Shown one piece after another: positions 1-64,000 of a stretch of DNA of 64,000 nucleotides. Made by a program: the position numbers and the translations under genes. The stretch is taken from the IMG/VR virus record IMGVR_UViG_3300003322_001263. One strand, written 5' to 3'. The notes under the pieces were generated by a model, which did not search any database, was not told the origin of the DNA, and was given only the letters and a program-made list of their open reading frames with translations. Numbering within the stretch: position 1 is the first letter of the stretch; the number at the start of each line of letters is the position of its first letter. Source of the stretch: an uncultured virus (IMG/VR IMGVR_UViG_3300003322_001263). Lineage: Duplodnaviria; Heunggongvirae; Uroviricota; Caudoviricetes.

Positions 1-194
1 TATCAAATTCTTCTTCTGTCATCCATATGGGAGATATTGTGTATTCTGGCAATTCGTCGTCTGGCGTGGCATCGTTAAATTGATCTGACTCTGCACGTAT
101 AAACTCAATACACCCGTCAAGCGTCATGGTGTAGCTACTATCGCCGTCGCTTATAATATAATATTGTTTTATTGCGCTTGTCATAATACATTAT

Positions 195-554
195 TTAAAG
201 TTCGCAACCTAAATTGTTTTTCTCACGCGTGCCCGCCCTAACAGTAAAGCTTATGCACTCTGTTATTTGGGCTATCTTAAATTGCGCAGGGTTATTGCAT
301 GTGTTACCCTGCAAAAAGAACTGCATAGTAAATTCGCCACTAAATTCAGTCAGCAAACCGGCTGGCAAATCGGTGATAGGTATAGCAGGCACAAACCCGT
401 TAATGTCTGTTGTAAAGCCACCACTATATTGGCGGTTAAACTTATCGGTTATTACCCAATCGTATGTACTATTAGGTACTAATTGTGCATTAACTTGTAT
501 TTCGCTGCTGCACTTAACAAGGTAGTCCTCAAAGCAGCATATGCATGTATTCAT
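195..554 (-). CDS. Cys-rich hypothetical protein, probably virion-associated
   Basis: 119-aa ORF downstream of TerL; Cys-rich like the other structural ORFs. Confidence 0.55.
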   Translation of the reverse strand: MNTCICCFEDYLVKCSSEIQVNAQLVPNSTYDWVITDKFNRQYSGGFTTDINGFVPAIPITDLPAGLLTEFSGEFTMQFFLQGNTCNNPAQFKIAQITECISFTVRAGTREKNNLGCEL

Positions 555-691
555 TGTTGTTATGTTATTAATTTAAAAAATTGCACAAGCCAGTAAACCC
601 CCGTCTACCAATACCACAATCAAATTATGTTGATTCTTTAATTTAATTTATGGGTAGCTTGTGCAAATAAATTTAAAAACCGGCCGCTCTG

Positions 692-2179
692 CTAAGTTAG
701 CGTTTTTAAAACACCTTTATGAAAAGTATTTAGGTAGTACCTAAAATGATCCAAGTGGTCAGCGCGCTTCTTTGGATTAGTACGATCACCCTTATCAATC
801 TTGCCTGCATCGGTCACGCTTACGTTCTTGCAATCGTATATCAAATCTTTACATAAATCAGGGTGCATGCTAATGTTCATCCATTTTAAACAAGCATTAA
901 CCAGTACACGGTTCTCGTCTACCGGTGGATTAACCGTTGGTACTTTAATTTGCGCTTGACTCAAACCAAGTTGCTGCTTAATTACGGTGTAGTAATTAAT
1001 GGCATCTTTTGCAAGTGCATTGGTATGATTACCGGTGGCATCGCCCGTAACTAATAGCATAAACCCAACATAATTCACGCGAATGTATTCGCATAGCTTG
1101 TATATATCGCTATTAGCAAGCTTTATTGATTGTATGCATCGTATATCATTGCCTATATGCTGGTATACGCCACATGTAATTGGATTAATATTAAAGTCAA
1201 AGCTTAGGCATAATTCTAATCGCCTGTCTACCTTATTTACCTTCTTATGCTTATCGTCTTCATAGCAATAGCAATACGGGTCATCAACCTTGCGGTTACC
1301 CCATCGCCCATTAGTGAACACCGTTTCATAATAGGTGTCCAACAATGCCATGCGCAATAAAATGGCTATGCGTTCGGGCGGGCAATATGGGTTATCCATG
1401 TACGTTGTCCATGTGCAACGATACGTGAATACTGCCTCGTGTTCTGGTATAACCTTGCCGCCCCTGCCTACGCGCGCGGGTATAATTGTTTTCCATTCAC
1501 CACGGAAGCGGCCATACATTACATCTTTATGTTCTTCAAAGAACATGGTATATAACCAAAATTCTTGATAATCGCCGTCGCATTCCGGGTTAAAACTCAT
1601 CCACGTCTTTACGCGTGCTACATTGGTGCGCAACGAAGTAATGATAACTATAAAGTCATCACGGTCTAGCTGATTGCCTTCCTCAATCCAACAATGGCTT
1701 GGGTTACTAACCGATTTAAGCTTACCGGGATCATCCATACCACGACAAATAAATTTGTTCCCGTTAGTACATTCAATTTCTAATGGGCTTTCTTTAAACT
1801 TGAATAGGTGATCCACCCCCCATTCAACAGCTATATCCTTTATTTGTTGCCATTGGCTATCGTGTATTGTATTGAATACCTTACGTACAAGTATACATCG
1901 GAAGTATGGTAGCGTTAAACAATCAACAATAAGCCGCATGGCGATGTGTCGGGTCTTACCACTATCGCGGCCACCCCATAAAAAATCTATATCAGGTTCT
2001 GGGCCAATTGCCTTAGCAATACTTTCAATAAGGTTACCTTCCGCGTCTACAAATAATTGCGGCGGTATGCTGTATTTATAACAGCGCAAAAATATATCAG
2101 GCGTTATTTCTAAATTGATTTCGTTGTTACCCAATCTCAAGTATATCGTCCTCCTGTGGCGGCGGTTCTTCGTCTTCAA
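692..2179 (-). CDS. terL: Terminase large subunit (PBSX-like); start uncertain (TTG at 2179, 2140 or 2134)
   Basis: Walker A GGRDSGKT, Walker B WIEEGNQ, MSFNP coupling motif, C-terminal nuclease SFDFN...DHLDHFRY. Confidence 0.93.
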   Translation of the reverse strand: MKTKNRRHRRTIYLRLGNNEINLEITPDIFLRCYKYSIPPQLFVDAEGNLIESIAKAIGPEPDIDFLWGGRDSGKTRHIAMRLIVDCLTLPYFRCILVRKVFNTIHDSQWQQIKDIAVEWGVDHLFKFKESPLEIECTNGNKFICRGMDDPGKLKSVSNPSHCWIEEGNQLDRDDFIVIITSLRTNVARVKTWMSFNPECDGDYQEFWLYTMFFEEHKDVMYGRFRGEWKTIIPARVGRGGKVIPEHEAVFTYRCTWTTYMDNPYCPPERIAILLRMALLDTYYETVFTNGRWGNRKVDDPYCYCYEDDKHKKVNKVDRRLELCLSFDFNINPITCGVYQHIGNDIRCIQSIKLANSDIYKLCEYIRVNYVGFMLLVTGDATGNHTNALAKDAINYYTVIKQQLGLSQAQIKVPTVNPPVDENRVLVNACLKWMNISMHPDLCKDLIYDCKNVSVTDAGKIDKGDRTNPKKRADHLDHFRYYLNTFHKGVLKTLT

Positions 2180-2687
2180 AAAAGAAGTTAGCTATATTTT
2201 GCACGGTGCCAATCTTAATGATTGTTTGCTTTTGCTTATTATCTAATTCATAGTAGCCTATATGTTTAGCAAGGTTTTCTGCTGCGCGTATCGCGCCTGC
2301 GCTATCAAATGTATATAGCAGTTGCCCATCTTGGGTGGCTTGCACCATTTCACCACGGTCGTAATCGTAGCGCATAACCGGCTGCGCTTGCATACATCGG
2401 TCAAGTATTTCTTTGAATTTCTGAGTTATCCATACGTCGTCAACTTCAGTTGCTAATCTGCGTTTAGCTGCTATGTGTTTCTTTTCTTCCTCAAAATATT
2501 TTACTATTCTAGGATTACGCATCAAACGCCATGCTACAACATGCATCCCGTTCTTGCCTCCTTTCCAACCAAGTTCTTCAGCGGCTTCTTTTGGATCTTT
2601 ACCGCCTAAGACAAGATTTGCGAAAGCAAATTCTTTATTGTTTAACGTTTCCCTTTTAACCGTTTTGTTCTTTTTAGTTCCTGCCAT
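2127..2687 (-). CDS. terS: Terminase small subunit
   Basis: N-terminal HTH (KEAAEELGW...AWRLMRNPRI), FDSAGAIRAAENLAKHIG motif, directly upstream of TerL. Confidence 0.85.
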   Translation of the reverse strand: MAGTKKNKTVKRETLNNKEFAFANLVLGGKDPKEAAEELGWKGGKNGMHVVAWRLMRNPRIVKYFEEEKKHIAAKRRLATEVDDVWITQKFKEILDRCMQAQPVMRYDYDRGEMVQATQDGQLLYTFDSAGAIRAAENLAKHIGYYELDNKQKQTIIKIGTVQNIANFFFEDEEPPPQEDDILEIG

Positions 2688-3133
2688 GCTTGTTCATGCT
2701 CCTCTTTCCAGATTTGTTTTGCAATGTGTAATGTTGGTTCAACAATAGTTTTTACTACCTCCATAAATTCATCTTCCATGCGGATCACATAGAACTTATG
2801 GCCAAGTTTTGCCATGCGCCATTGAAATAATATTTGTTTATCGCTTAGGTCGTCCCTGCCGACTTTAAATTCAAACCAGTGTGTGGCGGGGTAAATAATT
2901 GGGCTACCTACAACATTATGGTAATTGAACCAGTGCAGCACCATATCCCAAACGCCGGGCGTCACGCCAAGGGCTTCGTATTGCTTCCAACGGGCCACGT
3001 TACCGGCATGCATGTCGTTAGGTATGCAAATTAGTCTTTGGTCAAGATATGGGAAGTATAAACGCGAAGCGCGCTTCCAGCATTCGCTTTGTAACTGATC
3101 ATGTGTTTGCCCTGCGGCGTTAGTGTTAGCCAT
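2642..3133 (-). CDS. VRR-NUC family PD-(D/E)xK nuclease
   Basis: GVTPGVWDMVL...FEFKVGRDDLSDKQ motif. Confidence 0.8.
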   Translation of the reverse strand: MANTNAAGQTHDQLQSECWKRASRLYFPYLDQRLICIPNDMHAGNVARWKQYEALGVTPGVWDMVLHWFNYHNVVGSPIIYPATHWFEFKVGRDDLSDKQILFQWRMAKLGHKFYVIRMEDEFMEVVKTIVEPTLHIAKQIWKEEHEQAWQELKRTKRLKGKR

Positions 3134-3184
3134 ATGCAATATTAAGCAATTTGCAAAATAAAATTGTATAAGTGCTTATACGAT

Positions 3185-3566
3185 TGTAACAAACTTTTGA
3201 ACTTTGTTACAAACTTTGTTACATCCGTAATCCGCTCCTGTGGCGGATGTAACAGAATTATGACTCTGTAACAAACTTTTTTCGTATTAATTAATATTAT
3301 TTGGGCTGAAGATTTGAAAAAAGTTCGGGAGTCTTTTTTTATAAAAAAATAGCTATTTGTTATAAGTAAATAGCTATTTTTATAAAAAAATAATGTCCCA
3401 AGTTTTTTGGGTCTCAATACGGCTAATAGTATAAACTTTCAGACATAAATTCTGTTACACTGTTACTTTTTCTACTATTGCATATATAAAACAATAATTA
3501 TTAACTATTTATACTGTAACAAAAATGGAAAAAAATTCTGTTACTGTAACAAAAAATTCCGTTACA
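3185..3566. repeat. Iteron-like TGTAAC/GTTAC(A) cluster in AT-rich DNA; candidate replication origin
   Basis: About 11 copies in both orientations; tandem AACTTTGTTACA at 3200-3223; palindrome AAATAGCTATTT at 3347-3358 and 3368-3379. Confidence 0.6.
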
Positions 3567-4076
3567 AACGCCCTTTTTGACGCCCGTTTTATTGAATTAT
3601 ATAATTATGATATATGGAAATTTCTAACGGACTTTTTTGAAAAAAATCCCTACGACAATTTTCATATTACAAATAATATTGGTGTGTATAATGTCAGCCC
3701 AAATAAATTTAATAAAGCATTGCGTTTTTGGCTACAACATCGCGGATTTGACTACATGGAAACTACTAAACATGGCATACCTGTTAAGAAAATAATATTT
3801 GCAATACCTATACATTGCCGTGGTACTTATGAACAAACCGTATACGCCAATTTGCAAGATTTTTTAAATAGCATTTCTGCAACCACATTAAAAAAATATG
3901 GTAGGGTGCAAAAGAAATTGCTTTTGCAAGCATACAAGCAGTTTAATAAATTAAATAAAGTAGAAGAAATATATACCGTTAATGATTATGAAGCACTGCA
4001 AGCAATAATAAATAAAATTGAGCGTGCCGGTGGTTTTATTATTCAGCACGCTCAAGAAATACAATGGAAGTATTAA
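3525..4076 (+). CDS. Hypothetical protein
   Basis: 183-aa ORF convergent with the primase gene; its N-terminus is encoded by the repeats. Confidence 0.5.
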   Translation: MEKNSVTVTKNSVTNALFDARFIELYNYDIWKFLTDFFEKNPYDNFHITNNIGVYNVSPNKFNKALRFWLQHRGFDYMETTKHGIPVKKIIFAIPIHCRGTYEQTVYANLQDFLNSISATTLKKYGRVQKKLLLQAYKQFNKLNKVEEIYTVNDYEALQAIINKIERAGGFIIQHAQEIQWKY

Positions 4077-6649
4077 AATGACGGGTCTTCAAGTTCAAAC
4101 TTGCGGCCACGTTCAACGTTCAATCCATCACGTTGTAGAGCATCTTTTGTATATTTTACATTAAAATGCCTGCACCATTCTTCCAACGCTTTGTTGATGC
4201 GTGGCATCTTAGGGCGAAATTTGTCAAACGCGCCAATGCCTAAATCGGCAAAGTAATCGTCAAGTTGTTTCTTAAATTCCGCATTACTAATAAACTTATC
4301 ACGCCATTCATGCCAAAAGTGTATAATTAAATCATATGTATATTGCCCATACGTTTGTGCAAATTGTTTTTCCCATCCGCTGCCGGTAAGCTCTACCGGG
4401 CGCAGCTTAAGCCCTTCTTGCATCCACACCATTACACTGCTACAAATAAAATTATCATAATCTTGCCAGTCTTGGGTGCCCCAATCGTCCGGGAACATCT
4501 TGCCGTAATGCCTGTCCACACCACCGCATTCAGTAAAGAAGTTGGTAAATTCTAATGCGATAATCCTTCTCCGTAAACCACCATCTAAAACTTCATAACT
4601 ATAATTGGTAAGCACTATGAATTTAGGTACGTCCTGAACATCTAAGTTCTTTTCGTCTTTAAACAAGTTCTTTACAAGCGCCTTGCCGCTTGCTGGTTCT
4701 TTAAGCATTTCAAAATCAAAATCTTTCTTTACATCACTAAGTGCGTAAAGCTTTTCTCCACGCCATGCTTGCAAAAGTGTAGTGCCATCAAAATTTCTTT
4801 TTTGTCCAGCGGCAACACTATTATAGGTTGTTGTATGCTTAAGCAGTTCGCAAAACAGGTTCTTTCCGCTACCACCGCCATCTTTAGGATCTACACATTG
4901 TTCAACAAGCACAACAATGTAGGCCATACTTGCGTCTTTATAATCGTGCGCAAGCCAACCTATCGTGCGCATAATATGATTACGCTGCACGCTAAGATTG
5001 CAAGCACGTTCAAGAAAGTCAGTATATAATGCCGGTGTGCAATATTGACTTCCATTGTCACCGCATTCAGCAATATTAATATTATAAGCACTAAATTGCC
5101 TCTGTTGAATTTTTTCATGCCAAATAAGTTGATTTTCGTTAAGTGTGTCGTAGCTTAATAAATCATATCCTGTGGGTGTAATAAGCACATAGCCATTTTG
5201 GTAAAATTTATAACATGTGCTGCGGGTATCGTTAAGCACTTGCTCAATTGTAAGGAACGGTAACCTTGTTAAACAGAACTTACCGTGCTTCTCAATAAAG
5301 ACCTCATAAGCATTATATATTTCTTCATATATGTTTGGGTTATCGTGCTTAATATATGCCTGCATGGCATCATAAAAATAGCGTGCGTCGCGCCGGTATA
5401 TAAATTGTTGTACTATTTGCACAACTTCATCGTTATGCAGCCTAAAACCTAATAATTCAGCAACGGTATCAAATTTTAGGCGGCTTATATTTATTTTACC
5501 TTCGTCGTCCTCTTCCCAGTAAATACCATGTGGAAACATTTCCTGCGCCTGCGCTATAAGCTGCTCGTATTCTTGAACGGCCTGCGGGCTGGCATTAGTT
5601 GGCATGGGCGCGCCTTGGGTGGCTTTACGCCGGGCTATTTGACGTTCTATTGCTGGTTTTATACGGCCATACCCCAAGGATACAAGATGTGCATAAGTAG
5701 CACCCTTATCGTCATTAAAAGCATAATGGGATAAAATAGTGCTGGGGGTGTAACTACGCTCACTATCCAAATCTGCTTTAGTTCCCCAAACTCTATAAGT
5801 ACATTTAAGTGTATTAAATCCGGCATGGACTTCACCGCGGCGACCGCCCGGCCTAGTAAACCAAACGTAATCGCCATGCTTGCGCACGTAAGTCCATCCA
5901 TAAGTGGTAAGCAGTTCCACAGGATCAACCGTTCGGTTGTAGTGTTCAAATGGATTTTCGTCATAATAGTTTAATTCACTTTTTGGTGGCGTATATGGTT
6001 TTTCGTCTGGAAAGTATTCGTTATATGCTTTGCAAAATTCAATAATGGCGCAGCGTTCTTCCCAAGTAATGGTTTGTATACTTATATTGTTAAGTACAGC
6101 ATAGCCAAGGCTGGGAGGCGCTGTTGCAAGGCCACCGGTGCCGCGGGTTTCAATATAGGTAACGTACTTCTTTTTATTATTTGGTGCCGCATCAATCTCC
6201 GCCTGCGATTTTGTTCTATTTGCAAGGTGCGTACTTGCGGGCACTTCTTGGTCCGCAATGCGGTATACTAAATGCACGCCGCCGCTGCGGGTGCGATGCC
6301 TGCGTAACTTTGCGTATATATCCGGGAACATGGCTTCCATTGCGGTAAGCACAATGGCATCTATGCCGGGGTAATACTTTGTATCAAAATCTATAACTTC
6401 AAGATTGCCACTAACGGCACCGCATACCATAGCAATGGCTGTGGTGTCGTACTTGTTTGCCATTTGATCAAACAATATGGCGCGGTCAATAAATTCATAT
6501 TGATATTGCTTCCATTCAGCGTAGGGAGTTTTGGCTTCATACAGTTTACCTTTGTAAATATCGTCTTTGTCACGAACGGGAATTAGATTAATACCGTGGT
6601 CAAGAAGTTGTTCTATTTCCTGCCACACATTGCGCAGGCTTTCGCTCAT
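4073..6649 (-). CDS. Bifunctional primase-polymerase (Prim-Pol) fused to a P-loop helicase
   Basis: VIDFD and RTRSGGVHLVY AEP motifs, IETRGTGG; C-terminal Walker A GGGSGKNLF and LRRRII. Confidence 0.88.
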   Translation of the reverse strand: MSESLRNVWQEIEQLLDHGINLIPVRDKDDIYKGKLYEAKTPYAEWKQYQYEFIDRAILFDQMANKYDTTAIAMVCGAVSGNLEVIDFDTKYYPGIDAIVLTAMEAMFPDIYAKLRRHRTRSGGVHLVYRIADQEVPASTHLANRTKSQAEIDAAPNNKKKYVTYIETRGTGGLATAPPSLGYAVLNNISIQTITWEERCAIIEFCKAYNEYFPDEKPYTPPKSELNYYDENPFEHYNRTVDPVELLTTYGWTYVRKHGDYVWFTRPGGRRGEVHAGFNTLKCTYRVWGTKADLDSERSYTPSTILSHYAFNDDKGATYAHLVSLGYGRIKPAIERQIARRKATQGAPMPTNASPQAVQEYEQLIAQAQEMFPHGIYWEEDDEGKINISRLKFDTVAELLGFRLHNDEVVQIVQQFIYRRDARYFYDAMQAYIKHDNPNIYEEIYNAYEVFIEKHGKFCLTRLPFLTIEQVLNDTRSTCYKFYQNGYVLITPTGYDLLSYDTLNENQLIWHEKIQQRQFSAYNINIAECGDNGSQYCTPALYTDFLERACNLSVQRNHIMRTIGWLAHDYKDASMAYIVVLVEQCVDPKDGGGSGKNLFCELLKHTTTYNSVAAGQKRNFDGTTLLQAWRGEKLYALSDVKKDFDFEMLKEPASGKALVKNLFKDEKNLDVQDVPKFIVLTNYSYEVLDGGLRRRIIALEFTNFFTECGGVDRHYGKMFPDDWGTQDWQDYDNFICSSVMVWMQEGLKLRPVELTGSGWEKQFAQTYGQYTYDLIIHFWHEWRDKFISNAEFKKQLDDYFADLGIGAFDKFRPKMPRINKALEEWCRHFNVKYTKDALQRDGLNVERGRKFELEDPSF

Positions 6650-6858
6650 TTTTTATTGTTCCTTCTTGCGTATTGTTTTATAGGTTGACCGTTTTTCTTT
6701 TTAAATTTACAGTTAATGCATATATCTTGCTTATGTGAATACACCCAGCCACTTGAACGCGCCATTATGCGCAATGTTGCCGTGTTTAAGAATTTATATT
6801 GTAAAGGTGGTCGCCATTCGGCGCCGCATTTATTACAAACAATAACAATTATTGTCAT
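6646..6858 (-). CDS. Small zinc-finger protein
   Basis: CNKC...CINC; 4-nt overlap with the primase gene. Confidence 0.55.
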   Translation of the reverse strand: MTIIVIVCNKCGAEWRPPLQYKFLNTATLRIMARSSGWVYSHKQDICINCKFKKKNGQPIKQYARRNNKK

Positions 6859-6866
6859 GGCCTTAC

Positions 6867-8414
6867 CTATTTTAATATAGTGTCACGAATATCTAATGCA
6901 TCTTTTTGTTGTTTTGGCAAGCTATCATATTGGTCAAGCTGTATTCTACTCCAACTAGGCTTATAACTCATATGCCTACCGTATTCTTTTATAAACTCGC
7001 GATTACCATTTTTTGCATGCCATTTACAAACTATTTGGGCAAAGCCTTTTTTGCCCTTACATTTTGCATAATCACTAAGCTCCTTTGGCGTTAACTCTTT
7101 AATATTTTTACCAACTAATCTATTATAGGCGGCATTTACTTCTACAAGTACAGTATCAATTGCCTCTTCCGGTTCATCTGTATTTATGCTTTGCCAAATA
7201 TACCCACAATTAACACATACTTTAGCTTGTGCATTGTTTATAAAATCACATATTGGGCAACGTTTAATAGGGCTTACACCCGCCTTTTTTGGTTTGCTGC
7301 GCCATAGCGTTTGCCATTCGCGTTCGTAATCCCAAGGCCAATGTTTTTTGCAATTCTGTCCATAATCAAAAACATAAAAGCACTTTTTTTTACGTTGTTC
7401 AATTGGTAAGGCAATGTCTTCTTCAAGCACACGGCTACCACGGCCAATCATTTGCAAATAAAGCGGCAAGCTACTTGTTTTGCGTAATAGGCCAATAAAA
7501 TCAATTGGCGGGAAGTCAAATCCTTTAGTAAGTATACCAACACTAATACATACGCGCGCTGGGCCGTTTGTAAATAGCATTAAATTGTAGGCTTCTCGGT
7601 GGCTACCTAACCCACTATGCACCTCAACGCAATCAATACTAGCGGCACGCAGGCGTTCCGCCGTTTGTGTGCAATGTTTTATACTACTTGTAAATATTAA
7701 TGCTTTGTTCCATTTGAAGGCCGGGTTGGTAAGATCGTCAATTATGCCATCGTATACGGCATCGGTACTAAAAACAAGTTCTTGGCTTGCTTCAGTATAT
7801 TCGCCGGTACGGTCGGTTTCAAGTTGATCAATGTTAGCGCGTTGCCGTTCCCAGTGTTTATATGGGCTAAGAAAGCCATCCAATACAAGTTCGTGCGGTT
7901 GCGGGCCAACCACCAAATGGTTATACAGTTTAACCAAGTGTTTACCCATTGGGCTACCGCTAAAACCTATCAGATATGCATTTGGTAATTGCATTAAAAT
8001 CCCTGTAGCCTCGTTTATATGGCATTCATCATTTATTATAAGTAAACCGCCATGTTCGGGCGTAACATCGTTGCTTAAGCCTATAAACTGGTCTATGAGC
8101 GATTGCCTGCGCCGCAGTGTTTGCGCCATAGCCAAATAAATGCGATGTTGCACTATTGGGGGCTTACTGCCGGGTTTAATTTCAAAGGCATGTACTTCGG
8201 CGATTAGCTGTTTATAGATCTTGCGGCTTTCAGTTATAACCAATACAGTTAAGCCCTTTTTAACGGCGTTAGCCGCGATTGTTAAAAAGGTCTTACTTTT
8301 ACCCGCGCCGGTAGCCGCGCAGCCTATAACGCGCCTGTGCGTCTTTACAGCTAAGGCCAATTCACGGTTGAATTGAACTTGGTATGGGCGTAAGCTAAAT
8401 TCCTTTTTTAACAT
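6867..8414 (-). CDS. SF2 DExH helicase with C-terminal zinc ribbon (RadD/YejH-like)
   Basis: LRPYQ, ATGAGKS, DECH, SGSP, QMIGRGSR, CPIC/CVNC. Confidence 0.92.
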   Translation of the reverse strand: MLKKEFSLRPYQVQFNRELALAVKTHRRVIGCAATGAGKSKTFLTIAANAVKKGLTVLVITESRKIYKQLIAEVHAFEIKPGSKPPIVQHRIYLAMAQTLRRRQSLIDQFIGLSNDVTPEHGGLLIINDECHINEATGILMQLPNAYLIGFSGSPMGKHLVKLYNHLVVGPQPHELVLDGFLSPYKHWERQRANIDQLETDRTGEYTEASQELVFSTDAVYDGIIDDLTNPAFKWNKALIFTSSIKHCTQTAERLRAASIDCVEVHSGLGSHREAYNLMLFTNGPARVCISVGILTKGFDFPPIDFIGLLRKTSSLPLYLQMIGRGSRVLEEDIALPIEQRKKKCFYVFDYGQNCKKHWPWDYEREWQTLWRSKPKKAGVSPIKRCPICDFINNAQAKVCVNCGYIWQSINTDEPEEAIDTVLVEVNAAYNRLVGKNIKELTPKELSDYAKCKGKKGFAQIVCKWHAKNGNREFIKEYGRHMSYKPSWSRIQLDQYDSLPKQQKDALDIRDTILK

Positions 8415-9121
8415 AAGCCTTCAAATAGATTAGGTGTATTCTCTTTTGTAAATAATGTACTATTAACTCCAATATTAAATCGCTTTTCTTGTGCTTGAAA
8501 ATATTCTTCATCTATTTCATAGCCCCAAAAATCAAATCCTAAGTTTTTTGCGGCTATGCGGCTGCTGCCACTGCCAAGATGCGTGTCAAGTATTTTATCG
8601 CCGGGCTTGGCATAATTTTGCAAAATCATTAAATATAAATTGACAGGTTTTTGCGTTGGGTGTATACGCTTTTCTTTATTTTTCATATCCCCCTGAATCA
8701 TCCCATTATATTTGTAGGTTATTTTTTTTACAACAGTTTTAAATGAAGTCCATGCTAACTCGCAATCTGCATATTTGCCAGAATTAAGCTTATCCCAGAC
8801 AATCCAACAACTGCTGTTTTTATTTATTTTTTCTATAAAATGATTTGCGCCCCATATAATTTGATTTTTTGATACTCTAAAAAGTTCTTCAAAATATATT
8901 GCGTCAGGCGGCGATATATCCCAATTAGACTTTTTATACCTTTTTATTCTAAATGATTTTGATCCTGACTTGCGCATATAGTTTTCACTTCCAATAGCAG
9001 TGTTTTTTGACATATTAATCCCATATGGTGGATCAACAATTGCCAAGTCGAAAAATTTATCAGGAAATTCTGCCATTGCAATCATGCAATCTTTATTTTC
9101 TGCTATACTAATCATCCCCAT
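8408..9121 (-). CDS. DNA amino-methyltransferase (N6A/N4C, beta class)
   Basis: DPPY, HPTQKP, LDTHLGSGS. Confidence 0.92.
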   Translation of the reverse strand: MGMISIAENKDCMIAMAEFPDKFFDLAIVDPPYGINMSKNTAIGSENYMRKSGSKSFRIKRYKKSNWDISPPDAIYFEELFRVSKNQIIWGANHFIEKINKNSSCWIVWDKLNSGKYADCELAWTSFKTVVKKITYKYNGMIQGDMKNKEKRIHPTQKPVNLYLMILQNYAKPGDKILDTHLGSGSSRIAAKNLGFDFWGYEIDEEYFQAQEKRFNIGVNSTLFTKENTPNLFEGLC

Positions 9122-9422
9122 AAAGTTTATATTTAGTACAAAACCGCAATATAGCCGGTAACGTACAAAAATTATATAGCTGCCCTTCCATCTTATTATA
9201 TTGCTTAATATAGTGCTGACCTTTTTTGATCACCCAATTGTTTGCCTTTAACTGCGCAATAGCACGCAGTTCATGGAACTTAATCTTGCGTATGCGGCCA
9301 ATGCGGTCGCCAGGGAAATAACCTGCACGTATATATTCCATTGCCTCCTGTATAAATTCTGCGCTGTCGTCGTGGCGGTCAAACCGGGCTTTTCTTGTTT
9401 CGGCTGCTATTAATTGAACCAT
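9108..9422 (-). CDS. Hypothetical protein
   Basis: 104-aa ORF overlapping both neighbours. Confidence 0.55.
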   Translation of the reverse strand: MVQLIAAETRKARFDRHDDSAEFIQEAMEYIRAGYFPGDRIGRIRKIKFHELRAIAQLKANNWVIKKGQHYIKQYNKMEGQLYNFCTLPAILRFCTKYKLYGDD

Positions 9423-9970
9423 TATGAATGTAAAAATTGTTTTAATAAAAATAATGCACGTGCATAGCGTTTTTTAACTGTGCTTAATTCCACTTTTAAA
9501 GCAGTTGATATTTCGATAAACTTTAAATCGCCTAACCATCGCAATTTAAAAACTTGCTTGTGGTGGTTTGGCAATGCCTCAATACCATGATATAGGCGTT
9601 CTATTATTGCAGCTTCTTTATCTATGGCTTCAAATACTTCTGGCTGCTGTTGTATTTCCTGAATATAACGTAAAAGTATATGATCCTTCTTCTTGTTATA
9701 AATATTTACATGCCTTAAATGATCTATACAGTTGTTGCGTATTGTATGCCTTACCCATGTAGCAAGTTGTGCCGGGGTTTGAAAGCACATTGTGCCGCTC
9801 AATTGCCATAGTTTGGCAAAGCATTCGCTGCGCATATCCTTAGCTTCTTCTTCATCGTGGGTGTATTTTAATGCAACTAAAAAAGCTACTGTATAATAAT
9901 CGTTGTAAACTTTTTCAAAGGCGCGGGCATCACCTTTATTAAAGTTCTTTAATGTTTTAAGGTCTATCAT
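9422..9970 (-). CDS. ECF sigma-70 factor 1
   Basis: GDARAFEKVY, EEAKD, RNNCIDHLRH (region 2); LP..HKQVF...EIS..L.VELSTVK (region 4). Confidence 0.88.
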   Translation of the reverse strand: MIDLKTLKNFNKGDARAFEKVYNDYYTVAFLVALKYTHDEEEAKDMRSECFAKLWQLSGTMCFQTPAQLATWVRHTIRNNCIDHLRHVNIYNKKKDHILLRYIQEIQQQPEVFEAIDKEAAIIERLYHGIEALPNHHKQVFKLRWLGDLKFIEISTALKVELSTVKKRYARALFLLKQFLHS

Positions 9971-10024
9971 AAATTTATTTTTTTACAAGTTACTGGTCTC
10001 CTTTTTATATTTTTTAGTTTGGAT

Positions 10025-10050
10025 AAAAAACCCACTGTAGAAACAGCGGG
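10025..10050 (-). terminator. Hairpin with TTTCTA loop and U-tract
   Basis: Minus strand CCCGCTG-TTTCTA-CAGTGGG-TTTTTT. Confidence 0.7.
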
Positions 10051-10094
10051 TTATAACGAAAATATATGCCTAAATACAAATACAAAAGCAATTT

Positions 10095-10313
10095 TTATTT
10101 TAATCTATTAAGTACATTTATTACCTGTTGCAAGGGTACCACCATTGCAAGTTTTTCTAATGCGTCTACAAGTTCATTAACGGTTATACTACTTCCGGGC
10201 TGTACATAAATAGTCATGCTGCCAATGCCGAAATCTATTGTTGTTGTATTTGGCTTTTGTTTATGCACTGGCAAACTGCCGGGCATGCCATCAATCCTTA
10301 ATTGCTGCGCCAT
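10095..10313 (-). CDS. Hypothetical protein
   Basis: 72-aa ORF in operon orientation. Confidence 0.5.
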   Translation of the reverse strand: MAQQLRIDGMPGSLPVHKQKPNTTTIDFGIGSMTIYVQPGSSITVNELVDALEKLAMVVPLQQVINVLNRLK

Positions 10314-10332
10314 ATTTTTGAATTATATATTT

Positions 10333-10620
10333 TTAATTACACTGTCCTTTGGTATGCAATTCATCTTGATCACTTTCGGGCGTATCTTCGTGAAAGCTGT
10401 GCGTGGCAATTAAAAATACGCGTATTTCCTTATTGCAATTGCGGGCTTCAAGAATATTGTCGCAATTTGCAACGGTAATTACTTCGGTTACTGCCGGGCA
10501 TATGCCTTCAAATGCAAATAGACCGGGTATATCTGTTTTAAATGGCGCCACAACTGGGCAATCGTCATCTTCTTGCGGAATAGCGGCTACTAATTTTTTA
10601 AAATCTTTTACTGTAAACAT
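10333..10620 (-). CDS. Hypothetical protein
   Basis: 95-aa ORF in operon orientation. Confidence 0.55.
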   Translation of the reverse strand: MFTVKDFKKLVAAIPQEDDDCPVVAPFKTDIPGLFAFEGICPAVTEVITVANCDNILEARNCNKEIRVFLIATHSFHEDTPESDQDELHTKGQCN

Positions 10621-10649
10621 GCAATTAGAATTTTGATTATTATTGAAAA

Positions 10650-11705
10650 TTATTTTTCTTGCAGTCTTGCTATGATGCCTTTATAATCTGGATCTTCTGA
10701 TGAAGTTACTATTAAATGCCCTTGTGGTACTCTGGTAAATATAAGCAATTCATATGGAATTGTTTTTAATAAAAGCATCATACTTTCAATGCTGAATTTA
10801 AACGGTTCTACTATTGCATTTGCTTCCATTACAACAGCCCTATTAACATCAATATTAAAATCTGCATCTATATAATCTAATACAAGTGTATTTGGTTTTA
10901 TTGGATGCGATTGTAAGGTAGCTAATGGATTTTCTTGTCGCTTACTGTAATGCACAAGCGTACAGAAGTCAACCATATCATCGCGTTTTATTGTAAAGCT
11001 ATCGGTGCCGGTTTGGCCAATTATAGTACTATAATTCAATGGGCTTATGGCCGTTTTAATAAAGCCATATAGAAAGCCATCACACTGGAAAAAGTTATAG
11101 CTATTAGTACCCCAATATAATACATCGTCAGTGCTTTTAATTGTATTTAAAGGCTCTTGGTCGAGCAGAATTTCAGGCAATGGGAAAGTATTATGGTAGT
11201 ACACGATATTGAAATTACTTGCAAATATACCACCCATGCCTACACTAACATAATTCAAAGCGGTCACATTGGCGTTAGTGCTTACGTATTTGCTGGCTAT
11301 ACGTATACGCTCCATAACTTCCCCGCTAATTTTAATACGTTCACCCGCCGCTGTTGGTATAATTGGGAAAAGCTTAAGGTCTTGATTTTTTGTTTTAATT
11401 ATATCTTCGCCGCTGGTAATGGTGATATTAATGCCGTCGTCAAGTAAGGTAATGTCAATGCTGTGTTCCTTGCTTGTAAGCGCTACCCCATTTAAAAGCT
11501 TTTCGTTTAATAAAAAAGTTTCAACTTGTTGTTCTTGGCATACATAACTATACTTACACCAAATATTATTGTTTGTTTTTGTAAATATAATTTCCTGGCC
11601 GGTGCATTCTATTTTAATGCTATCTAAATTAGTGGCCGTTGGGTTTGGTTTTATTTGTGCTGCTGCGGCAAGATACCGGCGTAGTTCGTCTGTTTTAATT
11701 TTCAT
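10650..11705 (-). CDS. dnaN: DNA polymerase III beta (sliding clamp)-like protein
   Basis: 351 aa; clamp-like N-terminus (MKIK.DEL...L...P..L.SIKIE.....I.FT.TN), FP.IP linker, C-terminal GIIARL. Confidence 0.7.
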   Translation of the reverse strand: MKIKTDELRRYLAAAAQIKPNPTATNLDSIKIECTGQEIIFTKTNNNIWCKYSYVCQEQQVETFLLNEKLLNGVALTSKEHSIDITLLDDGINITITSGEDIIKTKNQDLKLFPIIPTAAGERIKISGEVMERIRIASKYVSTNANVTALNYVSVGMGGIFASNFNIVYYHNTFPLPEILLDQEPLNTIKSTDDVLYWGTNSYNFFQCDGFLYGFIKTAISPLNYSTIIGQTGTDSFTIKRDDMVDFCTLVHYSKRQENPLATLQSHPIKPNTLVLDYIDADFNIDVNRAVVMEANAIVEPFKFSIESMMLLLKTIPYELLIFTRVPQGHLIVTSSEDPDYKGIIARLQEK

Positions 11706-11714
11706 GTTGATTTT

Positions 11715-11810
11715 TTATTTTCCAAAAATTGCTATAAGTGTCATGCAAACAAGAAAGCCTATTACCATTATGACAACGGCGGCATTTTCATTAATTTCAA
11801 ATTTTGACAT
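11715..11810 (-). CDS. 31-aa membrane peptide (below the track cutoff)
   Basis: MSKFEINENAAVVIMVIGFLVCMTLIAIFGK fills the gap between sigma 2 and the clamp. Confidence 0.5.
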   Translation of the reverse strand: MSKFEINENAAVVIMVIGFLVCMTLIAIFGK

Positions 11811-11812
11811 AT

Positions 11813-12352
11813 TTAAGGCATTAATTTTTTATCGTTTAATATTTTTCTTAGCTGTATTATTGCGCGTTGCTTGGTAGTACTTACCATAGTATTAGTAATG
11901 TTTAATTGTTTGGCAATTTCCGGATTGCTAAAGCCGTCCACAAATGCCAATTGAAAAACCTTTTGGCGCAATGGTGATAACTGCTTCGATTCGGCTGAAA
12001 TTTCATGCAATAATTCAGTACGTATAATGTGATTAGTTATAATATCATCGCTAGGCAGTTCATCGTTTATGCCACTTGTAATTAGTTTATGCGCCTTTAA
12101 ATGATTTTTGCATTTATTCGCCACCGTGGTATATAAATAGCCCTTTAAATAATCAAATTCAATAAATAAATTATGCCGCTCCATTATGGCGTGCAAGGCA
12201 GTTATTGCGATGTCTTTTGCTTCGTCGCGATTATTAATAATCTTAAAAGCAAAATAGCATAGGGGTTGGAAAAAAAACTTAAATACATCATTAAACGCCG
12301 TTTGTTTACTAGCGTTAAAATCTTGCATAGTTTGTTTCCCTAATTGCTGCAT
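11813..12352 (-). CDS. ECF sigma-70 factor 2
   Basis: FFQPLCYFA...DEAKDI, YLYTTVANKCKNHLK, LSPLRQKVFQL..DGFSNPEIAKQL. Confidence 0.88.
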   Translation of the reverse strand: MQQLGKQTMQDFNASKQTAFNDVFKFFFQPLCYFAFKIINNRDEAKDIAITALHAIMERHNLFIEFDYLKGYLYTTVANKCKNHLKAHKLITSGINDELPSDDIITNHIIRTELLHEISAESKQLSPLRQKVFQLAFVDGFSNPEIAKQLNITNTMVSTTKQRAIIQLRKILNDKKLMP

Positions 12353-12353
12353 A

Positions 12354-12707
12354 TTATTTATTCACTTTAATTATCTTATAATTTTTGATTGCTTTAATAC
12401 GGTTGCCATCCTCAATGCTTATACTTTTTTCCACCTCAACCGTGTACCCGGTAGGAGTGTCAATATATTGTGCATCGCTTTTGCCGTCAATTAATTTTGA
12501 TACAAAATTGGCTTCGGTATAGTCTTGGTTAATTAGCACTTCAGCAAGGTAGTCTTTCCAATGCTTAACGGTAGCGTTTGCTTCTTTTTTCTTTTTGCCT
12601 TTAATAAGCAAGTAATAAAGCATAATAGCTATAACTGCAACGGCTACACCGCATCCGCATACGAATAAAAACCCATTGAAAAATGATTCAATAAATTTCA
12701 TTATCAT
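12354..12707 (-). CDS. Membrane protein
   Basis: N-terminal hydrophobic helix followed by KKKK. Confidence 0.55.
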   Translation of the reverse strand: MIMKFIESFFNGFLFVCGCGVAVAVIAIMLYYLLIKGKKKKEANATVKHWKDYLAEVLINQDYTEANFVSKLIDGKSDAQYIDTPTGYTVEVEKSISIEDGNRIKAIKNYKIIKVNK

Positions 12708-12710
12708 TGT

Positions 12711-13496
12711 TTATTTTAATAGGCCATCAAATAATGATATAGGCCGTGGCCCTTTCGGCGGCTGTATAAGTTTAACTTCTGTAAATTCTTTATTTTTCTT
12801 AGCCGTGTTTATCTTACAATAATCCGGGTATTTTTCGGCTAAATAATGCGCGCTATCATGTACACGTTCCTTAGTACGGGTTTCTTGCATGCCCCCCGGC
12901 TCTTTATAATAATTGGTTTTAACGCACACGTCATTTATGCGCACTACGGCACCAAACATTTTAAAATATTTTATTGTGCGCTCAAAATCTTCTTTATCTT
13001 CAAGGGTTATTAAAAGTTCTTCACAGTGGTCAATTATACACCCCCAAAAACAGCCAACAATATAACGGTTATCAGTGGTTACTTTTTTGTCCATAAAAAA
13101 ATGGTTAGCTACGGGGTACACCCCAAAAATCTTTGTATTGTGAAGTATCATCTGGGCGAACCCGTAGTCAGCCAGCAAGCCGAGATCAGTATATTCTTGT
13201 AATTTTTCTTCGCCAAAAAATAACCCTTCTACATCATCATCAAAATTCAATATATATTCACCTTCGGCAAAATACTGGTTAATAAAATTACGTTGTGCGC
13301 ATAATGTATGTGCGCCTATAACAATATTATACGCCTGTGTAGGAAATTCGGCCTTGTAGGTATCATATTCTTTTTGATCGGCAACAAAAATGTATATACG
13401 ATCTTCCGGCACGCCTACCCGGTTTAAATATGCAAGTGTTTTCTTACGCAGTGTGTTTGCACGTTTAAAGCTTGGTATTGCTATTTTGTATTCCAT
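12711..13496 (-). CDS. TET-associated (GREB1/base-J-type) GT-A glycosyltransferase
   Basis: IAIPSFKRA, QRNFI, FDDDV, EDKEDFERT, PGGMQ; near a TET gene. Confidence 0.82.
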   Translation of the reverse strand: MEYKIAIPSFKRANTLRKKTLAYLNRVGVPEDRIYIFVADQKEYDTYKAEFPTQAYNIVIGAHTLCAQRNFINQYFAEGEYILNFDDDVEGLFFGEEKLQEYTDLGLLADYGFAQMILHNTKIFGVYPVANHFFMDKKVTTDNRYIVGCFWGCIIDHCEELLITLEDKEDFERTIKYFKMFGAVVRINDVCVKTNYYKEPGGMQETRTKERVHDSAHYLAEKYPDYCKINTAKKNKEFTEVKLIQPPKGPRPISLFDGLLK

Positions 13497-14467
13497 ATGG
13501 ATGCTTTTGTTGTATAATCTTTATTTAAAAAATGTTCGTCCACTGCTTCACCAAACGTAACACTATCGCACATATGTGGGTAGTAGCCGCCCTTGTAATC
13601 GCAGTTGTGGCAAAGAAAGCAATCTCGTTTTTTATTTTGCAGCTTTAGTCGATATAAATTAAATGTATCACTGTTCCAAATTTCAACAAGCGTGTGCGTT
13701 TTTACATTGCCAAAATTGGTTTCGCCGTAAAAGTCGTTACAACAGAGTATTGCGTCGCCCAAGTAGTTTATATTCAAAAAGCGGAATGGTCGCACGCAAT
13801 GCTTATCTAAGCGAGCCGCAGGCCGAAACCCCGGCACATTCCCGCTGCGGTTGCTGAAATGGTTGGGGCCATCTACTTCACTGTCTTTTATTTGCTTTGT
13901 AATGCCATATTTGGGCACTACTTTGGCGGCGCGCTTACGTGGCCCAATATTCAAATATAGGCTTTGTGTTTGGTCTATGTGTGGTAGGGTATCCAAAAAC
14001 CCTTGTAATACTTCTTGCCGCTTTTTTGCCAACCGCACACCGTTTTCAAATATATTTTTATCTTCGCTTTCGTCTGCTGAGCTATAAATGTTTATCTGCA
14101 TTTGGTTAAGACCGGCAGTAAATAGTGCATCTATATCTGCAGCACTTTTAAAATAATCGCCATTGGTATTAATCATCTGGCAACAGCTTGGCAACATAAG
14201 GCGCGCATGATTTATAAAAAATTTTAAACGTTCGTCGCGCGTAGGTTCATTATATATGTACCATTCTATCCGGCCTTTATACTTTAATTGTTTTAATTGC
14301 TTGATGATATTAAAAACCATATCGTCATCCATAAACACATCTTCGCGCTTATGGTAGCTATTCGGGCAAAAATGGCATGTTCTATTACATTTACTAGCAA
14401 TTTCAATTGCTATCGTATTAAATAGTGCAACGTGTTGGCCTTCGTTAATATTTACTTTTTTTGGCAT
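13481..14467 (-). CDS. Radical SAM protein with SPASM/twitch domain
   Basis: CNRTCHFC, NEP, INTNG, C..PF, CCND, GNV...L.EIWN, CHNC. Confidence 0.92.
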   Translation of the reverse strand: MPKKVNINEGQHVALFNTIAIEIASKCNRTCHFCPNSYHKREDVFMDDDMVFNIIKQLKQLKYKGRIEWYIYNEPTRDERLKFFINHARLMLPSCCQMINTNGDYFKSAADIDALFTAGLNQMQINIYSSADESEDKNIFENGVRLAKKRQEVLQGFLDTLPHIDQTQSLYLNIGPRKRAAKVVPKYGITKQIKDSEVDGPNHFSNRSGNVPGFRPAARLDKHCVRPFRFLNINYLGDAILCCNDFYGETNFGNVKTHTLVEIWNSDTFNLYRLKLQNKKRDCFLCHNCDYKGGYYPHMCDSVTFGEAVDEHFLNKDYTTKASIWNTK

Positions 14468-14642
14468 TATATTCGTATTTTTGCAGGTCTCTTATTTTAT
14501 TAATAAGTAAGCTATTGTCGCGCACGCCTGTTTTAACAAGTAGGTCAAGCACGTCTTCGGTAAACAACATTATAGCCTGTTCTATAGCGCTGGCTATACC
14601 TTGGTTATGTATATGCTGCATATATTTAGTATATCGTGTCAT
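14445..14642 (-). CDS. Hypothetical protein
   Basis: Small ORF overlapping neighbours; ATG start at 14642 preferred. Confidence 0.45.
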   Translation of the reverse strand: MTRYTKYMQHIHNQGIASAIEQAIMLFTEDVLDLLVKTGVRDNSLLINKIRDLQKYEYNAKKSKY

Positions 14643-14821
14643 CTTGTTCCTTTTAAGTATGCTATTAATTGTAATTCCCAATATTCAACGCGTTTACCCC
14701 ATACGCTATCCTTATCTATAACAGTCAAATAGGTTGGCTGGCCGTATAAACATGTTATACTTATTACTTCATAACTTGTTCCATCGTTAGTAATGGCTAT
14801 CATTACTGGCTTGTTTTGCAT
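14639..14821 (-). CDS. Hypothetical protein
   Basis: 60-aa ORF overlapping neighbours. Confidence 0.45.
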   Translation of the reverse strand: MQNKPVMIAITNDGTSYEVISITCLYGQPTYLTVIDKDSVWGKRVEYWELQLIAYLKGTR

Positions 14822-15324
14822 TTTTCAAGAAATTTAAAAAGCGTAATTCTTATGTTGCCATAATAAAAACCAATATATCTATAGCGATATGTAGTAGCGA
14901 TGTTGCCAGTCCCCATACGCGTATCAGAATTACTAGTGTAAGATTTTGTATCTGCTTTTATGGGGGCAGGGTTAATTTTTTCAAGTTCTCTGTTATTTGG
15001 CCGTTTATATGGCACCTGCATTGTATCGGGCACGCTTTGCGCCTTTACAGGCAACGGTTTACTAAATATTGCAGCAATTAAAGGCAAATAAAATAACTTA
15101 TTCCATTTGCGTTTATTGGCTGGCGTTAATTCACGGTCAAGTTGGTCTTTGCGAAATTTACCGCAACCAAGCCCGTGTTTTTTAATAGATGCCAACATTT
15201 GAGCATCTGTCATATAACTATAATCAATAACCGCCTTAGCGCACACTGCGCAAAAACGCCCACCATTCGTCGGAGCCATCGAAGCTTCTGTTTGGTGGCA
15301 TTGGTTTGTTAACTGTATTTTCAT
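14803..15324 (-). CDS. Membrane protein with the Cys-motif N-terminus of Bacteroidota carboxypeptidase-regulatory/TonB-associated proteins
   Basis: CH...M.P..GGRFC..C.K.VID..MTD...CG.FR.DQL.R followed by a TM helix. Confidence 0.65.
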   Translation of the reverse strand: MKIQLTNQCHQTEASMAPTNGGRFCAVCAKAVIDYSYMTDAQMLASIKKHGLGCGKFRKDQLDRELTPANKRKWNKLFYLPLIAAIFSKPLPVKAQSVPDTMQVPYKRPNNRELEKINPAPIKADTKSYTSNSDTRMGTGNIATTYRYRYIGFYYGNIRITLFKFLEKCKTSQ

Positions 15325-15368
15325 TGTATTTAAATTTTGCAAGTAATACCACTATGCCTTTACGCGCC

Positions 15369-15512
15369 TTATTCCGCATTTAATAATTTTAAAACAAATA
15401 ATAGAATTATGGGCCAAAAAACAAAAATGCAAGCCAACTGGTAAACATAAATAATATCATCTGGCTCGTCCTTAGTTATCCATATTAACCCAAATATTGG
15501 TATCCATTTCAT
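15369..15512 (-). CDS. 47-aa membrane peptide
   Basis: MKWIPIFGLIW...LLNAE; ATGA overlap with the TET stop. Confidence 0.45.
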   Translation of the reverse strand: MKWIPIFGLIWITKDEPDDIIYVYQLACIFVFWPIILLFVLKLLNAE

Positions 15513-16378
15513 AAACGATAAAACCCGCCTTTGTCTTTTTTAATACGCGCAAGTTCTTCACTTGGCTGTTTACAGGTAATCATGTTTTCGCGATAGTACA
15601 TTACAAAGCTGATCCGTAAATAATCAGGGCTTTGATTTCTAAATGGCGTGTTGCCGTGCCACCTATGTACGTCAACAAATAACATATCGGTATTTTGCAT
15701 ATCAATGGCAACCGCATATTCAGGCAAACAAAAATAAGAGCCTTCGTAATACCCTTCACGGTAGACACATAAATTTCCGAATCCCGCTTGAAAATCTCCA
15801 CTGTCCTTATGTACTGCTGTTGTGAAGTTCTTATTGACAGTAATTGTTGTGAAACTTGTATCGTCAATAACGTAGTTGCGATTTGTCGCCTTAGCAATAT
15901 TAATCTGGCGCGAATAATGCGCCGGGCAAAGCTGTTCATATAATTGATCTATTTTTTTTACGAATGGAACACCTTCTTTAAATTGATCAAAGTACTGCCG
16001 GGCGAATGCCGTTTTACGGCAATAGGGCACCATTGCAGCCGCATCCATATATCCTACATTACCACTTTCAACATAGTTCCCTACTGTTATTTTACTTACG
16101 GTACCATCTTTTAAAATGCGTTTGTGGCTGCTACCGCTGGCCGCGCCACGGCCTTCTGTACGCTCAATACTGTTCTTAAAACTTTCGTAACCTAATTTTA
16201 GTATGTCAAAGGGTATTACCCCCTTGCGGAACTTAAAAAGCAATTGCCCCTGACTGTTATAGGCGTCGGTATCTTCTGTTATAAGTAAACTATAGTCGTT
16301 GTCGGTTAAGAACTTTTTATGGAACTTACGTTCAGCTTCGGCATCCGTATAAATGCGCTTTAATGTGATAGTTTGCAT
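15509..16378 (-). CDS. TET/JBP-family 2OG-Fe(II) dioxygenase
   Basis: FTTITVNKNF, HKD (HxD), FGNL, HGNTP, RISFVMYYRE. Confidence 0.9.
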   Translation of the reverse strand: MQTITLKRIYTDAEAERKFHKKFLTDNDYSLLITEDTDAYNSQGQLLFKFRKGVIPFDILKLGYESFKNSIERTEGRGAASGSSHKRILKDGTVSKITVGNYVESGNVGYMDAAAMVPYCRKTAFARQYFDQFKEGVPFVKKIDQLYEQLCPAHYSRQINIAKATNRNYVIDDTSFTTITVNKNFTTAVHKDSGDFQAGFGNLCVYREGYYEGSYFCLPEYAVAIDMQNTDMLFVDVHRWHGNTPFRNQSPDYLRISFVMYYRENMITCKQPSEELARIKKDKGGFYRL

Positions 16379-16379
16379 T

Positions 16380-16607
16380 TTAATCTAATTTAAGTTCGTT
16401 AAGTGGGTCGTCGTAAAGCCGCAATAAATCTAATATAAAATCACTTGCATTGCGCTTATCGTAATCTTGTGGGTACATTTTAATCATGCCTGTTTTGCAT
16501 AGTTCTTTAAATTCTCTTAGTTGTTCAGTGCTGTAAAATAACTGGAAGGTAGTAATATTTGTGTTGTCAACAGGACTATTATCCGGTTCTAATAAAACGT
16601 CAAACAT
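16380..16607 (-). CDS. Small protein upstream of TET; possible accessory factor
   Basis: FQLFY....EF....K.Y....N.SD.I pattern recalls the C-terminus of ParB-type proteins next to phage TETs (from memory). Confidence 0.45.
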   Translation of the reverse strand: MFDVLLEPDNSPVDNTNITTFQLFYSTEQLREFKELCKTGMIKMYPQDYDKRNASDFILDLLRLYDDPLNELKLD

Positions 16608-16672
16608 TAGGGTAAATTTGTTTTGCAAGTTTATTTAAAAAAACTAGTATTGCAATAAATAATTTTCAACAC

Positions 16673-16891
16673 ATGGCAGCACTAACACGAATGAGTATTA
16701 AAGATTACGTTGAATATAGGGAATTCGATATAACTACCGTTGCTGTGGCAAAAGCAATAAGATTGGGGCATCGCACACCGGGTATTAAGCAATATGAAAA
16801 GATAGGCGGTACGTATCTTCTATATGTAGACATTACGGAACTGGATACCTATTTGGTTTGTAATAAAAAACCTTTTAAATTGCACGCATGA
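16673..16891 (+). CDS. Small DNA-binding (HTH-like) protein
   Basis: MSIKDYVE...AVAKAIRLG; first gene of the divergent operon. Confidence 0.55.
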   Translation: MAALTRMSIKDYVEYREFDITTVAVAKAIRLGHRTPGIKQYEKIGGTYLLYVDITELDTYLVCNKKPFKLHA

Positions 16892-17775
16892 GCCAACAAC
16901 AACCGCAACAGTTATCAATCACCAAGATTATAGAACCTGAATTGCCTACACTGATGGCAATACTTAGTTTAAGTAACGAAGCCAATGACCTGCGCACAGT
17001 TGTTCAACAGGAAATTACTTATTTAGAACAGCATGCATTGGCTAAGCCTGAAATAAATGGGTGCAATCAGACTACTATGCTTTTAGCCATTAAAAGCGCC
17101 ATGCGTAAAAACTTAACACTTGACCCAAGTGCCGGGCTTGTATATGTTAAGACGCGCAGGATGCAAATAAATGGTGCATGGGTAGACGCATTGGAAATAC
17201 AGGAAACTGCAAATGGCCTATTAAGTTATAATAGACAATTAGGGCGTGTTTTAGACTTTGAGCGGCCCCAAATACAAAAAAATGATAAAGGTCGCGTAAT
17301 CGGCGTTACAATGCGTTTGCTGTTGCCTAGCCCTTTGGGGCCGCGCTGGGAATTGTTTGATTACGACGAAAGCGATTTTAAACGTTGGGCTACATACAGC
17401 CACAAAGAGCGCAGCCGCGGCTATAAACCGGGCAGCGGTAAAGAAGAACCAAATGTAACTACGCTCAATTACGCAAACCACTTGTATCGTAGCTGGGAAG
17501 GCGGCATTGATCCTGAGTTTGCGCGCGCAAAATGCATACGCCATAGCCTGAAAAAGCTTGGTACTAATCCTAATGAAAATACTGTTTTAATTAAACTTAA
17601 ACCAAGTGAACAACAGGCTATAGATGCAAATATAGCAGTGGCGGAAACCGCTGACGAAAATGGCGAATTCGCTTGGCATGAAGAAGTAACAAGTAAGGTT
17701 AACGATTCGCAGCCCGCGCCAACAGGCCAACAACAACCAATACAGCAAAATGAAGATTTTGCTAATGACTTGTAA
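16888..17775 (+). CDS. recT: RecT-like single-strand annealing protein
   Basis: LTLDP..GLVYV, GLL, AKCIRHSLKKL, acidic tail. Confidence 0.7.
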   Translation: MSQQQPQQLSITKIIEPELPTLMAILSLSNEANDLRTVVQQEITYLEQHALAKPEINGCNQTTMLLAIKSAMRKNLTLDPSAGLVYVKTRRMQINGAWVDALEIQETANGLLSYNRQLGRVLDFERPQIQKNDKGRVIGVTMRLLLPSPLGPRWELFDYDESDFKRWATYSHKERSRGYKPGSGKEEPNVTTLNYANHLYRSWEGGIDPEFARAKCIRHSLKKLGTNPNENTVLIKLKPSEQQAIDANIAVAETADENGEFAWHEEVTSKVNDSQPAPTGQQQPIQQNEDFANDL

Positions 17776-17803
17776 TTATTTACTAACAATAAAAATAAGA
17801 AGA

Positions 17804-18205
17804 ATGGCAAAAGAATTATTTAAAGGTGGTTTTTTTGAAAAAACAGAAAAAACAGAAACCCCGGTTGTATTAACAAGTTATAGCCAACCGCATGTTTTGC
17901 AGCAACGCATGAAAGAAGAAAAACTTACACACGGCGACCGCGTTACGGCTAATATTAGCCCGGTTCGGCTTGAAAGTAATTTTGGCAAGATGATTATGTA
18001 TTTTTGCCCAATGCAAAGTATAGAAATTACTAACCGCCTTGCACAAGGGGATGGCGGCAGCATACCAAGCGAAGCCATTATTGATGGGTTTAACGTGCCA
18101 TCCAATTTCAAACCCGGTTTATACGAATTAAAAAACGTAGAACTGTTTAGCAATGGTACTATGCAAGTACTTGCAACAGAAAATACCGTATTTGAAGCCG
18201 TTTAA
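17804..18205 (+). CDS. Hypothetical protein
   Basis: ATG at 17804 after an A-rich leader. Confidence 0.6.
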   Translation: MAKELFKGGFFEKTEKTETPVVLTSYSQPHVLQQRMKEEKLTHGDRVTANISPVRLESNFGKMIMYFCPMQSIEITNRLAQGDGGSIPSEAIIDGFNVPSNFKPGLYELKNVELFSNGTMQVLATENTVFEAV

Positions 18206-18223
18206 AACTATTTTATTTATTAA

Positions 18224-18270
18224 GGCGACGTCGCTGTTGTGTGTGGTGTTATGCGGCGTCGCCATTTTTT
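18224..18270 (+). terminator. Intrinsic terminator-like hairpin
   Basis: GGCGACGTCGC...GCGGCGTCGCC followed by ATTTTTT. Confidence 0.6.
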
Positions 18271-18281
18271 ATTTAATTATT

Positions 18282-19388
18282 ATGAACGACGATAAAGCAT
18301 TAGCGCCGGTAAAGATTATAATAAACGAAGAAGAGCAAAATAAAAAAATTTTAGCTTGGGGGGCTTATGGCAAAGCATTATATCAGGCAGACTTAACACT
18401 GCAATTGCAATCGCAGGAAATAATAAACCAACTTGTAGATCCATCCACGCCCGAATTGGTAAATAAAGCAGAAGCAGCGTATACGGTGGCTAAAAAGAAT
18501 TTAAATTTATTACAGCAAAGCCGCATAGCAGTTACCAATAAATTTGAACCTGTTATTACACGCTTAAGCGCGCATGAAAAAGCCATACAAGCGGCTTTAA
18601 AAGCGAATGGCGAAGCCATTTTAAAAGCCAAGCAACAAGTTAATGAAGCTGCCAAAACAAAAGAAGCCAAAGCCAAAGAATTAAAAGATATTGCTAGACA
18701 GGTAGCCGTATATATTGCCGATATGCATGCCAGTCAATTAAATGCCCAATACGCTTTATTGAGTAAAGCGTATGAACATGCACTATCTGTCGGTATTAGC
18801 ATGGAAGCATTGCCTGAATTTAAGGCAAAGCTTTGCGCGCGCGTTAATACCGGTAATTGTACTATACCTGCGCCGCGGCCAACATTTAAATTTAATACTC
18901 AAGAAGATGTTGATGCCGAAGTTGCAAAATATTTTAACCCATTGCCGCCAAATGAATACATTGCAGGCTTTATACAAGCAGTAGAAAGTAAGTTTAGCGA
19001 TTGGGAACAAGCGCTGCAAAATAAAGAAGCCGCAAAAGAACTGCATGAAAAAGAAGTAGCCAATGTCGCCGGTGAAATTACGCAGCAATTAGAAAAACAA
19101 AAAGTTGCTGCCGGGTTAAATGCATTAGCCGGGCCTATTTTAGAAGAACCCGCAGGTAAACAACTTAAAGAAGTTTGGAAAATAGCAGAACCGCAAAATT
19201 GGGATGAAATATTTGCAATAATAAATGCTTTTGCTGTTAACCGCAGCGATGTACAAGCGCATTTAAATAAAATCAAACCAATTAATTTTGGCATTAAACA
19301 AATGATGGCCGCGCTAGTAGCTGTAAAAACTGCGGATGAAAATTTTCAAGTAAGTGGTATTACGTTTACTAAAATAGAAAAATTGTAA
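18282..19388 (+). CDS. Coiled-coil hypothetical protein of the recombination module
   Basis: Ala/Lys/Glu-rich helical ORF; ATG at 18282. Confidence 0.65.
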   Translation: MNDDKALAPVKIIINEEEQNKKILAWGAYGKALYQADLTLQLQSQEIINQLVDPSTPELVNKAEAAYTVAKKNLNLLQQSRIAVTNKFEPVITRLSAHEKAIQAALKANGEAILKAKQQVNEAAKTKEAKAKELKDIARQVAVYIADMHASQLNAQYALLSKAYEHALSVGISMEALPEFKAKLCARVNTGNCTIPAPRPTFKFNTQEDVDAEVAKYFNPLPPNEYIAGFIQAVESKFSDWEQALQNKEAAKELHEKEVANVAGEITQQLEKQKVAAGLNALAGPILEEPAGKQLKEVWKIAEPQNWDEIFAIINAFAVNRSDVQAHLNKIKPINFGIKQMMAALVAVKTADENFQVSGITFTKIEKL

Positions 19389-19392
19389 ATAA

Positions 19393-19737
19393 ATGGAATT
19401 TAAATTTAATAAAGAAGGGAAAACTTATGGCGATATGTGCGGAATAGAAGTGGCACGTGGCACCCAAATAAGTACCATTATTACAACTATAAAAACTGAA
19501 ATTATAAATAACCCGGAACCGTATGCTTATTACGAAGGAGAAGGTGAAAATGAGCAATTTGGGTTATATAAAGGCCGCTGTTTAGCAAGATTTTTTGAAG
19601 CCATAACCGATACGCAAGAGCGCTATATGCTTATGTTTGCTTTTGACTGGATTATGCACGATATGTGTGATCAAATTAGTAAAAATGAAATTGCTAAAAA
19701 AATAGATGAATTATTGGGGATGAAAAATGATAAATAA
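19393..19737 (+). CDS. Hypothetical protein (possible paralog family A)
   Basis: 114-aa ORF. Confidence 0.55.
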   Translation: MEFKFNKEGKTYGDMCGIEVARGTQISTIITTIKTEIINNPEPYAYYEGEGENEQFGLYKGRCLARFFEAITDTQERYMLMFAFDWIMHDMCDQISKNEIAKKIDELLGMKNDK

Positions 19738-19739
19738 TA

Positions 19740-20348
19740 ATGATTACATGCCATAGCATAAAACGTATTACAAGCCTTGCATTCGAAAGTTATTTGCTAT
19801 TACCACAATATAGCCATAGCTATCTAAAGAACGAAAAACACGGTTTTAACCAGTATAAAACGACTACTTTAAAAATGCAATTGGGCAGCATGGTAGATGC
19901 ATTGCGTACAGGCGGTCAAGTTGATATGAGACATAGCGCATACCCTATCGCAAAAAAAATATCCGCTCATTTAAAAGCAGAACTTGGAAGTTTTTTAGAC
20001 AAGCTTGAAAAACAAGTAAGCTATACTGGCATAATGCGCTATGATGCAGGCAAGGCAATTTTTGACTTGCCGGTTAAGGGTAGGCCAGATTTTGAATTAC
20101 CGGGTGAACTTATTGTTGATTTAAAGGTAACCGGCGAACCGAAAGAAAAGATTGATGGCATGATCAAATTTATGGGTTATCCAAATCAGCAATTTGGATA
20201 TGGTAAATTAGGCGGCGTAAAAACCGCTTTATTGTTAATTTATACAACAAAAACAAACGAAATAGTATTACCATTAAAACACATACCCATAGGAGATACT
20301 AGTGTTTGGTGGCAAGAAAAAATTTTAAAATTTGGTAAAGCCGTATAA
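19740..20348 (+). CDS. PD-(D/E)xK exonuclease (RecE/ExoVIII-like), likely RecT partner
   Basis: SHSYLK, MQLGSMVD, VKGRPD...IVDLKVT, GYPNQ...Y. Confidence 0.72.
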   Translation: MITCHSIKRITSLAFESYLLLPQYSHSYLKNEKHGFNQYKTTTLKMQLGSMVDALRTGGQVDMRHSAYPIAKKISAHLKAELGSFLDKLEKQVSYTGIMRYDAGKAIFDLPVKGRPDFELPGELIVDLKVTGEPKEKIDGMIKFMGYPNQQFGYGKLGGVKTALLLIYTTKTNEIVLPLKHIPIGDTSVWWQEKILKFGKAV

Positions 20349-20350
20349 AT

Positions 20351-20617
20351 ATGAATTTAAAAATAGTCAATGAACAATCTGCTGAGATTTCTATAAAATT
20401 TGGTATAACTAGTCAGCGGCGCGATGAACTGCTTGCCCATGTAGAAAAAGTGTATTGGCTTGTCGCTAAAGGCACGGTTACCCCGTTAGTTGCGCAATAC
20501 GAAAAAATTGCCGAGGCATGTAATACTATAGAAGAATACACTATGTGCATGCATTGCTTTATAATGAATATTAGCAAGATCGGCAGGCCAATCGATGATT
20601 CACTTTTTAAAAATTAG
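20351..20617 (+). CDS. Hypothetical protein (paralog family A)
   Basis: LKIVN..S......GIT..R shared with 56964..57278. Confidence 0.6.
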   Translation: MNLKIVNEQSAEISIKFGITSQRRDELLAHVEKVYWLVAKGTVTPLVAQYEKIAEACNTIEEYTMCMHCFIMNISKIGRPIDDSLFKN

Positions 20618-20620
20618 CAT

Positions 20621-21004
20621 ATGGCACGCCGTAGTATAACCGCGCAGCGCAAAAAAGATGAAAAATTAAACGCATACGATGAAAAGCAATTTCGTACCCG
20701 CGCATTATGGCATTACCATAAGCCAACGAAAGCTGAAAAATATTTTTGGCATTTATTTGAAAATGAAAAGCGCGCTATTGAACAAGGTAACCCCCTCAGT
20801 AAAAAAGATATTATGTATATACATTCTTTAGATAAAGAATTTTATGCATTGCAGGCGCAGATAAACGATGAAAACAATGTAGACGTGCAAGACCAACGTA
20901 CATGGATACAGCAACAGCATGATATTTTAGAAGAACAGGAAAAAATATATAATAAGTATTATGAAAAAGGACATCCAAAAAAATCAACAAATAATAAGCG
21001 ATAA
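20621..21004 (+). CDS. Hypothetical protein
   Basis: 127-aa ORF. Confidence 0.55.
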   Translation: MARRSITAQRKKDEKLNAYDEKQFRTRALWHYHKPTKAEKYFWHLFENEKRAIEQGNPLSKKDIMYIHSLDKEFYALQAQINDENNVDVQDQRTWIQQQHDILEEQEKIYNKYYEKGHPKKSTNNKR

Positions 21005-21230
21005 AGGGCTGCGGGTTTATGCCGATAACACCATATATATAGACCTAAGCCTATGGACAACGCAGGCATTGCTTACTGAAAAACTTAATGTAAGCCGCAA
21101 TACAGTCAATAACCGGGTACGCAGGTATGAGCAAAATGGCACTTTGCGTACTTACTACATAGAACAATTGGGTATAAAGCTAATTCCTAACGTTGATAAT
21201 ATCAATAAGTTAGGTAAATCTAAAAAATAA
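20961..21230 (+). CDS. HTH protein
   Basis: WTTQALLTEKLNVSRNTVNNRVRR. Confidence 0.65.
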   Translation: MKKDIQKNQQIISDKGLRVYADNTIYIDLSLWTTQALLTEKLNVSRNTVNNRVRRYEQNGTLRTYYIEQLGIKLIPNVDNINKLGKSKK

Positions 21231-21235
21231 ACAAA

Positions 21236-21294
21236 AAAATATTTGCTTAAAAGTTTGTTGGTATCGCCAACGGTTGTATATTTACATCACAATA
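21236..21294 (+). promoter_or_regulatory. Bacteroidota sigma-A-type promoter
   Basis: TTTG(21254)-19 nt-TATATTTA(21277); upstream AAAAATATTTG. Confidence 0.6.
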
Positions 21295-21518
21295 AACGCT
21301 AAAGCAAATATGGAAAAATATCCTTTATACACCGTTACAATGTGGTTTTATAGTACCACTTTCCCATATGCCCTTTTACAAAAAATCGAATTTAAAGGCA
21401 TGTCTTATTTACAAGCGCTAAAGCAAAAAGATTTCTTTGAAAGCGTTAGCCAAAATAAAGGGCTAGATTCATATTTAGCAATAGAACAATAACTTTTTAT
21501 ACTCAAACACACACTTTT

Positions 21519-21767
21519 ATGAAAAAAGCACACATTTTGCAAGCCCCAAACCCATTCGGCCCCGAAACCGCTGCTGAAAAATTGGCTAAAAAATTCCCGC
21601 AAACTTTTGTCCACCTGCGCCGCGACACCACTTACATGACAGCGGATGCCTTATGGGCTGACATGGTGCTGGCCGGTATTAAACAGGATGATTTACCAGC
21701 TATGGAAGCGGCAATACAAATGCCCGGCTTTGCGCGCATAGAGCAATTTAAACGGTATTTGAAATAA
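21519..21767 (+). CDS. Hypothetical protein
   Basis: 82-aa ORF. Confidence 0.55.
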   Translation: MKKAHILQAPNPFGPETAAEKLAKKFPQTFVHLRRDTTYMTADALWADMVLAGIKQDDLPAMEAAIQMPGFARIEQFKRYLK

Positions 21768-21793
21768 CCTGTAGTGCAATTCCCCAACCAGCA

Positions 21794-21869
21794 AACACCG
21801 GGACGAAAACGCAAAATTGCGGCTTTATAGCGAATAAAGCGTAGACGTGGGTCGAACCTAACCGGTGTT
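21794..21869 (+). ncRNA. Cloverleaf-like structured RNA (degenerate tRNA-like)
   Basis: Closing stem AACACCGG/CCGGTGTT around three hairpins, the last being TGGGT-CGA-ACCTA. Confidence 0.4.
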
Positions 21870-22233
21870 CTATTTTTTCACCTCCCAACCACAGAAACAT
21901 GAAACAAGTTTACTACAACGCATTTATACAATGCATTGCTTTAACGGGCGCATTTACCGCGCTGTTGGTAGCTACAAAGTTCTTATAGGTACAGACGGTT
22001 CATCACTAGTGCCCGTTCATAGCATCGAATGCAACGGGCACATTTTTTAACCTTTAAAAAGTAAAGCAATGAAGTATTTACTGTTTTACCCCGTAATATG
22101 GCCCGTTGCATTTTTATTGGCCTTTATGTGGGACTTTAGTTTCAAAAATGCTTTTAACGCCGCAAATGATGCGGTTAGAATACTGCAACAAGGCCCGCAA
22201 GATTTATAATTTTTAAATAAAACAACCGTAAAA

Positions 22234-22935
22234 ATGAAACATTTATTTTTTGCCTTATTGGCAACCGTAGCCCTTTTTAGTTGTAAGCCGGAAAAAATTT
22301 CAAATGCGCCCGCACAATTTGGGCCGGGTAATTACCGCGCCGGATTTGTTAGCGCAAGCACTGGCGACACAACATGGACAGCCACGCGCAGCGCAGCGCG
22401 TATTGAAACTACAGGCTTGGATAGCGCAGGTGATACAAAGCTAAAAGCCGTTTTAATTGCCTACGATGGGCATGGCGTATATACGTTACAGGTAACTAAT
22501 CTTACCGATTGCCAACAGATTATACGCTGGAGTTGGGATGGCAACTTAAGCATAAACGTTATACAGCCGCTTGACAGCACAGCAAACACGCCGCAAAGCG
22601 ATGTGCTTAAGGCACACCAAACGAAAACGTTTCAACTTATAGGCACTGCAAAAACTGGCCGCATTAAATTGCAGGCCGAAAACCAAACCGGCCAATGTGG
22701 CAACAGTAGCACATTAATTATAAGCATTACCACGGCAATATTGCCAATTGTTTATACAGATTTTAATGTAACGTATAACGAAAGCCTAGGACGTGTATTT
22801 ATTAACTTTACCATAAGCGACCCCGCCGACTTACGTTGTACTGTTATACAGCACCTTGACGGCAAAGATTATAAAACTGTTTTGGTAGCCCTTGGAGACG
22901 ACAATATAGCTAAGTATAGCATTAAACTACCATAA
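22234..22935 (+). CDS. Lipoprotein
   Basis: Lipobox LFSC; ILPIVYTDF motif like host T9SS-cargo linkers. Confidence 0.7.
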   Translation: MKHLFFALLATVALFSCKPEKISNAPAQFGPGNYRAGFVSASTGDTTWTATRSAARIETTGLDSAGDTKLKAVLIAYDGHGVYTLQVTNLTDCQQIIRWSWDGNLSINVIQPLDSTANTPQSDVLKAHQTKTFQLIGTAKTGRIKLQAENQTGQCGNSSTLIISITTAILPIVYTDFNVTYNESLGRVFINFTISDPADLRCTVIQHLDGKDYKTVLVALGDDNIAKYSIKLP

Positions 22936-22937
22936 AT

Positions 22938-23258
22938 ATGCAAAAAGAAAACATAGTACACCCAGTTGGTGCGGTGCTAAAAGAAAAATCAACCAACCTA
23001 TTTGGAATTGTGTATGCGATGGATAGCGATGGCGATTACAAAGTAATAGATAGCGATGGCGACCGTAATACTTTTATGCAAGATGACATTGAGGTTTATT
23101 CTATTGAACAATTAATTAGAGAGAAAAACGTCATTATATTGCCTAGTATTACTGATATGTATAATGGTGTATTAAATTTTAATGATCGCAAATTATACGT
23201 AGGTTGCCAAGCAATACCATTTGAAAAGGTGCAAGAAATTGCCGCCTTGTGTAAATAA
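22938..23258 (+). CDS. Hypothetical protein
   Basis: 106 aa with duplicated DSDGD. Confidence 0.55.
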   Translation: MQKENIVHPVGAVLKEKSTNLFGIVYAMDSDGDYKVIDSDGDRNTFMQDDIEVYSIEQLIREKNVIILPSITDMYNGVLNFNDRKLYVGCQAIPFEKVQEIAALCK

Positions 23259-23318
23259 AACTTAAACCCCGAACGCTATAGCACACTTAGCAACGTGCCG
23301 GGGGCCAAATTAAAAACC

Positions 23319-23510
23319 ATGAACCGTTATTTACTATTTGCCGGTGATACATACTACCCGGCTGGCGGCTGGAATGATTTAAAAGGTGATTACACCAACC
23401 TTGAAGAAGCAAAATGGGTAGCGAGCATGATGTACACTGAACGAAAATGCGATTGGTGGCAAATAGTAGATACCCACATAAATAAAATTATTAAAACTAA
23501 TAAACAATGA
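23319..23510 (+). CDS. Hypothetical phage protein
   Basis: YLLFAGDTYYPAGGWND...DWWQIVD, a motif typical of small phage proteins. Confidence 0.65.
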   Translation: MNRYLLFAGDTYYPAGGWNDLKGDYTNLEEAKWVASMMYTERKCDWWQIVDTHINKIIKTNKQ

Positions 23511-23737
23511 ACCAGGCAATTTTGCAGCAAAACGGCCCCGTTACCATTGACCAAGTAAAACAACTGCAACACGATTACGCCCGCAGCCATGCCGGGGCAG
23601 TAGCTATAGTAAGCGCAAGACTACCTGCCGAACACGGTCCTATTACAAGCAAGAAACTTTTTGTAGAAGGCAATCAACTGGTATACGAATTTTACCGCGC
23701 CCGCAATAAAGACAACAAATTTTATATAATATTTTAA
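23507..23737 (+). CDS. Hypothetical protein
   Basis: 76 aa, ATGA-type overlap. Confidence 0.5.
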   Translation: MNQAILQQNGPVTIDQVKQLQHDYARSHAGAVAIVSARLPAEHGPITSKKLFVEGNQLVYEFYRARNKDNKFYIIF

Positions 23738-23748
23738 ACCCATTTTTT

Positions 23749-23976
23749 ATGAAGCGATTGTTATTGTTATTACCCATTATTGTATTGGTAAGCTGTCAAC
23801 ATGAGCACCATGTTAAAGCGCAGATCACGTTCCAAACCGGCCAAAAAGATACGGTAGAATACACGTATTGGGATTTAGTTGAACAAGAAGTAGATATTGA
23901 TAAAGGCGACGTGTTTGTGCATAGAAATGGTACACTTGCCAGTGGCGCGCGCAGTTTTAAACTTTTAAAACCATAG
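23749..23976 (+). CDS. Small lipoprotein
   Basis: MKRLLLLLPIIVLVSC lipobox. Confidence 0.65.
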   Translation: MKRLLLLLPIIVLVSCQHEHHVKAQITFQTGQKDTVEYTYWDLVEQEVDIDKGDVFVHRNGTLASGARSFKLLKP

Positions 23977-24409
23977 CCATGTTACAAGTAGCCGCCATCG
24001 TCATAGTAATTGAATTGTATACTTTTATTGCCTGTGTTATGGCAAGCCAATACCAAAAAGACTATGACAAGCTTTTAGAAAAAGATAAACATGCCGCTGA
24101 GGCTATGTTACAAGCTACTACACACGTAATTTTTTAACCTTTAAATATTATAATTATGTTCGTGAATTTGCTTGCTGCTATTGAGGCAGACATTAACCAG
24201 ACTGTGCAAAAAATGAAAGAAATAAACTGGCCTGCCAATAGCGACCAACAATACGCTGAACTTGCAATAAAAAAGCAACAGCTTGCGGACCTTGCCATGC
24301 GGTATATTAACTTAGAAAACCAATACCGACAAGTTAGTGGTGCAAATAGCATCTACTAACAGTAACAAACAAACACTTTATTTTTTTTAACTAGTAACAC
24401 AAAAAAGTT

Positions 24410-25399
24410 ATGCCTACGTACTTAAAGGCCAGCGATACCGCTATAATAGATCTACACGAGCTGGCAATACAAAACGATAATCCAAAGATTAGCCATTACC
24501 GCCAAGGTTATGAAAAGTTTTTTAATAACACGCCTTTAATTAATTCACCCGCTCAGCAATTGGATGATTTAGATAGGGTTAATTACGTAATGGGTGGGTT
24601 AAGCTGGCAGCTTGCTCAAGAGCGATGGGTTGGGCATAATACACCCATTAAGAACCAATTTTTGCGCACTGTTTTAGCAATGGAAAAACCGGCTTGCAAT
24701 AGTATGACATTGCGTTCTGGCTACGAATTACAGGTTATTAATTGGAAGGACGGCGCAATTACACCAATACATGGCCACCCCTATGGATATATGAATGTTC
24801 GCCTTGTATTTGGTAAAGTAAAACAAGCCACTTACCGGCTTGTAGATGCAACTAAAAGGCTTGTACGCCCAATTGCCTTAGAATTGCTTTGTAATACCAA
24901 TGATATATTAAGCGATGGCTATAGCGATTATAAAGGCGTTACAGACGGTGCTTTTATACACGAACTTACCTTTTTAGAGCCCAGTGCAACGTTGCACCTT
25001 GTGCCGGAACATCCATCCGATGCGGCCAATAACATCTTTATAAAAGAAGAATTTGGGTTTAAGCATGTTAATTTTCAATTGGAAGATTTTGTTGCTATAA
25101 GTCTTAACGCTACATTAAAATTGATGCCCGGCGATGTGATTTTAGTGCGCAGCAATACTACCAAAGATTTAGGTGATCACTTTTATGTTATTACCGATGC
25201 CCCGCGTCAAAAAAAGGCGGGCCTCCGTCCGGTTGGTACAGCTATACAAGCCAGCGAAGATTTTAGTAAACTGTTAGATACAGTAGAACCGCAAGGTGAT
25301 AATATTCGCATAATGCGCTTAATGCCTCGTGTGCGTGATTGGTTTTTGGAGTGGCATGGTATACGGGTACAAAAAACACTTGTTTTCCCAAAACCATAA
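24410..25399 (+). CDS. Cysteine-dioxygenase-like cupin with extra C-terminal domain
   Basis: YEL..I.W..G..TPIHGH, G.V....Y, FIHEL, TLHL. Confidence 0.7.
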   Translation: MPTYLKASDTAIIDLHELAIQNDNPKISHYRQGYEKFFNNTPLINSPAQQLDDLDRVNYVMGGLSWQLAQERWVGHNTPIKNQFLRTVLAMEKPACNSMTLRSGYELQVINWKDGAITPIHGHPYGYMNVRLVFGKVKQATYRLVDATKRLVRPIALELLCNTNDILSDGYSDYKGVTDGAFIHELTFLEPSATLHLVPEHPSDAANNIFIKEEFGFKHVNFQLEDFVAISLNATLKLMPGDVILVRSNTTKDLGDHFYVITDAPRQKKAGLRPVGTAIQASEDFSKLLDTVEPQGDNIRIMRLMPRVRDWFLEWHGIRVQKTLVFPKP

Positions 25400-25411
25400 A
25401 TAACCATTATT

Positions 25412-25702
25412 ATGAAACGGTTCTTAATTTGGGTTAATATACCCTACCAAATTGCCAACCATGTAGTAGGCAAACACCATACACAAGCCCATAGGCGTAT
25501 AGCTGGCTTTTTTGTAATGTTTTGCGGTGTAGGTATAGCGCATTTTGCACAGCATGAATTTAACGCTGTAGTCGGTTTATTTGGCGACCTTATAGGTTAT
25601 AGCATACACGCAACCGGTTTTATGCCATACGCTACCGCAATTGAAAACAGCATTATTGAACACCAAAAAACAGAACAAAATGAACACCAACCATGCAACT
25701 AA
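25412..25702 (+). CDS. Small His-rich membrane protein
   Basis: Two hydrophobic helices; between the cupin and the isocyanide synthase. Confidence 0.6.
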   Translation: MKRFLIWVNIPYQIANHVVGKHHTQAHRRIAGFFVMFCGVGIAHFAQHEFNAVVGLFGDLIGYSIHATGFMPYATAIENSIIEHQKTEQNEHQPCN

Positions 25703-26585
25703 TCAAATATTAGATACGTTTAGCCGTTACCGTATGGCACCAACTGCCATAGATCAATATGAAACAACCGGCAAGCTAATACTTGCCCAACGCATAGATG
25801 GCTTTGTAAATAGCCAGCAAACAATACGGTTTGCCATGCTTGGCTTCCCGTTTAAAAGCACTAATACGCGCGATAAAGTACTTGGCACTTTACCAGATTT
25901 AGGCGAACAGCTTACCGTTGAAAATTTTGAAGCCTTTAATGCCGACGTTAAAAAGGTATATGCGCCGGGGGTTAAAATAGTGGTAGCTAGTGATGGATAT
26001 GTATTTAATGACCTATTAAGCATTAGCGATTCTATAGTGCGAACATACGCGCAGGTAAGTAGTAATTTCAGCGGAGACAACACCATGGAAATAATAGACC
26101 TTAATCGCTTTTATAGCGATGGCAGTATGGCCGATAAACGCAACCGGCTTATGCAACAATTTGGCTATACTTGGGAAAAAATGGAACAAGAAATACTTTT
26201 TAACCCCGATGTTAACTTTTTATACCGGGGGATGCTAAAGTTTATGAGCGAAGAACTTGCATGGCATGACTTTCCAAGCAAAAACCAGCGCGAAAAGGCT
26301 GCTAAAAAACTTGTGCGTGAAATGATGCTACGCAACGAAGCCTATAATTTGCTTGTGCGCAAGGAACTTGCCGACCACATACGGCTAAGTATGCACCCAA
26401 GTGTAAATAATGGTTATAAATACAGTTTTAAACTGATCCCGGGTGAGCATACCAATCATAGCGCGTGGCATAGTGCTATTGTTATGCATAACGGACAAGC
26501 TGCTACTATGCATAAAAAAGATGCTCTTGCCGCAGGTTACCAATTAGTATATAAAGACGGCCAGCCTTACAATTTTGAATATTAA
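25680..26585 (+). CDS. Isocyanide (isonitrile) synthase, Dit1/PvcA family
   Basis: GFPFKS.N..KVLG.LPDLGE, VYAPG, SDGYVFNDLL, IRLSMHP, AWH. Confidence 0.9.
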   Translation: MNTNHATNQILDTFSRYRMAPTAIDQYETTGKLILAQRIDGFVNSQQTIRFAMLGFPFKSTNTRDKVLGTLPDLGEQLTVENFEAFNADVKKVYAPGVKIVVASDGYVFNDLLSISDSIVRTYAQVSSNFSGDNTMEIIDLNRFYSDGSMADKRNRLMQQFGYTWEKMEQEILFNPDVNFLYRGMLKFMSEELAWHDFPSKNQREKAAKKLVREMMLRNEAYNLLVRKELADHIRLSMHPSVNNGYKYSFKLIPGEHTNHSAWHSAIVMHNGQAATMHKKDALAAGYQLVYKDGQPYNFEY

Positions 26586-26604
26586 ACAAACTAGAGTGTA
26601 TAAC

Positions 26605-26928
26605 ATGAAAAAGTTCAAACAAGAAGTGGCAACAGTTGCCTTTGATTATAATGAAGACGGTACTTTAGAAAGTGCGGTATTGTGGCCAAAGTTAAAAGTA
26701 ACCAAAGACGAAGTTATTGATCAACTTGGCAACTGTAAAAACAAAACTATAGACGAAGTTACACAAGCGGCTGAATTAATGCTTGGGGCTTTTTTTGCAC
26801 GCACAAACGATGTTGAACTTCGTGATATGGAAACCACCGAATTAAAGGCCGAAGTTATTGCCGCAACAAAGTATAACGACGGCACGTTGAGGCACGTAGA
26901 AATACGGTTTATTTTTAAGGGCAAATAA
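26605..26928 (+). CDS. Hypothetical protein
   Basis: ORF with an internally duplicated YN.DGTL motif. Confidence 0.55.
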   Translation: MKKFKQEVATVAFDYNEDGTLESAVLWPKLKVTKDEVIDQLGNCKNKTIDEVTQAAELMLGAFFARTNDVELRDMETTELKAEVIAATKYNDGTLRHVEIRFIFKGK

Positions 26929-27294
26929 CTAACATGCGCGCGTAAAAACGCGCGCATGTGTTTTTAAATTTTAAAATTATGGGATTTTATATCAATCAAA
27001 TTAATGGCGTAGATGCGCCCCGTAAAGGCAAAGCTGAATTTATAGCAGCCAATACAAATACATTATTTATTGAACCGCCTACTGAATGGCGAGAAGGATT
27101 AGTTTGCGTAATAGATAACGGTGTATTTGATGCTGCTGGGTATGCGTATGACGAAGACGAAATGCGCGTATTTTTATCGCCTGATCATAATAGGCCACGC
27201 CCGCGGCAATGGCTATTAGTTCCAGAAGCCAAGGCAATAGTTGGATATAAAGAGTAATTAACTAACATGCACATGCGTAAAAGTGTGCGCATGT
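26926..27294 (+). repeat. Two related hairpins (TAACTAACATGC...GCATGT) flanking ORF 26979..27257
   Basis: 26926-26959 and 27259-27294. Confidence 0.65.
26979..27257 (+). CDS. Hypothetical phage protein
   Basis: MGFYIN...LVCVIDNG.FDAAGYAY. Confidence 0.65.
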   Translation: MGFYINQINGVDAPRKGKAEFIAANTNTLFIEPPTEWREGLVCVIDNGVFDAAGYAYDEDEMRVFLSPDHNRPRPRQWLLVPEAKAIVGYKE

Positions 27295-27327
27295 ATTTAA
27301 AATTTAACTTCACTAAAAAAATACAAA

Positions 27328-27651
27328 ATGAACATCAATCTTGACCTTAATGCCCAAACGCCTTACGGCATGTTTAATTTAGATGAACAACAAAGCGATG
27401 AATTACTTAATCATATAGCAGCCGTATGTGAGCGTGCGCTTAAAAAATTCCCAAAAGAATACGCCGTGCTTGGCGTTGTGCAAGAATCAGATAGCCATAC
27501 GGGGGAGCTTATGCATCGGTTAGATAACGGCAGGATTATAAATGAAATGCTTGAAATTGCACAAAACGAAAACGAAAAGAACTACATTTTGTATTTAGCC
27601 TTTACCGGTATTAGCCGTGTATCATATTTATTGTTTGGAGAACAGGTTTAA
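27328..27651 (+). CDS. Hypothetical protein (possible paralog family A)
   Basis: 107-aa ORF. Confidence 0.55.
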   Translation: MNINLDLNAQTPYGMFNLDEQQSDELLNHIAAVCERALKKFPKEYAVLGVVQESDSHTGELMHRLDNGRIINEMLEIAQNENEKNYILYLAFTGISRVSYLLFGEQV

Positions 27652-27706
27652 TTGATTTTTATTTTTATAAAATACTGTAATATTGCTGCCTGCAATAAAC
27701 TATAGT

Positions 27707-28204
27707 ATGAACGAACAAGAATTTATTAAGAATATACAAGCGCATGAACAAGATATTCATAAAGTGTGCCGTATTTATTATAAAGAGTATAGCCGGGAGG
27801 ATTTAATGCAAGAAATTATTGCAGAAACGTGGAGGTCGCTAGGCAAATGGAAAAATAATTGTAAATTTAGCACATGGCTGCAAACAATAGCGCGTAACGT
27901 TTGCATAAATACGTTACGTAAAAAAGCAACACAGCCTAAAATTATTTTATGTGGCGACTACAATAATGAAATTAAATACGAAGATAACAGTGACGACCTT
28001 ATTAAACAATTACAGGTACATGAATGTTATAATAGTATTATAAACACAATAGAAAAACCATACAGATTGCTTTTCCATAAATATGTATATGGTGCAACCT
28101 TCAAGGAATTAGAACAACTATCTGGCATAAACGCAAATGCCTTGCGGGTTAAAATATATCGCATAAAAAAGCAAATAAAAATTTTCGCTAACCAAGCTCT
28201 GTGA
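27707..28204 (+). CDS. ECF sigma-70 factor 3
   Basis: IHKVCRIY, EDLMQEI...W, KFSTWL..IARN.CI..LRK, SGINANALRVKIYRIK. Confidence 0.88.
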   Translation: MNEQEFIKNIQAHEQDIHKVCRIYYKEYSREDLMQEIIAETWRSLGKWKNNCKFSTWLQTIARNVCINTLRKKATQPKIILCGDYNNEIKYEDNSDDLIKQLQVHECYNSIINTIEKPYRLLFHKYVYGATFKELEQLSGINANALRVKIYRIKKQIKIFANQAL

Positions 28205-28319
28205 TTTTATGCCCCTCCGCTAAAATCACCCGGCCATGCGTTTCTACGCTTGTGGCCCACTTTTTAAAAAAGTTCTTTTAAATATATTAGTTACGTAAGG
28301 TTTCTAATTGGCAAGCCTT

Positions 28320-28394
28320 AACGCGGTAGCTTAAATACGGTAAAGCAGTAGAGGCTAATCTATTGATGCGGGTTCGATCCCCGTTCGCGTGCAA
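28320..28394 (+). tRNA. Atypical tRNA-like element; 6-nt anticodon loop GGCTAA, identity unclear
   Basis: Acceptor ACGCGG/TCGCGT, D arm GCTT/AAGC, stem GTAGA/TCTAT, T arm GCGGG-TTCGATC-CCCGT. Confidence 0.6.
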
Positions 28395-28480
28395 ATCTGA
28401 TTTTAAAACAATCAGGTGTTACGTGTTAAATTTTCATAATAAAAGTGTTATGGGCGGCGTTTCTACGCTGCCCAATTTAC

Positions 28481-28604
28481 GCGCCCGTTGCGAAATTGGT
28501 TATAAGCTGCTACAGGTGACACCCTGTATAAAAAGATCGTAAGCGATGCAGTGGCCGCGTTCGTGGTACTGCGTTTGCAGGTTCGAATCCTGCCGGGTGC
28601 GCAA
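28481..28604 (+). ncRNA. tRNA-like RNA of about 120 nt with an expanded multi-hairpin centre
   Basis: Acceptor GCGCCCG/CGGGTGC (G3.U70), T arm GCAGG-TTCGAAT-CCTGC, Leu-like D region, three internal hairpins. Confidence 0.65.
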
Positions 28605-28796
28605 TTTTTCTTCCTTTGGGTTCAATAGCAATCGTATGCAGTTTGCAAAATGGGTTGGAAACTGCTCGGCAAGGTGTTTCTACACTTTGCTTTTAAATTT
28701 ATTTTTTATATATTTCATAAGGGCCACTTTAGTAATTTAAAGGTTAACACGGGCGTCTATTTCCATAGCGCGCCCCTTTTTTTAAACTATATAATT

Positions 28797-29309
28797 ATGA
28801 CGCATACTATACCGCAAGACAAAAAAAATTGGCTATTAAATACAGCATGGAAAAAGCTTACGATTAAGCAAATAGCAGCCGAATCAAATATTAATGTTAG
28901 TTTAATTAGTAAATTTTATAAAGAAAACAATATAGAACCTGTTAAAAGGCGTGATGTTATAGCCAGCGGGTTAATAGATTTGATTAATACTGGTAACCAC
29001 GAATGTAAAAGCGTTTCTGATTTGGCGTTAATATTTAATTGTAGTACTACATTGATTAAGGGTATTATAGACGAGTATAAGCTGCAATTCAATATACGTA
29101 AGTATAAAAACGGGAGCGAAAAGATATCAAATATTAACGAAAATCGTTTACAAGCTGCTAAAGCGCGTGACGAGCATATATTAAATATGCGCAAAGAACG
29201 CGCTAATCATGCCGTATACACTCAAAGCGGTAGCCAGCTTATAGACGACTGCCGTGGCTTAAAAACTACACTGCGCCTAAAAACATATCTTACAAATGCG
29301 AACCTTTGA
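28797..29309 (+). CDS. Tandem HTH protein
   Basis: LTIKQIAAESNINVSLIS and SVSDLALIFNCSTTLI. Confidence 0.65.
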   Translation: MTHTIPQDKKNWLLNTAWKKLTIKQIAAESNINVSLISKFYKENNIEPVKRRDVIASGLIDLINTGNHECKSVSDLALIFNCSTTLIKGIIDEYKLQFNIRKYKNGSEKISNINENRLQAAKARDEHILNMRKERANHAVYTQSGSQLIDDCRGLKTTLRLKTYLTNANL

Positions 29310-29862
29310 ACAAGTAGTAAAAAAATGGTGGCCATACGTATGTTCTATAGCTAATAACAAAATAGGTTCTGATGCTGGCGACGTAGCTAGTAAAGTATTT
29401 GAAAAAATGCATAATGTATGGAAGAGCGATTACGATGCTGATTGGCATATAATTAGTTGGCTTAAAATAACTACAACCAATATGTGCGTAGATCATATTA
29501 GGCGCGCCAATTACAGAAAAAAAGTTATACTTAATTATACAGAACAGATTTATGACGGTAAAGAGCCAAGCACAGAACAAGATAACAAAGAAAAAGAACT
29601 GCGCGAAGTTGAACAATATGTAATTGGCTTTTTACAATCCGAAATTGAAAAACTGCCTGAAAAAACAAAACAGGTTTTCAGGCTGCATTGCATTGAACAG
29701 CTTAATTATAGGCAGATAGCAGAAAAATTGCATATAGATAAGAACACCGTAACGCATCAAATGAAAACCGCGCGAACCATATTGTTGGTAAACGTTATAG
29801 CTAATGAAAATGCTGCGCCAATGTTAGCGCAGCAATTACTCTTTAAATCCGGTGTAAAATAA
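29296..29862 (+). CDS. ECF sigma-70 factor 4
   Basis: AGDVASKVF, SWL....NMCVDHIRR, LPEKTKQVF.L....LNYRQIAEKL.I..NTV. Confidence 0.88.
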   Translation: MRTFEQVVKKWWPYVCSIANNKIGSDAGDVASKVFEKMHNVWKSDYDADWHIISWLKITTTNMCVDHIRRANYRKKVILNYTEQIYDGKEPSTEQDNKEKELREVEQYVIGFLQSEIEKLPEKTKQVFRLHCIEQLNYRQIAEKLHIDKNTVTHQMKTARTILLVNVIANENAAPMLAQQLLFKSGVK

Positions 29863-30014
29863 ACAAAAAGCCGGGGTTTGATTATTAAAAAATGAAACAA
29901 TAATGACAGACTTTCAATTAGGGTTTGCTATGGCTTCGTTGACAATTTTTCTTGCCATTGTTGGTGGATTTTTTATTGGATATGCAGTTGGCAGGTTAGA
30001 AAACAAAAAAACAA

Positions 30015-30500
30015 CTACAAAGTAGCCAATTGAAAATGCATGCCATCCGGCCTGCTCCAGCCGCCGCCCCATTCCAATAAGCCTGTATCGGTAAAGCATT
30101 TTACAAAACCTTTGCTTAATGTTGGCTTTTTGCCAAGTTGGTTAGTGGCTGCATTTATATCAAAAGCGCATGCCCATGAATGTATACTTAAATATTTTAT
30201 AGCTTTTTCTTCATCGCCGCGGGCCATAGCTTGTTCATATAATTTTTCATACCCGCGTATTGGCCGAAAATTCCAACAACCATCCCATGTTTTTAATTCG
30301 GCATTATACCCGCGTTGGTTAAGCAATACAAACCCGTCATGAAGCGGTTTTATTAATAAAGGATGACAGTATATACGTTTGGGTACAAAGCCAATTTCTA
30401 GCTCAGGCGGCACATCCCATATGGTCAATGTATTAATAAACTTCTTTTTGCCGGGGTGCCCAAACTTTATATAGAAATCTAAGCCGGTTAATGTTGCCAT
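30015..30500 (-). CDS. Endolysin, peptidase M15 family
   Basis: WNFRPIRG, SIHSWACAFDIN, WGG.W..PDGMHFQL. Confidence 0.9.
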   Translation of the reverse strand: MATLTGLDFYIKFGHPGKKKFINTLTIWDVPPELEIGFVPKRIYCHPLLIKPLHDGFVLLNQRGYNAELKTWDGCWNFRPIRGYEKLYEQAMARGDEEKAIKYLSIHSWACAFDINAATNQLGKKPTLSKGFVKCFTDTGLLEWGGGWSRPDGMHFQLATL

Positions 30501-30503
30501 AAT

Positions 30504-30839
30504 TTACATCTCCTTATAATTTTTAATATAATCATCTTCATTAATACAAGTAAACCCCATCTTAGAAAGCTTTGCAGCCAGCCCAATGTTCCATACTTGA
30601 CGTACAATAAAATCACGCTTGTCGCGTTTACAACTTGTAAAAAAATACGCAAAAGCCGCTTCTACATGTTTATTGCCGGGTTCATCGTTTTGTATTGCCA
30701 ATACTTCATAAGTGTTATTGCCATCCCTATAAATACCGTTTACGGTACCCACGCGAAAAAGCCGCCAATCTTCCCCAATATTAAACGGGTGCCCCCATAA
30801 GCCGCCATCTTCAAAGGGTGGCGTTTTTATACTATCCAT
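30504..30839 (-). CDS. Hypothetical protein, possibly GNAT-like
   Basis: Weak pattern (LAIQN..PGN.H, L.KMGF). Confidence 0.4.
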   Translation of the reverse strand: MDSIKTPPFEDGGLWGHPFNIGEDWRLFRVGTVNGIYRDGNNTYEVLAIQNDEPGNKHVEAAFAYFFTSCKRDKRDFIVRQVWNIGLAAKLSKMGFTCINEDDYIKNYKEM

Positions 30840-31243
30840 AGCCAAAGTATTATTATAACGACATAACAGACCGCATATGCCTTTGCTATTCGTGTACCTA
30901 CGTTTACCCCTGTTCCAAATATTGATCGTTCTATGCGATCTGTAATGCTTTTGGGTGGATTTGCCGTGCTTTGATAATTCCAAGCCAAGCCGCGGCGCAA
31001 ATTAAGCGGTATGTCAAAACTGAACTGCCGATTAAAAAATGCGCTTGCCAAAAATAATATGCCTGCTGGTATTGGTGGTATTTGCAATAAAAAACAAATA
31101 CCAAGCGCAAATAGTAAATAGGCTAAAAAATTAATGCCATGCGCAATATGCTTATTTTCTATAATTCTATATGCATCAAAAAAAGCATTGCCTAAATTAA
31201 ACAATGCCAAAAATAATTGACCAACTAAAAACTCAATTATCAT
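30827..31243 (-). CDS. Multi-pass membrane protein, lysis region
   Basis: 3-4 hydrophobic helices. Confidence 0.6.
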   Translation of the reverse strand: MIIEFLVGQLFLALFNLGNAFFDAYRIIENKHIAHGINFLAYLLFALGICFLLQIPPIPAGILFLASAFFNRQFSFDIPLNLRRGLAWNYQSTANPPKSITDRIERSIFGTGVNVGTRIAKAYAVCYVVIIILWLWIV

Positions 31244-31580
31244 TTTGTTCTTGTTTATTTTTATCAGCGTCTATTTGAACTTGTTTGGTTTCGGTATTTA
31301 ATGCTTTATGCAGGCATACGGCAATCAGCACGCAGATTGTAAGGTATACCAAAGCTTTCCTATACCATTCTTTATTTGGGTCATTAAATGTAGCAAATAC
31401 ATATAGCCATAAAAATACGATTACCGCATGCAGTACTATTGCCGCCAACTTTACAATCGTAATAGCTTGCCACCAATCTGCATAAAAAATATCAACAGCT
31501 ATAAGGGCCAAGCCAAATACGCCGCCAACCAAAATCATACTCAATTTTTCATCGTCTTTTTTCTTAACTTCGTTTTCCAT
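31233..31580 (-). CDS. Three-TM membrane protein (holin candidate)
   Basis: Three TM helices, charged termini, near the endolysin. Confidence 0.5.
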   Translation of the reverse strand: MENEVKKKDDEKLSMILVGGVFGLALIAVDIFYADWWQAITIVKLAAIVLHAVIVFLWLYVFATFNDPNKEWYRKALVYLTICVLIAVCLHKALNTETKQVQIDADKNKQEQNDN

Positions 31581-31584
31581 AATT

Positions 31585-32331
31585 TTACTTTTTACGTCTA
31601 AAAGAAATTGTTTTTGCAATATTAAAAATGTATATGTTACCGGCATTTGTAAATACTACATGCCCGGCGTACTCATTAAATCGTTTGTCCTCGTATATAA
31701 CCCCAAATCCGCCGCCCTTTGGTAAAAAAGGATTACTAAACATGCCCATTACACTTAGTTTAACCTTACGGGTTGTATCGCACGCGCGCGCGCTTGCGCG
31801 TGCAAGGCGGCAATCATTAAGTAGCTTATTAAACTGTAAACGTTCGGCATCTAATTGCGAAATACGGTTTTCTTGTATGGTGGATTGTTGCCGCATTAAA
31901 GTATCATAGCTATCGCGCTCAAATTTCAACTGTAAGTTTTCGTTTTTATATTTGCCCAATAGGCCAAAGCAATTTTCGCATCCGTTTATATATTCATTTG
32001 GCGCAAGCACAAACCCGGTATCGGTTGGGTATGTTTGTATTTTTTGTTTATCAATTGCATGCTTTACAGTAATGCTTTCTATTTGCTTCTCTAATTCAGT
32101 AACACGGCCCTGTTGCGCATTACTTTTTTCTTGTTGTAAATCCAATTGGCCGCGAACGAAATCGAGACTATCCATATATAGATGCATGGCTGAATCTGCA
32201 CTAGCATTAAGGGCGTCTACTTCTTTTTGGCTAAATGTTTTTTCATTACCGCAGTATTTAAATGTAATAAATAGCACAGCACATAATGCTATAATGCTAA
32301 TTGTTATATTAACATATTTTTTGATTGTCAT
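31585..32331 (-). CDS. Spanin-like protein
   Basis: N-terminal anchor with Cys, long coiled coil, C-terminal amphipathic beta strands; lysis cassette. Confidence 0.45.
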   Translation of the reverse strand: MTIKKYVNITISIIALCAVLFITFKYCGNEKTFSQKEVDALNASADSAMHLYMDSLDFVRGQLDLQQEKSNAQQGRVTELEKQIESITVKHAIDKQKIQTYPTDTGFVLAPNEYINGCENCFGLLGKYKNENLQLKFERDSYDTLMRQQSTIQENRISQLDAERLQFNKLLNDCRLARASARACDTTRKVKLSVMGMFSNPFLPKGGGFGVIYEDKRFNEYAGHVVFTNAGNIYIFNIAKTISFRRKK

Positions 32332-32618
32332 TTTGAATTTATTACTTCTTCTATAATGTTATCCCATTCCTTTTTAAAAACACTATACCAGCCGCGTTGC
32401 TTTTTTGGCATATCTTGCTTTTCTGTAGCAAGGCATATAATAAAAAGCAGGGGCACTTCAAAAACTTGTGATAATCTTGATAATGTTTCTAAGCTCGGTA
32501 TTCCACCATTTTCGATTGCACTGTAGTATCCTTGGGTGAGATTTGCTTGTTTGCTTACTTCGTCTTGTGTTAATCCGCGCAACAGGCGTAGTCGTTTACA
32601 TACTTCTCCTATAATCAT
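32328..32618 (-). CDS. XRE-family HTH regulator
   Basis: RLLRGLTQDEVS...TQGYYSAIENG.IPSLETL. Confidence 0.88.
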   Translation of the reverse strand: MIIGEVCKRLRLLRGLTQDEVSKQANLTQGYYSAIENGGIPSLETLSRLSQVFEVPLLFIICLATEKQDMPKKQRGWYSVFKKEWDNIIEEVINSK

Positions 32619-32638
32619 ACAACGCAAAGTAAAATATT

Positions 32639-32730
32639 TTTGTTACAAATAAAAATTATTTTACATTGCAAATGTTTTTATCTAGTTATTATGGCATTGG
32701 CAACGGCTCGTTTTTACGAGCCGTTTTTAT
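32639..32730 (+). ncRNA. Putative ~55-nt sRNA with its own promoter and a TTTTTA-loop terminator
   Basis: TTTG(32639)-19 nt-TACATTGC(32662); AACGGCTCG-TTTTTA-CGAGCCGTT-TTT. Confidence 0.45.
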
Positions 32731-33132
32731 TTACGATTTTTTATCATCAATGCTGTTCTCGATTTCATATTGTTCTATGCGCTTCTTACCCTTTTTAAAT
32801 GCCACATAAAGCAAGTGTTGAATAAATGCGCCTATGCCTACACTGGCTGTTCGTTGATATAAGATAATTTTTTCCTTCCATGTAAGCATTTGCTTGTTCA
32901 TCAAATCAGCACGCGTAATTTCGACATTAAAAAAATCACCGGCGATAAATAACAATATGAGCAACCCGCTAAAGGCCATTACAAAGCTCCCAATTTCACC
33001 GCTAAAATATAGCCCTAAGGCTTTCCAATAATTAACGTTTTTGTTCTTTTGTAAAATGTAAGTGCTGACACTTGCATATGCTATTTGACCTACTAACCAA
33101 CCACCGGCGATAATTAAATAGTGATTATTCAT
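32731..33132 (-). CDS. Membrane protein (holin-like)
   Basis: Three TM segments, basic C-terminus. Confidence 0.55.
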   Translation of the reverse strand: MNNHYLIIAGGWLVGQIAYASVSTYILQKNKNVNYWKALGLYFSGEIGSFVMAFSGLLILLFIAGDFFNVEITRADLMNKQMLTWKEKIILYQRTASVGIGAFIQHLLYVAFKKGKKRIEQYEIENSIDDKKS

Positions 33133-33137
33133 AAACG

Positions 33138-33359
33138 TTACTCCTTTTTTTCCTTTTGCATAGCTTTATAATCCCTATAAAATCTAAAACAATTGTAAGC
33201 AACAGTACTAAATCCGGCAGCAATAGCGGCTACCCCTGCCAAGCCCTTTAATATAGGGGCCGAATCCAAAATAACTGTTAAAACATAAAGCCCGGTGCTA
33301 ATAACTGTCATATAGGTACTACCATCTATTGGTTGAATATTCATATCTGCATGTCGCAT
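33138..33359 (-). CDS. Small two-TM protein (holin candidate)
   Basis: Two TM helices, basic C-terminus. Confidence 0.55.
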   Translation of the reverse strand: MRHADMNIQPIDGSTYMTVISTGLYVLTVILDSAPILKGLAGVAAIAAGFSTVAYNCFRFYRDYKAMQKEKKE

Positions 33360-33429
33360 AACGGTAAATAATAAGTTAAATTTATATATTTTTTACCTTT
33401 TACTATATTAAAATTTCATGCCCTACCGA

Positions 33430-35796
33430 TCAATATTTTAATACAACCACATTATATGTTGCAGACGCTATGTCAAACGAACCTCCTGATGTATTTTGCA
33501 ATTGAATAGTAACTGTATTGGTTGCCGAAACATAAGCGAAATATACTTCTCCATTACTATACGAACCACTTGTTTTGCTTATTGTAACAGGGTCACCTAA
33601 TGCGGCACCGGTGACTGTAAAGCTTGTTGAGTTACTAGAATTTGCGCTTATGCTGGGCGGATCCCACGTAACCGAGCCTTTTAATCCAATCAAATTAACA
33701 TCTTTTGCAGCTATTTTGTAAAGCACATTCGCATTAGTAGTAGGGTTATATTCACCCACAGCTACAAGAGTGTCAACTCCAGATGTTTTTATGGGCAATC
33801 GCGCTGTTATACTATCTGCAAGCAAATCAATATAGGTTTTATTCGATGCATTGGTAGGATTGCCAACATTTATAACTGATAACCCGCTTGAATGCCCTAT
33901 ATTTTGCGAACTTATTTGTATGAAATTATTTTGGAAAGTAATAGCTTGGTTAAGTGAATCGGAGGCGTCGTTTGCCTTACGTACAACATTGCCAAGCCAC
34001 AAGGGAAACCCCGGCCCGGCTATCATGTCTATAAATGTTCTCTGTCGTCTACCAGAATTTAACCCACGGGAAGTGACAAAATGATAACTAACGCTATCCA
34101 ATGTAACACCATGTCCATATCCGTTATGCGTTCTATCGCCTGTTAAATTTAAATCAGTATTGAAATAGTTTTGCGAACTATTGCCACCTGCGCGCTTATA
34201 AATTGTTCCATCGCCCGAAACAACAAGGGAAGGATAGCTTGTGTCAATAGTTGAAAAACTAGCGCCATAATTTTGCCATTTCCATTGACCAGATGTATTA
34301 AGTCTTGACACGTTATTTGGCCCAATCCACCAATCATGATCTATATTAAATGGCGCAATATACTCCATACTATTACGAGAACCATTAGACGCAATACTAA
34401 AACCTGCATATCCTGCGCTGGCAACCTGATATAAATAAAATTTAAGATGCGTAGAATCACCAAAAGCAGCATTATTATAACCACCGCCTAATGAAAAATA
34501 CGATGGCGTTGGTGTTCCTACACTGCCTGTATTTTGATCAAGCCGTAAAGACATAACACTTGAAATCATGTCTACCCCCAAGCTCATTCTAGCTTGACTA
34601 TTGCCATTGATGAACCAATTAAAGTTAGATCCGGCCCCGCCTGCAAAATTATTAAACCCTCCTGAACTTACGCCGAACCCGAAATTATTAGTGGTAGTAC
34701 CATCGCAATAAAGGCATAATTTAATACCTGCTGGATCGTACGCACTACCATTCCAATACGAACCCCCATAATTAGCGGCCATTGGGTTGCTTATAGATGC
34801 CGGTGTTTTTGTGCCAACTAGTATATGTTCATTTGCACCGACGTATTTACTTATGGCAAATTCTATATACTTATAGCCATCGTCTGTTGGATGAATGTTA
34901 TCCCCGCTAATAAGTGTTGTATCATTCCTTAGTTGAGCAGTAAAAATATCAAAATATAATGTACCCCATTTAGTAGCAGTTTCCTGAGTGGCAAAAACAA
35001 AATCAAGATGTCTTTGAAGTGTTGGTGCTGCATTTCCGGTAATGCTGGCATAGGCCGCATATCCTGCTGTGCCTATCCAATAGGGTGGTATAATTAATAT
35101 TTCGTTAGACGACCACCCTTTATTTATGCAATAATGCATTACACTGTCGTAGTCGGCTTTATAATTCGTTACATTGTATGCGGGTGCCGTTTGGCCCATA
35201 TCATTAAGCCCAAAAGCAAATACCAGCATTTTGATTTTAAACGATTTTTGCGGCACATTCGGCAAATTATCAATCATGTTTGGGCTAGACATGTAATCTA
35301 TTGGCACCCGTTTTTGCAATGTAGTACCGGCCACCCCCATATTTTTTTCAACGCATCCCATACGGTAAGAAAAAAGAGTTGTCCACCTATACCCGGAAGT
35401 AGCCCCACTACCAGCGGTATAACTATCGCCAAAGAAATAAATAGTATCTGTTAAGGTTGTTCTAAATGGATTATGCAATAGCGGGTATTGGTGCAATGCG
35501 TTTACAATATTACTATCTATTAATGCAGCCCCGCCGCTACTAGAAATCATAAATGTATCTTTGCCGATAAAAAGCGTATCGCCACTGCGTCTAGGTTTTT
35601 TACCTACATACACGCCACCGCCTATATTGGTAAGTATGCCGCCAATAGTATTCCTGCTGCTGTCTTTAAGCTTCAAAAATGCACTACCCCCAACCTTTTC
35701 AATTAATACCGTATCCGCTCTTAAAGGGAGCGTACTTTGGCTATAAACGACAACTGAGCCGATTAAGCTGAACAGGAATAAAATAACTACTTTCAT
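33430..35796 (-). CDS. Tail fibre/spike-like protein with SGNH esterase domain and N-terminal signal peptide
   Basis: FGDSYT, GVAGT, FGLND, DNIHP; C-terminal WDPPSI...VTGAALGD domain; [13 protein letters not shown]...YSQ. Confidence 0.75.
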
Positions 35797-35869
35797 AATT
35801 AAATTTTAAAGGCTGGTTTTTAGGCCAGCCGTTTAAATTATGGATAACAAGAAGAATGCACGCTTTACA

Positions 35870-36430
35870 TTAAACAATTGCACCGGTATAATCAAAGCAT
35901 TCAAAAACACCGGCAGGTGTGTCAAACGGAATTGGCAAATCATCATCGCTCCATTTAACAGTAACATTCCATACTACTTCGCCGGTAAGGTCTTCCACAA
36001 CCGGGTTCTTTGGAATGGCTTGCACGGTAACGTCAGTTAAGTGGGTTTGAGTTTCGGTGCGATATGCAAACCTGTAATTGCGACTATTTTTAATCGCATT
36101 GTAAAAGTCTGCATTGTTTTTATAGTTCGGGTCATTATACACGGCTTGGAAATTATAGCCATTCAATTTAGTTTGTTGATCTCCGTAACCCGGCCCTTCC
36201 ACTTCGCTACCGCCATCAAACGTACCGTTTGTCTTTGGGATGATTATAATTTTCTTATTAGCAATCCCGTTATCCCATTCGGTCGGGCTACTTGGGTTGA
36301 TAAAATGAAAATCATTTGCAATAAAGGCAACGCTTCTAATACGTGCCTTTTCTGTGACTTCGCAGTCATTACAGTAGTGATCTGGAATATCTTCAGCGCA
36401 GCCACTTGGATAATAGATAGCGTATGCCAT
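35870..36430 (-). CDS. Putative tail tube protein
   Basis: 186 aa, beta-rich, acidic; follows head-tail joining genes. Confidence 0.5.
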   Translation of the reverse strand: MAYAIYYPSGCAEDIPDHYCNDCEVTEKARIRSVAFIANDFHFINPSSPTEWDNGIANKKIIIIPKTNGTFDGGSEVEGPGYGDQQTKLNGYNFQAVYNDPNYKNNADFYNAIKNSRNYRFAYRTETQTHLTDVTVQAIPKNPVVEDLTGEVVWNVTVKWSDDDLPIPFDTPAGVFECFDYTGAIV

Positions 36431-36442
36431 TGTTTGTAAAGT

Positions 36443-37015
36443 TTAATTTGAACAGTCAATGCATTTATTAATGCACGATTGGTCGTATCTTAATAATATT
36501 GTGTAATTAATTTGGATAAAGTTTATGTATAACGGAAGCAAATAGCCGCTTGCGCCAATTGAATATTCTGTGTCAAAAACCTGTTTAGTGTTTAATAATG
36601 CGCCGCTTGGCGTTATTACAACATCTTTTATTTCAGGGATGCCGCCAATGCCTTGCGGGATTCTGCTGCGCAACAACAATAACATATCCACGGCTTGAAT
36701 TTTTACTTTGCGTGTGTCCCATGCCGCTATTAGATTGCATATTATGGTATCTTCGCTTTGCCGGGCATCGCCAAAACCGCCGCGCGCACTAAATGCCAAG
36801 CTAGCCGCATTTGTTTTGTGATAAATAGTTAGACTTTTAATGTCGTCTATACCGGCATAAATCGCCTCACCATCATCCTTAATAATACCGGGCATAAAAT
36901 CAATTACGTCGCCGCTATTGCTCCTATAAACGCGTTGCACTAGACCCAATGTTATTTGATCTTTCACTATGCCGTCAAACTGCATATTTATTAGGTCTAT
37001 TACTGTATTAATCAT
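36443..37015 (-). CDS. Putative tail terminator/neck protein
   Basis: Synteny and size only. Confidence 0.4.
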   Translation of the reverse strand: MINTVIDLINMQFDGIVKDQITLGLVQRVYRSNSGDVIDFMPGIIKDDGEAIYAGIDDIKSLTIYHKTNAASLAFSARGGFGDARQSEDTIICNLIAAWDTRKVKIQAVDMLLLLRSRIPQGIGGIPEIKDVVITPSGALLNTKQVFDTEYSIGASGYLLPLYINFIQINYTILLRYDQSCINKCIDCSN

Positions 37016-37467
37016 GTATTAAGTGCTAAGTGCGTTTGATTGGCAATAAAGTCAGATGCGTATTTATTTTCATTTTGCGTTAGGCTAAAAATTACACAGT
37101 CTTTTATTGCTTCCACCCAACGAGCTTTCTGTAAATTGAACTTATTTTTAAACCCTATTCCATATCCGTTTACCGTAGCTATAACAGACCAATCATTTTC
37201 TAATTGCCGGGTTAAGCTAACAATCACCTTAGTGTCTGCGCTCCTGTTATATTTTTTTATTCGAAGCTTTAAATACTCGTTACTATAAGTTCCTATCTGT
37301 GTTCCGCTTGCATTAATACCGTCCTCATGTATACGCTTTTTCATCAATTCAAGCAAATCAAAACATAATGGACGTGTTATGTATTCTTTGTCCTTAAGCT
37401 TATCTAGCTTGGTTGAAATCCGAGCATTTACTTCGGCAAGATTTGTATTTACGGTTATGGTAGCCAA
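37012..37467 (-). CDS. Putative neck/virion morphogenesis protein
   Basis: RI...G....G..IG.YS..Y...R, V..SLT.QL, IF.LT pattern. Confidence 0.55.
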   Translation of the reverse strand: MATITVNTNLAEVNARISTKLDKLKDKEYITRPLCFDLLELMKKRIHEDGINASGTQIGTYSNEYLKLRIKKYNRSADTKVIVSLTRQLENDWSVIATVNGYGIGFKNKFNLQKARWVEAIKDCVIFSLTQNENKYASDFIANQTHLALNT

Positions 37468-37964
37468 TATACTTTCTGTGGATTGTTAGTTGTTTGTTGT
37501 TCGCAACAACTGCTTACGTCAACTAATTTCATTGCTACTTCCAATGCTTTTTGGTATTCAACTTGGTAATAAGTGGCCAGTTCTTCGGCTTGCTTTTTAT
37601 CTGTTGTTGTAAACCTATTAAGCCTTGTACTGTTCATGCGGTATAGCATTAATTGGTTGCCTAATAGATACCGCCATGCTACAACTAAATGTTCTATATT
37701 GTCGCAAATCATATCACCGTAATCGCATTTTCTGCTTAATTGGTAACATTTATTTATTTCAATTTTAAAATCATTTAGAAATCTAATAGCGGCTTCTTGC
37801 TGCGCGTCAGCCCATACACTTAAGTAGGTAACTTGTTCGCTTGTAGCAACCTTATCAACACTTTCAAGCGTTATGCCCGGTAATGTACTTATATACATAC
37901 CACTATCCGGTTCAGCTTGACCTGAGCAATTAAAAAAACCTATATAGTCGATTAAGCATTCCAT
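37455..37964 (-). CDS. Putative head-tail adaptor
   Basis: Helical 169-aa ORF directly after the capsid gene. Confidence 0.45.
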   Translation of the reverse strand: MECLIDYIGFFNCSGQAEPDSGMYISTLPGITLESVDKVATSEQVTYLSVWADAQQEAAIRFLNDFKIEINKCYQLSRKCDYGDMICDNIEHLVVAWRYLLGNQLMLYRMNSTRLNRFTTTDKKQAEELATYYQVEYQKALEVAMKLVDVSSCCEQQTTNNPQKVYWLP

Positions 37965-38022
37965 AAAAAAATAGGCAACGGCTACGTCAAAATCATATCC
38001 CGCAACCGTGCCTAATTATTTA

Positions 38023-39159
38023 TTACGCTGGGTACGCATATGCGCCACCGGTGTAAGTAGTGTTTGTAATGAAATACTTCAAAATACCGTTTGTTCCAAA
38101 CAGTTCGTCAGTAGCAGAGAACGCGTTATCCGGCTGGCTCCATAAAGCAAACTGCTTGCTTAGGATAACCTGTATACCGCGGTCAATTGTACCACCTTCG
38201 GTTTCAACCGGGCAGTCGTTATAACGAATTTGCATGTCTAACACTAAGTCGCGCAAACAATCGTCAGCGCAACCAAATTCTTGTACAGGTAAAGGCAATG
38301 TACTGAAGAAGCTTGTGCCCTTATAGCCTGTCCAACCAGCACCCACATATCGGTTACGGCTAATGAATTTTACACTACCGGGTGCAAATAAGCCAACGGT
38401 ATTATTACCCCAAATAGTTTGAGTATCTTTGTCAAAATAGAAGTTAGGTACTCCAGTTGCGCCAAGATTCAAACCTGCTTGGTTGCAACATGCCAGCGCG
38501 CGCGCCTGCGTGTATGCATTAAATAACCCGCCACCTACTAAACAAGGCTCACCGCAAATTTCGTTTTCGGTAATATCGGTCATCATTTCAACAATGCCGT
38601 CATCTAATGCGAAGTCGTTGCCATTGCGATTGATGTTAATTACCTTACCGGTTGCGCTGCCGGTGGTAGTATTTACGCCAAATTCGGTTGCTTGCGCGGT
38701 TACCAATGCCCGGTTAATTGATTTTAAAAGAATATTTGCGCCTTCCACAATAAGGTCGTAAACTTCGTTCATAACCTGAGTTGGAGGCGCGCCGGTATTA
38801 CGCATTGCGCTTGCGTCAATACAATATTGACGTATCAGGTTATCTGCAATATGGAAGCTATACTGACGGTGTGTAAGCACAGGTACATTCCATTCCAACC
38901 GGCCCGGTTGTGTATTGATGTTACAATCGTCGGTATCTTGCACGTCTGTTAATACTGGGCGACGGCGATATGTAATAGTAAGACCTTTTTGATGACCGCC
39001 TTCGTAATTATCACTTATTGGGCTAACGCTGGAGTTTTGGCAACAAAATAACATAGCCAAAAAACCGGCAACGTGCATCTTACGGGCAGGCGCATTTGAT
39101 TCCGCTATCTGTTCAATATGATACATGATAGCCGGACAGAAGCCTAATCCATCTGCCAT
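38023..39159 (-). CDS. Major capsid protein
   Basis: 378 aa after a scaffold-like gene; C-terminal AF...DEL.GTNGIL motif. Confidence 0.72.
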   Translation of the reverse strand: MADGLGFCPAIMYHIEQIAESNAPARKMHVAGFLAMLFCCQNSSVSPISDNYEGGHQKGLTITYRRRPVLTDVQDTDDCNINTQPGRLEWNVPVLTHRQYSFHIADNLIRQYCIDASAMRNTGAPPTQVMNEVYDLIVEGANILLKSINRALVTAQATEFGVNTTTGSATGKVININRNGNDFALDDGIVEMMTDITENEICGEPCLVGGGLFNAYTQARALACCNQAGLNLGATGVPNFYFDKDTQTIWGNNTVGLFAPGSVKFISRNRYVGAGWTGYKGTSFFSTLPLPVQEFGCADDCLRDLVLDMQIRYNDCPVETEGGTIDRGIQVILSKQFALWSQPDNAFSATDELFGTNGILKYFITNTTYTGGAYAYPA

Positions 39160-39190
39160 GACTAATAATTTTTAGATTGAGTAAACTTTT

Positions 39191-40174
39191 TTAGAAGATA
39201 GGTGTGCCACCTGTGCTTGCTAAATCGGCTTGTGCTTTTTTAACAAGCTCTTTCAGGACTGCATTCCCATTGTTGTTACCGCCACCATTATTCTGGTTTT
39301 GGTTGTTGTTGAAATTGTTGCGGTTGAATCCGCCGTTGTTATTGTTGTTGCCGTTGTTAAACTGGCCGGAGTTTTGATTTTGATTACGATTATTATTGTT
39401 GTTCTGTTGCTGTGAGGTTTCCTGAACAACTAATAATTTTTCGTCTGCCATAACCTTATCCAAGAAAATCTTGGGGGTCATTTGCCTGTTATCTTCGGTA
39501 AAGGCGTTGTTTCCTTCTTTGGTTTGAATTACGAAGTTGCCATTACTATCCAATTCCCATTGCAGCCCTTTAGACTTCATATTTTTATCAATAATGGCAT
39601 TGATAATAATATTCCTTGTTTCTGCATCTAGGCCATCGTGGATAGTTTTATAGCCAGCCATTAGATCACGCTTGGCATAATTCATATCTTTGGCGCGCAG
39701 CTTACCTTCGTATTCTGTTTTTATGCCGTTAATACTATCCTTTTCGGCGCGCAATTGCTTATTTAAATCAGCAATCTGGTCGTTAAGTGCTTGAGTTGTC
39801 GCCTTGCCCTGCCCGGCTTTAGCAGCTTCAAGTTCTTTTATCTTTTTAGCAATTAAGGCAGCGCGTTTAGTACTGCTTTTTTCGGCTTTAAGTTCGGTAA
39901 CAATATCGTCGCCAAACTTTTCATCTTCCATTAAGCGATCAAGCTCTGTATCAAGACCATTTAATGCAAGCGCGGTATAATGCTTTTTAATATCAGGGTG
40001 GTTGTTCTTTGCTTGGTCTATGCTAATTAGGCCGCGATCAATCAGCCCGGCTAAATCATCGCCTAATTCTACATTCGCATCAATAGCTGTTAAGGCGGTT
40101 TTAATTTTTTCATCATTTACATTACCGCCCGCCTTTACAATTAGGCTATTAATAAACTCACTGATTTTTGCCAT
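39191..40174 (-). CDS. Capsid scaffolding protein with N/Q-rich tail
   Basis: Coiled coil, upstream of MCP. Confidence 0.65.
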   Translation of the reverse strand: MAKISEFINSLIVKAGGNVNDEKIKTALTAIDANVELGDDLAGLIDRGLISIDQAKNNHPDIKKHYTALALNGLDTELDRLMEDEKFGDDIVTELKAEKSSTKRAALIAKKIKELEAAKAGQGKATTQALNDQIADLNKQLRAEKDSINGIKTEYEGKLRAKDMNYAKRDLMAGYKTIHDGLDAETRNIIINAIIDKNMKSKGLQWELDSNGNFVIQTKEGNNAFTEDNRQMTPKIFLDKVMADEKLLVVQETSQQQNNNNNRNQNQNSGQFNNGNNNNNGGFNRNNFNNNQNQNNGGGNNNGNAVLKELVKKAQADLASTGGTPIF

Positions 40175-40205
40175 AAAGATTTTCTATTCTTCTTGTATTT
40201 TTAAA

Positions 40206-40280
40206 TTATCTTCCGGTTCGTGGTTTTGGCCGCGGTCTTGTGCCGCCACTTGGCCTTCCGGTGCCACAACAATTTTCCAT
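40206..40280 (-). CDS. 24-aa basic micropeptide
   Basis: MENCCGTGRPSGGTRPRPKPRTGR between 40285..40530 and the scaffold. Confidence 0.4.
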   Translation of the reverse strand: MENCCGTGRPSGGTRPRPKPRTGR

Positions 40281-40284
40281 AATA

Positions 40285-40530
40285 TTATTTTTTTGCTGTT
40301 GCCGTTTTTGTAACCGGTACGGGAGTGCCCTGTTCGTCGTTCTTTACGACTTCTATTTTCTTTTTAAGAATCGGGGGCAACTTCTCGTTTTGCTTGCGCA
40401 AATGGTCTTCCGCAGTAAGCGGTAAAAATGTTTCTTTATAAACTATGCGATCATTTGCGTCCGTTTGCGGAGTAACGCCGTCAATAGTTACGGGCGTGGA
40501 TACCCTTAAATAATTTCCTTTGAATACCAT
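40285..40530 (-). CDS. Hypothetical protein, first gene of the head operon
   Basis: 81 aa; minus-strand TATTTTTG just upstream. Confidence 0.6.
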   Translation of the reverse strand: MVFKGNYLRVSTPVTIDGVTPQTDANDRIVYKETFLPLTAEDHLRKQNEKLPPILKKKIEVVKNDEQGTPVPVTKTATAKK

Positions 40531-40622
40531 AATTATTGCAAAAATAAATTTTGGTTATTATAATAATGTGTATTAAACTTGCAAAGGAAACCATTGGTTT
40601 CTATAATAAGGAGAATAAGTGA

Positions 40623-40826
40623 ATGCCCGGTTATACGTTTAAGAAAATTCCCCAAGACATTTATAAATTCATTTTATCTAAACAAAATAAACTCAAGCAA
40701 CAGCGCGGCACCAATAAGTTTAGCTTTGAGACTGCCGCCTATGCATTATTGCGTGAGCACCCGGAGTTTTCGGAATTTAAAAACAAACAAGAACAAGAAA
40801 TAAATGACTCATGCAAGCTTATGTAG
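40623..40826 (+). CDS. Small DNA-binding protein (RHH-like)
   Basis: YTFKKIP.DIY...SFETAAY.LLRE. Confidence 0.5.
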   Translation: MPGYTFKKIPQDIYKFILSKQNKLKQQRGTNKFSFETAAYALLREHPEFSEFKNKQEQEINDSCKLM

Positions 40827-41565
40827 TGGTATTGGGGGTTTTGATTTAGCGGCGCAATGGTGCGATTGGGAAAACGTATTCAATTGTGACATTGACGATT
40901 TTTGCAGAAAAGTCCTTAGGAAAAATTTTCCACATGTTAGACAATTTATTGATTTACGAAATACTGATTTTTCTGAATACAAAAATAAAATAGATGTCTT
41001 ATCAGCAGGCTTCCCATGCCAACCTTTTTCAATTGCCGGAAAACAATTGGGAATTAAGCATGAGCATTACTTACTTGAATATTTGTGCATCGCATTTGGA
41101 CAGTTACTACCAAGATGGATCGTTTGCGAAAACGTTCCTAATATACTTCAACCAAAATTTAAACCTACTATCGAATACCTATTCTCATATTTGGAGAGTA
41201 AAAATTATACATTCAAGATATTTAATGTGCCAGCTTCTGCTGCGGGAGCGGCGCACAAAAGGGAAAGGGTCTGGATTATTGCCCACGCCAACGGCATCGG
41301 ATTCAAAGGGGGAAAGCAAAGGCTGCAAGCGCCATATGAGCAAATCAATGATAAGACGTATTGCACTCCAACATTGTTACAGCCAGGTAGGTTCGGAAAC
41401 AGCATACCCACACCCAGAATTTTTAGAACAAGTGATGGGTTTCCCGATGGGGTGGACAGAATTAAATCATTAGGTAATGCCATACTGCCGCAAATTGCCT
41501 ATGGTTTTTTTAAAACTATACAACAAATAGAAGATGAAATTAAGCCTTTGCATCACGACGTATAA
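40804..41565 (+). CDS. DNA (cytosine-5)-methyltransferase, alpha chain (no clear motif IX)
   Basis: SLCSGIGG (I), GFPCQPFS (IV), ENV (VI), HKRERVW (VIII), RIKSLGNA (X). Confidence 0.92.
   Translation: MTHASLCSGIGGFDLAAQWCDWENVFNCDIDDFCRKVLRKNFPHVRQFIDLRNTDFSEYKNKIDVLSAGFPCQPFSIAGKQLGIKHEHYLLEYLCIAFGQLLPRWIVCENVPNILQPKFKPTIEYLFSYLESKNYTFKIFNVPASAAGAAHKRERVWIIAHANGIGFKGGKQRLQAPYEQINDKTYCTPTLLQPGRFGNSIPTPRIFRTSDGFPDGVDRIKSLGNAILPQIAYGFFKTIQQIEDEIKPLHHDV
40994..41473 (+). CDS. Overlapping-frame C5-MTase beta chain (TRD segment + motif IX)
   Basis: LLPTPTASD and HPEFLEQVMGFPMGWT in a second frame inside the MTase gene. Confidence 0.7.
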   Translation: MSYQQASHANLFQLPENNWELSMSITYLNICASHLDSYYQDGSFAKTFLIYFNQNLNLLSNTYSHIWRVKIIHSRYLMCQLLLRERRTKGKGSGLLPTPTASDSKGESKGCKRHMSKSMIRRIALQHCYSQVGSETAYPHPEFLEQVMGFPMGWTELNH

Positions 41566-42271
41566 CCGGTACTTGTTAACAATTGCAAGTTTTGCTAAGG
41601 TTATAAACGATCCACGTATAGACGATATAGTTATACTTGACGATTGTAGCGCCGACCGTAGCTTTTTTGCATTGCAAAAAAGCTTCAAAGAGAATGCAAA
41701 AGTTCGCTTAATGACTCAAGCCAAAAATAAGGGCATGAGTCAGAACAAGCGCGACGCTATTGCTGCTGCCAAAAACGAATGGGTTATTATTTTTGATAGC
41801 GATAACGTTATAGACCCAACGTATTTGGATGCCTTTTATAAATACATAACCGACAACAAAGGTATAACCAGAATCCCGGCAGGGGATGATAATTTTATTT
41901 TTTGTCCTGATTTTGCCAAGCCAAATTTTGATTATCGCGCATTCGCGCAAGGCGCTCCAACTCATGGCATTTATGACGCCAAAGATGCAGCCCGCTGCAT
42001 AATAGACAGCCGTTTTAATTGTTTAATGAACACATGCAATTATATTGTTAACCGCGATTTTTATTTGGGTACTTATAGATACAACTCTGAGCATATTGCC
42101 AGCGATACAATTTGGCACAATTACAACCATTTAAAAGCCGGTGGCAAATTTGCAATTGTGCCGGGAATGCAATACTTCCACCGCGTGCATGATGGCAGTG
42201 GCTTCAAACAAGGTATAGAATACAATCTGCAAAAAACAGAACAGGTTCGTCAGCTAATTAAACAATTATAA
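41534..42271 (+). CDS. Glycosyltransferase family 2
   Basis: CITTYNR, ILDDCSAD, IFDSDN. Confidence 0.9.
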   Translation: MKLSLCITTYNRYLLTIASFAKVINDPRIDDIVILDDCSADRSFFALQKSFKENAKVRLMTQAKNKGMSQNKRDAIAAAKNEWVIIFDSDNVIDPTYLDAFYKYITDNKGITRIPAGDDNFIFCPDFAKPNFDYRAFAQGAPTHGIYDAKDAARCIIDSRFNCLMNTCNYIVNRDFYLGTYRYNSEHIASDTIWHNYNHLKAGGKFAIVPGMQYFHRVHDGSGFKQGIEYNLQKTEQVRQLIKQL

Positions 42272-42283
42272 AATCACACAACA

Positions 42284-42538
42284 ATGTCAAAGAACATCAA
42301 CGTGGAAGCGCACGTTAACCGCTACCTTGTTACCGAACTGAGCGATGTAGTTTCTTTAATTGGTGCATTACAAGCACTTGTTGAAAAACGTAAGGGCGAT
42401 GCAATTGCCGAATACGAAGCAAAACTCAATGCGCTTAGAAATGGTGAAGTGCCTGTAACCGAAAAAGTGGCTCCCGTTAAAAAGAAAACCCGCGGTGGCA
42501 AACCTATTGCAGAAACTAACGAAGAAGCTACTGCATGA
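42284..42538 (+). CDS. Hypothetical protein
   Basis: 84-aa ORF. Confidence 0.55.
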   Translation: MSKNINVEAHVNRYLVTELSDVVSLIGALQALVEKRKGDAIAEYEAKLNALRNGEVPVTEKVAPVKKKTRGGKPIAETNEEATA

Positions 42539-43284
42539 TAATTCCAAAGCTATATGGGCGGCTCGGCAATCAGTGCTTTCAGATTGCCGCCGCTATAGCT
42601 CATGCCAATAAAATGGAAACAACATGGGCTATCCCAAGGCGAACAGAAGACTTGCGTTATTGGCCAAATTATTTTTTAAATGAAGTGCCGCTTAATAATA
42701 GAAGACATTTTTTCGATGTAAATAATTACAATGAATTGCGGCATTGTTATGACCCTTTACCTACTACCAAAGACTTAACATTAAATGGCTATTTTCAAAG
42801 CGAAAAATATTGGCCTGCGCTTGAGCAAAAAACAATCATAGGCAATGCATTAGGGTTTCATTGCAATAAACAAGATTACATAGCCGTACATGTGCGCCGG
42901 GGCGATTATGTTAATCTATATAGCGAAAAATGGCCCCCATTGGACATGGATTATTATAACCAAGCTATAGAATATTTTATAGAACATGGTTATGATAATT
43001 TTAGAGTTTATAGCGATGATATTAATTATTGCAAGCAGGAATTTTGCAATAACATAGGCTGGAATGTAACATATAGTAGTATCAAAGACCCGTTATCCGA
43101 TATGCGCGACATGTATAATGCCGGCGGGTTTATAATAAGCAACAGTACATTTAGTTTATTCCCTGCTTTATTACGATTAGACAACCCCGTTGTTGTTGCG
43201 CCTGCTGAACACCGTTGGTTTGGCCCGGATAATGCACATTTGGAAACCATTGATTTAATGCCTGAGCGGTTTATAAAAATATAA
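42535..43284 (+). CDS. Glycosyltransferase family 11 (alpha-1,2-fucosyltransferase-like)
   Basis: GRLGNQCFQ, GYFQSEKY, HVRRGDY, YSDD, SNSTFS. Confidence 0.92.
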   Translation: MIIPKLYGRLGNQCFQIAAAIAHANKMETTWAIPRRTEDLRYWPNYFLNEVPLNNRRHFFDVNNYNELRHCYDPLPTTKDLTLNGYFQSEKYWPALEQKTIIGNALGFHCNKQDYIAVHVRRGDYVNLYSEKWPPLDMDYYNQAIEYFIEHGYDNFRVYSDDINYCKQEFCNNIGWNVTYSSIKDPLSDMRDMYNAGGFIISNSTFSLFPALLRLDNPVVVAPAEHRWFGPDNAHLETIDLMPERFIKI

Positions 43285-43287
43285 TTT

Positions 43288-43494
43288 ATGACAAACACAT
43301 TAAAACCAATAGAAGAACTTAATGAAGGGCATTGGCATGAAGCCTGTGACCGCACCCATTGCGTAATTGAAATTATTGATAACATGCTGGTTAATCATCC
43401 TGCAATAGCTCAAGACCCCGTATTATTACAGCAAGTACAATACGCGCAGGAAATACTTGGAACGGTCTACCAAGCAGCCGGTGAAAAATTTTAA
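43288..43494 (+). CDS. Hypothetical protein
   Basis: HWHEACDRTH...HPAI. Confidence 0.6.
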   Translation: MTNTLKPIEELNEGHWHEACDRTHCVIEIIDNMLVNHPAIAQDPVLLQQVQYAQEILGTVYQAAGEKF

Positions 43495-43496
43495 CT

Positions 43497-43766
43497 ATGA
43501 ACTTCCACGCAAGCAATGAATTTCAGTGTCCGTATTGCGGCACAACTCTTGATACGGCAGCGGCCAGCCACCCAGACCAAAAGCCGCAGGATGGCCATTA
43601 TACAATTTGTGCAGAATGCGCTGGCATATGTATATACGTTATTAAAGATGGCAATGTAAGCATGCGCAAGACTGATGAAAAAGACTTAGATTATGCCCGG
43701 CAAGTTGGCCTATGGGACGAAATTGAACAAATGATTGATTTTGTAAAAAGCAAACCAAATAAATGA
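43497..43766 (+). CDS. Zinc-ribbon protein
   Basis: CPYC...CAEC. Confidence 0.6.
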   Translation: MNFHASNEFQCPYCGTTLDTAAASHPDQKPQDGHYTICAECAGICIYVIKDGNVSMRKTDEKDLDYARQVGLWDEIEQMIDFVKSKPNK

Positions 43767-44308
43767 TTAAATTCTTACAGCATAGTAGCCCAAAGTACCC
43801 GCCGCGCACCTTTGAAAACGCAAGCGCAGACGCTACAATTGCTTTTGCATTTGATTTTAATACACCCGGTGAAAAGTTAACAAAAGAAGCCGTTAAGACG
43901 CAAGGGAAAATTTACCTGCATGTAGATGTAAGGTCAGAGCCTTCTGTAACCGGTAGATTGCATATTGCAAATCAATTAATAAATGCAAGTACTTTAAATA
44001 TAGCCGGTAACCAACTTTGCACAATTATAAAAAACGGATATACACAGCACCAAACGGATGAAAGCGTATATAGATACCTTGGCGAAATATTAGAATTGCG
44101 CAGCAAACAAACGGCTTTAGATATTCAACTTATACGTAGTGGTGGCCAAAGTGGTTTTGACGAAGCAGGTTTAAAAGCTGCTGCGCGCTTAGGCATACCG
44201 GCGTTATGTTTATGCCCACAAGGCTGGAAGTTTAATGACGCAACCGGCAAGGTTATTTGCGACGAACAACGTTTTAAGAACCGGTTTCCTAATGAATTTA
44301 TTATGTAA
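43763..44308 (+). CDS. SLOG-superfamily (MoCo-carrier-like) protein, permuted order
   Basis: YPPRT..N...DAT, TLNIAGN, RSGGQSGFDEAGL. Confidence 0.72.
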   Translation: MIKFLQHSSPKYPPRTFENASADATIAFAFDFNTPGEKLTKEAVKTQGKIYLHVDVRSEPSVTGRLHIANQLINASTLNIAGNQLCTIIKNGYTQHQTDESVYRYLGEILELRSKQTALDIQLIRSGGQSGFDEAGLKAAARLGIPALCLCPQGWKFNDATGKVICDEQRFKNRFPNEFIM

Positions 44309-44473
44309 ATAAGGGTAAATTGCAGTTATGGAAATTACGCCACAAGATAAGACTTTTACTAACGATGAAGTGTATAATCTGCTTATTGAATTTGCGATTA
44401 CTTATATTAGATCCGCTACTAAAGACATTGCAAACGACGCATCTGAATTTTTAATGGATAAATTAAAAGAAAA

Positions 44474-45034
44474 ATGCCTACCCGCCTAGAAGCATTAGCG
44501 GCCAAATACGGCACCGATAAATTGGAACATGGTTATATACCATTTTACGAAAAGCATCTACCTAAAGAGCCTAAGCGCATTTTGGAGATAGGCGTAAAGG
44601 AAGGCCGCAGCCTTGCAATGTGGGCCGAATATTTTCCGGATGCTGAAATACATGGGTTGGATTTATTTTTAGAAAATACGCAAGGCAACGTTTGGGATTA
44701 TCTTGTATTACAAGATGCGCCATTAATTAAAACTTCTTTACATAGCGGCAATCAGTGTGATTGGCGTGTACTTGAAGAACTGCGTAAATATGACTTTGAT
44801 GTTATAATAGACGACGGTAGCCATAATAGCCGCGACCAACTTATGACGTTCTTTGGCCTGTTTAATAGCAAGCATTATTTTATAGAAGATTTACATTGCT
44901 GCCGGGAAGGCTTTTACCGGCAAGATTTACCATATGAAGCAACAATAGACCGGCAATTCGATTTCGATTACCCTTTAAGGCCGTTTATGCAAGACCGTGA
45001 TGATAATATTATTGTATTCTACGAAAAAATATAA
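44474..45034 (+). CDS. Class I SAM-dependent (sugar O-)methyltransferase
   Basis: YGTDK.HGY, ILEIGV..G.SL, IIDDGSH, IEDLH. Confidence 0.82.
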   Translation: MPTRLEALAAKYGTDKLEHGYIPFYEKHLPKEPKRILEIGVKEGRSLAMWAEYFPDAEIHGLDLFLENTQGNVWDYLVLQDAPLIKTSLHSGNQCDWRVLEELRKYDFDVIIDDGSHNSRDQLMTFFGLFNSKHYFIEDLHCCREGFYRQDLPYEATIDRQFDFDYPLRPFMQDRDDNIIVFYEKI

Positions 45035-45039
45035 TAGCC

Positions 45040-45687
45040 ATGCTGCTTAACCTAACAGATTTAATTCAAAAATACTCTTTAAAAATAACCGGAATTGTGC
45101 ATGTTGGAGCGCATTTTGGCGAAGAAGTTGCCGACTACCATAAACAAGGGATAAAGGATATTATTCTAATTGAACCATGCGGCCCGGCATTTAAAAAATT
45201 ACAAAATAGATTTGCAGGCCATAATCATATAAGGTTAATACATTGCGCATGCGCTGCCGTAGATGGCGAAGCTTTAATGTATATCGAAACGGCTAATAAT
45301 GGGCAAAGCAATAGTCTATTGCAGCCAATGCGTCATTTACAACATTACCCGGATATACAATTTAAAAGTACGGAACAGGTTCGTGTTATGAAGCTTGATT
45401 CTATTATGGCAATGATACCAACCGGCAATTGGTTTAACATGATTAATATGGATGTGCAAGGCGCAGAAGGCGCGGTTATTATTGGCGGTAAGGAAACACT
45501 TGCGCATATTGATTATGTTTATACTGAAGTAAATGACGATGCAGCGCAGCTATATAAGAATGCGACCAAAATCAGCGAACTTGACGAACTGCTTAAAGAT
45601 TTTTTGCGTGTTGAAACCGCTTGGACTCAGCAAGGCTGGGGAGATGCTTTGTATATACGCAAGACAAAAATAAATAATTATTTATAA
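45040..45687 (+). CDS. FkbM-family methyltransferase
   Basis: HVGAHFGEE, NMDVQGAE, WGDALY. Confidence 0.9.
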   Translation: MLLNLTDLIQKYSLKITGIVHVGAHFGEEVADYHKQGIKDIILIEPCGPAFKKLQNRFAGHNHIRLIHCACAAVDGEALMYIETANNGQSNSLLQPMRHLQHYPDIQFKSTEQVRVMKLDSIMAMIPTGNWFNMINMDVQGAEGAVIIGGKETLAHIDYVYTEVNDDAAQLYKNATKISELDELLKDFLRVETAWTQQGWGDALYIRKTKINNYL

Positions 45688-45804
45688 AGATGCAGCGGTC
45701 GGCCTCATTCCAGTGAGTGAAACCACGTAAGCCAGTGGGCAATGTTATAGCGTATGCACAAGCGTTATGATAGGGATGAAAACACAAAATTTGAGGTGTG
45801 CGTC

Positions 45805-45884
45805 TAACTAGTGGTGTAACTAGGTAACATAGATAGATACGCGATCTATAAACGATGCAGGTTCGATTCCTGCCTAGTTAGCAA
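45805..45884 (+). tRNA. Atypical tRNA-like element; nominal anticodon CGC but A33
   Basis: Acceptor TAACTAG/CTAGTTA, D GTGT/ACAT, ATAGA-TACGCGA-TCTAT, T arm GCAGG-TTCGATT-CCTGC. Confidence 0.6.
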
Positions 45885-45920
45885 TTTTAACTACACATAT
45901 AAATGTTAAAAATTCACAAC

Positions 45921-45994
45921 CGCGTTAACGACTACGCGATACGGTAGTGCATCGGTCGAGATTATGGCTTCAGTTATAATCTAAGGCAATGCTG
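45921..45994 (+). ncRNA. Pseudoknotted RNA with pistol-ribozyme-like topology
   Basis: P1, P2, P3 and a pseudoknot can be paired by eye; catalytic consensus not matched. Confidence 0.35.
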
Positions 45995-46036
45995 ACTTTT
46001 AGCCGAGTATTTTCAAAGTAAAACTCGGCATTCATT

Positions 46037-46315
46037 ATGATACATGAACTTAAAACATGGCCTGAATATTTTCAAGCAATAGTAAGCGGCGATAAGACGT
46101 TTGAACTGCGTAAAAACGATCGTAATTTTCAAACAGGCGATCACCTGAAATTAATGGAATATATGCCATGTGGTCACGGGGTATATACGCCGCGTTCTAT
46201 TGGTTATTATACAGGGGCATTTGTTACAATGAAAGTTACATATGTGCTGCAAGGTGGCAGACTTGGTATTGAAAATGGATATTGCATACTTGGCATACAA
46301 TCAATTAATTTATGA
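46037..46315 (+). CDS. ASCH/DUF3850 domain protein
   Basis: HELKTWPEYF.AI.SG.KTFELRKNDR.FQ.GD. Confidence 0.9.
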   Translation: MIHELKTWPEYFQAIVSGDKTFELRKNDRNFQTGDHLKLMEYMPCGHGVYTPRSIGYYTGAFVTMKVTYVLQGGRLGIENGYCILGIQSINL

Positions 46316-46719
46316 AAGAAGAAATACGCAAAGAAGTTGAGCGCATACGGCGCGAATGGAATAATATAGAACGCGATCAGCAAGAAATTTCTAAGGCATT
46401 TGACGCATTAATTACTTCCGCAAACAAAGAATATGATTGGCATATAAACAATATTACCGTAGCCGATGCCATTGCCCGCATACGCTTAGAGCTTGAAAAA
46501 GACAAAGCGCCCGGCAGTTATTACTATGCATGGCAGGCGAATATAGCTATGTGCTTTTATGATGCATATAAAACATATTGCAATGATGGGCAAATGAGTG
46601 GCATGGCTTATATACACGAAATTGCAAATAAAGCAGCAATAAATTTTCTTACAATATTATGCTCGACCAACGGCAACAATACCGGGCTGACAAAGCAAGA
46701 AGAATTGCAGAAGTCGTAA
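46312..46719 (+). CDS. Hypothetical protein
   Basis: YYYAWQANIAMCFYD...IHEIANKAA.NFL. Confidence 0.65.
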   Translation: MKEEIRKEVERIRREWNNIERDQQEISKAFDALITSANKEYDWHINNITVADAIARIRLELEKDKAPGSYYYAWQANIAMCFYDAYKTYCNDGQMSGMAYIHEIANKAAINFLTILCSTNGNNTGLTKQEELQKS

Positions 46720-47126
46720 TCAATACGGCGGCAGGCATAGCTAAGTTATTACCGGCAGCTTACCCGCGCAAGCGCCCGCGCATATGCAAGCGCATGCCCG
46801 CCCGCGCGCATCAGTACAGGCGCGCACAGGTGCGCTCCCGCGCGGAAGCTCGCATACAAATGCATATAACCCGCGCTATGGGCGCGGCTCAAATATGGCT
46901 TATTACTTCATCACCGATACCAAAATACCCGATTGGCGGGCCTATAAACGATGGACAAAAAGAAACGAATGGATATGGGGACACCATTTATAACATTCAA
47001 CAACAAGAACAAGAACATAGTACAAGTTCCGCGCCATTTAACACCAATGCAATTCAGCCGTTATCCATCCGACAATGCGATTACATTCGAGCGTTGGTTT
47101 CTGAATCAATGGACAAACGCAGATAG
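46659..47126 (+). CDS. Small basic protein with a tape-measure-like motif
   Basis: IAEVVINTAAGIAK...GAAQIWLITSSPIPKYPIGG. Confidence 0.45.
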   Translation: MLDQRQQYRADKARRIAEVVINTAAGIAKLLPAAYPRKRPRICKRMPARAHQYRRAQVRSRAEARIQMHITRAMGAAQIWLITSSPIPKYPIGGPINDGQKETNGYGDTIYNIQQQEQEHSTSSAPFNTNAIQPLSIRQCDYIRALVSESMDKRR

Positions 47127-47868
47127 TGTTGACAGGCATTACTTGCCCATACAATGGACAGCACTATATTGTAATAATGGCTACGGTAATGCGCCAATAT
47201 TGCACACCATACAAGAATTTCTTGATACGCTGCCGACTGATAAAAAATATTATACCATTGTGCAATATGACGACGGTATATTAAACAATATAGGCCATTT
47301 AGATATAGAGGTATGCGCTATGTCTGGGCCGCGTATAGACTTTAGCTTGCCATTGCTTTGTACGCCACATAAACTTAATTTTATTTACTCGGCTAAAGAA
47401 GCTAACAAAAAGTACAAAGCAAGCTTTGTTGGTAACTTAACCCATGCAATACGCGCTACTATGATAGAGCAATTGCAAGATAAAGAAGGTTATTATATTA
47501 GCACAAATCACCACCCTTTATTTGAATATAACAAGATTATTGCATTAAGTAAGTACGTATTATGCCCGCGCGGTTATGGCGCAAATAGTTTCCGCATACA
47601 AGAGGCGATAGATTTTGGCGCAATACCAATCTATATAAGCGATGAATTTATATTCCCTTATAACATGCCCGCATTCCCATTTGGAGTGCTACTAAAACCT
47701 GAAGATGATATTACTGCGGCTATAGCTTACATTGAACAAACCGGGCAAGATAAAATTATACGCGCATGTATAGACGCTAATAAAAAGCTGTATACGTATG
47801 CCGGGTGTAAACAAGAAATATTGGCTCATTTAAAACAACAAGAAAAGGAAAACAATAATGGTGTATAG
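46951..47868 (+). CDS. Exostosin-like glycosyltransferase (GT47); start uncertain
   Basis: ASFVG, SKYVLCPRGYGANSFRIQEAI..GAIP.YISD. Confidence 0.85.
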   Translation: MDKKKRMDMGTPFITFNNKNKNIVQVPRHLTPMQFSRYPSDNAITFERWFLNQWTNADSVDRHYLPIQWTALYCNNGYGNAPILHTIQEFLDTLPTDKKYYTIVQYDDGILNNIGHLDIEVCAMSGPRIDFSLPLLCTPHKLNFIYSAKEANKKYKASFVGNLTHAIRATMIEQLQDKEGYYISTNHHPLFEYNKIIALSKYVLCPRGYGANSFRIQEAIDFGAIPIYISDEFIFPYNMPAFPFGVLLKPEDDITAAIAYIEQTGQDKIIRACIDANKKLYTYAGCKQEILAHLKQQEKENNNGV

Positions 47869-48172
47869 CTATAATTATATACTACCAGATCACCCATACG
47901 TTAATACTGAAACATATAACGAACATGCACAACGTGTTGGCATGCGCAATATAGCCGACATGATTTATAGGGATTTTAAATATAAGGCAGATGGCTTTGA
48001 TAATTGGTCTGGGAGGCAACGGTTTAAAATCGAATTAGTAGTTTTTGACCTAGATACATTTAATGCATTTATGCAAAAGCTTGAAGATATAATGAACCTT
48101 ACGCAATCCCGGCAATTATTAGAATTTTTAAATGAATTACAACCAAATGCAGACCAACAAGCCGAAGACTAA
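47858..48172 (+). CDS. Hypothetical protein
   Basis: 104 aa, overlapping neighbours. Confidence 0.5.
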   Translation: MVYSYNYILPDHPYVNTETYNEHAQRVGMRNIADMIYRDFKYKADGFDNWSGRQRFKIELVVFDLDTFNAFMQKLEDIMNLTQSRQLLEFLNELQPNADQQAED

Positions 48173-48362
48173 AATTATTACCGGTTGCAGCGATTGCCCT
48201 TTTTATGCGACTAGCAATTTAGGTAACCCGCGTTGTAAGCTTAACCTAAGATTAAAAATATATCTTAGCGATCAAATAAAAGGTATGAGTGATTTGTTGC
48301 CTACTACCCCGCAAGCATGCCCACTAAAAACCCAAGCCATAATTATCACATATGAAACTTAA
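48132..48362 (+). CDS. Small Cys-rich protein
   Basis: CSDCPF...C...CPL. Confidence 0.55.
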   Translation: MNYNQMQTNKPKTKIITGCSDCPFYATSNLGNPRCKLNLRLKIYLSDQIKGMSDLLPTTPQACPLKTQAIIITYET

Positions 48363-48747
48363 ACTATTATTTGCTTTATTGGTATGCTCCTGTGCGTTAT
48401 ATAGCCAAACATATAAATTTAACCGTCAAACAATAATACATTTTGATAACGAACATAGAAGTCACACCGATACTTGGCAAATACAGCTAACCGTAGAGGT
48501 GCAAAAGAAAATTATTATATTAAGCAGGCCACCAAATGGCGCAGGCGAAAAACCATATGCAGATACGTTATTCATAAAAGATACTGACAAAGAACGCCGG
48601 GACAAGCGCGACGTTTTTACAAAGTACAAAATAAAGGACGGTCGCATATTGCTTATATATGGCGACGATTATATAACCATGTGTACCAAAGAAACAAAAG
48701 AACATAAACGGACCGAGTATGTTTTCTATAACCAAAATATTGAATGA
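48352..48747 (+). CDS. Secreted/exported protein
   Basis: Signal peptide MKLKLLFALLVCSCALYSQ. Confidence 0.6.
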   Translation: MKLKLLFALLVCSCALYSQTYKFNRQTIIHFDNEHRSHTDTWQIQLTVEVQKKIIILSRPPNGAGEKPYADTLFIKDTDKERRDKRDVFTKYKIKDGRILLIYGDDYITMCTKETKEHKRTEYVFYNQNIE

Positions 48748-49030
48748 TCAACTTATGACTGGCCGTATTTCACAAAAGCAATGCAGCGTAGATGGCTGCA
48801 ATAATAATGCAGCATACAGCGCGCATTTATCTTTGGCAGTACATGCAAATCATGATCCAATTATAACGACGGCTATTGTTTATTTATGCGAACAGCATAA
48901 GGATAAGCCAACATGGGAAGAATTATGTGTTGATCATAATTGGGATGCTATTTGCAACAGCATTATAAGCATTGGTAGGCAAGCGCCAAAAAAAGAATTT
49001 AGTAAAATTATTATCCACCCATTGCCATGA
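48719..49030 (+). CDS. Zinc-binding hypothetical protein
   Basis: CSVDGC...LCEQH. Confidence 0.55.
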   Translation: MFSITKILNDQLMTGRISQKQCSVDGCNNNAAYSAHLSLAVHANHDPIITTAIVYLCEQHKDKPTWEELCVDHNWDAICNSIISIGRQAPKKEFSKIIIHPLP

Positions 49031-49635
49031 ATTTGCCTATAATTATAGTGCCCTACCGGGATAGAGAAGAACACCTTTGTAAATTTTTAATTCGCATGGA
49101 AAGAGGCGTGCATAGTACTATTCCCATATGTATAGTAGAACAAGCGCATGGCCGCGCATTTAATCGCGGCAAGCTGCTTAATATTGGCTATTTAGAAAAC
49201 CCCGGTTATACCCATTATATATTCCATGATGTGGATATGCTGCCATATGGCATCGTTAATTACATGATAAAACCAACTATACCGGTAATTCAATTAGTGC
49301 GCAGCGATATACAGGTAATGGGCTATCTTGGCGGAGTAACAAGATTTAGCAGCTTTACTTTTAAAAAAGCCGGTGGTTATAATAATGATTATTATCATCG
49401 TGCCGAAGATAATGAAATGGCGTTTAATTTAAAACGGTTAGGTATAAGTGTAATAAATAAATTTACCAAATTTGAACCGCTACCACACGAACGTAAAGGG
49501 CCGGAGTTTGATCCGGCCCTGTGGCAGAAAGCGCAATTAAGGCGCAAATTTCAAAATCAATTACAAATATGCGAATACAAGTTAATCAATACAAAGGAAA
49601 TTGGTAATGTAAAGCATATTGTTGTAGATTGTTAA
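49027..49635 (+). CDS. Glycosyltransferase family 7 (beta-1,4-galactosyltransferase-like)
   Basis: IIVPYRDREEHL, FNRGKLLNIG, FHDVD, GGY.N.Y...ED. Confidence 0.9.
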   Translation: MNLPIIIVPYRDREEHLCKFLIRMERGVHSTIPICIVEQAHGRAFNRGKLLNIGYLENPGYTHYIFHDVDMLPYGIVNYMIKPTIPVIQLVRSDIQVMGYLGGVTRFSSFTFKKAGGYNNDYYHRAEDNEMAFNLKRLGISVINKFTKFEPLPHERKGPEFDPALWQKAQLRRKFQNQLQICEYKLINTKEIGNVKHIVVDC

Positions 49636-50024
49636 TGCCGCTTTTTATCAAAAATATTTATGAGGTATATGCGCATCATGCTTCGGTTATCTTTAATAAC
49701 CGAATACATAAATTTGTAGGCTGGCCATTTTTCTTCTATGAACTTTTTAATAGTATGCCTGCTTTTAGATGGCACAATAAACGCCTGACCGGGCAATAAA
49801 ACCTTAACCGTTTCTTCTATACGCTTAAGCGTATGGGCTAAATCTGGGTTTAATCTGAAGCTTGGCGGGGCTGCTTCTATTTCAAATGGCTCTAATGCGC
49901 CTTCGTCTATAATATGCTGCCGTTTATTTTGCCTTTGTCTAAGTTCTGCCCAATGCTGTGTATTCTTTTTTACATACTGTCTTTTTGTTGGCGTTGCCTT
50001 TTTGCTGGCTTTTTTCTTTACCAT
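49632..50024 (-). CDS. Hypothetical protein
   Basis: 130 aa with basic N-terminus. Confidence 0.55.
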   Translation of the reverse strand: MVKKKASKKATPTKRQYVKKNTQHWAELRQRQNKRQHIIDEGALEPFEIEAAPPSFRLNPDLAHTLKRIEETVKVLLPGQAFIVPSKSRHTIKKFIEEKWPAYKFMYSVIKDNRSMMRIYLINIFDKKRH

Positions 50025-50059
50025 ATTTTATTTATTATTTGGTTTTTAAAAAAATTACC

Positions 50060-50491
50060 TTATTCTGGCGAACGGTCACGTACGCCTTCTAAAAAGTTTA
50101 TTATATCTGTAATACTTTCTGCGCCATTGTAGGCTTCGTTGCTGCAAAACATACTGTCGCCATATGCATTGCCCCATATATCAGGGTTACAATCAGCAAA
50201 TTTTTCAAGCGAACGTTTACAGGTGCGTGGAAATGATTCATCTGAAAATCCTAAATCGCTGGCCATTTGGTTAGCCCCATCTCTAAAATCTACTTTATTA
50301 TTTTCCAAGTCCAAGGTTGCCACAGCATACCAGCCAGCAACACAATGCACCGTTCCGCATTCATGCTCCACGCTATTAACATTAGATTCGTTCATATCAA
50401 GATGGCCTAACCCTTGTTCAAATGTTAATGGTAGTATTTTATAAAAGTTATCAATAACTACTTGCCATTGGGCTTTAGTTGGTGTATGCAT
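50060..50491 (-). CDS. Hypothetical phage protein
   Basis: CGTVHCVAGW motif. Confidence 0.65.
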   Translation of the reverse strand: MHTPTKAQWQVVIDNFYKILPLTFEQGLGHLDMNESNVNSVEHECGTVHCVAGWYAVATLDLENNKVDFRDGANQMASDLGFSDESFPRTCKRSLEKFADCNPDIWGNAYGDSMFCSNEAYNGAESITDIINFLEGVRDRSPE

Positions 50492-50496
50492 AATAT

Positions 50497-50718
50497 TTAA
50501 TTTTCAGATTGTTTGTAACCGTATTGTGCAAGTGTAGTTTCTAGCCGGTCGGCTGCTTCGTCGCTTAAATCCCAATTAGCGTGACCTTCCATCCAATGGC
50601 TAAATGCGCCACGGTCGTAATTAATACGCCTACATAATGCGGATAAATTAAATAAATCTCTTTCCTTTAGCCATTGTCGCAATAGCTCAGTACGACTGGG
50701 TTTCTTTTTTTTGGTCAT
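50497..50718 (-). CDS. HTH-like protein
   Basis: FNLSALCRRINYDRGAFSHWMEG. Confidence 0.6.
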   Translation of the reverse strand: MTKKKKPSRTELLRQWLKERDLFNLSALCRRINYDRGAFSHWMEGHANWDLSDEAADRLETTLAQYGYKQSEN

Positions 50719-50981
50719 AGTTGTTGCTGTTTTACTTTGTAAATGCTAACACCGGTCATTAATGGCTTGCGCCCATAATAAGCTTCGTAATCAACCGGGG
50801 TAAGTTGTGGCTTAATACGTTGCCATTCTTTTAGGCCAATATGTGGGCGTTCCGCATATACTGGCTCGTCTTTGCCCTTTTCAATAAACATTATCACGGC
50901 TCCATTATCCATGAAAATACTTTCGCCGGTGGCTGTGTAAGTTTTGCCCTTGCTGCTAAAATTTACATTATTGGTTTCCAT
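50715..50981 (-). CDS. Hypothetical protein
   Basis: 88-aa ORF. Confidence 0.55.
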   Translation of the reverse strand: METNNVNFSSKGKTYTATGESIFMDNGAVIMFIEKGKDEPVYAERPHIGLKEWQRIKPQLTPVDYEAYYGRKPLMTGVSIYKVKQQQL

Positions 50982-50997
50982 ATGTTTCGTATAATTA

Positions 50998-51336
50998 TTA
51001 TTCGCCCCAATTTATTAATGCTTGTGAAAGCACATTGGTTATTTTTAAAAATTCACCACCAAAGCCTTCGGGTATGCCTGCGTCCAATATGCGCTTGCGT
51101 ATACCCAATAAAACTTGAGCCATTTCGGGCGCATGTAATATTAATTGCGCATTAGCCTGACCGGTAATTATTTCTTTTTTACTAAGGCCATCATGCGGGA
51201 ACCAATTAACTTTAGCTATATAATTGTCATTGTTTGGTTTCTTGGCGTCTCCAAAAAATATTACATGGCTTTTATAAGCGTCGTATCCATTATAGCTGCG
51301 TGCTTTCCATGGGCCGGGTGTATGTAGCAATTCCAT
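50998..51336 (-). CDS. HTPGPW-motif phage protein
   Basis: HTPGPW...ANAQLI.HAPEM. Confidence 0.7.
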   Translation of the reverse strand: MELLHTPGPWKARSYNGYDAYKSHVIFFGDAKKPNNDNYIAKVNWFPHDGLSKKEIITGQANAQLILHAPEMAQVLLGIRKRILDAGIPEGFGGEFLKITNVLSQALINWGE

Positions 51337-51345
51337 AAGCTGGGT

Positions 51346-51807
51346 TTATTGTGTTATAATCCTAATTACTTCCGCAAGTATGGCGGCACGTTCTATCTTA
51401 GAACTTCGCGCATAATGTTGCCTGATAGGCTCTAGTGTCTTTATTAACTGGTTCGCCCTACCTTTGCGCTCAATTAAGGCTACGGTTTCGGCAGCCGCAT
51501 CGGCTAATTTCCATTCTATTAAATCGGCTTCCGTTTTCCAATACGCCACAGCTCGTGCTTGTTTATTGAATTTAACGCTTTTGCCACCATTTGTAAGTAT
51601 AACCGGCATAACAAGTCCTATACGATTAGTTTTAAATATTTTTTTATCAACATAAAACGTTTCCAATTCCTGCCGGGCAACCACTTGCCCATCGTTGTCG
51701 GCAAGGTCGTTAAGCACATAATATAAGTATTGTTTTTGTGGCGTGCGGCCTGCATATATAAAATATGCAGCCTGATCTGCTTGCGCGGCTGCGTTATTTG
51801 TTTGCAT
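51346..51807 (-). CDS. Hypothetical protein
   Basis: 153-aa ORF. Confidence 0.6.
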   Translation of the reverse strand: MQTNNAAAQADQAAYFIYAGRTPQKQYLYYVLNDLADNDGQVVARQELETFYVDKKIFKTNRIGLVMPVILTNGGKSVKFNKQARAVAYWKTEADLIEWKLADAAAETVALIERKGRANQLIKTLEPIRQHYARSSKIERAAILAEVIRIITQ

Positions 51808-52108
51808 ATGCTTTTTTTATTGCTTTAGTTAATGCTATTATTGCGGGGGCTTGGTCAGCCCCACGTATACTTAGTGCGTCTAATGCAAGTTGCGCAGCTT
51901 CAAGTAAATCAGGTGTGGCGGCAATTAATGCAATATTATGCCGTTGCTGCGCAACGCTTACTTCGCCATTTTGCAACAAATGGAATCGCCATTTTTTATC
52001 TGAAGTTAGCACGGTGAATGAGTTCGGTTCGCCGTTTTCATGTGACAACCACGGCCCCGGTGTAAATGGATAGGCATCATTTACTGGATTTATATTACTT
52101 GTTTGCAT
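51794..52108 (-). CDS. TPGPW-motif phage protein (paralog of 50998..51336)
   Basis: FTPGPW...NIALIAATPDLLEA. Confidence 0.7.
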   Translation of the reverse strand: MQTSNINPVNDAYPFTPGPWLSHENGEPNSFTVLTSDKKWRFHLLQNGEVSVAQQRHNIALIAATPDLLEAAQLALDALSIRGADQAPAIIALTKAIKKAYANK

Positions 52109-52493
52109 ATGCACAGGTTATGGCTTTTATAATTTGTTTTAGATTGCGGTTTACTACTTGTTCAAAGGCGCGCCGGTACATACATATGTCATAATCTCTT
52201 TGTTCCAAAGAAGCGTAAGAGCTTACATCTAGATTATACTGCGCAAAGTAAAAAGCGGAGTTGCTATGTTGCAATTTAAATTTATAAGCCTTACCAAGTA
52301 TACTAAGGGCCAACGTTGTAGTATATACGTTAATCTTTTTTGTTACCTGCATGTACGCAATACTTATATTAATAATGCCGGGCCAATGCACATCATTTGG
52401 TAAATTATCCGCTATGGCAGCAAACAAAAAGCCAGAATCTATATATTGCTGGTAATTGGTTATATGCACGGTAGGCATGGTTTCGGTATACAT
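52095..52493 (-). CDS. Hypothetical protein
   Basis: 132-aa ORF. Confidence 0.5.
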   Translation of the reverse strand: MYTETMPTVHITNYQQYIDSGFLFAAIADNLPNDVHWPGIINISIAYMQVTKKINVYTTTLALSILGKAYKFKLQHSNSAFYFAQYNLDVSSYASLEQRDYDICMYRRAFEQVVNRNLKQIIKAITCAYANK

Positions 52494-52503
52494 GGTGTAT
52501 ATT

Positions 52504-52731
52504 TTATATATTAAAGCTTTTTTGGTAAACGCTAATCAAATGCCCTGTTGGCAACCCTGCGCATGCCTCCAACATTCTACATAAATAAGTACCGTCCACC
52601 TGCTTTAGCATATATTCAGCTTTGCAAATATGCTGTGTGGTAGTAATATCACGCCCGCCATAATGGCGGCGGCTTTTAAAACTCTGTAGGCGTATATTAA
52701 TTATTGCGCCGGGTGCTGGTACTGCTTGCAT
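52504..52731 (-). CDS. Hypothetical protein
   Basis: 75 aa; first gene after the minus-strand promoter. Confidence 0.5.
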   Translation of the reverse strand: MQAVPAPGAIINIRLQSFKSRRHYGGRDITTTQHICKAEYMLKQVDGTYLCRMLEACAGLPTGHLISVYQKSFNI

Positions 52732-52749
52732 GTTTAATTATTTACCCCA

Positions 52750-52930
52750 CAAATATAGTTACAAGGCGTAATAAAACAAATATTTTTTTGTGTTGCAAGC
52801 AAACAAAAAATATTTTGCCTTATAAAATGTTGATTTATAATATTTTAAACCAAAATGCGTGCAAAAACAAAAAATTATTTGCCTAAAACTTTTGCAGATT
52901 AACAAATCTGCCTATATTTGCTATACCAAT
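52750..52930. promoter_or_regulatory. Divergent Bacteroidota-type promoter pair
   Basis: Minus: TTTG(52780)-19-TATATTTG(52757); plus: TTTG(52891)-18-TATATTTG(52913). Confidence 0.72.
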
Positions 52931-52951
52931 AACAAACTAAATAAAAACAAA

Positions 52952-53296
52952 ATGAACACCGCTAACATTACCACCCGCAATTATCGCACTTATTTGCTGA
53001 ACCAAGCCGCTAAAACTGGCGACCATGCATTAGCTAACCTTGCTAAAACTGCAATGCCCAATACTTTAAATAATTTATTTCGTAGCGGCTATAAGCTGCC
53101 GGTTAATATTAATTACGACGCATTGCGTGCTGCAATTACTGCCAATAAAGCCAATGGTGATGATATGGGGTCTAATGATGGCGTAAATTGGGCTATTGCC
53201 ACAGGCAATAATAACAGCTATGAAATAGTTATACATGTTAATTTTAACGGCACGTTATGCAGGCCGGTTTATCCTAAACAAGCTATAAAAGGTTAA
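52952..53296 (+). CDS. Hypothetical early protein
   Basis: ATG at 52952 after the promoter; stop lies inside hammerhead stem I. Confidence 0.6.
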   Translation: MNTANITTRNYRTYLLNQAAKTGDHALANLAKTAMPNTLNNLFRSGYKLPVNINYDALRAAITANKANGDDMGSNDGVNWAIATGNNNSYEIVIHVNFNGTLCRPVYPKQAIKG

Positions 53297-53342
53297 CTGA
53301 CGAGGCTTTATTAGCCGAAACCGGCCCGCGCCGGTCTTAACC
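53291..53342 (+). ncRNA. Type I hammerhead ribozyme
   Basis: GGTTAA-CTGACGA-GGCT(TTATT)AGCC-GAAA-CCGGC(CCGC)GCCGG-TC-TTAACC; GUC cleavage site after 53336. Confidence 0.92.
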
Positions 53343-53358
53343 ACTAAATAATTAAACA

Positions 53359-53634
53359 ATGAAAACCGAAATACACATTACCGGCCAAATAATGGGCAAT
53401 AGCCGTTTGCGCAATGCCATAATAACAGCGGACTGCCAAGAACGCCGCGGCATGTTTAACAGCTACATATTAACATTTAATACCAAAAAAGCGGCTATTA
53501 CGGCCCTTGGAAGGGCTTACCGGCACCTGCGCACTGAAGAACCCGGCATTGCTGGCAAAATTGGTGGCCTAAATTACAGCCGCGGGTATGCTTTAGCCTA
53601 TGATGCCAGCCGGGCGGTTTTGGTCGAAAATTAA
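53359..53634 (+). CDS. Hypothetical early protein
   Basis: 91-aa ORF. Confidence 0.6.
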   Translation: MKTEIHITGQIMGNSRLRNAIITADCQERRGMFNSYILTFNTKKAAITALGRAYRHLRTEEPGIAGKIGGLNYSRGYALAYDASRAVLVEN

Positions 53635-53639
53635 GGCAA

Positions 53640-53702
53640 AAAAATATTTGTTTAAAAAGTTTGGTAATCTGCAAACTCTTTGTATATTTGATATACCAAT
53701 AA
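53640..53702 (+). promoter_or_regulatory. Bacteroidota-type promoter
   Basis: TTTG(53660)-19-TATATTTG(53683); shares ATACCAATAAC with the 52.9 kb promoter. Confidence 0.72.
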
Positions 53703-53728
53703 CGGCATAACAAATAAAACTCAAAAAA

Positions 53729-53947
53729 ATGGCAACTTACCAAATAATGAAAGAAAATCAAAAGTTCGAAATGGTAGACGGTTCTTTAAAATTAGTAAGC
53801 AAGCCTACCAAAGTAAAGACAATTAAAGCAAAAGACGACGCCGCTGCAATTGCCGCTTTTTACAAATATGCAGTTAAAAATGAAGCTTTTGGCCTTTGCT
53901 TATTTTCTGTAGAAAACAACGATTTTGTAAAAACTTCTAACTTATAA
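53729..53947 (+). CDS. Hypothetical protein
   Basis: 72-aa ORF. Confidence 0.55.
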   Translation: MATYQIMKENQKFEMVDGSLKLVSKPTKVKTIKAKDDAAAIAAFYKYAVKNEAFGLCLFSVENNDFVKTSNL

Positions 53948-53974
53948 TCACACACACCTTTAATACTACGTAAA

Positions 53975-54385
53975 ATGAACACAGCCACAACAACCCCCGT
54001 AATTGATTACACCCGCATACAAAAAGAGATTTTTATGCAGCAACAAAAAGTTGCCCGTATGCAACAGTTTTTAATGCAACGCAGCCTTAAATTGGAGGCC
54101 GCTGCGCACGCTATAGAAAAATTTATGGAACACAACAGGTTAGTGCTGCCAAAATACACAAATGCCCATAGCACCGGCTGGGGAAGTAATGAATATTCAG
54201 ACGATAGCGATATGCTTATAGAATGCTTGGCCGTGTGTACCGAAGGGATTAAAAATATAGCCCTTTATACCAAAAGATTTACCACTAAGTGGGACGAACA
54301 AATGAAACACACTACCGGCATTAGCTTAGACCGGGTTATTATTGCGGGCGGCAAGGCAACCCTTCATCTGCGGGTACGTCCATAA
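53975..54385 (+). CDS. Hypothetical protein
   Basis: 136-aa ORF. Confidence 0.55.
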   Translation: MNTATTTPVIDYTRIQKEIFMQQQKVARMQQFLMQRSLKLEAAAHAIEKFMEHNRLVLPKYTNAHSTGWGSNEYSDDSDMLIECLAVCTEGIKNIALYTKRFTTKWDEQMKHTTGISLDRVIIAGGKATLHLRVRP

Positions 54386-54514
54386 CCGGTTATACTGTGG
54401 CGGCAAACAATAGCCGCCACAGTTCTAAATAAATTTGGTAGGTTTTCTAAAAGAAACTTATATTTGTACAAACAATAAGCTACACATATTTCTAAACTTT
54501 CAAAAAATTCTAAT

Positions 54515-55417
54515 ATGTCACGTAAACGCGTAAAAACAATTGATGCCTTTAATTTCAAAAATGGCACCCTGCAACAGGATAACCTTTTTGTAAACCCGCG
54601 GCTGGTAAATGTAAGCGAAGCCACCGGTTTTGAAACCATGGATGGTGTGCATAGCCTGCTTACCGTTACAGACCCCCACACAGGCATACAGACCGCTGTT
54701 AATGCTGTAAGTAGTAAATACGGCCACTTGCCTAACGAAGAATTTATACCGCTTATAGAAGAACGGCTTGAAGGTGCTGGCATTGGCTATGTACGCCAAA
54801 GTATTAACCGGCAAAATGTTGCATTTGCGGTTGACTACATACTTACCGACGACAACATGCACATTAATATTAAGAAGGGCCGGGATAAAATTAAGCCCAT
54901 GATCCGCGTGCTTAATAGCTATAACGGCAGCAGCAAGACAGAAGGGCATTTTGGGTTTTTCAGGGAAATTTGTAGTAATGGCCTGCATACCGCCAGCACT
55001 GCATTGAATTTTGCCATCCGCCACCGGGGTGACATGAAAAAAATTGTTATACCAAAACTGGAAGACCTTATTGCTGCCTTTATGGATAATGAATTTTACA
55101 GCATACATAAAAAGTTTGAAGTGTTGGCCGAAAAAGCAATTACCGACGTAGAAGGGTTTGTAAAATATACCCTTGGCGAAACCGGCTTACTTAAATATGC
55201 CAAAAGCGAGAAAAACCCAGACGATCCCAGCATTGGCGCGCAGTTTATAATTGATGTAATTAATAACGAAGCTAAAGAGCTTGGCACAAAGCCGAACCTG
55301 TGGCTTGGCTACAATGCGTTCAATGAATACATTCACACTCAAAACCAACAGGCATTCATGTTGCAAGAGCGAGCAGATCATAAATTGTTTGAAACTATTT
55401 TGGCGCAAGGTAACTAG
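54515..55417 (+). CDS. DUF932-family protein
   Basis: VS.KY..LPN, NSYNGS, GFFR.ICSNGL, IRH.G, NLW..YNAFNEY. Confidence 0.82.
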   Translation: MSRKRVKTIDAFNFKNGTLQQDNLFVNPRLVNVSEATGFETMDGVHSLLTVTDPHTGIQTAVNAVSSKYGHLPNEEFIPLIEERLEGAGIGYVRQSINRQNVAFAVDYILTDDNMHINIKKGRDKIKPMIRVLNSYNGSSKTEGHFGFFREICSNGLHTASTALNFAIRHRGDMKKIVIPKLEDLIAAFMDNEFYSIHKKFEVLAEKAITDVEGFVKYTLGETGLLKYAKSEKNPDDPSIGAQFIIDVINNEAKELGTKPNLWLGYNAFNEYIHTQNQQAFMLQERADHKLFETILAQGN

Positions 55418-55466
55418 CTTTGCATGGATATACCCATCCACGGCCCGGTGTTTCTACATCGGGCTT

Positions 55467-55700
55467 TTTGTTTATTTGAATATAATGTGTATATTTGTAT
55501 AATAAATATTTTAGTGGCGGTTCAATTATTTAATGTCCCGCATTTGTTAGCAGTTATTGGTATGTTTTTCATGGCGCGGGTGGTTTGTTTCCCGCGCCAT
55601 ATTTTAAACAAGGGCAATCGTTTTTCATCATACAGTAACAAAGATTAGGATTTTAGTTTAAGAAGTACGTGTGATCCCCTGTTTTTACAGGGGATTTTTA
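55467..55700 (+). ncRNA. Promoter followed by two tandem putative sRNAs, each ending in a hairpin
   Basis: TTTG(55467)-19-TATATTTG(55490); hairpins 55571-55600 and 55674-55695; no convincing ORF. Confidence 0.5.
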
Positions 55701-55731
55701 CTTATTCGTTACCGTTATAAAGATGTAAGCA

Positions 55732-56550
55732 ATGAGAATAAACTATAAAAATACTGCATTAGGATTACTAATCAACATGGATGAACGCCAATTTAGATTG
55801 GTTGACGATGGCGGGGTTACCACCCGCGAACAAAAAACAAGAATGGGCTTAAGCATTGTTAGGGAATGGCCTAAGATGCGCGATAGGTTTGCATATAATA
55901 TTCGTTATATGAGCAAGTCATTTTATGAGGCATACGAAAAATCAGTAATCAAGCTAGCGGATGTTCTAGATGCCGAACCAATGGACGAACATGGTACAAT
56001 TATATTTTCGCCTAATACGGGCGAAAATACTACTATATTTTACCATATACATACATGGGGTAAGGATGCAGATTTTAAAGTAGAAGCTGTAATCTTTATG
56101 TTCACTAGTCACGCCGATAAGGACAAGCCTGCGCTTGCTGCATTTATTCAAAAATACCCGAATGGTGGCGTAAAAGAATATATATCAAAAAAGGCGCGCG
56201 ATTTTGACATGACAGATGTTAGCATGTTCGCGGATATATTTACTTTGCTGCTTTTTATTAAATATTGCGATATTGAAACAAAAGTTATTGACCCAAAGAA
56301 GCAGCGTAAACAAGTGGTAGCAGGGCAAAAATATCTAAATGAAACCGATAAGCGCATAACTATATTAGATAGTACATGGTTTACTAATTTAGTAGTCAGT
56401 GGCGCATTTGGCGTAAGCGGTCACTTACGTTGGCAACCCTACGGACCGGGCCTAACACAAAAGAAGCTTATTTGGATTGACGACTATACAAAAGAAGGCT
56501 ATACCCGCAAAGCAAAAGTATTAACTAAAACAGAAAACAATGGAGGATAA
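55732..56550 (+). CDS. Hypothetical phage protein
   Basis: C-terminal V.GH.RWQPYG....K.IWI...K.G motif. Confidence 0.7.
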   Translation: MRINYKNTALGLLINMDERQFRLVDDGGVTTREQKTRMGLSIVREWPKMRDRFAYNIRYMSKSFYEAYEKSVIKLADVLDAEPMDEHGTIIFSPNTGENTTIFYHIHTWGKDADFKVEAVIFMFTSHADKDKPALAAFIQKYPNGGVKEYISKKARDFDMTDVSMFADIFTLLLFIKYCDIETKVIDPKKQRKQVVAGQKYLNETDKRITILDSTWFTNLVVSGAFGVSGHLRWQPYGPGLTQKKLIWIDDYTKEGYTRKAKVLTKTENNGG

Positions 56551-56731
56551 ACTACCATATACATATATTAGCCTAACTGAATTTAATGAAAAGGTAAAAG
56601 AATTTTCTAAGACCAATGTGCTTCTAAATAGTTTACTTGAAAATAAATATAGAACATGGCGGGAATTACCTGAGCATTTAATACAAGATTTATTTAAAAA
56701 GCTTGGGTGTAAGCCTATAATTTATAAATAA
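56540..56731 (+). CDS. Hypothetical protein
   Basis: 63-aa ORF. Confidence 0.45.
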   Translation: MEDKLPYTYISLTEFNEKVKEFSKTNVLLNSLLENKYRTWRELPEHLIQDLFKKLGCKPIIYK

Positions 56732-56737
56732 CCAATA

Positions 56738-56971
56738 ATGGAAATAACAGACTTCCCGGTAACAGTTGCCTATAATATGGCAAATAAAAAAATAGGCTGT
56801 GTATTAATTCAGGCCGCAATGGGCGCCACTATATCTAGATCATGAATTATCTTTGCTTTTGATACTAAATATTGGGAATTAAGCTCATCTAAATGTAAAT
56901 TGTATATCATAAATTCAAAAACAGAACTAGATTTCATGGTTCGAATAACAAAAGAAGCTTACAATGGATAA
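56738..56971 (+). pseudogene. 77-codon ORF interrupted by one in-frame TGA (56843-56845)
   Basis: Frame continues to a TAA overlapping the next ATG. Confidence 0.55.
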
Positions 56972-57278
56972 ACTAAAAATTGTCAATCCTACATCAATAG
57001 ACCTTGGCGATGCATTGGGTATTACAACAGATAGGCTAATAACCTTAAGCAAGGGCATGGATGAAATGGTAAACCGTGCCAGCGCTGGCGAAGTTCGGTT
57101 AGTGTACACCGTTGATATAATAAATTATATTCGCGGCTTATGCCACACAGAAGAAGAATTTATATGGGCGTATCATAACCATATAATATGGATGGCACGA
57201 ACAAATAGATTGTTTACTACCGCTGAGGCGCAAACTGTGGCAATAGAAAAATTTGGCAAGCCTTTCAATTTTAAATAA
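56964..57278 (+). CDS. Hypothetical protein (paralog family A)
   Basis: LKIVN..S......GIT..R. Confidence 0.6.
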   Translation: MDKLKIVNPTSIDLGDALGITTDRLITLSKGMDEMVNRASAGEVRLVYTVDIINYIRGLCHTEEEFIWAYHNHIIWMARTNRLFTTAEAQTVAIEKFGKPFNFK

Positions 57279-57279
57279 A

Positions 57280-57492
57280 ATGTCGTTACCAAAAAAAGCC
57301 AGAAGCGGCGATTTATTTGATAAGGTTCTTATTAATGTATATGACCTAAAAACGAAACAAATTGTTTTTACTGGCGGGCAATGCCAAGTAGCGAGTTTTT
57401 TAAATATATCGCAATCACACATTTTTAATTATATAAAAACAAAATCTAAATTCAGAAAAAAATACGCCTTAAGGATGGCAAAATCAAAATGA
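57280..57492 (+). CDS. NUMOD1-like HTH protein
   Basis: INVYDL......F.....VASFLNIS.S.I. Confidence 0.6.
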   Translation: MSLPKKARSGDLFDKVLINVYDLKTKQIVFTGGQCQVASFLNISQSHIFNYIKTKSKFRKKYALRMAKSK

Positions 57493-57896
57493 AAACATTT
57501 GGCAACTATTTATTAGAATTACTTGGCGGCATAACATTTATCATTTTTATGATGTGGCTTTGCAGCGCCTGTAATAGCCCACAGCGGCAAATAAAAATGA
57601 TACATGACTACCAAGACAGCATTGGTATTACCAAGCTACAATTAGATTATATAGATCAACAGCGTGATAGTTTGGCTATGGCTTACCAAATGCACTACCC
57701 AGCCAAGGCATTCCCGCGCATAGACACCAGCGCGCATTACGCGTATGTACGCGAGGAAAGCGCCGCCTACCATCAATTATTGAGAGATCAGGCCACATTT
57801 GACGCCCGCTTTGATCCGGTTAAAGTTCAGTATCTAGAAAACCTAGACAGGTATAAACGTATTGTTGACAGTTTAAAATTATTATTACATGACTGA
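57489..57896 (+). CDS. Putative lipoprotein
   Basis: Hydrophobic leader ending LCSAC. Confidence 0.55.
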   Translation: MKTFGNYLLELLGGITFIIFMMWLCSACNSPQRQIKMIHDYQDSIGITKLQLDYIDQQRDSLAMAYQMHYPAKAFPRIDTSAHYAYVREESAAYHQLLRDQATFDARFDPVKVQYLENLDRYKRIVDSLKLLLHD

Positions 57897-58137
57897 TAGC
57901 TTAAGAATTATTATTGAGGTAACAGGTGGCTTGATACCGGGCAAAACTATGCCGCAGTATACCAAGCAATTTATTATTACTAGCGATACGTGGTATGCAC
58001 AAGGTATTTATGAAGGCAAGCAAGAAGAAGCGCGTTTGGAAATATTAAAAGTATACGGTTTTGCACAAGAATATGCGCGTAATCTAATGAATCCGCAAGT
58101 GTGCAATTGGGTGAACTTAAATTGGCTGTACTTATGA
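57889..58137 (+). CDS. Hypothetical protein
   Basis: 82-aa ORF. Confidence 0.55.
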   Translation: MTDSLRIIIEVTGGLIPGKTMPQYTKQFIITSDTWYAQGIYEGKQEEARLEILKVYGFAQEYARNLMNPQVCNWVNLNWLYL

Positions 58138-58294
58138 GATTTTGGAAATTGTTTATTGATGGCTATTGTTACAGCGCAGGCATCTTGCTTGCGCTGGCTA
58201 CTATATGGGCTATAATATATTTAATAAAAAACCGGCGCGGTTAGCGCCGGTCTGAATGGACAATGCAAATGAACAGCAGGTAGATGAGTGCAAA

Positions 58295-58687
58295 TTAAAT
58301 TTCTGGTGCTGGCGTTGGTGTTGGTGCTGGTTGATCCGGCACGGTGCCTTCTAAGTCTGTTCTAGTAGTAGCTAAGTTGTTGCTAATATTAGTTAGACTG
58401 TTAGCAATGTCTTGAATCTGTTCCGCTGTTGCGCCGTTTGCAAGTTGCTGTTGCAAGGTTGTGATCTGGCTATTCAGGTCGTTTACAACTCCTGCATTAG
58501 TGTCAAGCAACTCCTGAACTTGCGCTTGTTCATTGTCTAATGCGGTTTGCAAATCTGTTACTTGTGTTTGCAAACTGCCTACTTGCGTTTTTAAATCATC
58601 AATAGCTGCCATAATTAAAGATTGATTTTGTATTATTAAATCTAATTTATCATTATCGGCTTCTAATACTTCTATACAGAATTTCAT
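58295..58687 (-). CDS. Coiled-coil protein with Pro-rich tail
   Basis: Heptad repeats; PDQPAPTPTPAP. Confidence 0.65.
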   Translation of the reverse strand: MKFCIEVLEADNDKLDLIIQNQSLIMAAIDDLKTQVGSLQTQVTDLQTALDNEQAQVQELLDTNAGVVNDLNSQITTLQQQLANGATAEQIQDIANSLTNISNNLATTRTDLEGTVPDQPAPTPTPAPEI

Positions 58688-58743
58688 AGCCTATAAATTT
58701 GTTGCAATATAAGCAAATATCGTACCTGGCAGTATTGCTAAAA

Positions 58744-58950
58744 TAAAAAAACGGCGGCTTTTAAACCACCGTTTTGCTTCTAGCGATTCTTTTTCACAAA
58801 TTTCTATTACTTCACTTTCAGGCAGGCAGACCTGACTACAAATGTAATTAAATTATTTACACTACCAATATTTTTTTGTACATTTGTTATTCTCATAAAA
58901 GCAATAATTTTTCTCATTGGACTGGCCGGGTATTTCTATACCCGGCTTTA
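58744..58950. ncRNA. Divergent pair of putative sRNAs
   Basis: Back-to-back TACATTTG boxes (minus 58846-58839, plus 58879-58886), each followed by a hairpin and U-tract. Confidence 0.5.
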
Positions 58951-59907
58951 TTTATTATTGGCAGCAACCCATTTTTTATATGCTGAACTACTTATTACTT
59001 CATTATATAAATTAGGGTCTTGATTCTTTACAAGAGTGGCACTTACTGGCCCGGCTTGGTGGCCACAATTGTAACCGCCCAACAGCGTTAAAAAATTGGC
59101 TACTGTGGTGGTTGGGTACATACCATCGGGTAGCCCGGTTTTAGCATTTAAAGGCACTTTAACGCTCTTGCCATCTTTTGTATAATACAAATCCTTTGCC
59201 TTTAATAAGTCTGGTATTTGGCTTATATGGAAGTACCTGCGTTCGTGCATGGCAATACAGAATGGGCGGCTGGTATTAATCAATGTATTTTGATAGCTAT
59301 ACCATTCATAACCCAAATCGCTACTTGCTATCTGTGTATAGTTCCTGTTATATTGATTAATGCTATCTACTGTAATTTGTTTTGTATACCTGTCTAATAA
59401 GCCGGGGCTTTTGTCGGTAGTTAAAATTGCTTCTTTTAGATGCGATTGCATATCTTTATAACTACCGCCTTGGGTTACATTCTGTGTAAGTATATCACTT
59501 ATTGGCTGCGCTACATTTGCATCAATGCCATTTTCCATTAGCTTTGTTACGGTATCTTGAATAGCTATCTGTTTAATTTGCTTCAAAATACTGCTTGGTT
59601 TAAATGTGCTTTCCACTGTACGCCAATAACTATTTTGCAATGTAGTAAGGTCATTAAACGATTTTACAAACTGCTTTACTTGGCTCTTATAACTATCGGT
59701 CAATATAACCTTAAGCAATTTATTCTTGATATTGCTTACGATTTTAATATTGCCTATGGTTGGCTTAATGCGCCCGTCTTGCAAATCTAGCTTTCGAAGC
59801 TCTTCGTCTAAGCTTTGCAGCATATCGGTTTGACTGGCCGGTATCTGCTCAATAAAAGTGCTTATGGCGTCGTCTATGCGTGCTATTATGTCTTTAAAAT
59901 TTGGCAT
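58948..59907 (-). CDS. Head morphogenesis/minor capsid protein (MuF-like)
   Basis: SRPFC and GGYNCGH; follows the portal. Confidence 0.75.
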   Translation of the reverse strand: MPNFKDIIARIDDAISTFIEQIPASQTDMLQSLDEELRKLDLQDGRIKPTIGNIKIVSNIKNKLLKVILTDSYKSQVKQFVKSFNDLTTLQNSYWRTVESTFKPSSILKQIKQIAIQDTVTKLMENGIDANVAQPISDILTQNVTQGGSYKDMQSHLKEAILTTDKSPGLLDRYTKQITVDSINQYNRNYTQIASSDLGYEWYSYQNTLINTSRPFCIAMHERRYFHISQIPDLLKAKDLYYTKDGKSVKVPLNAKTGLPDGMYPTTTVANFLTLLGGYNCGHQAGPVSATLVKNQDPNLYNEVISSSAYKKWVAANNK

Positions 59908-61802
59908 TATGCATTCGCGTTAGCTGGCTGATTATTGTTTTGTTGCTGCATGCTTGGCTGATCCATTGGCGGGTTATCGGCTTCGGTGCTGGTATCTTGC
60001 ACGGCTGTTCCGTCATTTTGGCCACCGGCCAGCGCAGCGGCAATAAGTTGTGACGCTTCGTCCATTTTTGTTATTTGTTCTACGGCATATTGGTTCATCA
60101 ATTGCATCTGTTTGTCGTACTCCCAAGTATCGAAATCTTCGTTTTCAAACAACGCGCGTCGCACATACCAAACAAGATTATCGCTAATTATATTGTTCTC
60201 GCGCGTAATTGTTTTATTCGCAGCCATAGCCAATTTATCTTCCACGGTACTGCCGGGTAATGGATCAAGTACATGTACAAGGCGGATAACCTGATTTATG
60301 GCCGGATCCTGCGCAAAGCGTTTTGAAGCATACTCTACCTCCATTTCGCTTATAAGTAATGGATTAATTTTGGCGTCACGGGCACCCTTAATTTCGTCCC
60401 GCATGTATTGACTACTAATCAGATCATAGTGTTCTGGTACTGGTATTACAGGCACCATTTTATCAACGTCTTCTTTGGCATATATACCTAAATAACGATA
60501 ATAAGCTATAGTCCTATAAATCTTATCCATAAGCGCAATTAAATCTTCCGCGATACCATGTACCGTATTATTAAGTTCCTCCTTATCTACCTCTTTAGCT
60601 GTGCCACTTTGGTTGAGCGGTGTTTGTTCTAGAAACTGGAAGTTAATGGCGGCAAGTGCTTTATAGATATGCTTATCTACGCTTTCGTCCATTAGCTTAA
60701 CAATATTAATATCCTTTTCAATATACCCTGCGGGTGGCGTTGGTAATGCCTGTTGTCCCATATCTGCCGGGCGTATTAATAATTTACTATATGGCCCGCT
60801 TGGAATGTAGCCGTTATGGCAATTTGTACATTTTAATTGACGCATTTCAGGCGCATCGCCTTCTTTCCAGTTTTGGTTAACAAGCATCCCAACCCCTTTA
60901 CACTTAGGGCATTCATGTTGTGTAAACTCCCAACGCTCTGGGTATATATTAAGCCGCTTACCGGCTTGCAAATCTGTATATTCTGCAACAGCTTCATTAA
61001 GGTTGGGTAGCATACCACTAATGCGGCTCTCGTATACAAAATTATTTTGTTCGCTATCGCATATAATACCCCCAAGCTTAAACGCTGGCAACCACCCAAG
61101 ATTATGTTGATAATCTAGCGCAAGTGTAAAATTCTTTTTTGCATCAATCTGGTCATACCGTTGTATGCTCATTGTATTAACAACATAAAAGCTACGCCCT
61201 TGTTGTAATTTGCCTTTATTGTCGTAATAAATACAACCGGCAGCTATTTCAAGCACGGCGTATTCCTCAGATTTAAAGTCAATTACTTCGCAACAATTGT
61301 ATAGATATGGGAATGGGCTAAGATAATCTGTTACTTCAAGCCCTTCTGTAACAAGTGGCGCAATAAGTATCACCGCGTTACTGTCAATAAGATACTGCTT
61401 TAAAACTACATTGAAAATATAGTTTGTAAGGCTAGTAAAATATGGAAAATCTTTTTCGCAGTAATCTTCTAGTTCTTCGCCTTCTACTATTTTGTCAAAT
61501 TTTTCATTTGGGTATACAATAGCCCAATCGCTTGACCTGCGTATTTTGCCAAGGCTACTAACCACCCGGCTAAATGTAGGCTTTGTAATGGGCTCCCATA
61601 TTAAAAGCCTAAACTCCTTTACTATATCCGGTTCGTTTGGCCGTTGCTTATCTATAATATTGGTAGGCTTCTTGCCATCGCTATGCGGCAAAAAATCTTC
61701 ATATTTTTTCTTACAATCTACATAAAAATAATGACGCATATCTGCATTGAAATAAGCGCGCAATTCTTCGGGTGTGAAAATCTTTACTGGTAAATTTGCC
61801 AT
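59907..61802 (-). CDS. Portal protein with zinc-finger insertion
   Basis: 631 aa, SGTAKEVD motif, CPKCKGVG...CTNCHNG, low-complexity tail; upstream of the MuF-like gene. Confidence 0.75.
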   Translation of the reverse strand: MANLPVKIFTPEELRAYFNADMRHYFYVDCKKKYEDFLPHSDGKKPTNIIDKQRPNEPDIVKEFRLLIWEPITKPTFSRVVSSLGKIRRSSDWAIVYPNEKFDKIVEGEELEDYCEKDFPYFTSLTNYIFNVVLKQYLIDSNAVILIAPLVTEGLEVTDYLSPFPYLYNCCEVIDFKSEEYAVLEIAAGCIYYDNKGKLQQGRSFYVVNTMSIQRYDQIDAKKNFTLALDYQHNLGWLPAFKLGGIICDSEQNNFVYESRISGMLPNLNEAVAEYTDLQAGKRLNIYPERWEFTQHECPKCKGVGMLVNQNWKEGDAPEMRQLKCTNCHNGYIPSGPYSKLLIRPADMGQQALPTPPAGYIEKDINIVKLMDESVDKHIYKALAAINFQFLEQTPLNQSGTAKEVDKEELNNTVHGIAEDLIALMDKIYRTIAYYRYLGIYAKEDVDKMVPVIPVPEHYDLISSQYMRDEIKGARDAKINPLLISEMEVEYASKRFAQDPAINQVIRLVHVLDPLPGSTVEDKLAMAANKTITRENNIISDNLVWYVRRALFENEDFDTWEYDKQMQLMNQYAVEQITKMDEASQLIAAALAGGQNDGTAVQDTSTEADNPPMDQPSMQQQNNNQPANANA

Positions 61803-61805
61803 AGT

Positions 61806-62681
61806 TTACATTTGTTGCCGGTTAATCATCATCTCCTTCTTGCTAATCAATGGGAAAACGTGCTGCAAACCCAAGCGGCCAGCACTTGCCGCGCAAATTC
61901 GGTCGTAGGTTCGTTTAAGACCGCCACCGTTGTAATTACTGCCGCAGCTTATTGCATAGTAATTAGCTTGCAAGTCCGCTATATCAGCCATATTACCTCC
62001 ATTAAGGCGATCCCAATACGTGGGCTTCCATTTGTATTGATGCGGTACTATACTGCATTGATTCGTGGCTATATTAATAGCCAGTTCGTCAGGTATATTA
62101 TCGGCGAATTTTTTTACAGTTTGTAACGCATGCGCGCGCGCGTATACCGCGCGCATGCGCGCGAACAGCTCTTCCGCGTACATATTATTTTCAAAATAAA
62201 TGAACTCGCCGCGCCATTGATACATTATGCCGTATAAATCAAATACGCTGGCAAGTTCATCTAAGTCGGCCCAAGTAGGATACTTACTGTTTAAATCGCT
62301 TTTACTTGGGTCGTCATAATTGTACATGCCTTCTGTTATCCCTGTAAACGGCACGCCTTTTAGTTTATCAAACAATTTGGCCGGGCTTTCTTTATTAACC
62401 CATAATGTATCAACGTCCATATATATAGTACGTTCGTATGGCGTAAGCTGATCTAATTGTAGCTTAACACCAAACGGTTTCCCGTGATCGTCTATACACA
62501 TTTTATTATCAAATACATACATGAAACGTTGATTAATATGCGCAATTGCGCTATCTGTATATACTAATGTTATTTGAGTATTTAAATCAATGGCTTTTAA
62601 ACTCATTGCCAAATTGTATGCCATGCGTCCATAATATGGGTGCCCTATTGCCAATAATACTATTCCTGTTTCTTGCTTCAT
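61806..62681 (-). CDS. GT-A fold glycosyltransferase (GT8-like) in the head module
   Basis: Y..MA.NLA.SL, PYERTIYMDVD, PDE.A. Confidence 0.72.
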   Translation of the reverse strand: MKQETGIVLLAIGHPYYGRMAYNLAMSLKAIDLNTQITLVYTDSAIAHINQRFMYVFDNKMCIDDHGKPFGVKLQLDQLTPYERTIYMDVDTLWVNKESPAKLFDKLKGVPFTGITEGMYNYDDPSKSDLNSKYPTWADLDELASVFDLYGIMYQWRGEFIYFENNMYAEELFARMRAVYARAHALQTVKKFADNIPDELAINIATNQCSIVPHQYKWKPTYWDRLNGGNMADIADLQANYYAISCGSNYNGGGLKRTYDRICAASAGRLGLQHVFPLISKKEMMINRQQM

Positions 62682-62682
62682 A

Positions 62683-63837
62683 TTAAAAACATGTTCCTAA
62701 ATAAGTGACAGTGATTTGTGACTCAACAACTAAATTTACCGGGTTGCTACCGCTGAATTGCAGTACACATATTTCGCGCTGGTGTAATGGCCCAATATTA
62801 ATACTGCGTTCTATGCCGTCGCAATCGGTATAGCTGCCCGCCCTAAAGTTATCAGGATCGGTATTAAATAATTCATAATCTCCGCAGGTGTCTGCCGGGG
62901 GTGGTGTTGTGGTAGTAAATGTTATAGATGCCGACGGGCTTTCGTTGCCGGTACCGCAATTAGTTAAAATATAAAAAATATATTCTTGGCCCGGTATTAA
63001 ACCAGTAATATCGGCATGATCAGACGGAGATATGGTAGCCCCGCCAACTATTGTATTATCTGGTAAGGTGCGCAATTGCCAAATATACGAAGTTGCCCCT
63101 GCTGCCGGGGTCCAATTAACGGTAACTGAGGTTGTATCTAGGTTGGTTATATTTAAACCGGTAACCATTTGGCATGCTGGTATTGTGCCATTTAAATCCG
63201 CATATACATCGGCTTCGTCAAATTGTCCATTAGCACACTGCGCCCTATACGTTAATATTTTTGCATGCGTTAATGCTGGCATTGTTGTTTGTGTGTGAAC
63301 AACAATCTCATTATTTGCATTGATAACCGCGCTCGCTAAATAGTTGCTATCAAATGTAACTAAGCTAATGGTAATAGGGTTGCAACATATTTCATCATTA
63401 GCAAGTACATCTATAGTATAATCTGTATTTTCGTTTAACGTACCTGCATCGTCATCATTGGCAACAACCTGTATCATTTCTTGGCAAGTGCCGCAATTGC
63501 TATTAGTAGCATTGAATGGGCTTACCTCTGCTTTAAATTTGCCTTGCGCCAATGGATGGCTTAGAAAATCCTGCCATTCAATTTGATAATCACCTTCTTG
63601 CGTTATAACGCCAACATATTTGTCACCTTCTACTTGAACGCTATCATGCACAAGCGCAATTTTTAAACGCTCATGTAACTTCTCAGGAATGCTGTCGGTA
63701 AGCCCTTCATATACCTTGCGCACAACAACGCTCAGCGTTACAGTAACTCCATTAGCTTTGCGATACCTGTTGGCATCTTCTAAAAACTGCGGTTTATGCA
63801 ATTTAAAAGGTAGTCGTATGCGGTTGCTAAAGCTCAT
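62683..63837 (-). CDS. Structural protein with Ig-like and fibronectin type III domains
   Basis: ANDD...IDVLAND; VTVNW....ATSY...ITGL.PG.EY.F. Confidence 0.7.
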   Translation of the reverse strand: MSFSNRIRLPFKLHKPQFLEDANRYRKANGVTVTLSVVVRKVYEGLTDSIPEKLHERLKIALVHDSVQVEGDKYVGVITQEGDYQIEWQDFLSHPLAQGKFKAEVSPFNATNSNCGTCQEMIQVVANDDDAGTLNENTDYTIDVLANDEICCNPITISLVTFDSNYLASAVINANNEIVVHTQTTMPALTHAKILTYRAQCANGQFDEADVYADLNGTIPACQMVTGLNITNLDTTSVTVNWTPAAGATSYIWQLRTLPDNTIVGGATISPSDHADITGLIPGQEYIFYILTNCGTGNESPSASITFTTTTPPPADTCGDYELFNTDPDNFRAGSYTDCDGIERSINIGPLHQREICVLQFSGSNPVNLVVESQITVTYLGTCF

Positions 63838-64000
63838 TATATGATTATTGTTGTATTGGTTTCTAATTCAACTGTCATTGTTATTGATGGCGCATCAACC
63901 ACATGTATAATTGTAATAACGTCATTAAATTCAAATTCTATAATCATATGGTTGTATAGCTTTTCTTTACTTTAAAGTTGCCTGTTAAAATATATTGCTG

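Follow-up and report, generated by a model that had tools for sequence, protein, structure and literature searches.

A candidate phage operon pairing an isonitrile synthase with a thiol-dioxygenase-like cupin

Introduction

Could a bacteriophage encode the biosynthesis of an isonitrile, and if so, with which partner enzyme? The question is raised by a DNA stretch of 64,000 nucleotides from an uncultured virus assigned to the Caudoviricetes (IMG/VR record IMGVR_UViG_3300003322_001263), hereafter called the window, in which a gene of the Dit1/PvcA/IsnA family lies close behind a cupin gene on the same strand. Isonitriles are rare and reactive natural products, and the IsnA-type route to them usually works together with a 2-oxoglutarate oxygenase. 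In abstracts, only two strategies of isonitrile biosynthesis are recognised, and every description of the IsnA-type route involves Trp or Tyr. The literature reports a route from ribulose-5-phosphate and L-Trp or L-Tyr to the isonitrile (PMC7949033), and presents isonitriles as antimicrobial and copper-binding (PMC10792529). Probes reacting with isonitriles, of the tetrazine and azomethine-imine types, have also been reported (bioRxiv 10.1101/711853; PMC13005658).

The analysis presented here favours, with a probability of roughly 60%, a phage-borne biosynthetic operon in which an isonitrile synthase, a cupin of the Fe(II) thiol-dioxygenase type carrying an additional C-terminal domain (the C-domain), and a protein of 107 residues would together produce a reactive, metal-binding small molecule.

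Organisation of the locus and its phage setting

A preliminary description of the locus had covered three open reading frames on the plus strand, encoding proteins of 329, 96 and 301 residues (Table 1), and the spacing reported there, a 12-nt gap followed by a 23-nt overlap, is confirmed from the sequence. The length of the synthase is counted from an ATG, and the frame is likewise open from a TTG at 25641. A fourth linked gene, which encodes the 107-residue protein and starts 19 nt past the synthase stop, had been overlooked. These four genes end at a single strong hairpin, of which a copy with 71% identity stands after the next gene (27250-27307). Upstream of the cassette, an AT-rich motif possibly marks the start of a transcription unit; copies of it also head the next two gene units (26963 and 28781). 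A small ORF that precedes the cupin gene may be part of the same unit as the cassette; it has no homologue in loci L001-L006 and no Pfam match.

Table 1. Coordinates of the features described at the locus
Feature	Position	Strand	Remarks
AT-rich motif TTTAAAT.TTA.AATTATG	24140..24158	+	repeat family D5, 3 copies, 84-100% identity
Small ORF upstream of the cupin gene	24156..24359	+	67 aa; outside the conserved cassette
Cupin/C-domain gene, whole	24410..25399	+	329 aa
Thiol-dioxygenase-like cupin, N-terminal domain of the 329-aa protein	24410..25048	+	assigned by profile and predicted fold
C-domain, C-terminal ~115 residues of the 329-aa protein	25049..25399	+	small beta-barrel and helices
His-rich protein, optional	25412..25702	+	96 aa; two hydrophobic helices
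Isonitrile synthase, Dit1/PvcA/IsnA family	25680..26585	+	301 aa; PF05141
107-aa protein	26605..26928	+	next gene past the synthase; F64, E71 and D74 invariant
Hairpin, intrinsic-terminator-like	26932..26959	+	12 bp, 8 G-C, then T-run

The placement of the cassette within a phage genome, as originally proposed, is borne out by genes for terminase, portal, primase/polymerase, helicase and endolysin around the module, and the G+C content is even across it. The window also carries a TET/JBP DNA-hypermodification set. A gene at 15509-16378, for which a weak PHROG match had suggested a DpdA-like protein, is instead a TET/JBP oxygenase. The stretch is present in one DNA sequencing run, possibly that of the source sample, and no RNA sequencing run containing it was listed.

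The isonitrile synthase

The 301-residue protein matches PF05141 with an E-value of 3.4e-61 and 207.6 bits, against a gathering cut-off of 26.4, over profile positions 1-272 of 273. A profile built from its clade matches the solved isonitrile synthases 9dh4 and 9dhn (7.6e-50), 9dhm (8.3e-50) and PvcA (3e59; 3.5e-43). In an alignment of seven cupin-linked sequences with four bacterial IsnA/PvcA-like sequences, 26 columns are invariant, including K59, S60, K66, D73, E76, S104-D105-G106, R235, S237, H239 and W263-H264. Both the identity of the synthase and the intactness of its family motifs, as claimed in the preliminary description, are thereby upheld.

Phylogeny and gene neighbourhood had been named there as means of checking the synthase, and both were examined. 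In a quick IQ-TREE search the phage synthases formed a separate clade on a long branch (SH-aLRT 100), and the neighbours proved to be cupin and C-domain, with TauD absent. Identity of the window synthase to the four bacterial proteins is 25-28%. The phage enzymes differ from bacterial IsnA/PvcA in sequence, clade and genomic setting, while PF05141 and its invariant residues are common to them and to the bacterial IsnA/IsnB and PvcA/PvcB systems (rhabduscin- and pvc-type clusters). The same family includes the fungal isocyanide synthases, namely Dit1 and those (ICS) fused to TauD, NRPS-like or ABC-transporter domains, and it is such fungal TauD, NRPS-like and ABC fusions that make up the longer homologues of the window synthase found, at 24-33% identity. 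The fungal fusions are without cupin or C-domain, whereas phage synthases either consist of a single domain or have the C-domain as their only fusion partner; no synthase fused to a full cupin occurs among the longer homologues found, which is weak evidence of absence.

The thiol-dioxygenase-like cupin

The partner protein begins with a cupin domain (residues 1-213) which, in the window, falls below the Pfam cut-offs, both for CDO_I (PF05995; E 0.19, 11.7 bits against 23) and for PCO_ADO (PF07847; E 0.083, 12.8 bits against 27), and the protein has no match in PHROGs, NCBIfam or PADLOC. At the level of the family, a profile of 80 cupin sequences matches cysteine dioxygenase (CDO) chains with an E-value of 1.6e-6, 14 of the 80 members match CDO_I at E <=0.01, and the copy in L002 reaches 23.0 bits against CDO_I.

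The predicted fold points in the same direction. With the AlphaFold model (pLDDT 94.7), the top seven VIA matches of the cupin are all thiol or thione dioxygenases, at Z-scores from 12.8 to 9.7 in comparison with at most 9.1 for generic cupins. The best of them is the CDO of B. subtilis (4qm8; Z 12.8, rmsd 3.0, 148 aligned), and further matches are MDO, mercaptosuccinate dioxygenase, rat CDO, PCO4, ADO and ergothioneine dioxygenase. Foldseek agrees, with thiol dioxygenases (CDO, PCO, ADO, MDO) making up the matches listed and a best E-value of 1.1e-7, and the Atlas also places the cupin as thiol-dioxygenase-like; among the viral structures of BFVD, only generic cupins were matched, with TM by query of at most 0.26.

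Within the family the cupin carries an HxH motif (H121, H123), and R86, H184 and H196 hardly vary. The two histidines of the motif (79 of 80 sequences each) align with H86 and H88 of CDO, and S/T194 (73/80) and H196 (76/80) align with S153 and H155. H184 (79/80) lies on the next motif strand, where HMMER aligns it with E143 of CDO, three residues past H140; an hhalign comparison with two bacterial CDO-like proteins covers the first motif only and ends before the H184 region. The preliminary description had proposed a 3-His thiol-dioxygenase-like cupin, of which the thiol-dioxygenase likeness stands, by profile and by fold, with H184, displaced in the HMMER alignment, as a possible third metal histidine. 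The Ser-His-Tyr triad of CDO is incomplete, since the Y157 column holds L, V, F or I in the cupin family and V in the window.

The phage cupin has in common with the thiol dioxygenases (CDO, 3-mercaptopropionate, mercaptosuccinate, ergothioneine and ADO/PCO enzymes) the predicted fold, the HxH motif and the Ser/Thr-x-His element, and is unlike CDO in Tyr157 and in the offset of the third His in the HMMER alignment. Unlike all of these enzymes, the phage protein has an extra N-terminal helical region and the C-domain, and it always adjoins an isonitrile synthase. Position 130 of the window copy is V, in contrast to E in 73 of 80 relatives and D in five, and position 197 is L, in contrast to Y or F in 72 of the 80; in view of these substitutions, this particular copy may be altered or impaired.

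The C-domain and the small companion proteins

The C-domain is characterised by the motif GDVxLVRS...GDH...KxHGLRPQ and, folded alone, gives a predicted model with a pLDDT of 92.2 that is without a recognisable structural relative, the best PDB match having a VIA Z of 3.8 and a Foldseek E of 0.18. It is also found as a separate gene, and in the database proteins P0113 and P0246 it is fused to the synthase and not to the cupin (hhalign 99.7% and 99.9%). As the domain is fused to either enzyme, the parts can be argued to work together, and these fusions suggest that the C-domain connects the two enzymes.

The 96-residue protein contains nine histidines, and H17, H23, H27 and H66 are invariant in seven homologues. 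It has two moderately hydrophobic stretches, approximately residues 28-48 and 50-71, with Kyte-Doolittle 19-residue means of 1.2-1.4; from the hydropathy, a membrane hairpin is probable. Of the His-rich membrane protein described earlier, the histidine richness and the hydrophobic character are therefore retained, and its membrane location becomes a probable one. No Pfam family was matched at or above the curated cut-off and none in NCBIfam, PADLOC or PHROGs; a Pfam match to AC11 was dismissed as chance-level and below cut-off. Homologues occur in seven of 24 contigs, at three different positions, and the trio first proposed is thus not the conserved unit: the constant set consists of cupin, C-domain, synthase and the 107-residue gene.

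This last gene stands immediately past the synthase in 19 of the 19 distinct contigs with DNA at that point, and in several loci, e.g., L003, L010, L015 and L027, start and stop codons overlap or abut. For its product, PDB sequences gave nothing under E 0.1, and there is no consistent Pfam family and no PHROGs, NCBIfam or PADLOC match; in the Atlas, it has no usable feature match, and the structural rows lie under the threshold.

Recurrence of the operon

Scanning of IMG/VR with a synthase alignment yielded six loci (L001-L006), and with the single synthase sequence alone none; viral status in this resource is itself a prediction. One locus comes from a bacterial MAG bin. A pattern scan with one genome per species found just one locus (L010) across 185,579 species, in a phage-like context. 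Metagenomes were scanned by the cupin, using an alignment of 10 sequences, and gave 16 non-duplicate canonical loci, two of which end at the cupin and one of which has only 237 nt left; in all 13 loci with usable downstream DNA the synthase stands next to the cupin, including L022, whose synthase is internally deleted. Starting from the synthase, a full cupin is present in five of the six loci with upstream DNA (L001-L005 from IMG/VR and L010 from a genome), L006 ending at a contig edge. The exception is L001, which has synthase and C-domain and no cupin domain in its 17 kb, and the cupin step would therefore be dispensable in at least one phage. Very divergent PF05141 proteins (46-58 bits) adjoin the parts of a split cupin in L026, L028 and L033. 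Across the contigs with the conserved module, synthases are 43-56% and cupins 27-35% identical to those of the window.

The comparison with bacterial PF05141 loci concerns the partner. As in the IsnA/IsnB and PvcA/PvcB systems, the phage synthase shares its operon with a closely linked, predicted iron oxygenase. In the phage cassette, however, this is a cupin of the thiol-dioxygenase type located upstream, in contrast to the TauD-type Fe/2-oxoglutarate oxygenase located downstream in the bacterial systems. TauD (PF02668) was found neither among the window ORFs scanned nor among 127 flanking proteins of seven related loci, whereas it lies directly downstream in three of four bacterial control loci; the suggestion that a cupin takes the place of the usual TauD-type partner is in line with these counts. 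The cupin, the C-domain and the 107-residue gene are absent from all four bacterial loci examined, in comparison with which the phage cassette adds two constant parts, the C-domain and the 107-residue protein. The earlier remark that no phage isonitrile pathway had been described likewise agrees with the results: tblastn of 50,697 GenBank phage records gave no match for synthase or cupin, and the openly accessible literature, at abstract level, contained no phage isonitrile synthase and none paired with a cysteine-dioxygenase-like protein.

Proposed pathway and alternative explanations

The operon would comprise the cupin with its C-domain, optionally the His-rich hairpin protein, the isonitrile synthase and the 107-residue protein. 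By analogy with IsnA/PvcA, the synthase would convert the primary amine of an amino-acid-type substrate to an isonitrile, with ribulose-5-phosphate as the carbon donor. The Fe(II) cupin, judging from its fold and motifs, would replace IsnB/PvcB and act on the same substrate in a step that depends on O2, either before or after isonitrile formation. The C-domain would link the two enzymes, as its fusions to each suggest, and the 107-residue protein would act as an obligatory subunit or helper. Since the nearest structures of the cupin all act on thiols or thiones, the preferred guess for the substrate is a cysteine-like compound that contains sulfur. The product, made inside the infected cell, would be small, reactive and metal-binding, and may be used in poisoning host metalloenzymes, in metal handling or in competition; the roles suggested in the preliminary description were signalling, the capture of metals or the inhibition of defence enzymes that depend on metals.

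An unlikely alternative is that the product class is a known one, the synthase making a Tyr or Trp isonitrile and the cupin serving as a 2-oxoglutarate-independent stand-in for IsnB/PvcB that would generate a vinyl isonitrile by oxidative decarboxylation. This would fit the best solved relatives, which are L-Tyr/L-Trp isonitrile synthases, the JGI label "L-tyrosine isonitrile synthase" on one homologue, and the position of the cupin in the slot that TauD holds in three of the four bacterial loci. However, the synthase stands on a long branch of its own, with only 25-28% identity to bacterial IsnA/PvcA-like proteins, and the aromatic bacterial motif RSWAW is replaced by RNEAY in the phage-synthase clade. 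The score of the window synthase for the PvcA equivalog (NCBIfam NF045653) is 120.9 bits, far under the cut-off of 600, which leaves room for substrates other than tyrosine, and the nearest structures of the cupin all act on sulfur compounds.

It is likewise improbable that no free isonitrile is formed, and that the PF05141 enzyme and its partners modify a different amine, for instance the N-terminus of a protein or peptide, a nucleotide or a hypermodified phage DNA base, or end in an N-formyl product. ADO and PCO, which are among the top structural matches of the cupin, act on the N-terminal cysteine of proteins, and the C-domain resembles an SH3/Sm-like barrel, a kind that often binds macromolecules, in matches that are weak (Z <=3.8). 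The TET/JBP set of the window would also be in keeping with a modified DNA base, but its TET genes lie 8 kb from the cassette on the opposite strand and do not recur in the flanking regions of the other loci. Moreover, the residues invariant in true isonitrile synthases are retained, and none of the operon's proteins is a candidate substrate with Cys at its N-terminus.

That the cassette is a host-derived moron of no use to the phage, or an assembly chimera, is very improbable: the unusual substitutions of the window cupin, the deleted synthase of L022 and the single sequencing run would suit it, but order and content are conserved across contigs at the divergence given above, the G+C content is even with phage genes on both sides, and the one locus found among the genomes of 185,579 species is itself phage-like.

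Significance

Beyond the biosynthetic operon favoured here, a broader and more tentative proposal, held at somewhat less than even odds, is that many uncultivated soil- and root-associated phages make an isonitrile natural product through a new assembly, in which the synthase would be docked by the ~115-residue domain to a thiol-dioxygenase-like iron enzyme and would depend on an obligatory subunit of ~110 residues; the product might be sulfur-oxidised or otherwise new, and might hit metalloproteins of the host or of competitors. The compact set of three to four genes can be directly expressed and assayed. If the pathway is real, it would be the first viral route to an isonitrile, and viruses would join the producers of this compound class. 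It would also provide the IsnA family with a new partner chemistry, either upstream or downstream of isonitrile formation, and it would present a phage equipped with biosynthesis of the secondary-metabolite type, unlike the usual auxiliary genes of nucleotide or central metabolism.

Organization of the operon

The window carries a conserved phage-associated operon arranged around a bona fide isonitrile-synthase family enzyme, and this operon holds two constant parts without known relatives. The three open reading frames named in the preliminary description were found in the sequence with the same coordinates, the same 12-nt gap and the same 23-nt overlap, and a fourth reading frame, missing from that gene list, follows the synthase (Table). 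A hairpin-terminator element at 26917-26974 is repeated at 27250-27307, after the next gene (71% identity), and an AT-rich motif ending in ATG occurs in copies at 24140, 26963 and 28781; together the two elements mark off one small gene unit after another here. From the positions of the motif copies and the hairpin, a putative transcription unit of the operon probably spans from about 24140 to 26959. No Shine-Dalgarno-like sequence was seen before any of the four operon genes when the sequence was inspected by eye.

Table. Coordinates of the operon and of other features of the window
Feature	Coordinates	Strand	Remarks
Cupin/C-domain protein	24410-25399	+	329-aa ORF
His-rich small protein	25412-25702	+	96-aa ORF
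Isonitrile synthase	25680-26585	+	301 aa counted from ATG
Fourth gene	26605-26928	+	107 aa counted from ATG; begins 19 nt past synthase stop
Hairpin and T-run	26932-26959		12 bp, 8 G-C pairs; four bases past stop of 107-aa gene
Sigma-70/ECF-type sigma factor genes	9422-9970, 11813-12352	-	two of the four in this phage
Sigma-70/ECF-type sigma factor genes	27683-28204, 29296-29862	+	just 3' of isonitrile operon
DNA hypermodification set	12711-16378	-	plus the methylase below
TET-associated glycosyltransferase	12711-13496	-	PF20691
Radical SAM/SPASM protein	13481-14467	-	part of hypermodification set
TET/JBP oxygenase	15509-16378	-	PF12851 9.6e-26
C5-cytosine DNA methylase	40804-41565		apart from TET set
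Tail-fibre-like protein	33430-35796	-	788 aa; carries GDSL esterase/lipase domain
Glycosyltransferase/methyltransferase island	41534-49635		GT2, GT11, FkbM-type methyltransferase, GT47-like, GT7-like, SLOG/YpsA-like
tRNA-Ala(CGC)	45805-45882		within the island

The isonitrile synthase

The assignment of the synthase to the Dit1/PvcA type was upheld by its PF05141 score (207.6 bits, cut-off 26.4) and by 26 alignment columns invariant across the phage-type and four bacterial synthases. A clade profile of 27 sequences also matched the solved isonitrile synthases 9dh4/9dhn, 9dhm and PvcA 3e59 (7.6e-50 to 3.5e-43). Against the NCBIfam PvcA equivalog the score was 120.9 bits with a cut-off of 600, and by these profile scores the protein is placed as a PF05141 family member and not as a PvcA orthologue. 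Its identity to four canonical bacterial PF05141 proteins was 25-28%; PF05141 genes above the cut-off were found in 5 of 401 sampled bacterial genomes, including the metagenome-assembled genome (MAG) of locus L010. A 51-row tree, built with a quick IQ-TREE run, unites the window sequence with those of 17 loci and 26 database homologues in a single clade (SH-aLRT 100); a long stem separates this clade from the four bacterial sequences.

The cupin and its C-domain

The window cupin alone was marginal against CDO_I and PCO_ADO. The family is large: run against 1.84 billion representatives, its profile matched 231 clusters with E-values of 0.001 or below, 104 of them with 1e-30 or below. The clusters include proteins with just the N-terminal part (~1-213) or just the C-terminal part (~214-327). 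An 80-sequence profile of the family matched cysteine dioxygenase (CDO) chains at 1.6e-6, and 14 of the 80 members matched PF05995 at E 0.01 or better. The AlphaFold model (pLDDT 94.7, pTM 0.91) was compared with 48,161 PDB representatives by VIA, and its seven best matches were all thiol/thione dioxygenases: B. subtilis CDO (Z 12.8, rmsd 3.0, 148 aligned), 3-mercaptopropionate dioxygenase (12.5), mercaptosuccinate dioxygenase (12.1), rat CDO (11.9), PCO4 (10.8), ADO (10.3) and ergothioneine dioxygenase (9.7), with generic cupins at 9.1 or below. Foldseek and Atlas concurred with this fold.

Of the proposed 3-His thiol-dioxygenase-like cupin, the fold is borne out, and H121 and H123 align to H86 and H88 of CDO; the invariant H184, a likely third metal ligand, is placed by the alignment three residues past the CDO H140 column. 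The S/T194-x-H196 motif aligns to S153-x-H155 of CDO. In the position of CDO Tyr157, the family has an aliphatic residue or Phe. R86, kept in 78 of 80 members, presumably resembles the substrate-binding Arg of CDO. At residue 130 the window protein has the sole Val among the 80 (codon GTT, 24797-24799; Glu/Asp in 78), and at residue 197 it has Leu, against Tyr/Phe in 72 of 80. Judging from V130, the window copy of the cupin may be altered.

The C-domain, the C-terminal ~115 residues of the cupin protein, had a pLDDT of 92.2 when folded alone, and no convincing relatives were found (best VIA Z 3.8, to small SH3/Sm-like barrels; best Foldseek E-value 0.18). It behaves as a mobile module, being a separate gene in the IMG/VR phage contig L001, present as an additional copy in the metagenome locus L021, seen by eye to be doubled in the database proteins P0134 and P0135, and joined to the synthase N-terminus in P0113 and P0246 (hhalign 99.7% and 99.9%). 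Since the C-domain is found fused to either enzyme, cupin and synthase would be expected to act together.

Conservation across loci

A scan of IMG/VR with the synthase gave six loci (43-56% identity). Four of them (L002-L005) have a full cupin upstream of the synthase, and L006 is truncated at the end of its contig. L001 (5636-7584) has genes for the small His protein, a C-domain on its own and the synthase, together with the ~110-aa gene, and no cupin domain was detected in the 17 kb of contig searched; one phage thus manages without it. Among 23 metagenome loci found with the cupin, 16 were counted after removal of two that duplicate IMG/VR contigs and five very divergent loci; the synthase lies directly downstream in 13, L022 included, and the others end within the cupin (two) or have only 237 nt left (one). 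The divergent loci L026, L028 and L033 encode PF05141 proteins 413-440 aa long (46-58 bits) next to a cupin that is full or split into parts, with the gene order changed.

In all 19 distinct contigs that extend past the synthase, the ~110-aa gene comes after it. In L022 (964-1647) it is joined in frame to an internally deleted synthase (profile positions 3-131 left), and in L002 only, an extra 247-aa ORF (10888-11631) intervenes; this ORF has a faint methyltransferase match (E 0.009). Of the trio first described, the cupin-synthase pair is conserved, whereas the small His protein was found in 7 of the 24 distinct contigs (many contigs being incomplete) and varies in position: between cupin and synthase (window, L011, L015, L017), before the cupin position (L001, L018) or after the fourth gene (L020).

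In the four bacterial PF05141 loci, no cupin, C-domain, 110-aa protein or small His protein occurred within 5 kb. A TauD gene adjoins the PF05141 gene in three of these four, followed by glycosyltransferase or FAD-monooxygenase plus MFS genes, whereas none was present among 127 flanking proteins of seven related loci; compared with IsnB/PvcB pathways, the phage operon has a thiol-dioxygenase-fold partner in place of that oxygenase.

Phage setting and possible host

A host chimera is opposed by phage genes on both sides of the operon and by a flat G+C of 0.36-0.42, which bear out the phage-borne setting. PHROG matches in the window include large and small terminase, DNA polymerase/primase, helicase, processivity factor, portal, tail fibre, endolysin and four sigma-70-type factors. 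A scan of one genome per species (185,579 species) with the synthase gave one locus, L010, on a 30.8-kb MAG contig with RIIB-like, RusA-like, exonuclease VIII-like, MazG and ThyX-like neighbours. By its protein matches the window phage is distant from cultured phages: the closest large-terminase relative is Pseudanabaena phage Pan5 (39%), the portal matched Polaribacter phages alone (21%), and the primase relatives are Cellulophaga and Arthrobacter phages (23-30%). These matches, together with the absent Shine-Dalgarno sequences, hint weakly at a Bacteroidota host.

Implications

Amine plus ribulose-5-phosphate to isonitrile is the known reaction of the PF05141 family (PMC7949033, in excerpt), and the synthase would carry out the same conversion. 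The cupin would perform an iron- and O2-dependent step, and its nearest folds allow the guess of a sulfur-bearing substrate. The C-domain fusions and the overlapping stop/start codons suggest that the operon proteins may assemble into a complex.

The synthase and cupin had zero tblastn matches in 50,697 GenBank phage records, BFVD held no two-domain equivalent of the cupin/C-domain protein, and no paper describing a phage isonitrile synthase or a CDO-like partner came up in the literature, judged mostly at abstract level; the phage records and the literature leave in place the earlier statement that no described phage isocyanide pathway is known. The enzyme family is already known; new here are its partners and its viral carrier. 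Antimicrobial and copper-binding properties are ascribed to isonitriles (PMC10792529, in excerpt), and these would accord with the roles first proposed for the product: metal capture, inhibition of metal-dependent defence enzymes, or signalling.

Follow-up and report, generated by a model that had tools for sequence, protein, structure and literature searches.

tRNA look-alikes as possible processing punctuation in a phage cassette of putative host-type small RNAs, two of them complementary to start codons

The closest described relatives in design are two small RNA families of B. thetaiotaomicron, FopS (RF04319) and GibS (RF04182). As presented in PMC11697453, FopS consists of a single-stranded 5′ seed followed by a terminator and represses translation by pairing near start codons; GibS, by the account in PMC7366714, acts likewise, also near start codons. 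The supplement of the former paper gives a FopS 5′ consensus containing UUUUUCAUAG and AUUUAAGGUUAACA, and its text describes binding and antagonism of FopS by RbpB and a FopS copy in a Caudovirales phage (PMC11697453). The phage array considered here is like both families, as described there, in its open 5′ UUUCAUA seed, terminator hairpin, predicted start-codon pairing and multicopy character, and one of its units (C) has in common with FopS an AUUUA(A)AGGUUAACA block. In contrast, the hairpin loop is different and the array stands behind non-coding tRNA mimics, whereas FopS is classed as intergenic, antisense or 3′-UTR-derived and the main text of PMC11697453 puts none behind a tRNA.

Other parallels concern the tRNA side. 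E. coli 3′ETS(leuZ), as entered in Table 1 of PMC13501541, is also a functional RNA from a tRNA precursor; it is, however, a spacer of real tRNAs that binds RyhB and RybB, whereas the array has non-functional mimics and a seed-bearing sRNA with a hairpin. The TMERs of murine gammaherpesvirus 68, in the description of PMC4337559, combine a viral, non-aminoacylated tRNA-like head with co-transcribed regulatory small RNAs and RNase Z processing, but belong to a eukaryotic Pol III/miRNA pathway, so that the relation is one of analogy, not homology. From the tRNA region of phage T4 come the small RNAs RnaC and RnaD, of unknown role, for which PMC3014915 describes no seed or terminator unit (a comparison by description only). 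Theta ribozymes, according to PMC10879173, adjoin phage tRNAs and are tied to their processing; they differ in being self-cleaving, the array having no HDV-like Rfam match. A search of titles and abstract starts found no published description of tRNA-mimic-released sRNA arrays in phages, subscription journals and the candidate-RNA tables of PMC10690425 being outside its scope.

The array lies at 28205-28796 of the window, itself the opening 64 kb of a virus genome of 73,393 bases, among whose genes are those for a terminase, a portal, a primase-polymerase, four small sigma factors and DNA modification (Pfam/PHROG). The host is likely a member of the Chitinophagaceae, as suggested by exact copies of the unit A hairpin in two genomes of Hydrotalea (2 of the 4 matches), a genus which we take to belong to that family, and by the recurrence of other array motifs in the family; the sets called host-family genomes below are drawn from the family of one Hydrotalea genome (G001). 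One DNA run, possibly the source sample, covers the array without listed differences. Searches for close relatives with sigma 3, an alignment of the HTH protein and terminase gave no usable loci (one 33% terminase match), and blastn against phage records returned T-arm fragments only. Elsewhere in the genome, 12711-16378 and 40804-49635 hold a large DNA/glycan-modification kit (Tet/JBP oxygenase, TET-associated glycosyltransferase, radical SAM, C5 methylase and several glycosyl- and methyltransferases), and 25641-26585 (+) holds a Dit1/PvcA isonitrile synthase gene.

The stretch 28205-28796 is a real, non-random RNA cassette, with the order hairpin, boxA, tRNA-like 1, unit A, tRNA-like 2, unit B, unit C. 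An earlier, sequence-only reading had listed these parts in this order, and inspection finds every one of them in place. It had also put them between two ECF sigma genes. The flanking products are indeed small sigma-70-family factors, sigma 3 at 27707..28204 (+; Pfam Sigma70_r2 1e-13, phrog_1740 3e-16; the ORF is extendable to a TTG at 27683) and sigma 4 at 29296..29862 (+; Pfam/PHROG sigma matches), the ECF label itself resting on size and partial Pfam/PHROG sigma matches. The ‘tandem HTH’ gene between array and sigma 4 (28797..29309, +; 170 aa) finds no match in Pfam; a PHROG DNA-binding match (E 4e-6) and an Atlas HTH_23-like lead (0.91) make its product a likely DNA-binding protein of HTH type. 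It has three relatives at 59-62% identity; one of these and one sigma 4 relative both come from contigs of 32,155, a hint of conservation of the pair. The start of the HTH gene is 13 nt past the U-tract of unit C, so that the gene would have to be expressed by read-through or from a promoter within the array.

Two hairpins are predicted by folding at the sigma 3 stop (28201..28265, +). The first (28201-28229), overlapping the stop, has a C-rich loop exposing CCCCUCC, an anti-Shine-Dalgarno-like sequence; the second, 28232-28257, is of the GU-UUCU-AC type that recurs below, with a short U5 tail and without canonical seed. The pair is likely a weak terminator or a 3′-UTR unit. Further upstream, between short ORFs ahead of sigma 3, are two related ACATGC...GCATGT hairpins with U/A tails (26932-26960 and 27265-27296, +).

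The first of the tRNA-like heads, at 28320..28392 (+), has an Asn/Lys-type body, scores 38.4 bits with the Rfam tRNA model (cut-off 29), pairs 6 of 7 bp in the acceptor and 5 bp in the T arm, and carries a 6-nt anticodon loop, an A1.G72 mismatch and no encoded CCA. Among 19 viral matches, the normal tRNAs most like it are mainly of Asn/Lys/Arg type, and every one has a 7-nt loop; patterns taken from its own sequence retrieved normal tRNAs only. The second head (28481..28601, +) extends to 121 nt, its intact 7-bp acceptor and 5-bp T arm enclosing a bloated middle with a UUCG hairpin; at 25.2 bits it is under the Rfam cut-off (E 0.004 in a 406-nt search; fold z -2.7), and the Rfam alignment offers no alignable or usable anticodon arm. 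ARAGORN calls neither head, permissive settings giving noise. Both heads have the acceptor-on-T-arm arrangement of RF00005, and neither has the 7-nt loop, U33 and 5-bp stem of a canonical tRNA in that family. Judged from sequence, then, both keep acceptor and T arms and cannot decode, which bears out the earlier description of kept acceptor and T arms with broken anticodon arms.

A descriptor of T arm plus acceptor finds three elements genome-wide, the two heads and 45805-45882; not one of 100 dinucleotide shuffles contains any. The third element is another aberrant tRNA (ARAGORN Ala-CGC, loop TACGCGA without U33) that has a TAGA...TCTAT stem in common with tRNA-like 1. Behind it, within 45805-46030 (+), is a structured RNA of about 150 nt, with fold z -3.75, in which neither seed nor loop motif occurs; a handle of similar type may here carry another cargo.

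Of the three units, A (28393..28480, +), supported by folding, a host-built model and the seed test, comprises a 5′ hairpin (28395-28417), an open seed TTTTCATA (28431-28438) and a GU-UUCU-AC hairpin (28451-28474) that lacks a U-tract, the next head beginning 7 nt on; its fold z is -4.7. Unit B (28602..28697, +; folding and motif search) has an open 5′ stretch with an atypical rather than a canonical seed, a AGCAATCGT block (28627-28635) common to one host subfamily, an inner hairpin and a GU-UUCU-AC terminator (28668-28691) with a U tail. Unit C (28700..28786, +; motif search, folding, seed test), which is not adjacent to any tRNA, has the seed TTTCATAA (28713-28720), a second block TTTAAAGGTTAACA (28736-28749) and a terminator with UUCC loop and U7 (28751-28775). 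Computed folding leaves the A and C seeds mostly accessible, the unpaired probability being 0.64-0.75. Real minus-strand genes behind the seeds were considered and dismissed, the antisense frames there having only 3 and 12 codons; an ECF-type CGTCTA promoter inside unit C was likewise dropped, the hexamer being uninformative since it is found 36 times in the genome.

The array hairpins have z-scores of -3.2, -6.0 and -5.5, and GTTTCTAC occurs five times in the window against 1.14 expected, three of the five being in the array. Possession of the loop is not enough to identify an sRNA, because two further GTTTCTAC hairpins, at 10042 and 55452, are without seed. These belong to seedless GU-UUCU-AC hairpins with U tails at 10023-10075 (-) and 55440-55500 (+), the former directly behind a promoter-like TATATTTTCG and the latter followed by a TATATTTG box. 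A stand-alone unit at 58858-58955 (+) combines a TACATTTG promoter box, two TTCTCAT seeds and an AU-UUCU-AU terminator; its seed enrichment is not significant, and it scores 25.6 bits with a model built from 20 host units and used to score the phage. With that model unit A gives 27.1 bits over its full length (E 0.006), a score that is partly circular, because the search pattern came from the phage, and that the seedless hairpin at 55440 exceeds (30.1).

That GU-UUCU-AC hairpins are ordinary host terminators, a reading based on the U tails of three more such hairpins in the phage genome, was rejected after a survey of an unselected 800 kb, drawn from two genomes of the host family. Because none of the 82 terminator-like hairpins found there has this loop, it is not a generic terminator loop. 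What it marks is better seen from the copies. The Hydrotalea copy of the unit A hairpin also has a seed upstream. Among 24 exact 12-mer matches in an unselected sample, eight have stems of at least 8 bp, and seven of these eight are intergenic with U tails; a seed is found in three of the seven by script and, by eye, a seed or close variant in five. The combined pattern of seed and loop occurs in 34 of 61 host-family genomes, its reversed form in 8 of 61; GCGTTTCTACGC alone shows no enrichment in hosts over its reversed control. On inspection of 30 host seed-plus-hairpin loci, 26 proved to be intergenic units of about 50 nt and four to lie inside genes, many of the intergenic ones being just downstream of a TAnnTTT(G/A) promoter-like box. 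Rfam has no name for any of the ten such loci scanned. From this survey, seed plus GU-UUCU-AC hairpin likely marks, mostly, a multicopy sRNA-like family of the host.

Relation to FopS is one of design. Unit C has both FopS consensus blocks and unit A the first; the R1-type UUUCAUA seed is in a single-stranded 5′ part in A and C and absent from B, and of the 3′ terminator B and C have hairpin and U-tract, A the hairpin only. RF04319 finds no member in the phage genome, its best match being unit C at 10.8 bits and E 2.5 (cut-off 56), and none in 21 host-family genomes at E 0.01; GibS RF04182 (cut-off 115 bits) has no match in the array. The units are not members of FopS, but likely resemble it in action.

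Complementarity to gene starts was assessed as contiguous pairing of at least 8 bp over the AUG, with starts, called mechanically as first ATG, set against internal AUGs. For the unit A seed the host figures are 63 of 495 starts versus 229 of 3651 internal AUGs (p 9e-7) and those for the phage 20 of 131 versus 19 of 358; for unit C they are 43/495 versus 152/3651 (p 3e-5) in the host and 17/131 versus 19/358 in the phage. The second block of C is enriched upstream of host starts (20/495 against 54/3651), and 25 of 30 host matches to the two-block motif of C are reverse complements of real gene starts. The 5′ stretch of unit B shows no start-codon enrichment in this test. By computed pairing, then, the A and C seeds are complementary to real start codons more often than to internal AUGs. 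Mean duplex energy, with internal-AUG controls, favours starts for A only (p 0.03, 1 of 20 shuffles being as good), and not for B or C. The best phage partner of unit C is the leader of ORF 22069 (-18.6 kcal/mol), only 2 of 132 phage starts beating the 5% background threshold for this unit.

Upstream, the boxA-like 10-mer AAAGTTCTTT is present as first described, at 28269..28278 (+), one base off the 28270 given before, and 41 nt ahead of tRNA-like 1. In the host the same motif stands between promoters and tRNA operons: 24 of 41 host-family genomes have a promoter-like TTTGC and, after it, AAAGTTCTTT, against 1 of 41 for the reversed control. Among 25 such loci, only ten of which were scanned with Rfam, seven have Rfam-confirmed tRNAs close downstream; 12 of the 25 precede an ORF starting MAKEI, presumably L11, and one an ORF starting MVSRR, presumably NusB. 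Because it is promoter-linked ahead of host tRNAs, AAAGTTCTTT is a genuine leader signal of stable RNAs in the likely host. No TAnnTTT(G/A) box occurs between 27862 and 28694, where there is a TAAATTTA box, and no canonical promoter upstream of boxA; the hairpin with U5 (28232-28265) stands just upstream of boxA, in the path of the precursor.

If the heads serve as punctuation, as the sequence-only reading had supposed, the same unit should sit behind any tRNA top half. A search for a T-loop, then a seed, then the loop motif, in which no base pairing was required, yields 42 viral matches, 26 of them with a stem of at least 7 bp, against 4 of 210 background sites; these 26 loci are not independent. 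Ten are near-identical contigs whose head, of 62-64 nt, has no anticodon arm, seven lie behind tmRNA (six by ARAGORN, one by Rfam), four have bloated or unclassified heads, two a Ser-type element and three doubtful heads, the bloated ones being 95-124 nt. Of 17 matches in genomes, 5 have such a stem; all 5 are in records labelled Deminuibacter, Parafilimonas or Chitinophagaceae, with tRNA-Cys, tRNA-Met or a Met-like element as head. A tandem hairpin-head-seed pattern gave one genome match outside Bacteroidota; a stricter head-plus-seed pattern gave only five hairpins in 126 matches, two of them identical in sequence, and boxA plus head plus seed one credible locus in 20 viral matches. At most loci the seed begins 5-20 nt past the head, too close for a separate promoter. 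Heads of tRNA, tmRNA, mini and bloated type are thus all found, their only common feature being acceptor plus T arm, which is the part read by RNase P and RNase Z. Just 2 of 33 host tRNAs encode CCA, and 20 of 21 host-family genomes have a full-length RNase Z match (nine over cut-off); together with the top-half fold, these features suggest that the heads would be RNase P and RNase Z substrates.

Individual loci show the variety of settings. In contig L125 the design of unit A recurs, the head being followed by a 5′ hairpin, an open seed and the loop hairpin (fold z -4.6), and the seed region mirrors that phage's own repeated leaders. The record also contains a seed-bearing spacer, with a tRNA-Leu on one side and a 121-nt mimic on the other, and after these the boxA motif. 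On six viral and metagenome contigs (L128, L176, L346, L351, L366 and L372) a seed-plus-hairpin sRNA is 5-35 nt behind the 3′ end of a full tmRNA. The closest architectural twin of the array is a tRNA cluster at 600-1170 of contig L349 (minus strand as read), with two hairpin units between tRNAs, both without U-tracts.

Punctuation also implies that a unit before another head should need no terminator U-tract, and the counts go that way. A U-tract (at least six U in the next 10 nt) follows the hairpin in 0 of 7 units with a next head within 15 nt and in 11 of 15 terminal units (Fisher p 0.004), a difference that is partly structural, a head 4-7 nt away filling part of the 10-nt window. The rows are few, one locus per lineage giving 19 loci with 22 hairpins, this window included and two units being from one contig. 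Interchangeable heads and this U-tract difference, both seen by sequence comparison, lend support to the punctuation proposal.

We therefore consider it reasonably probable that the array is a polycistronic cassette of host-type antisense sRNAs in which the two tRNA look-alikes act as cutting marks only. From its anatomy we infer a course of transcription, cleavage, stability and repression as follows. The precursor would likely be read through from upstream and likely be protected by a boxA/Nus signal. Host RNase P would cut at the 5′ end of each head and RNase Z after each discriminator, the predicted cut sites at the heads being exact to the base. Processing would generate both ends of the released unit A but only the 5′ end of B, which, like C, would end at its own terminator. 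A and C would pair via the open UUUCAUA seed, C also via its second block, with start-codon regions, and the pairing would lower translation of many host and phage mRNAs, as FopS and GibS do in Bacteroides.

The released units might instead be decoys that titrate RbpB-like RRM proteins or mimic or compete with the host sRNA family. RRM proteins are present in 13 of 13 host-family genomes, FopS is bound and antagonised by RbpB in the account of PMC11697453, the conserved loop (closed by U-A in 20 of 20 hairpins) suggests a protein handle, and unit B has kept loop and subfamily block but not seed. We rate this as rather unlikely in view of the open, start-complementary seeds of A and C and the mirroring of own-phage leaders by the L125 seed region. 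Somewhat more doubtful still is a reading in which the function lies with the tRNA-like RNAs themselves, as decoys that occupy anticodon nucleases or other defences binding tRNA (compare the orphan T4 RnaC/RnaD), the spacers being by-products with stabilising hairpins. The heads do fold stably, the third aberrant tRNA (45805-45882) has no seed-hairpin unit behind it, and with gammaherpesvirus 68 the tRNA-like part alone is described as having a phenotype (PMC4337559); yet heads are exchanged among tRNA, tmRNA, mini and bloated types while seed plus hairpin is constant, and the same units occur headless in hosts.

Independent expression, each unit having its own promoter (phage-sigma or weak host) and its own hairpin end and the tRNA remnants being incidental, would fit the frequency of own promoters in host copies, the four phage sigma factors and the TAAATTTA box at 28694, which could start unit C. 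It is very unlikely given that unit A, which adjoins the next head, lacks a U-tract, that the U-tract rule extends across loci and that head-seed gaps are mostly below 20 nt. Hardly any credence is given to a captured fragment of a host tRNA-sRNA operon, decaying and functionless: tRNA-sRNA-tRNA layouts do exist in host genomes (L338, L324), and A1.G72 in tRNA-like 1 and the atypical seed of unit B could be signs of decay, but damage is confined to the anticodon domains, with acceptor, T arm and all hairpins still paired, and the same selective loss is seen in many unrelated contigs.

Returning to the cassette with cutting marks, a broader proposition, possible rather than probable, is that Bacteroidota phages run a modular RNA-silencing cassette in which tRNA mimics serve as RNase P/Z handles by which the host's tRNA enzymes release several start-codon-blocking sRNAs from a single boxA-antiterminated transcript. 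Such a cassette would be what TMERs are to herpesviruses, in natural bacterial form, and would alter which host and phage mRNAs are translated during infection. If true, it would give a job to phage ‘pseudo-tRNAs’ that annotation tools discard, and would add a route of bacterial sRNA biogenesis with dedicated tRNA mimics as processing punctuation. The start-codon-mirror strategy of FopS and GibS would also reach beyond gut Bacteroides, into a family of environmental bacteria and the phages of that family.
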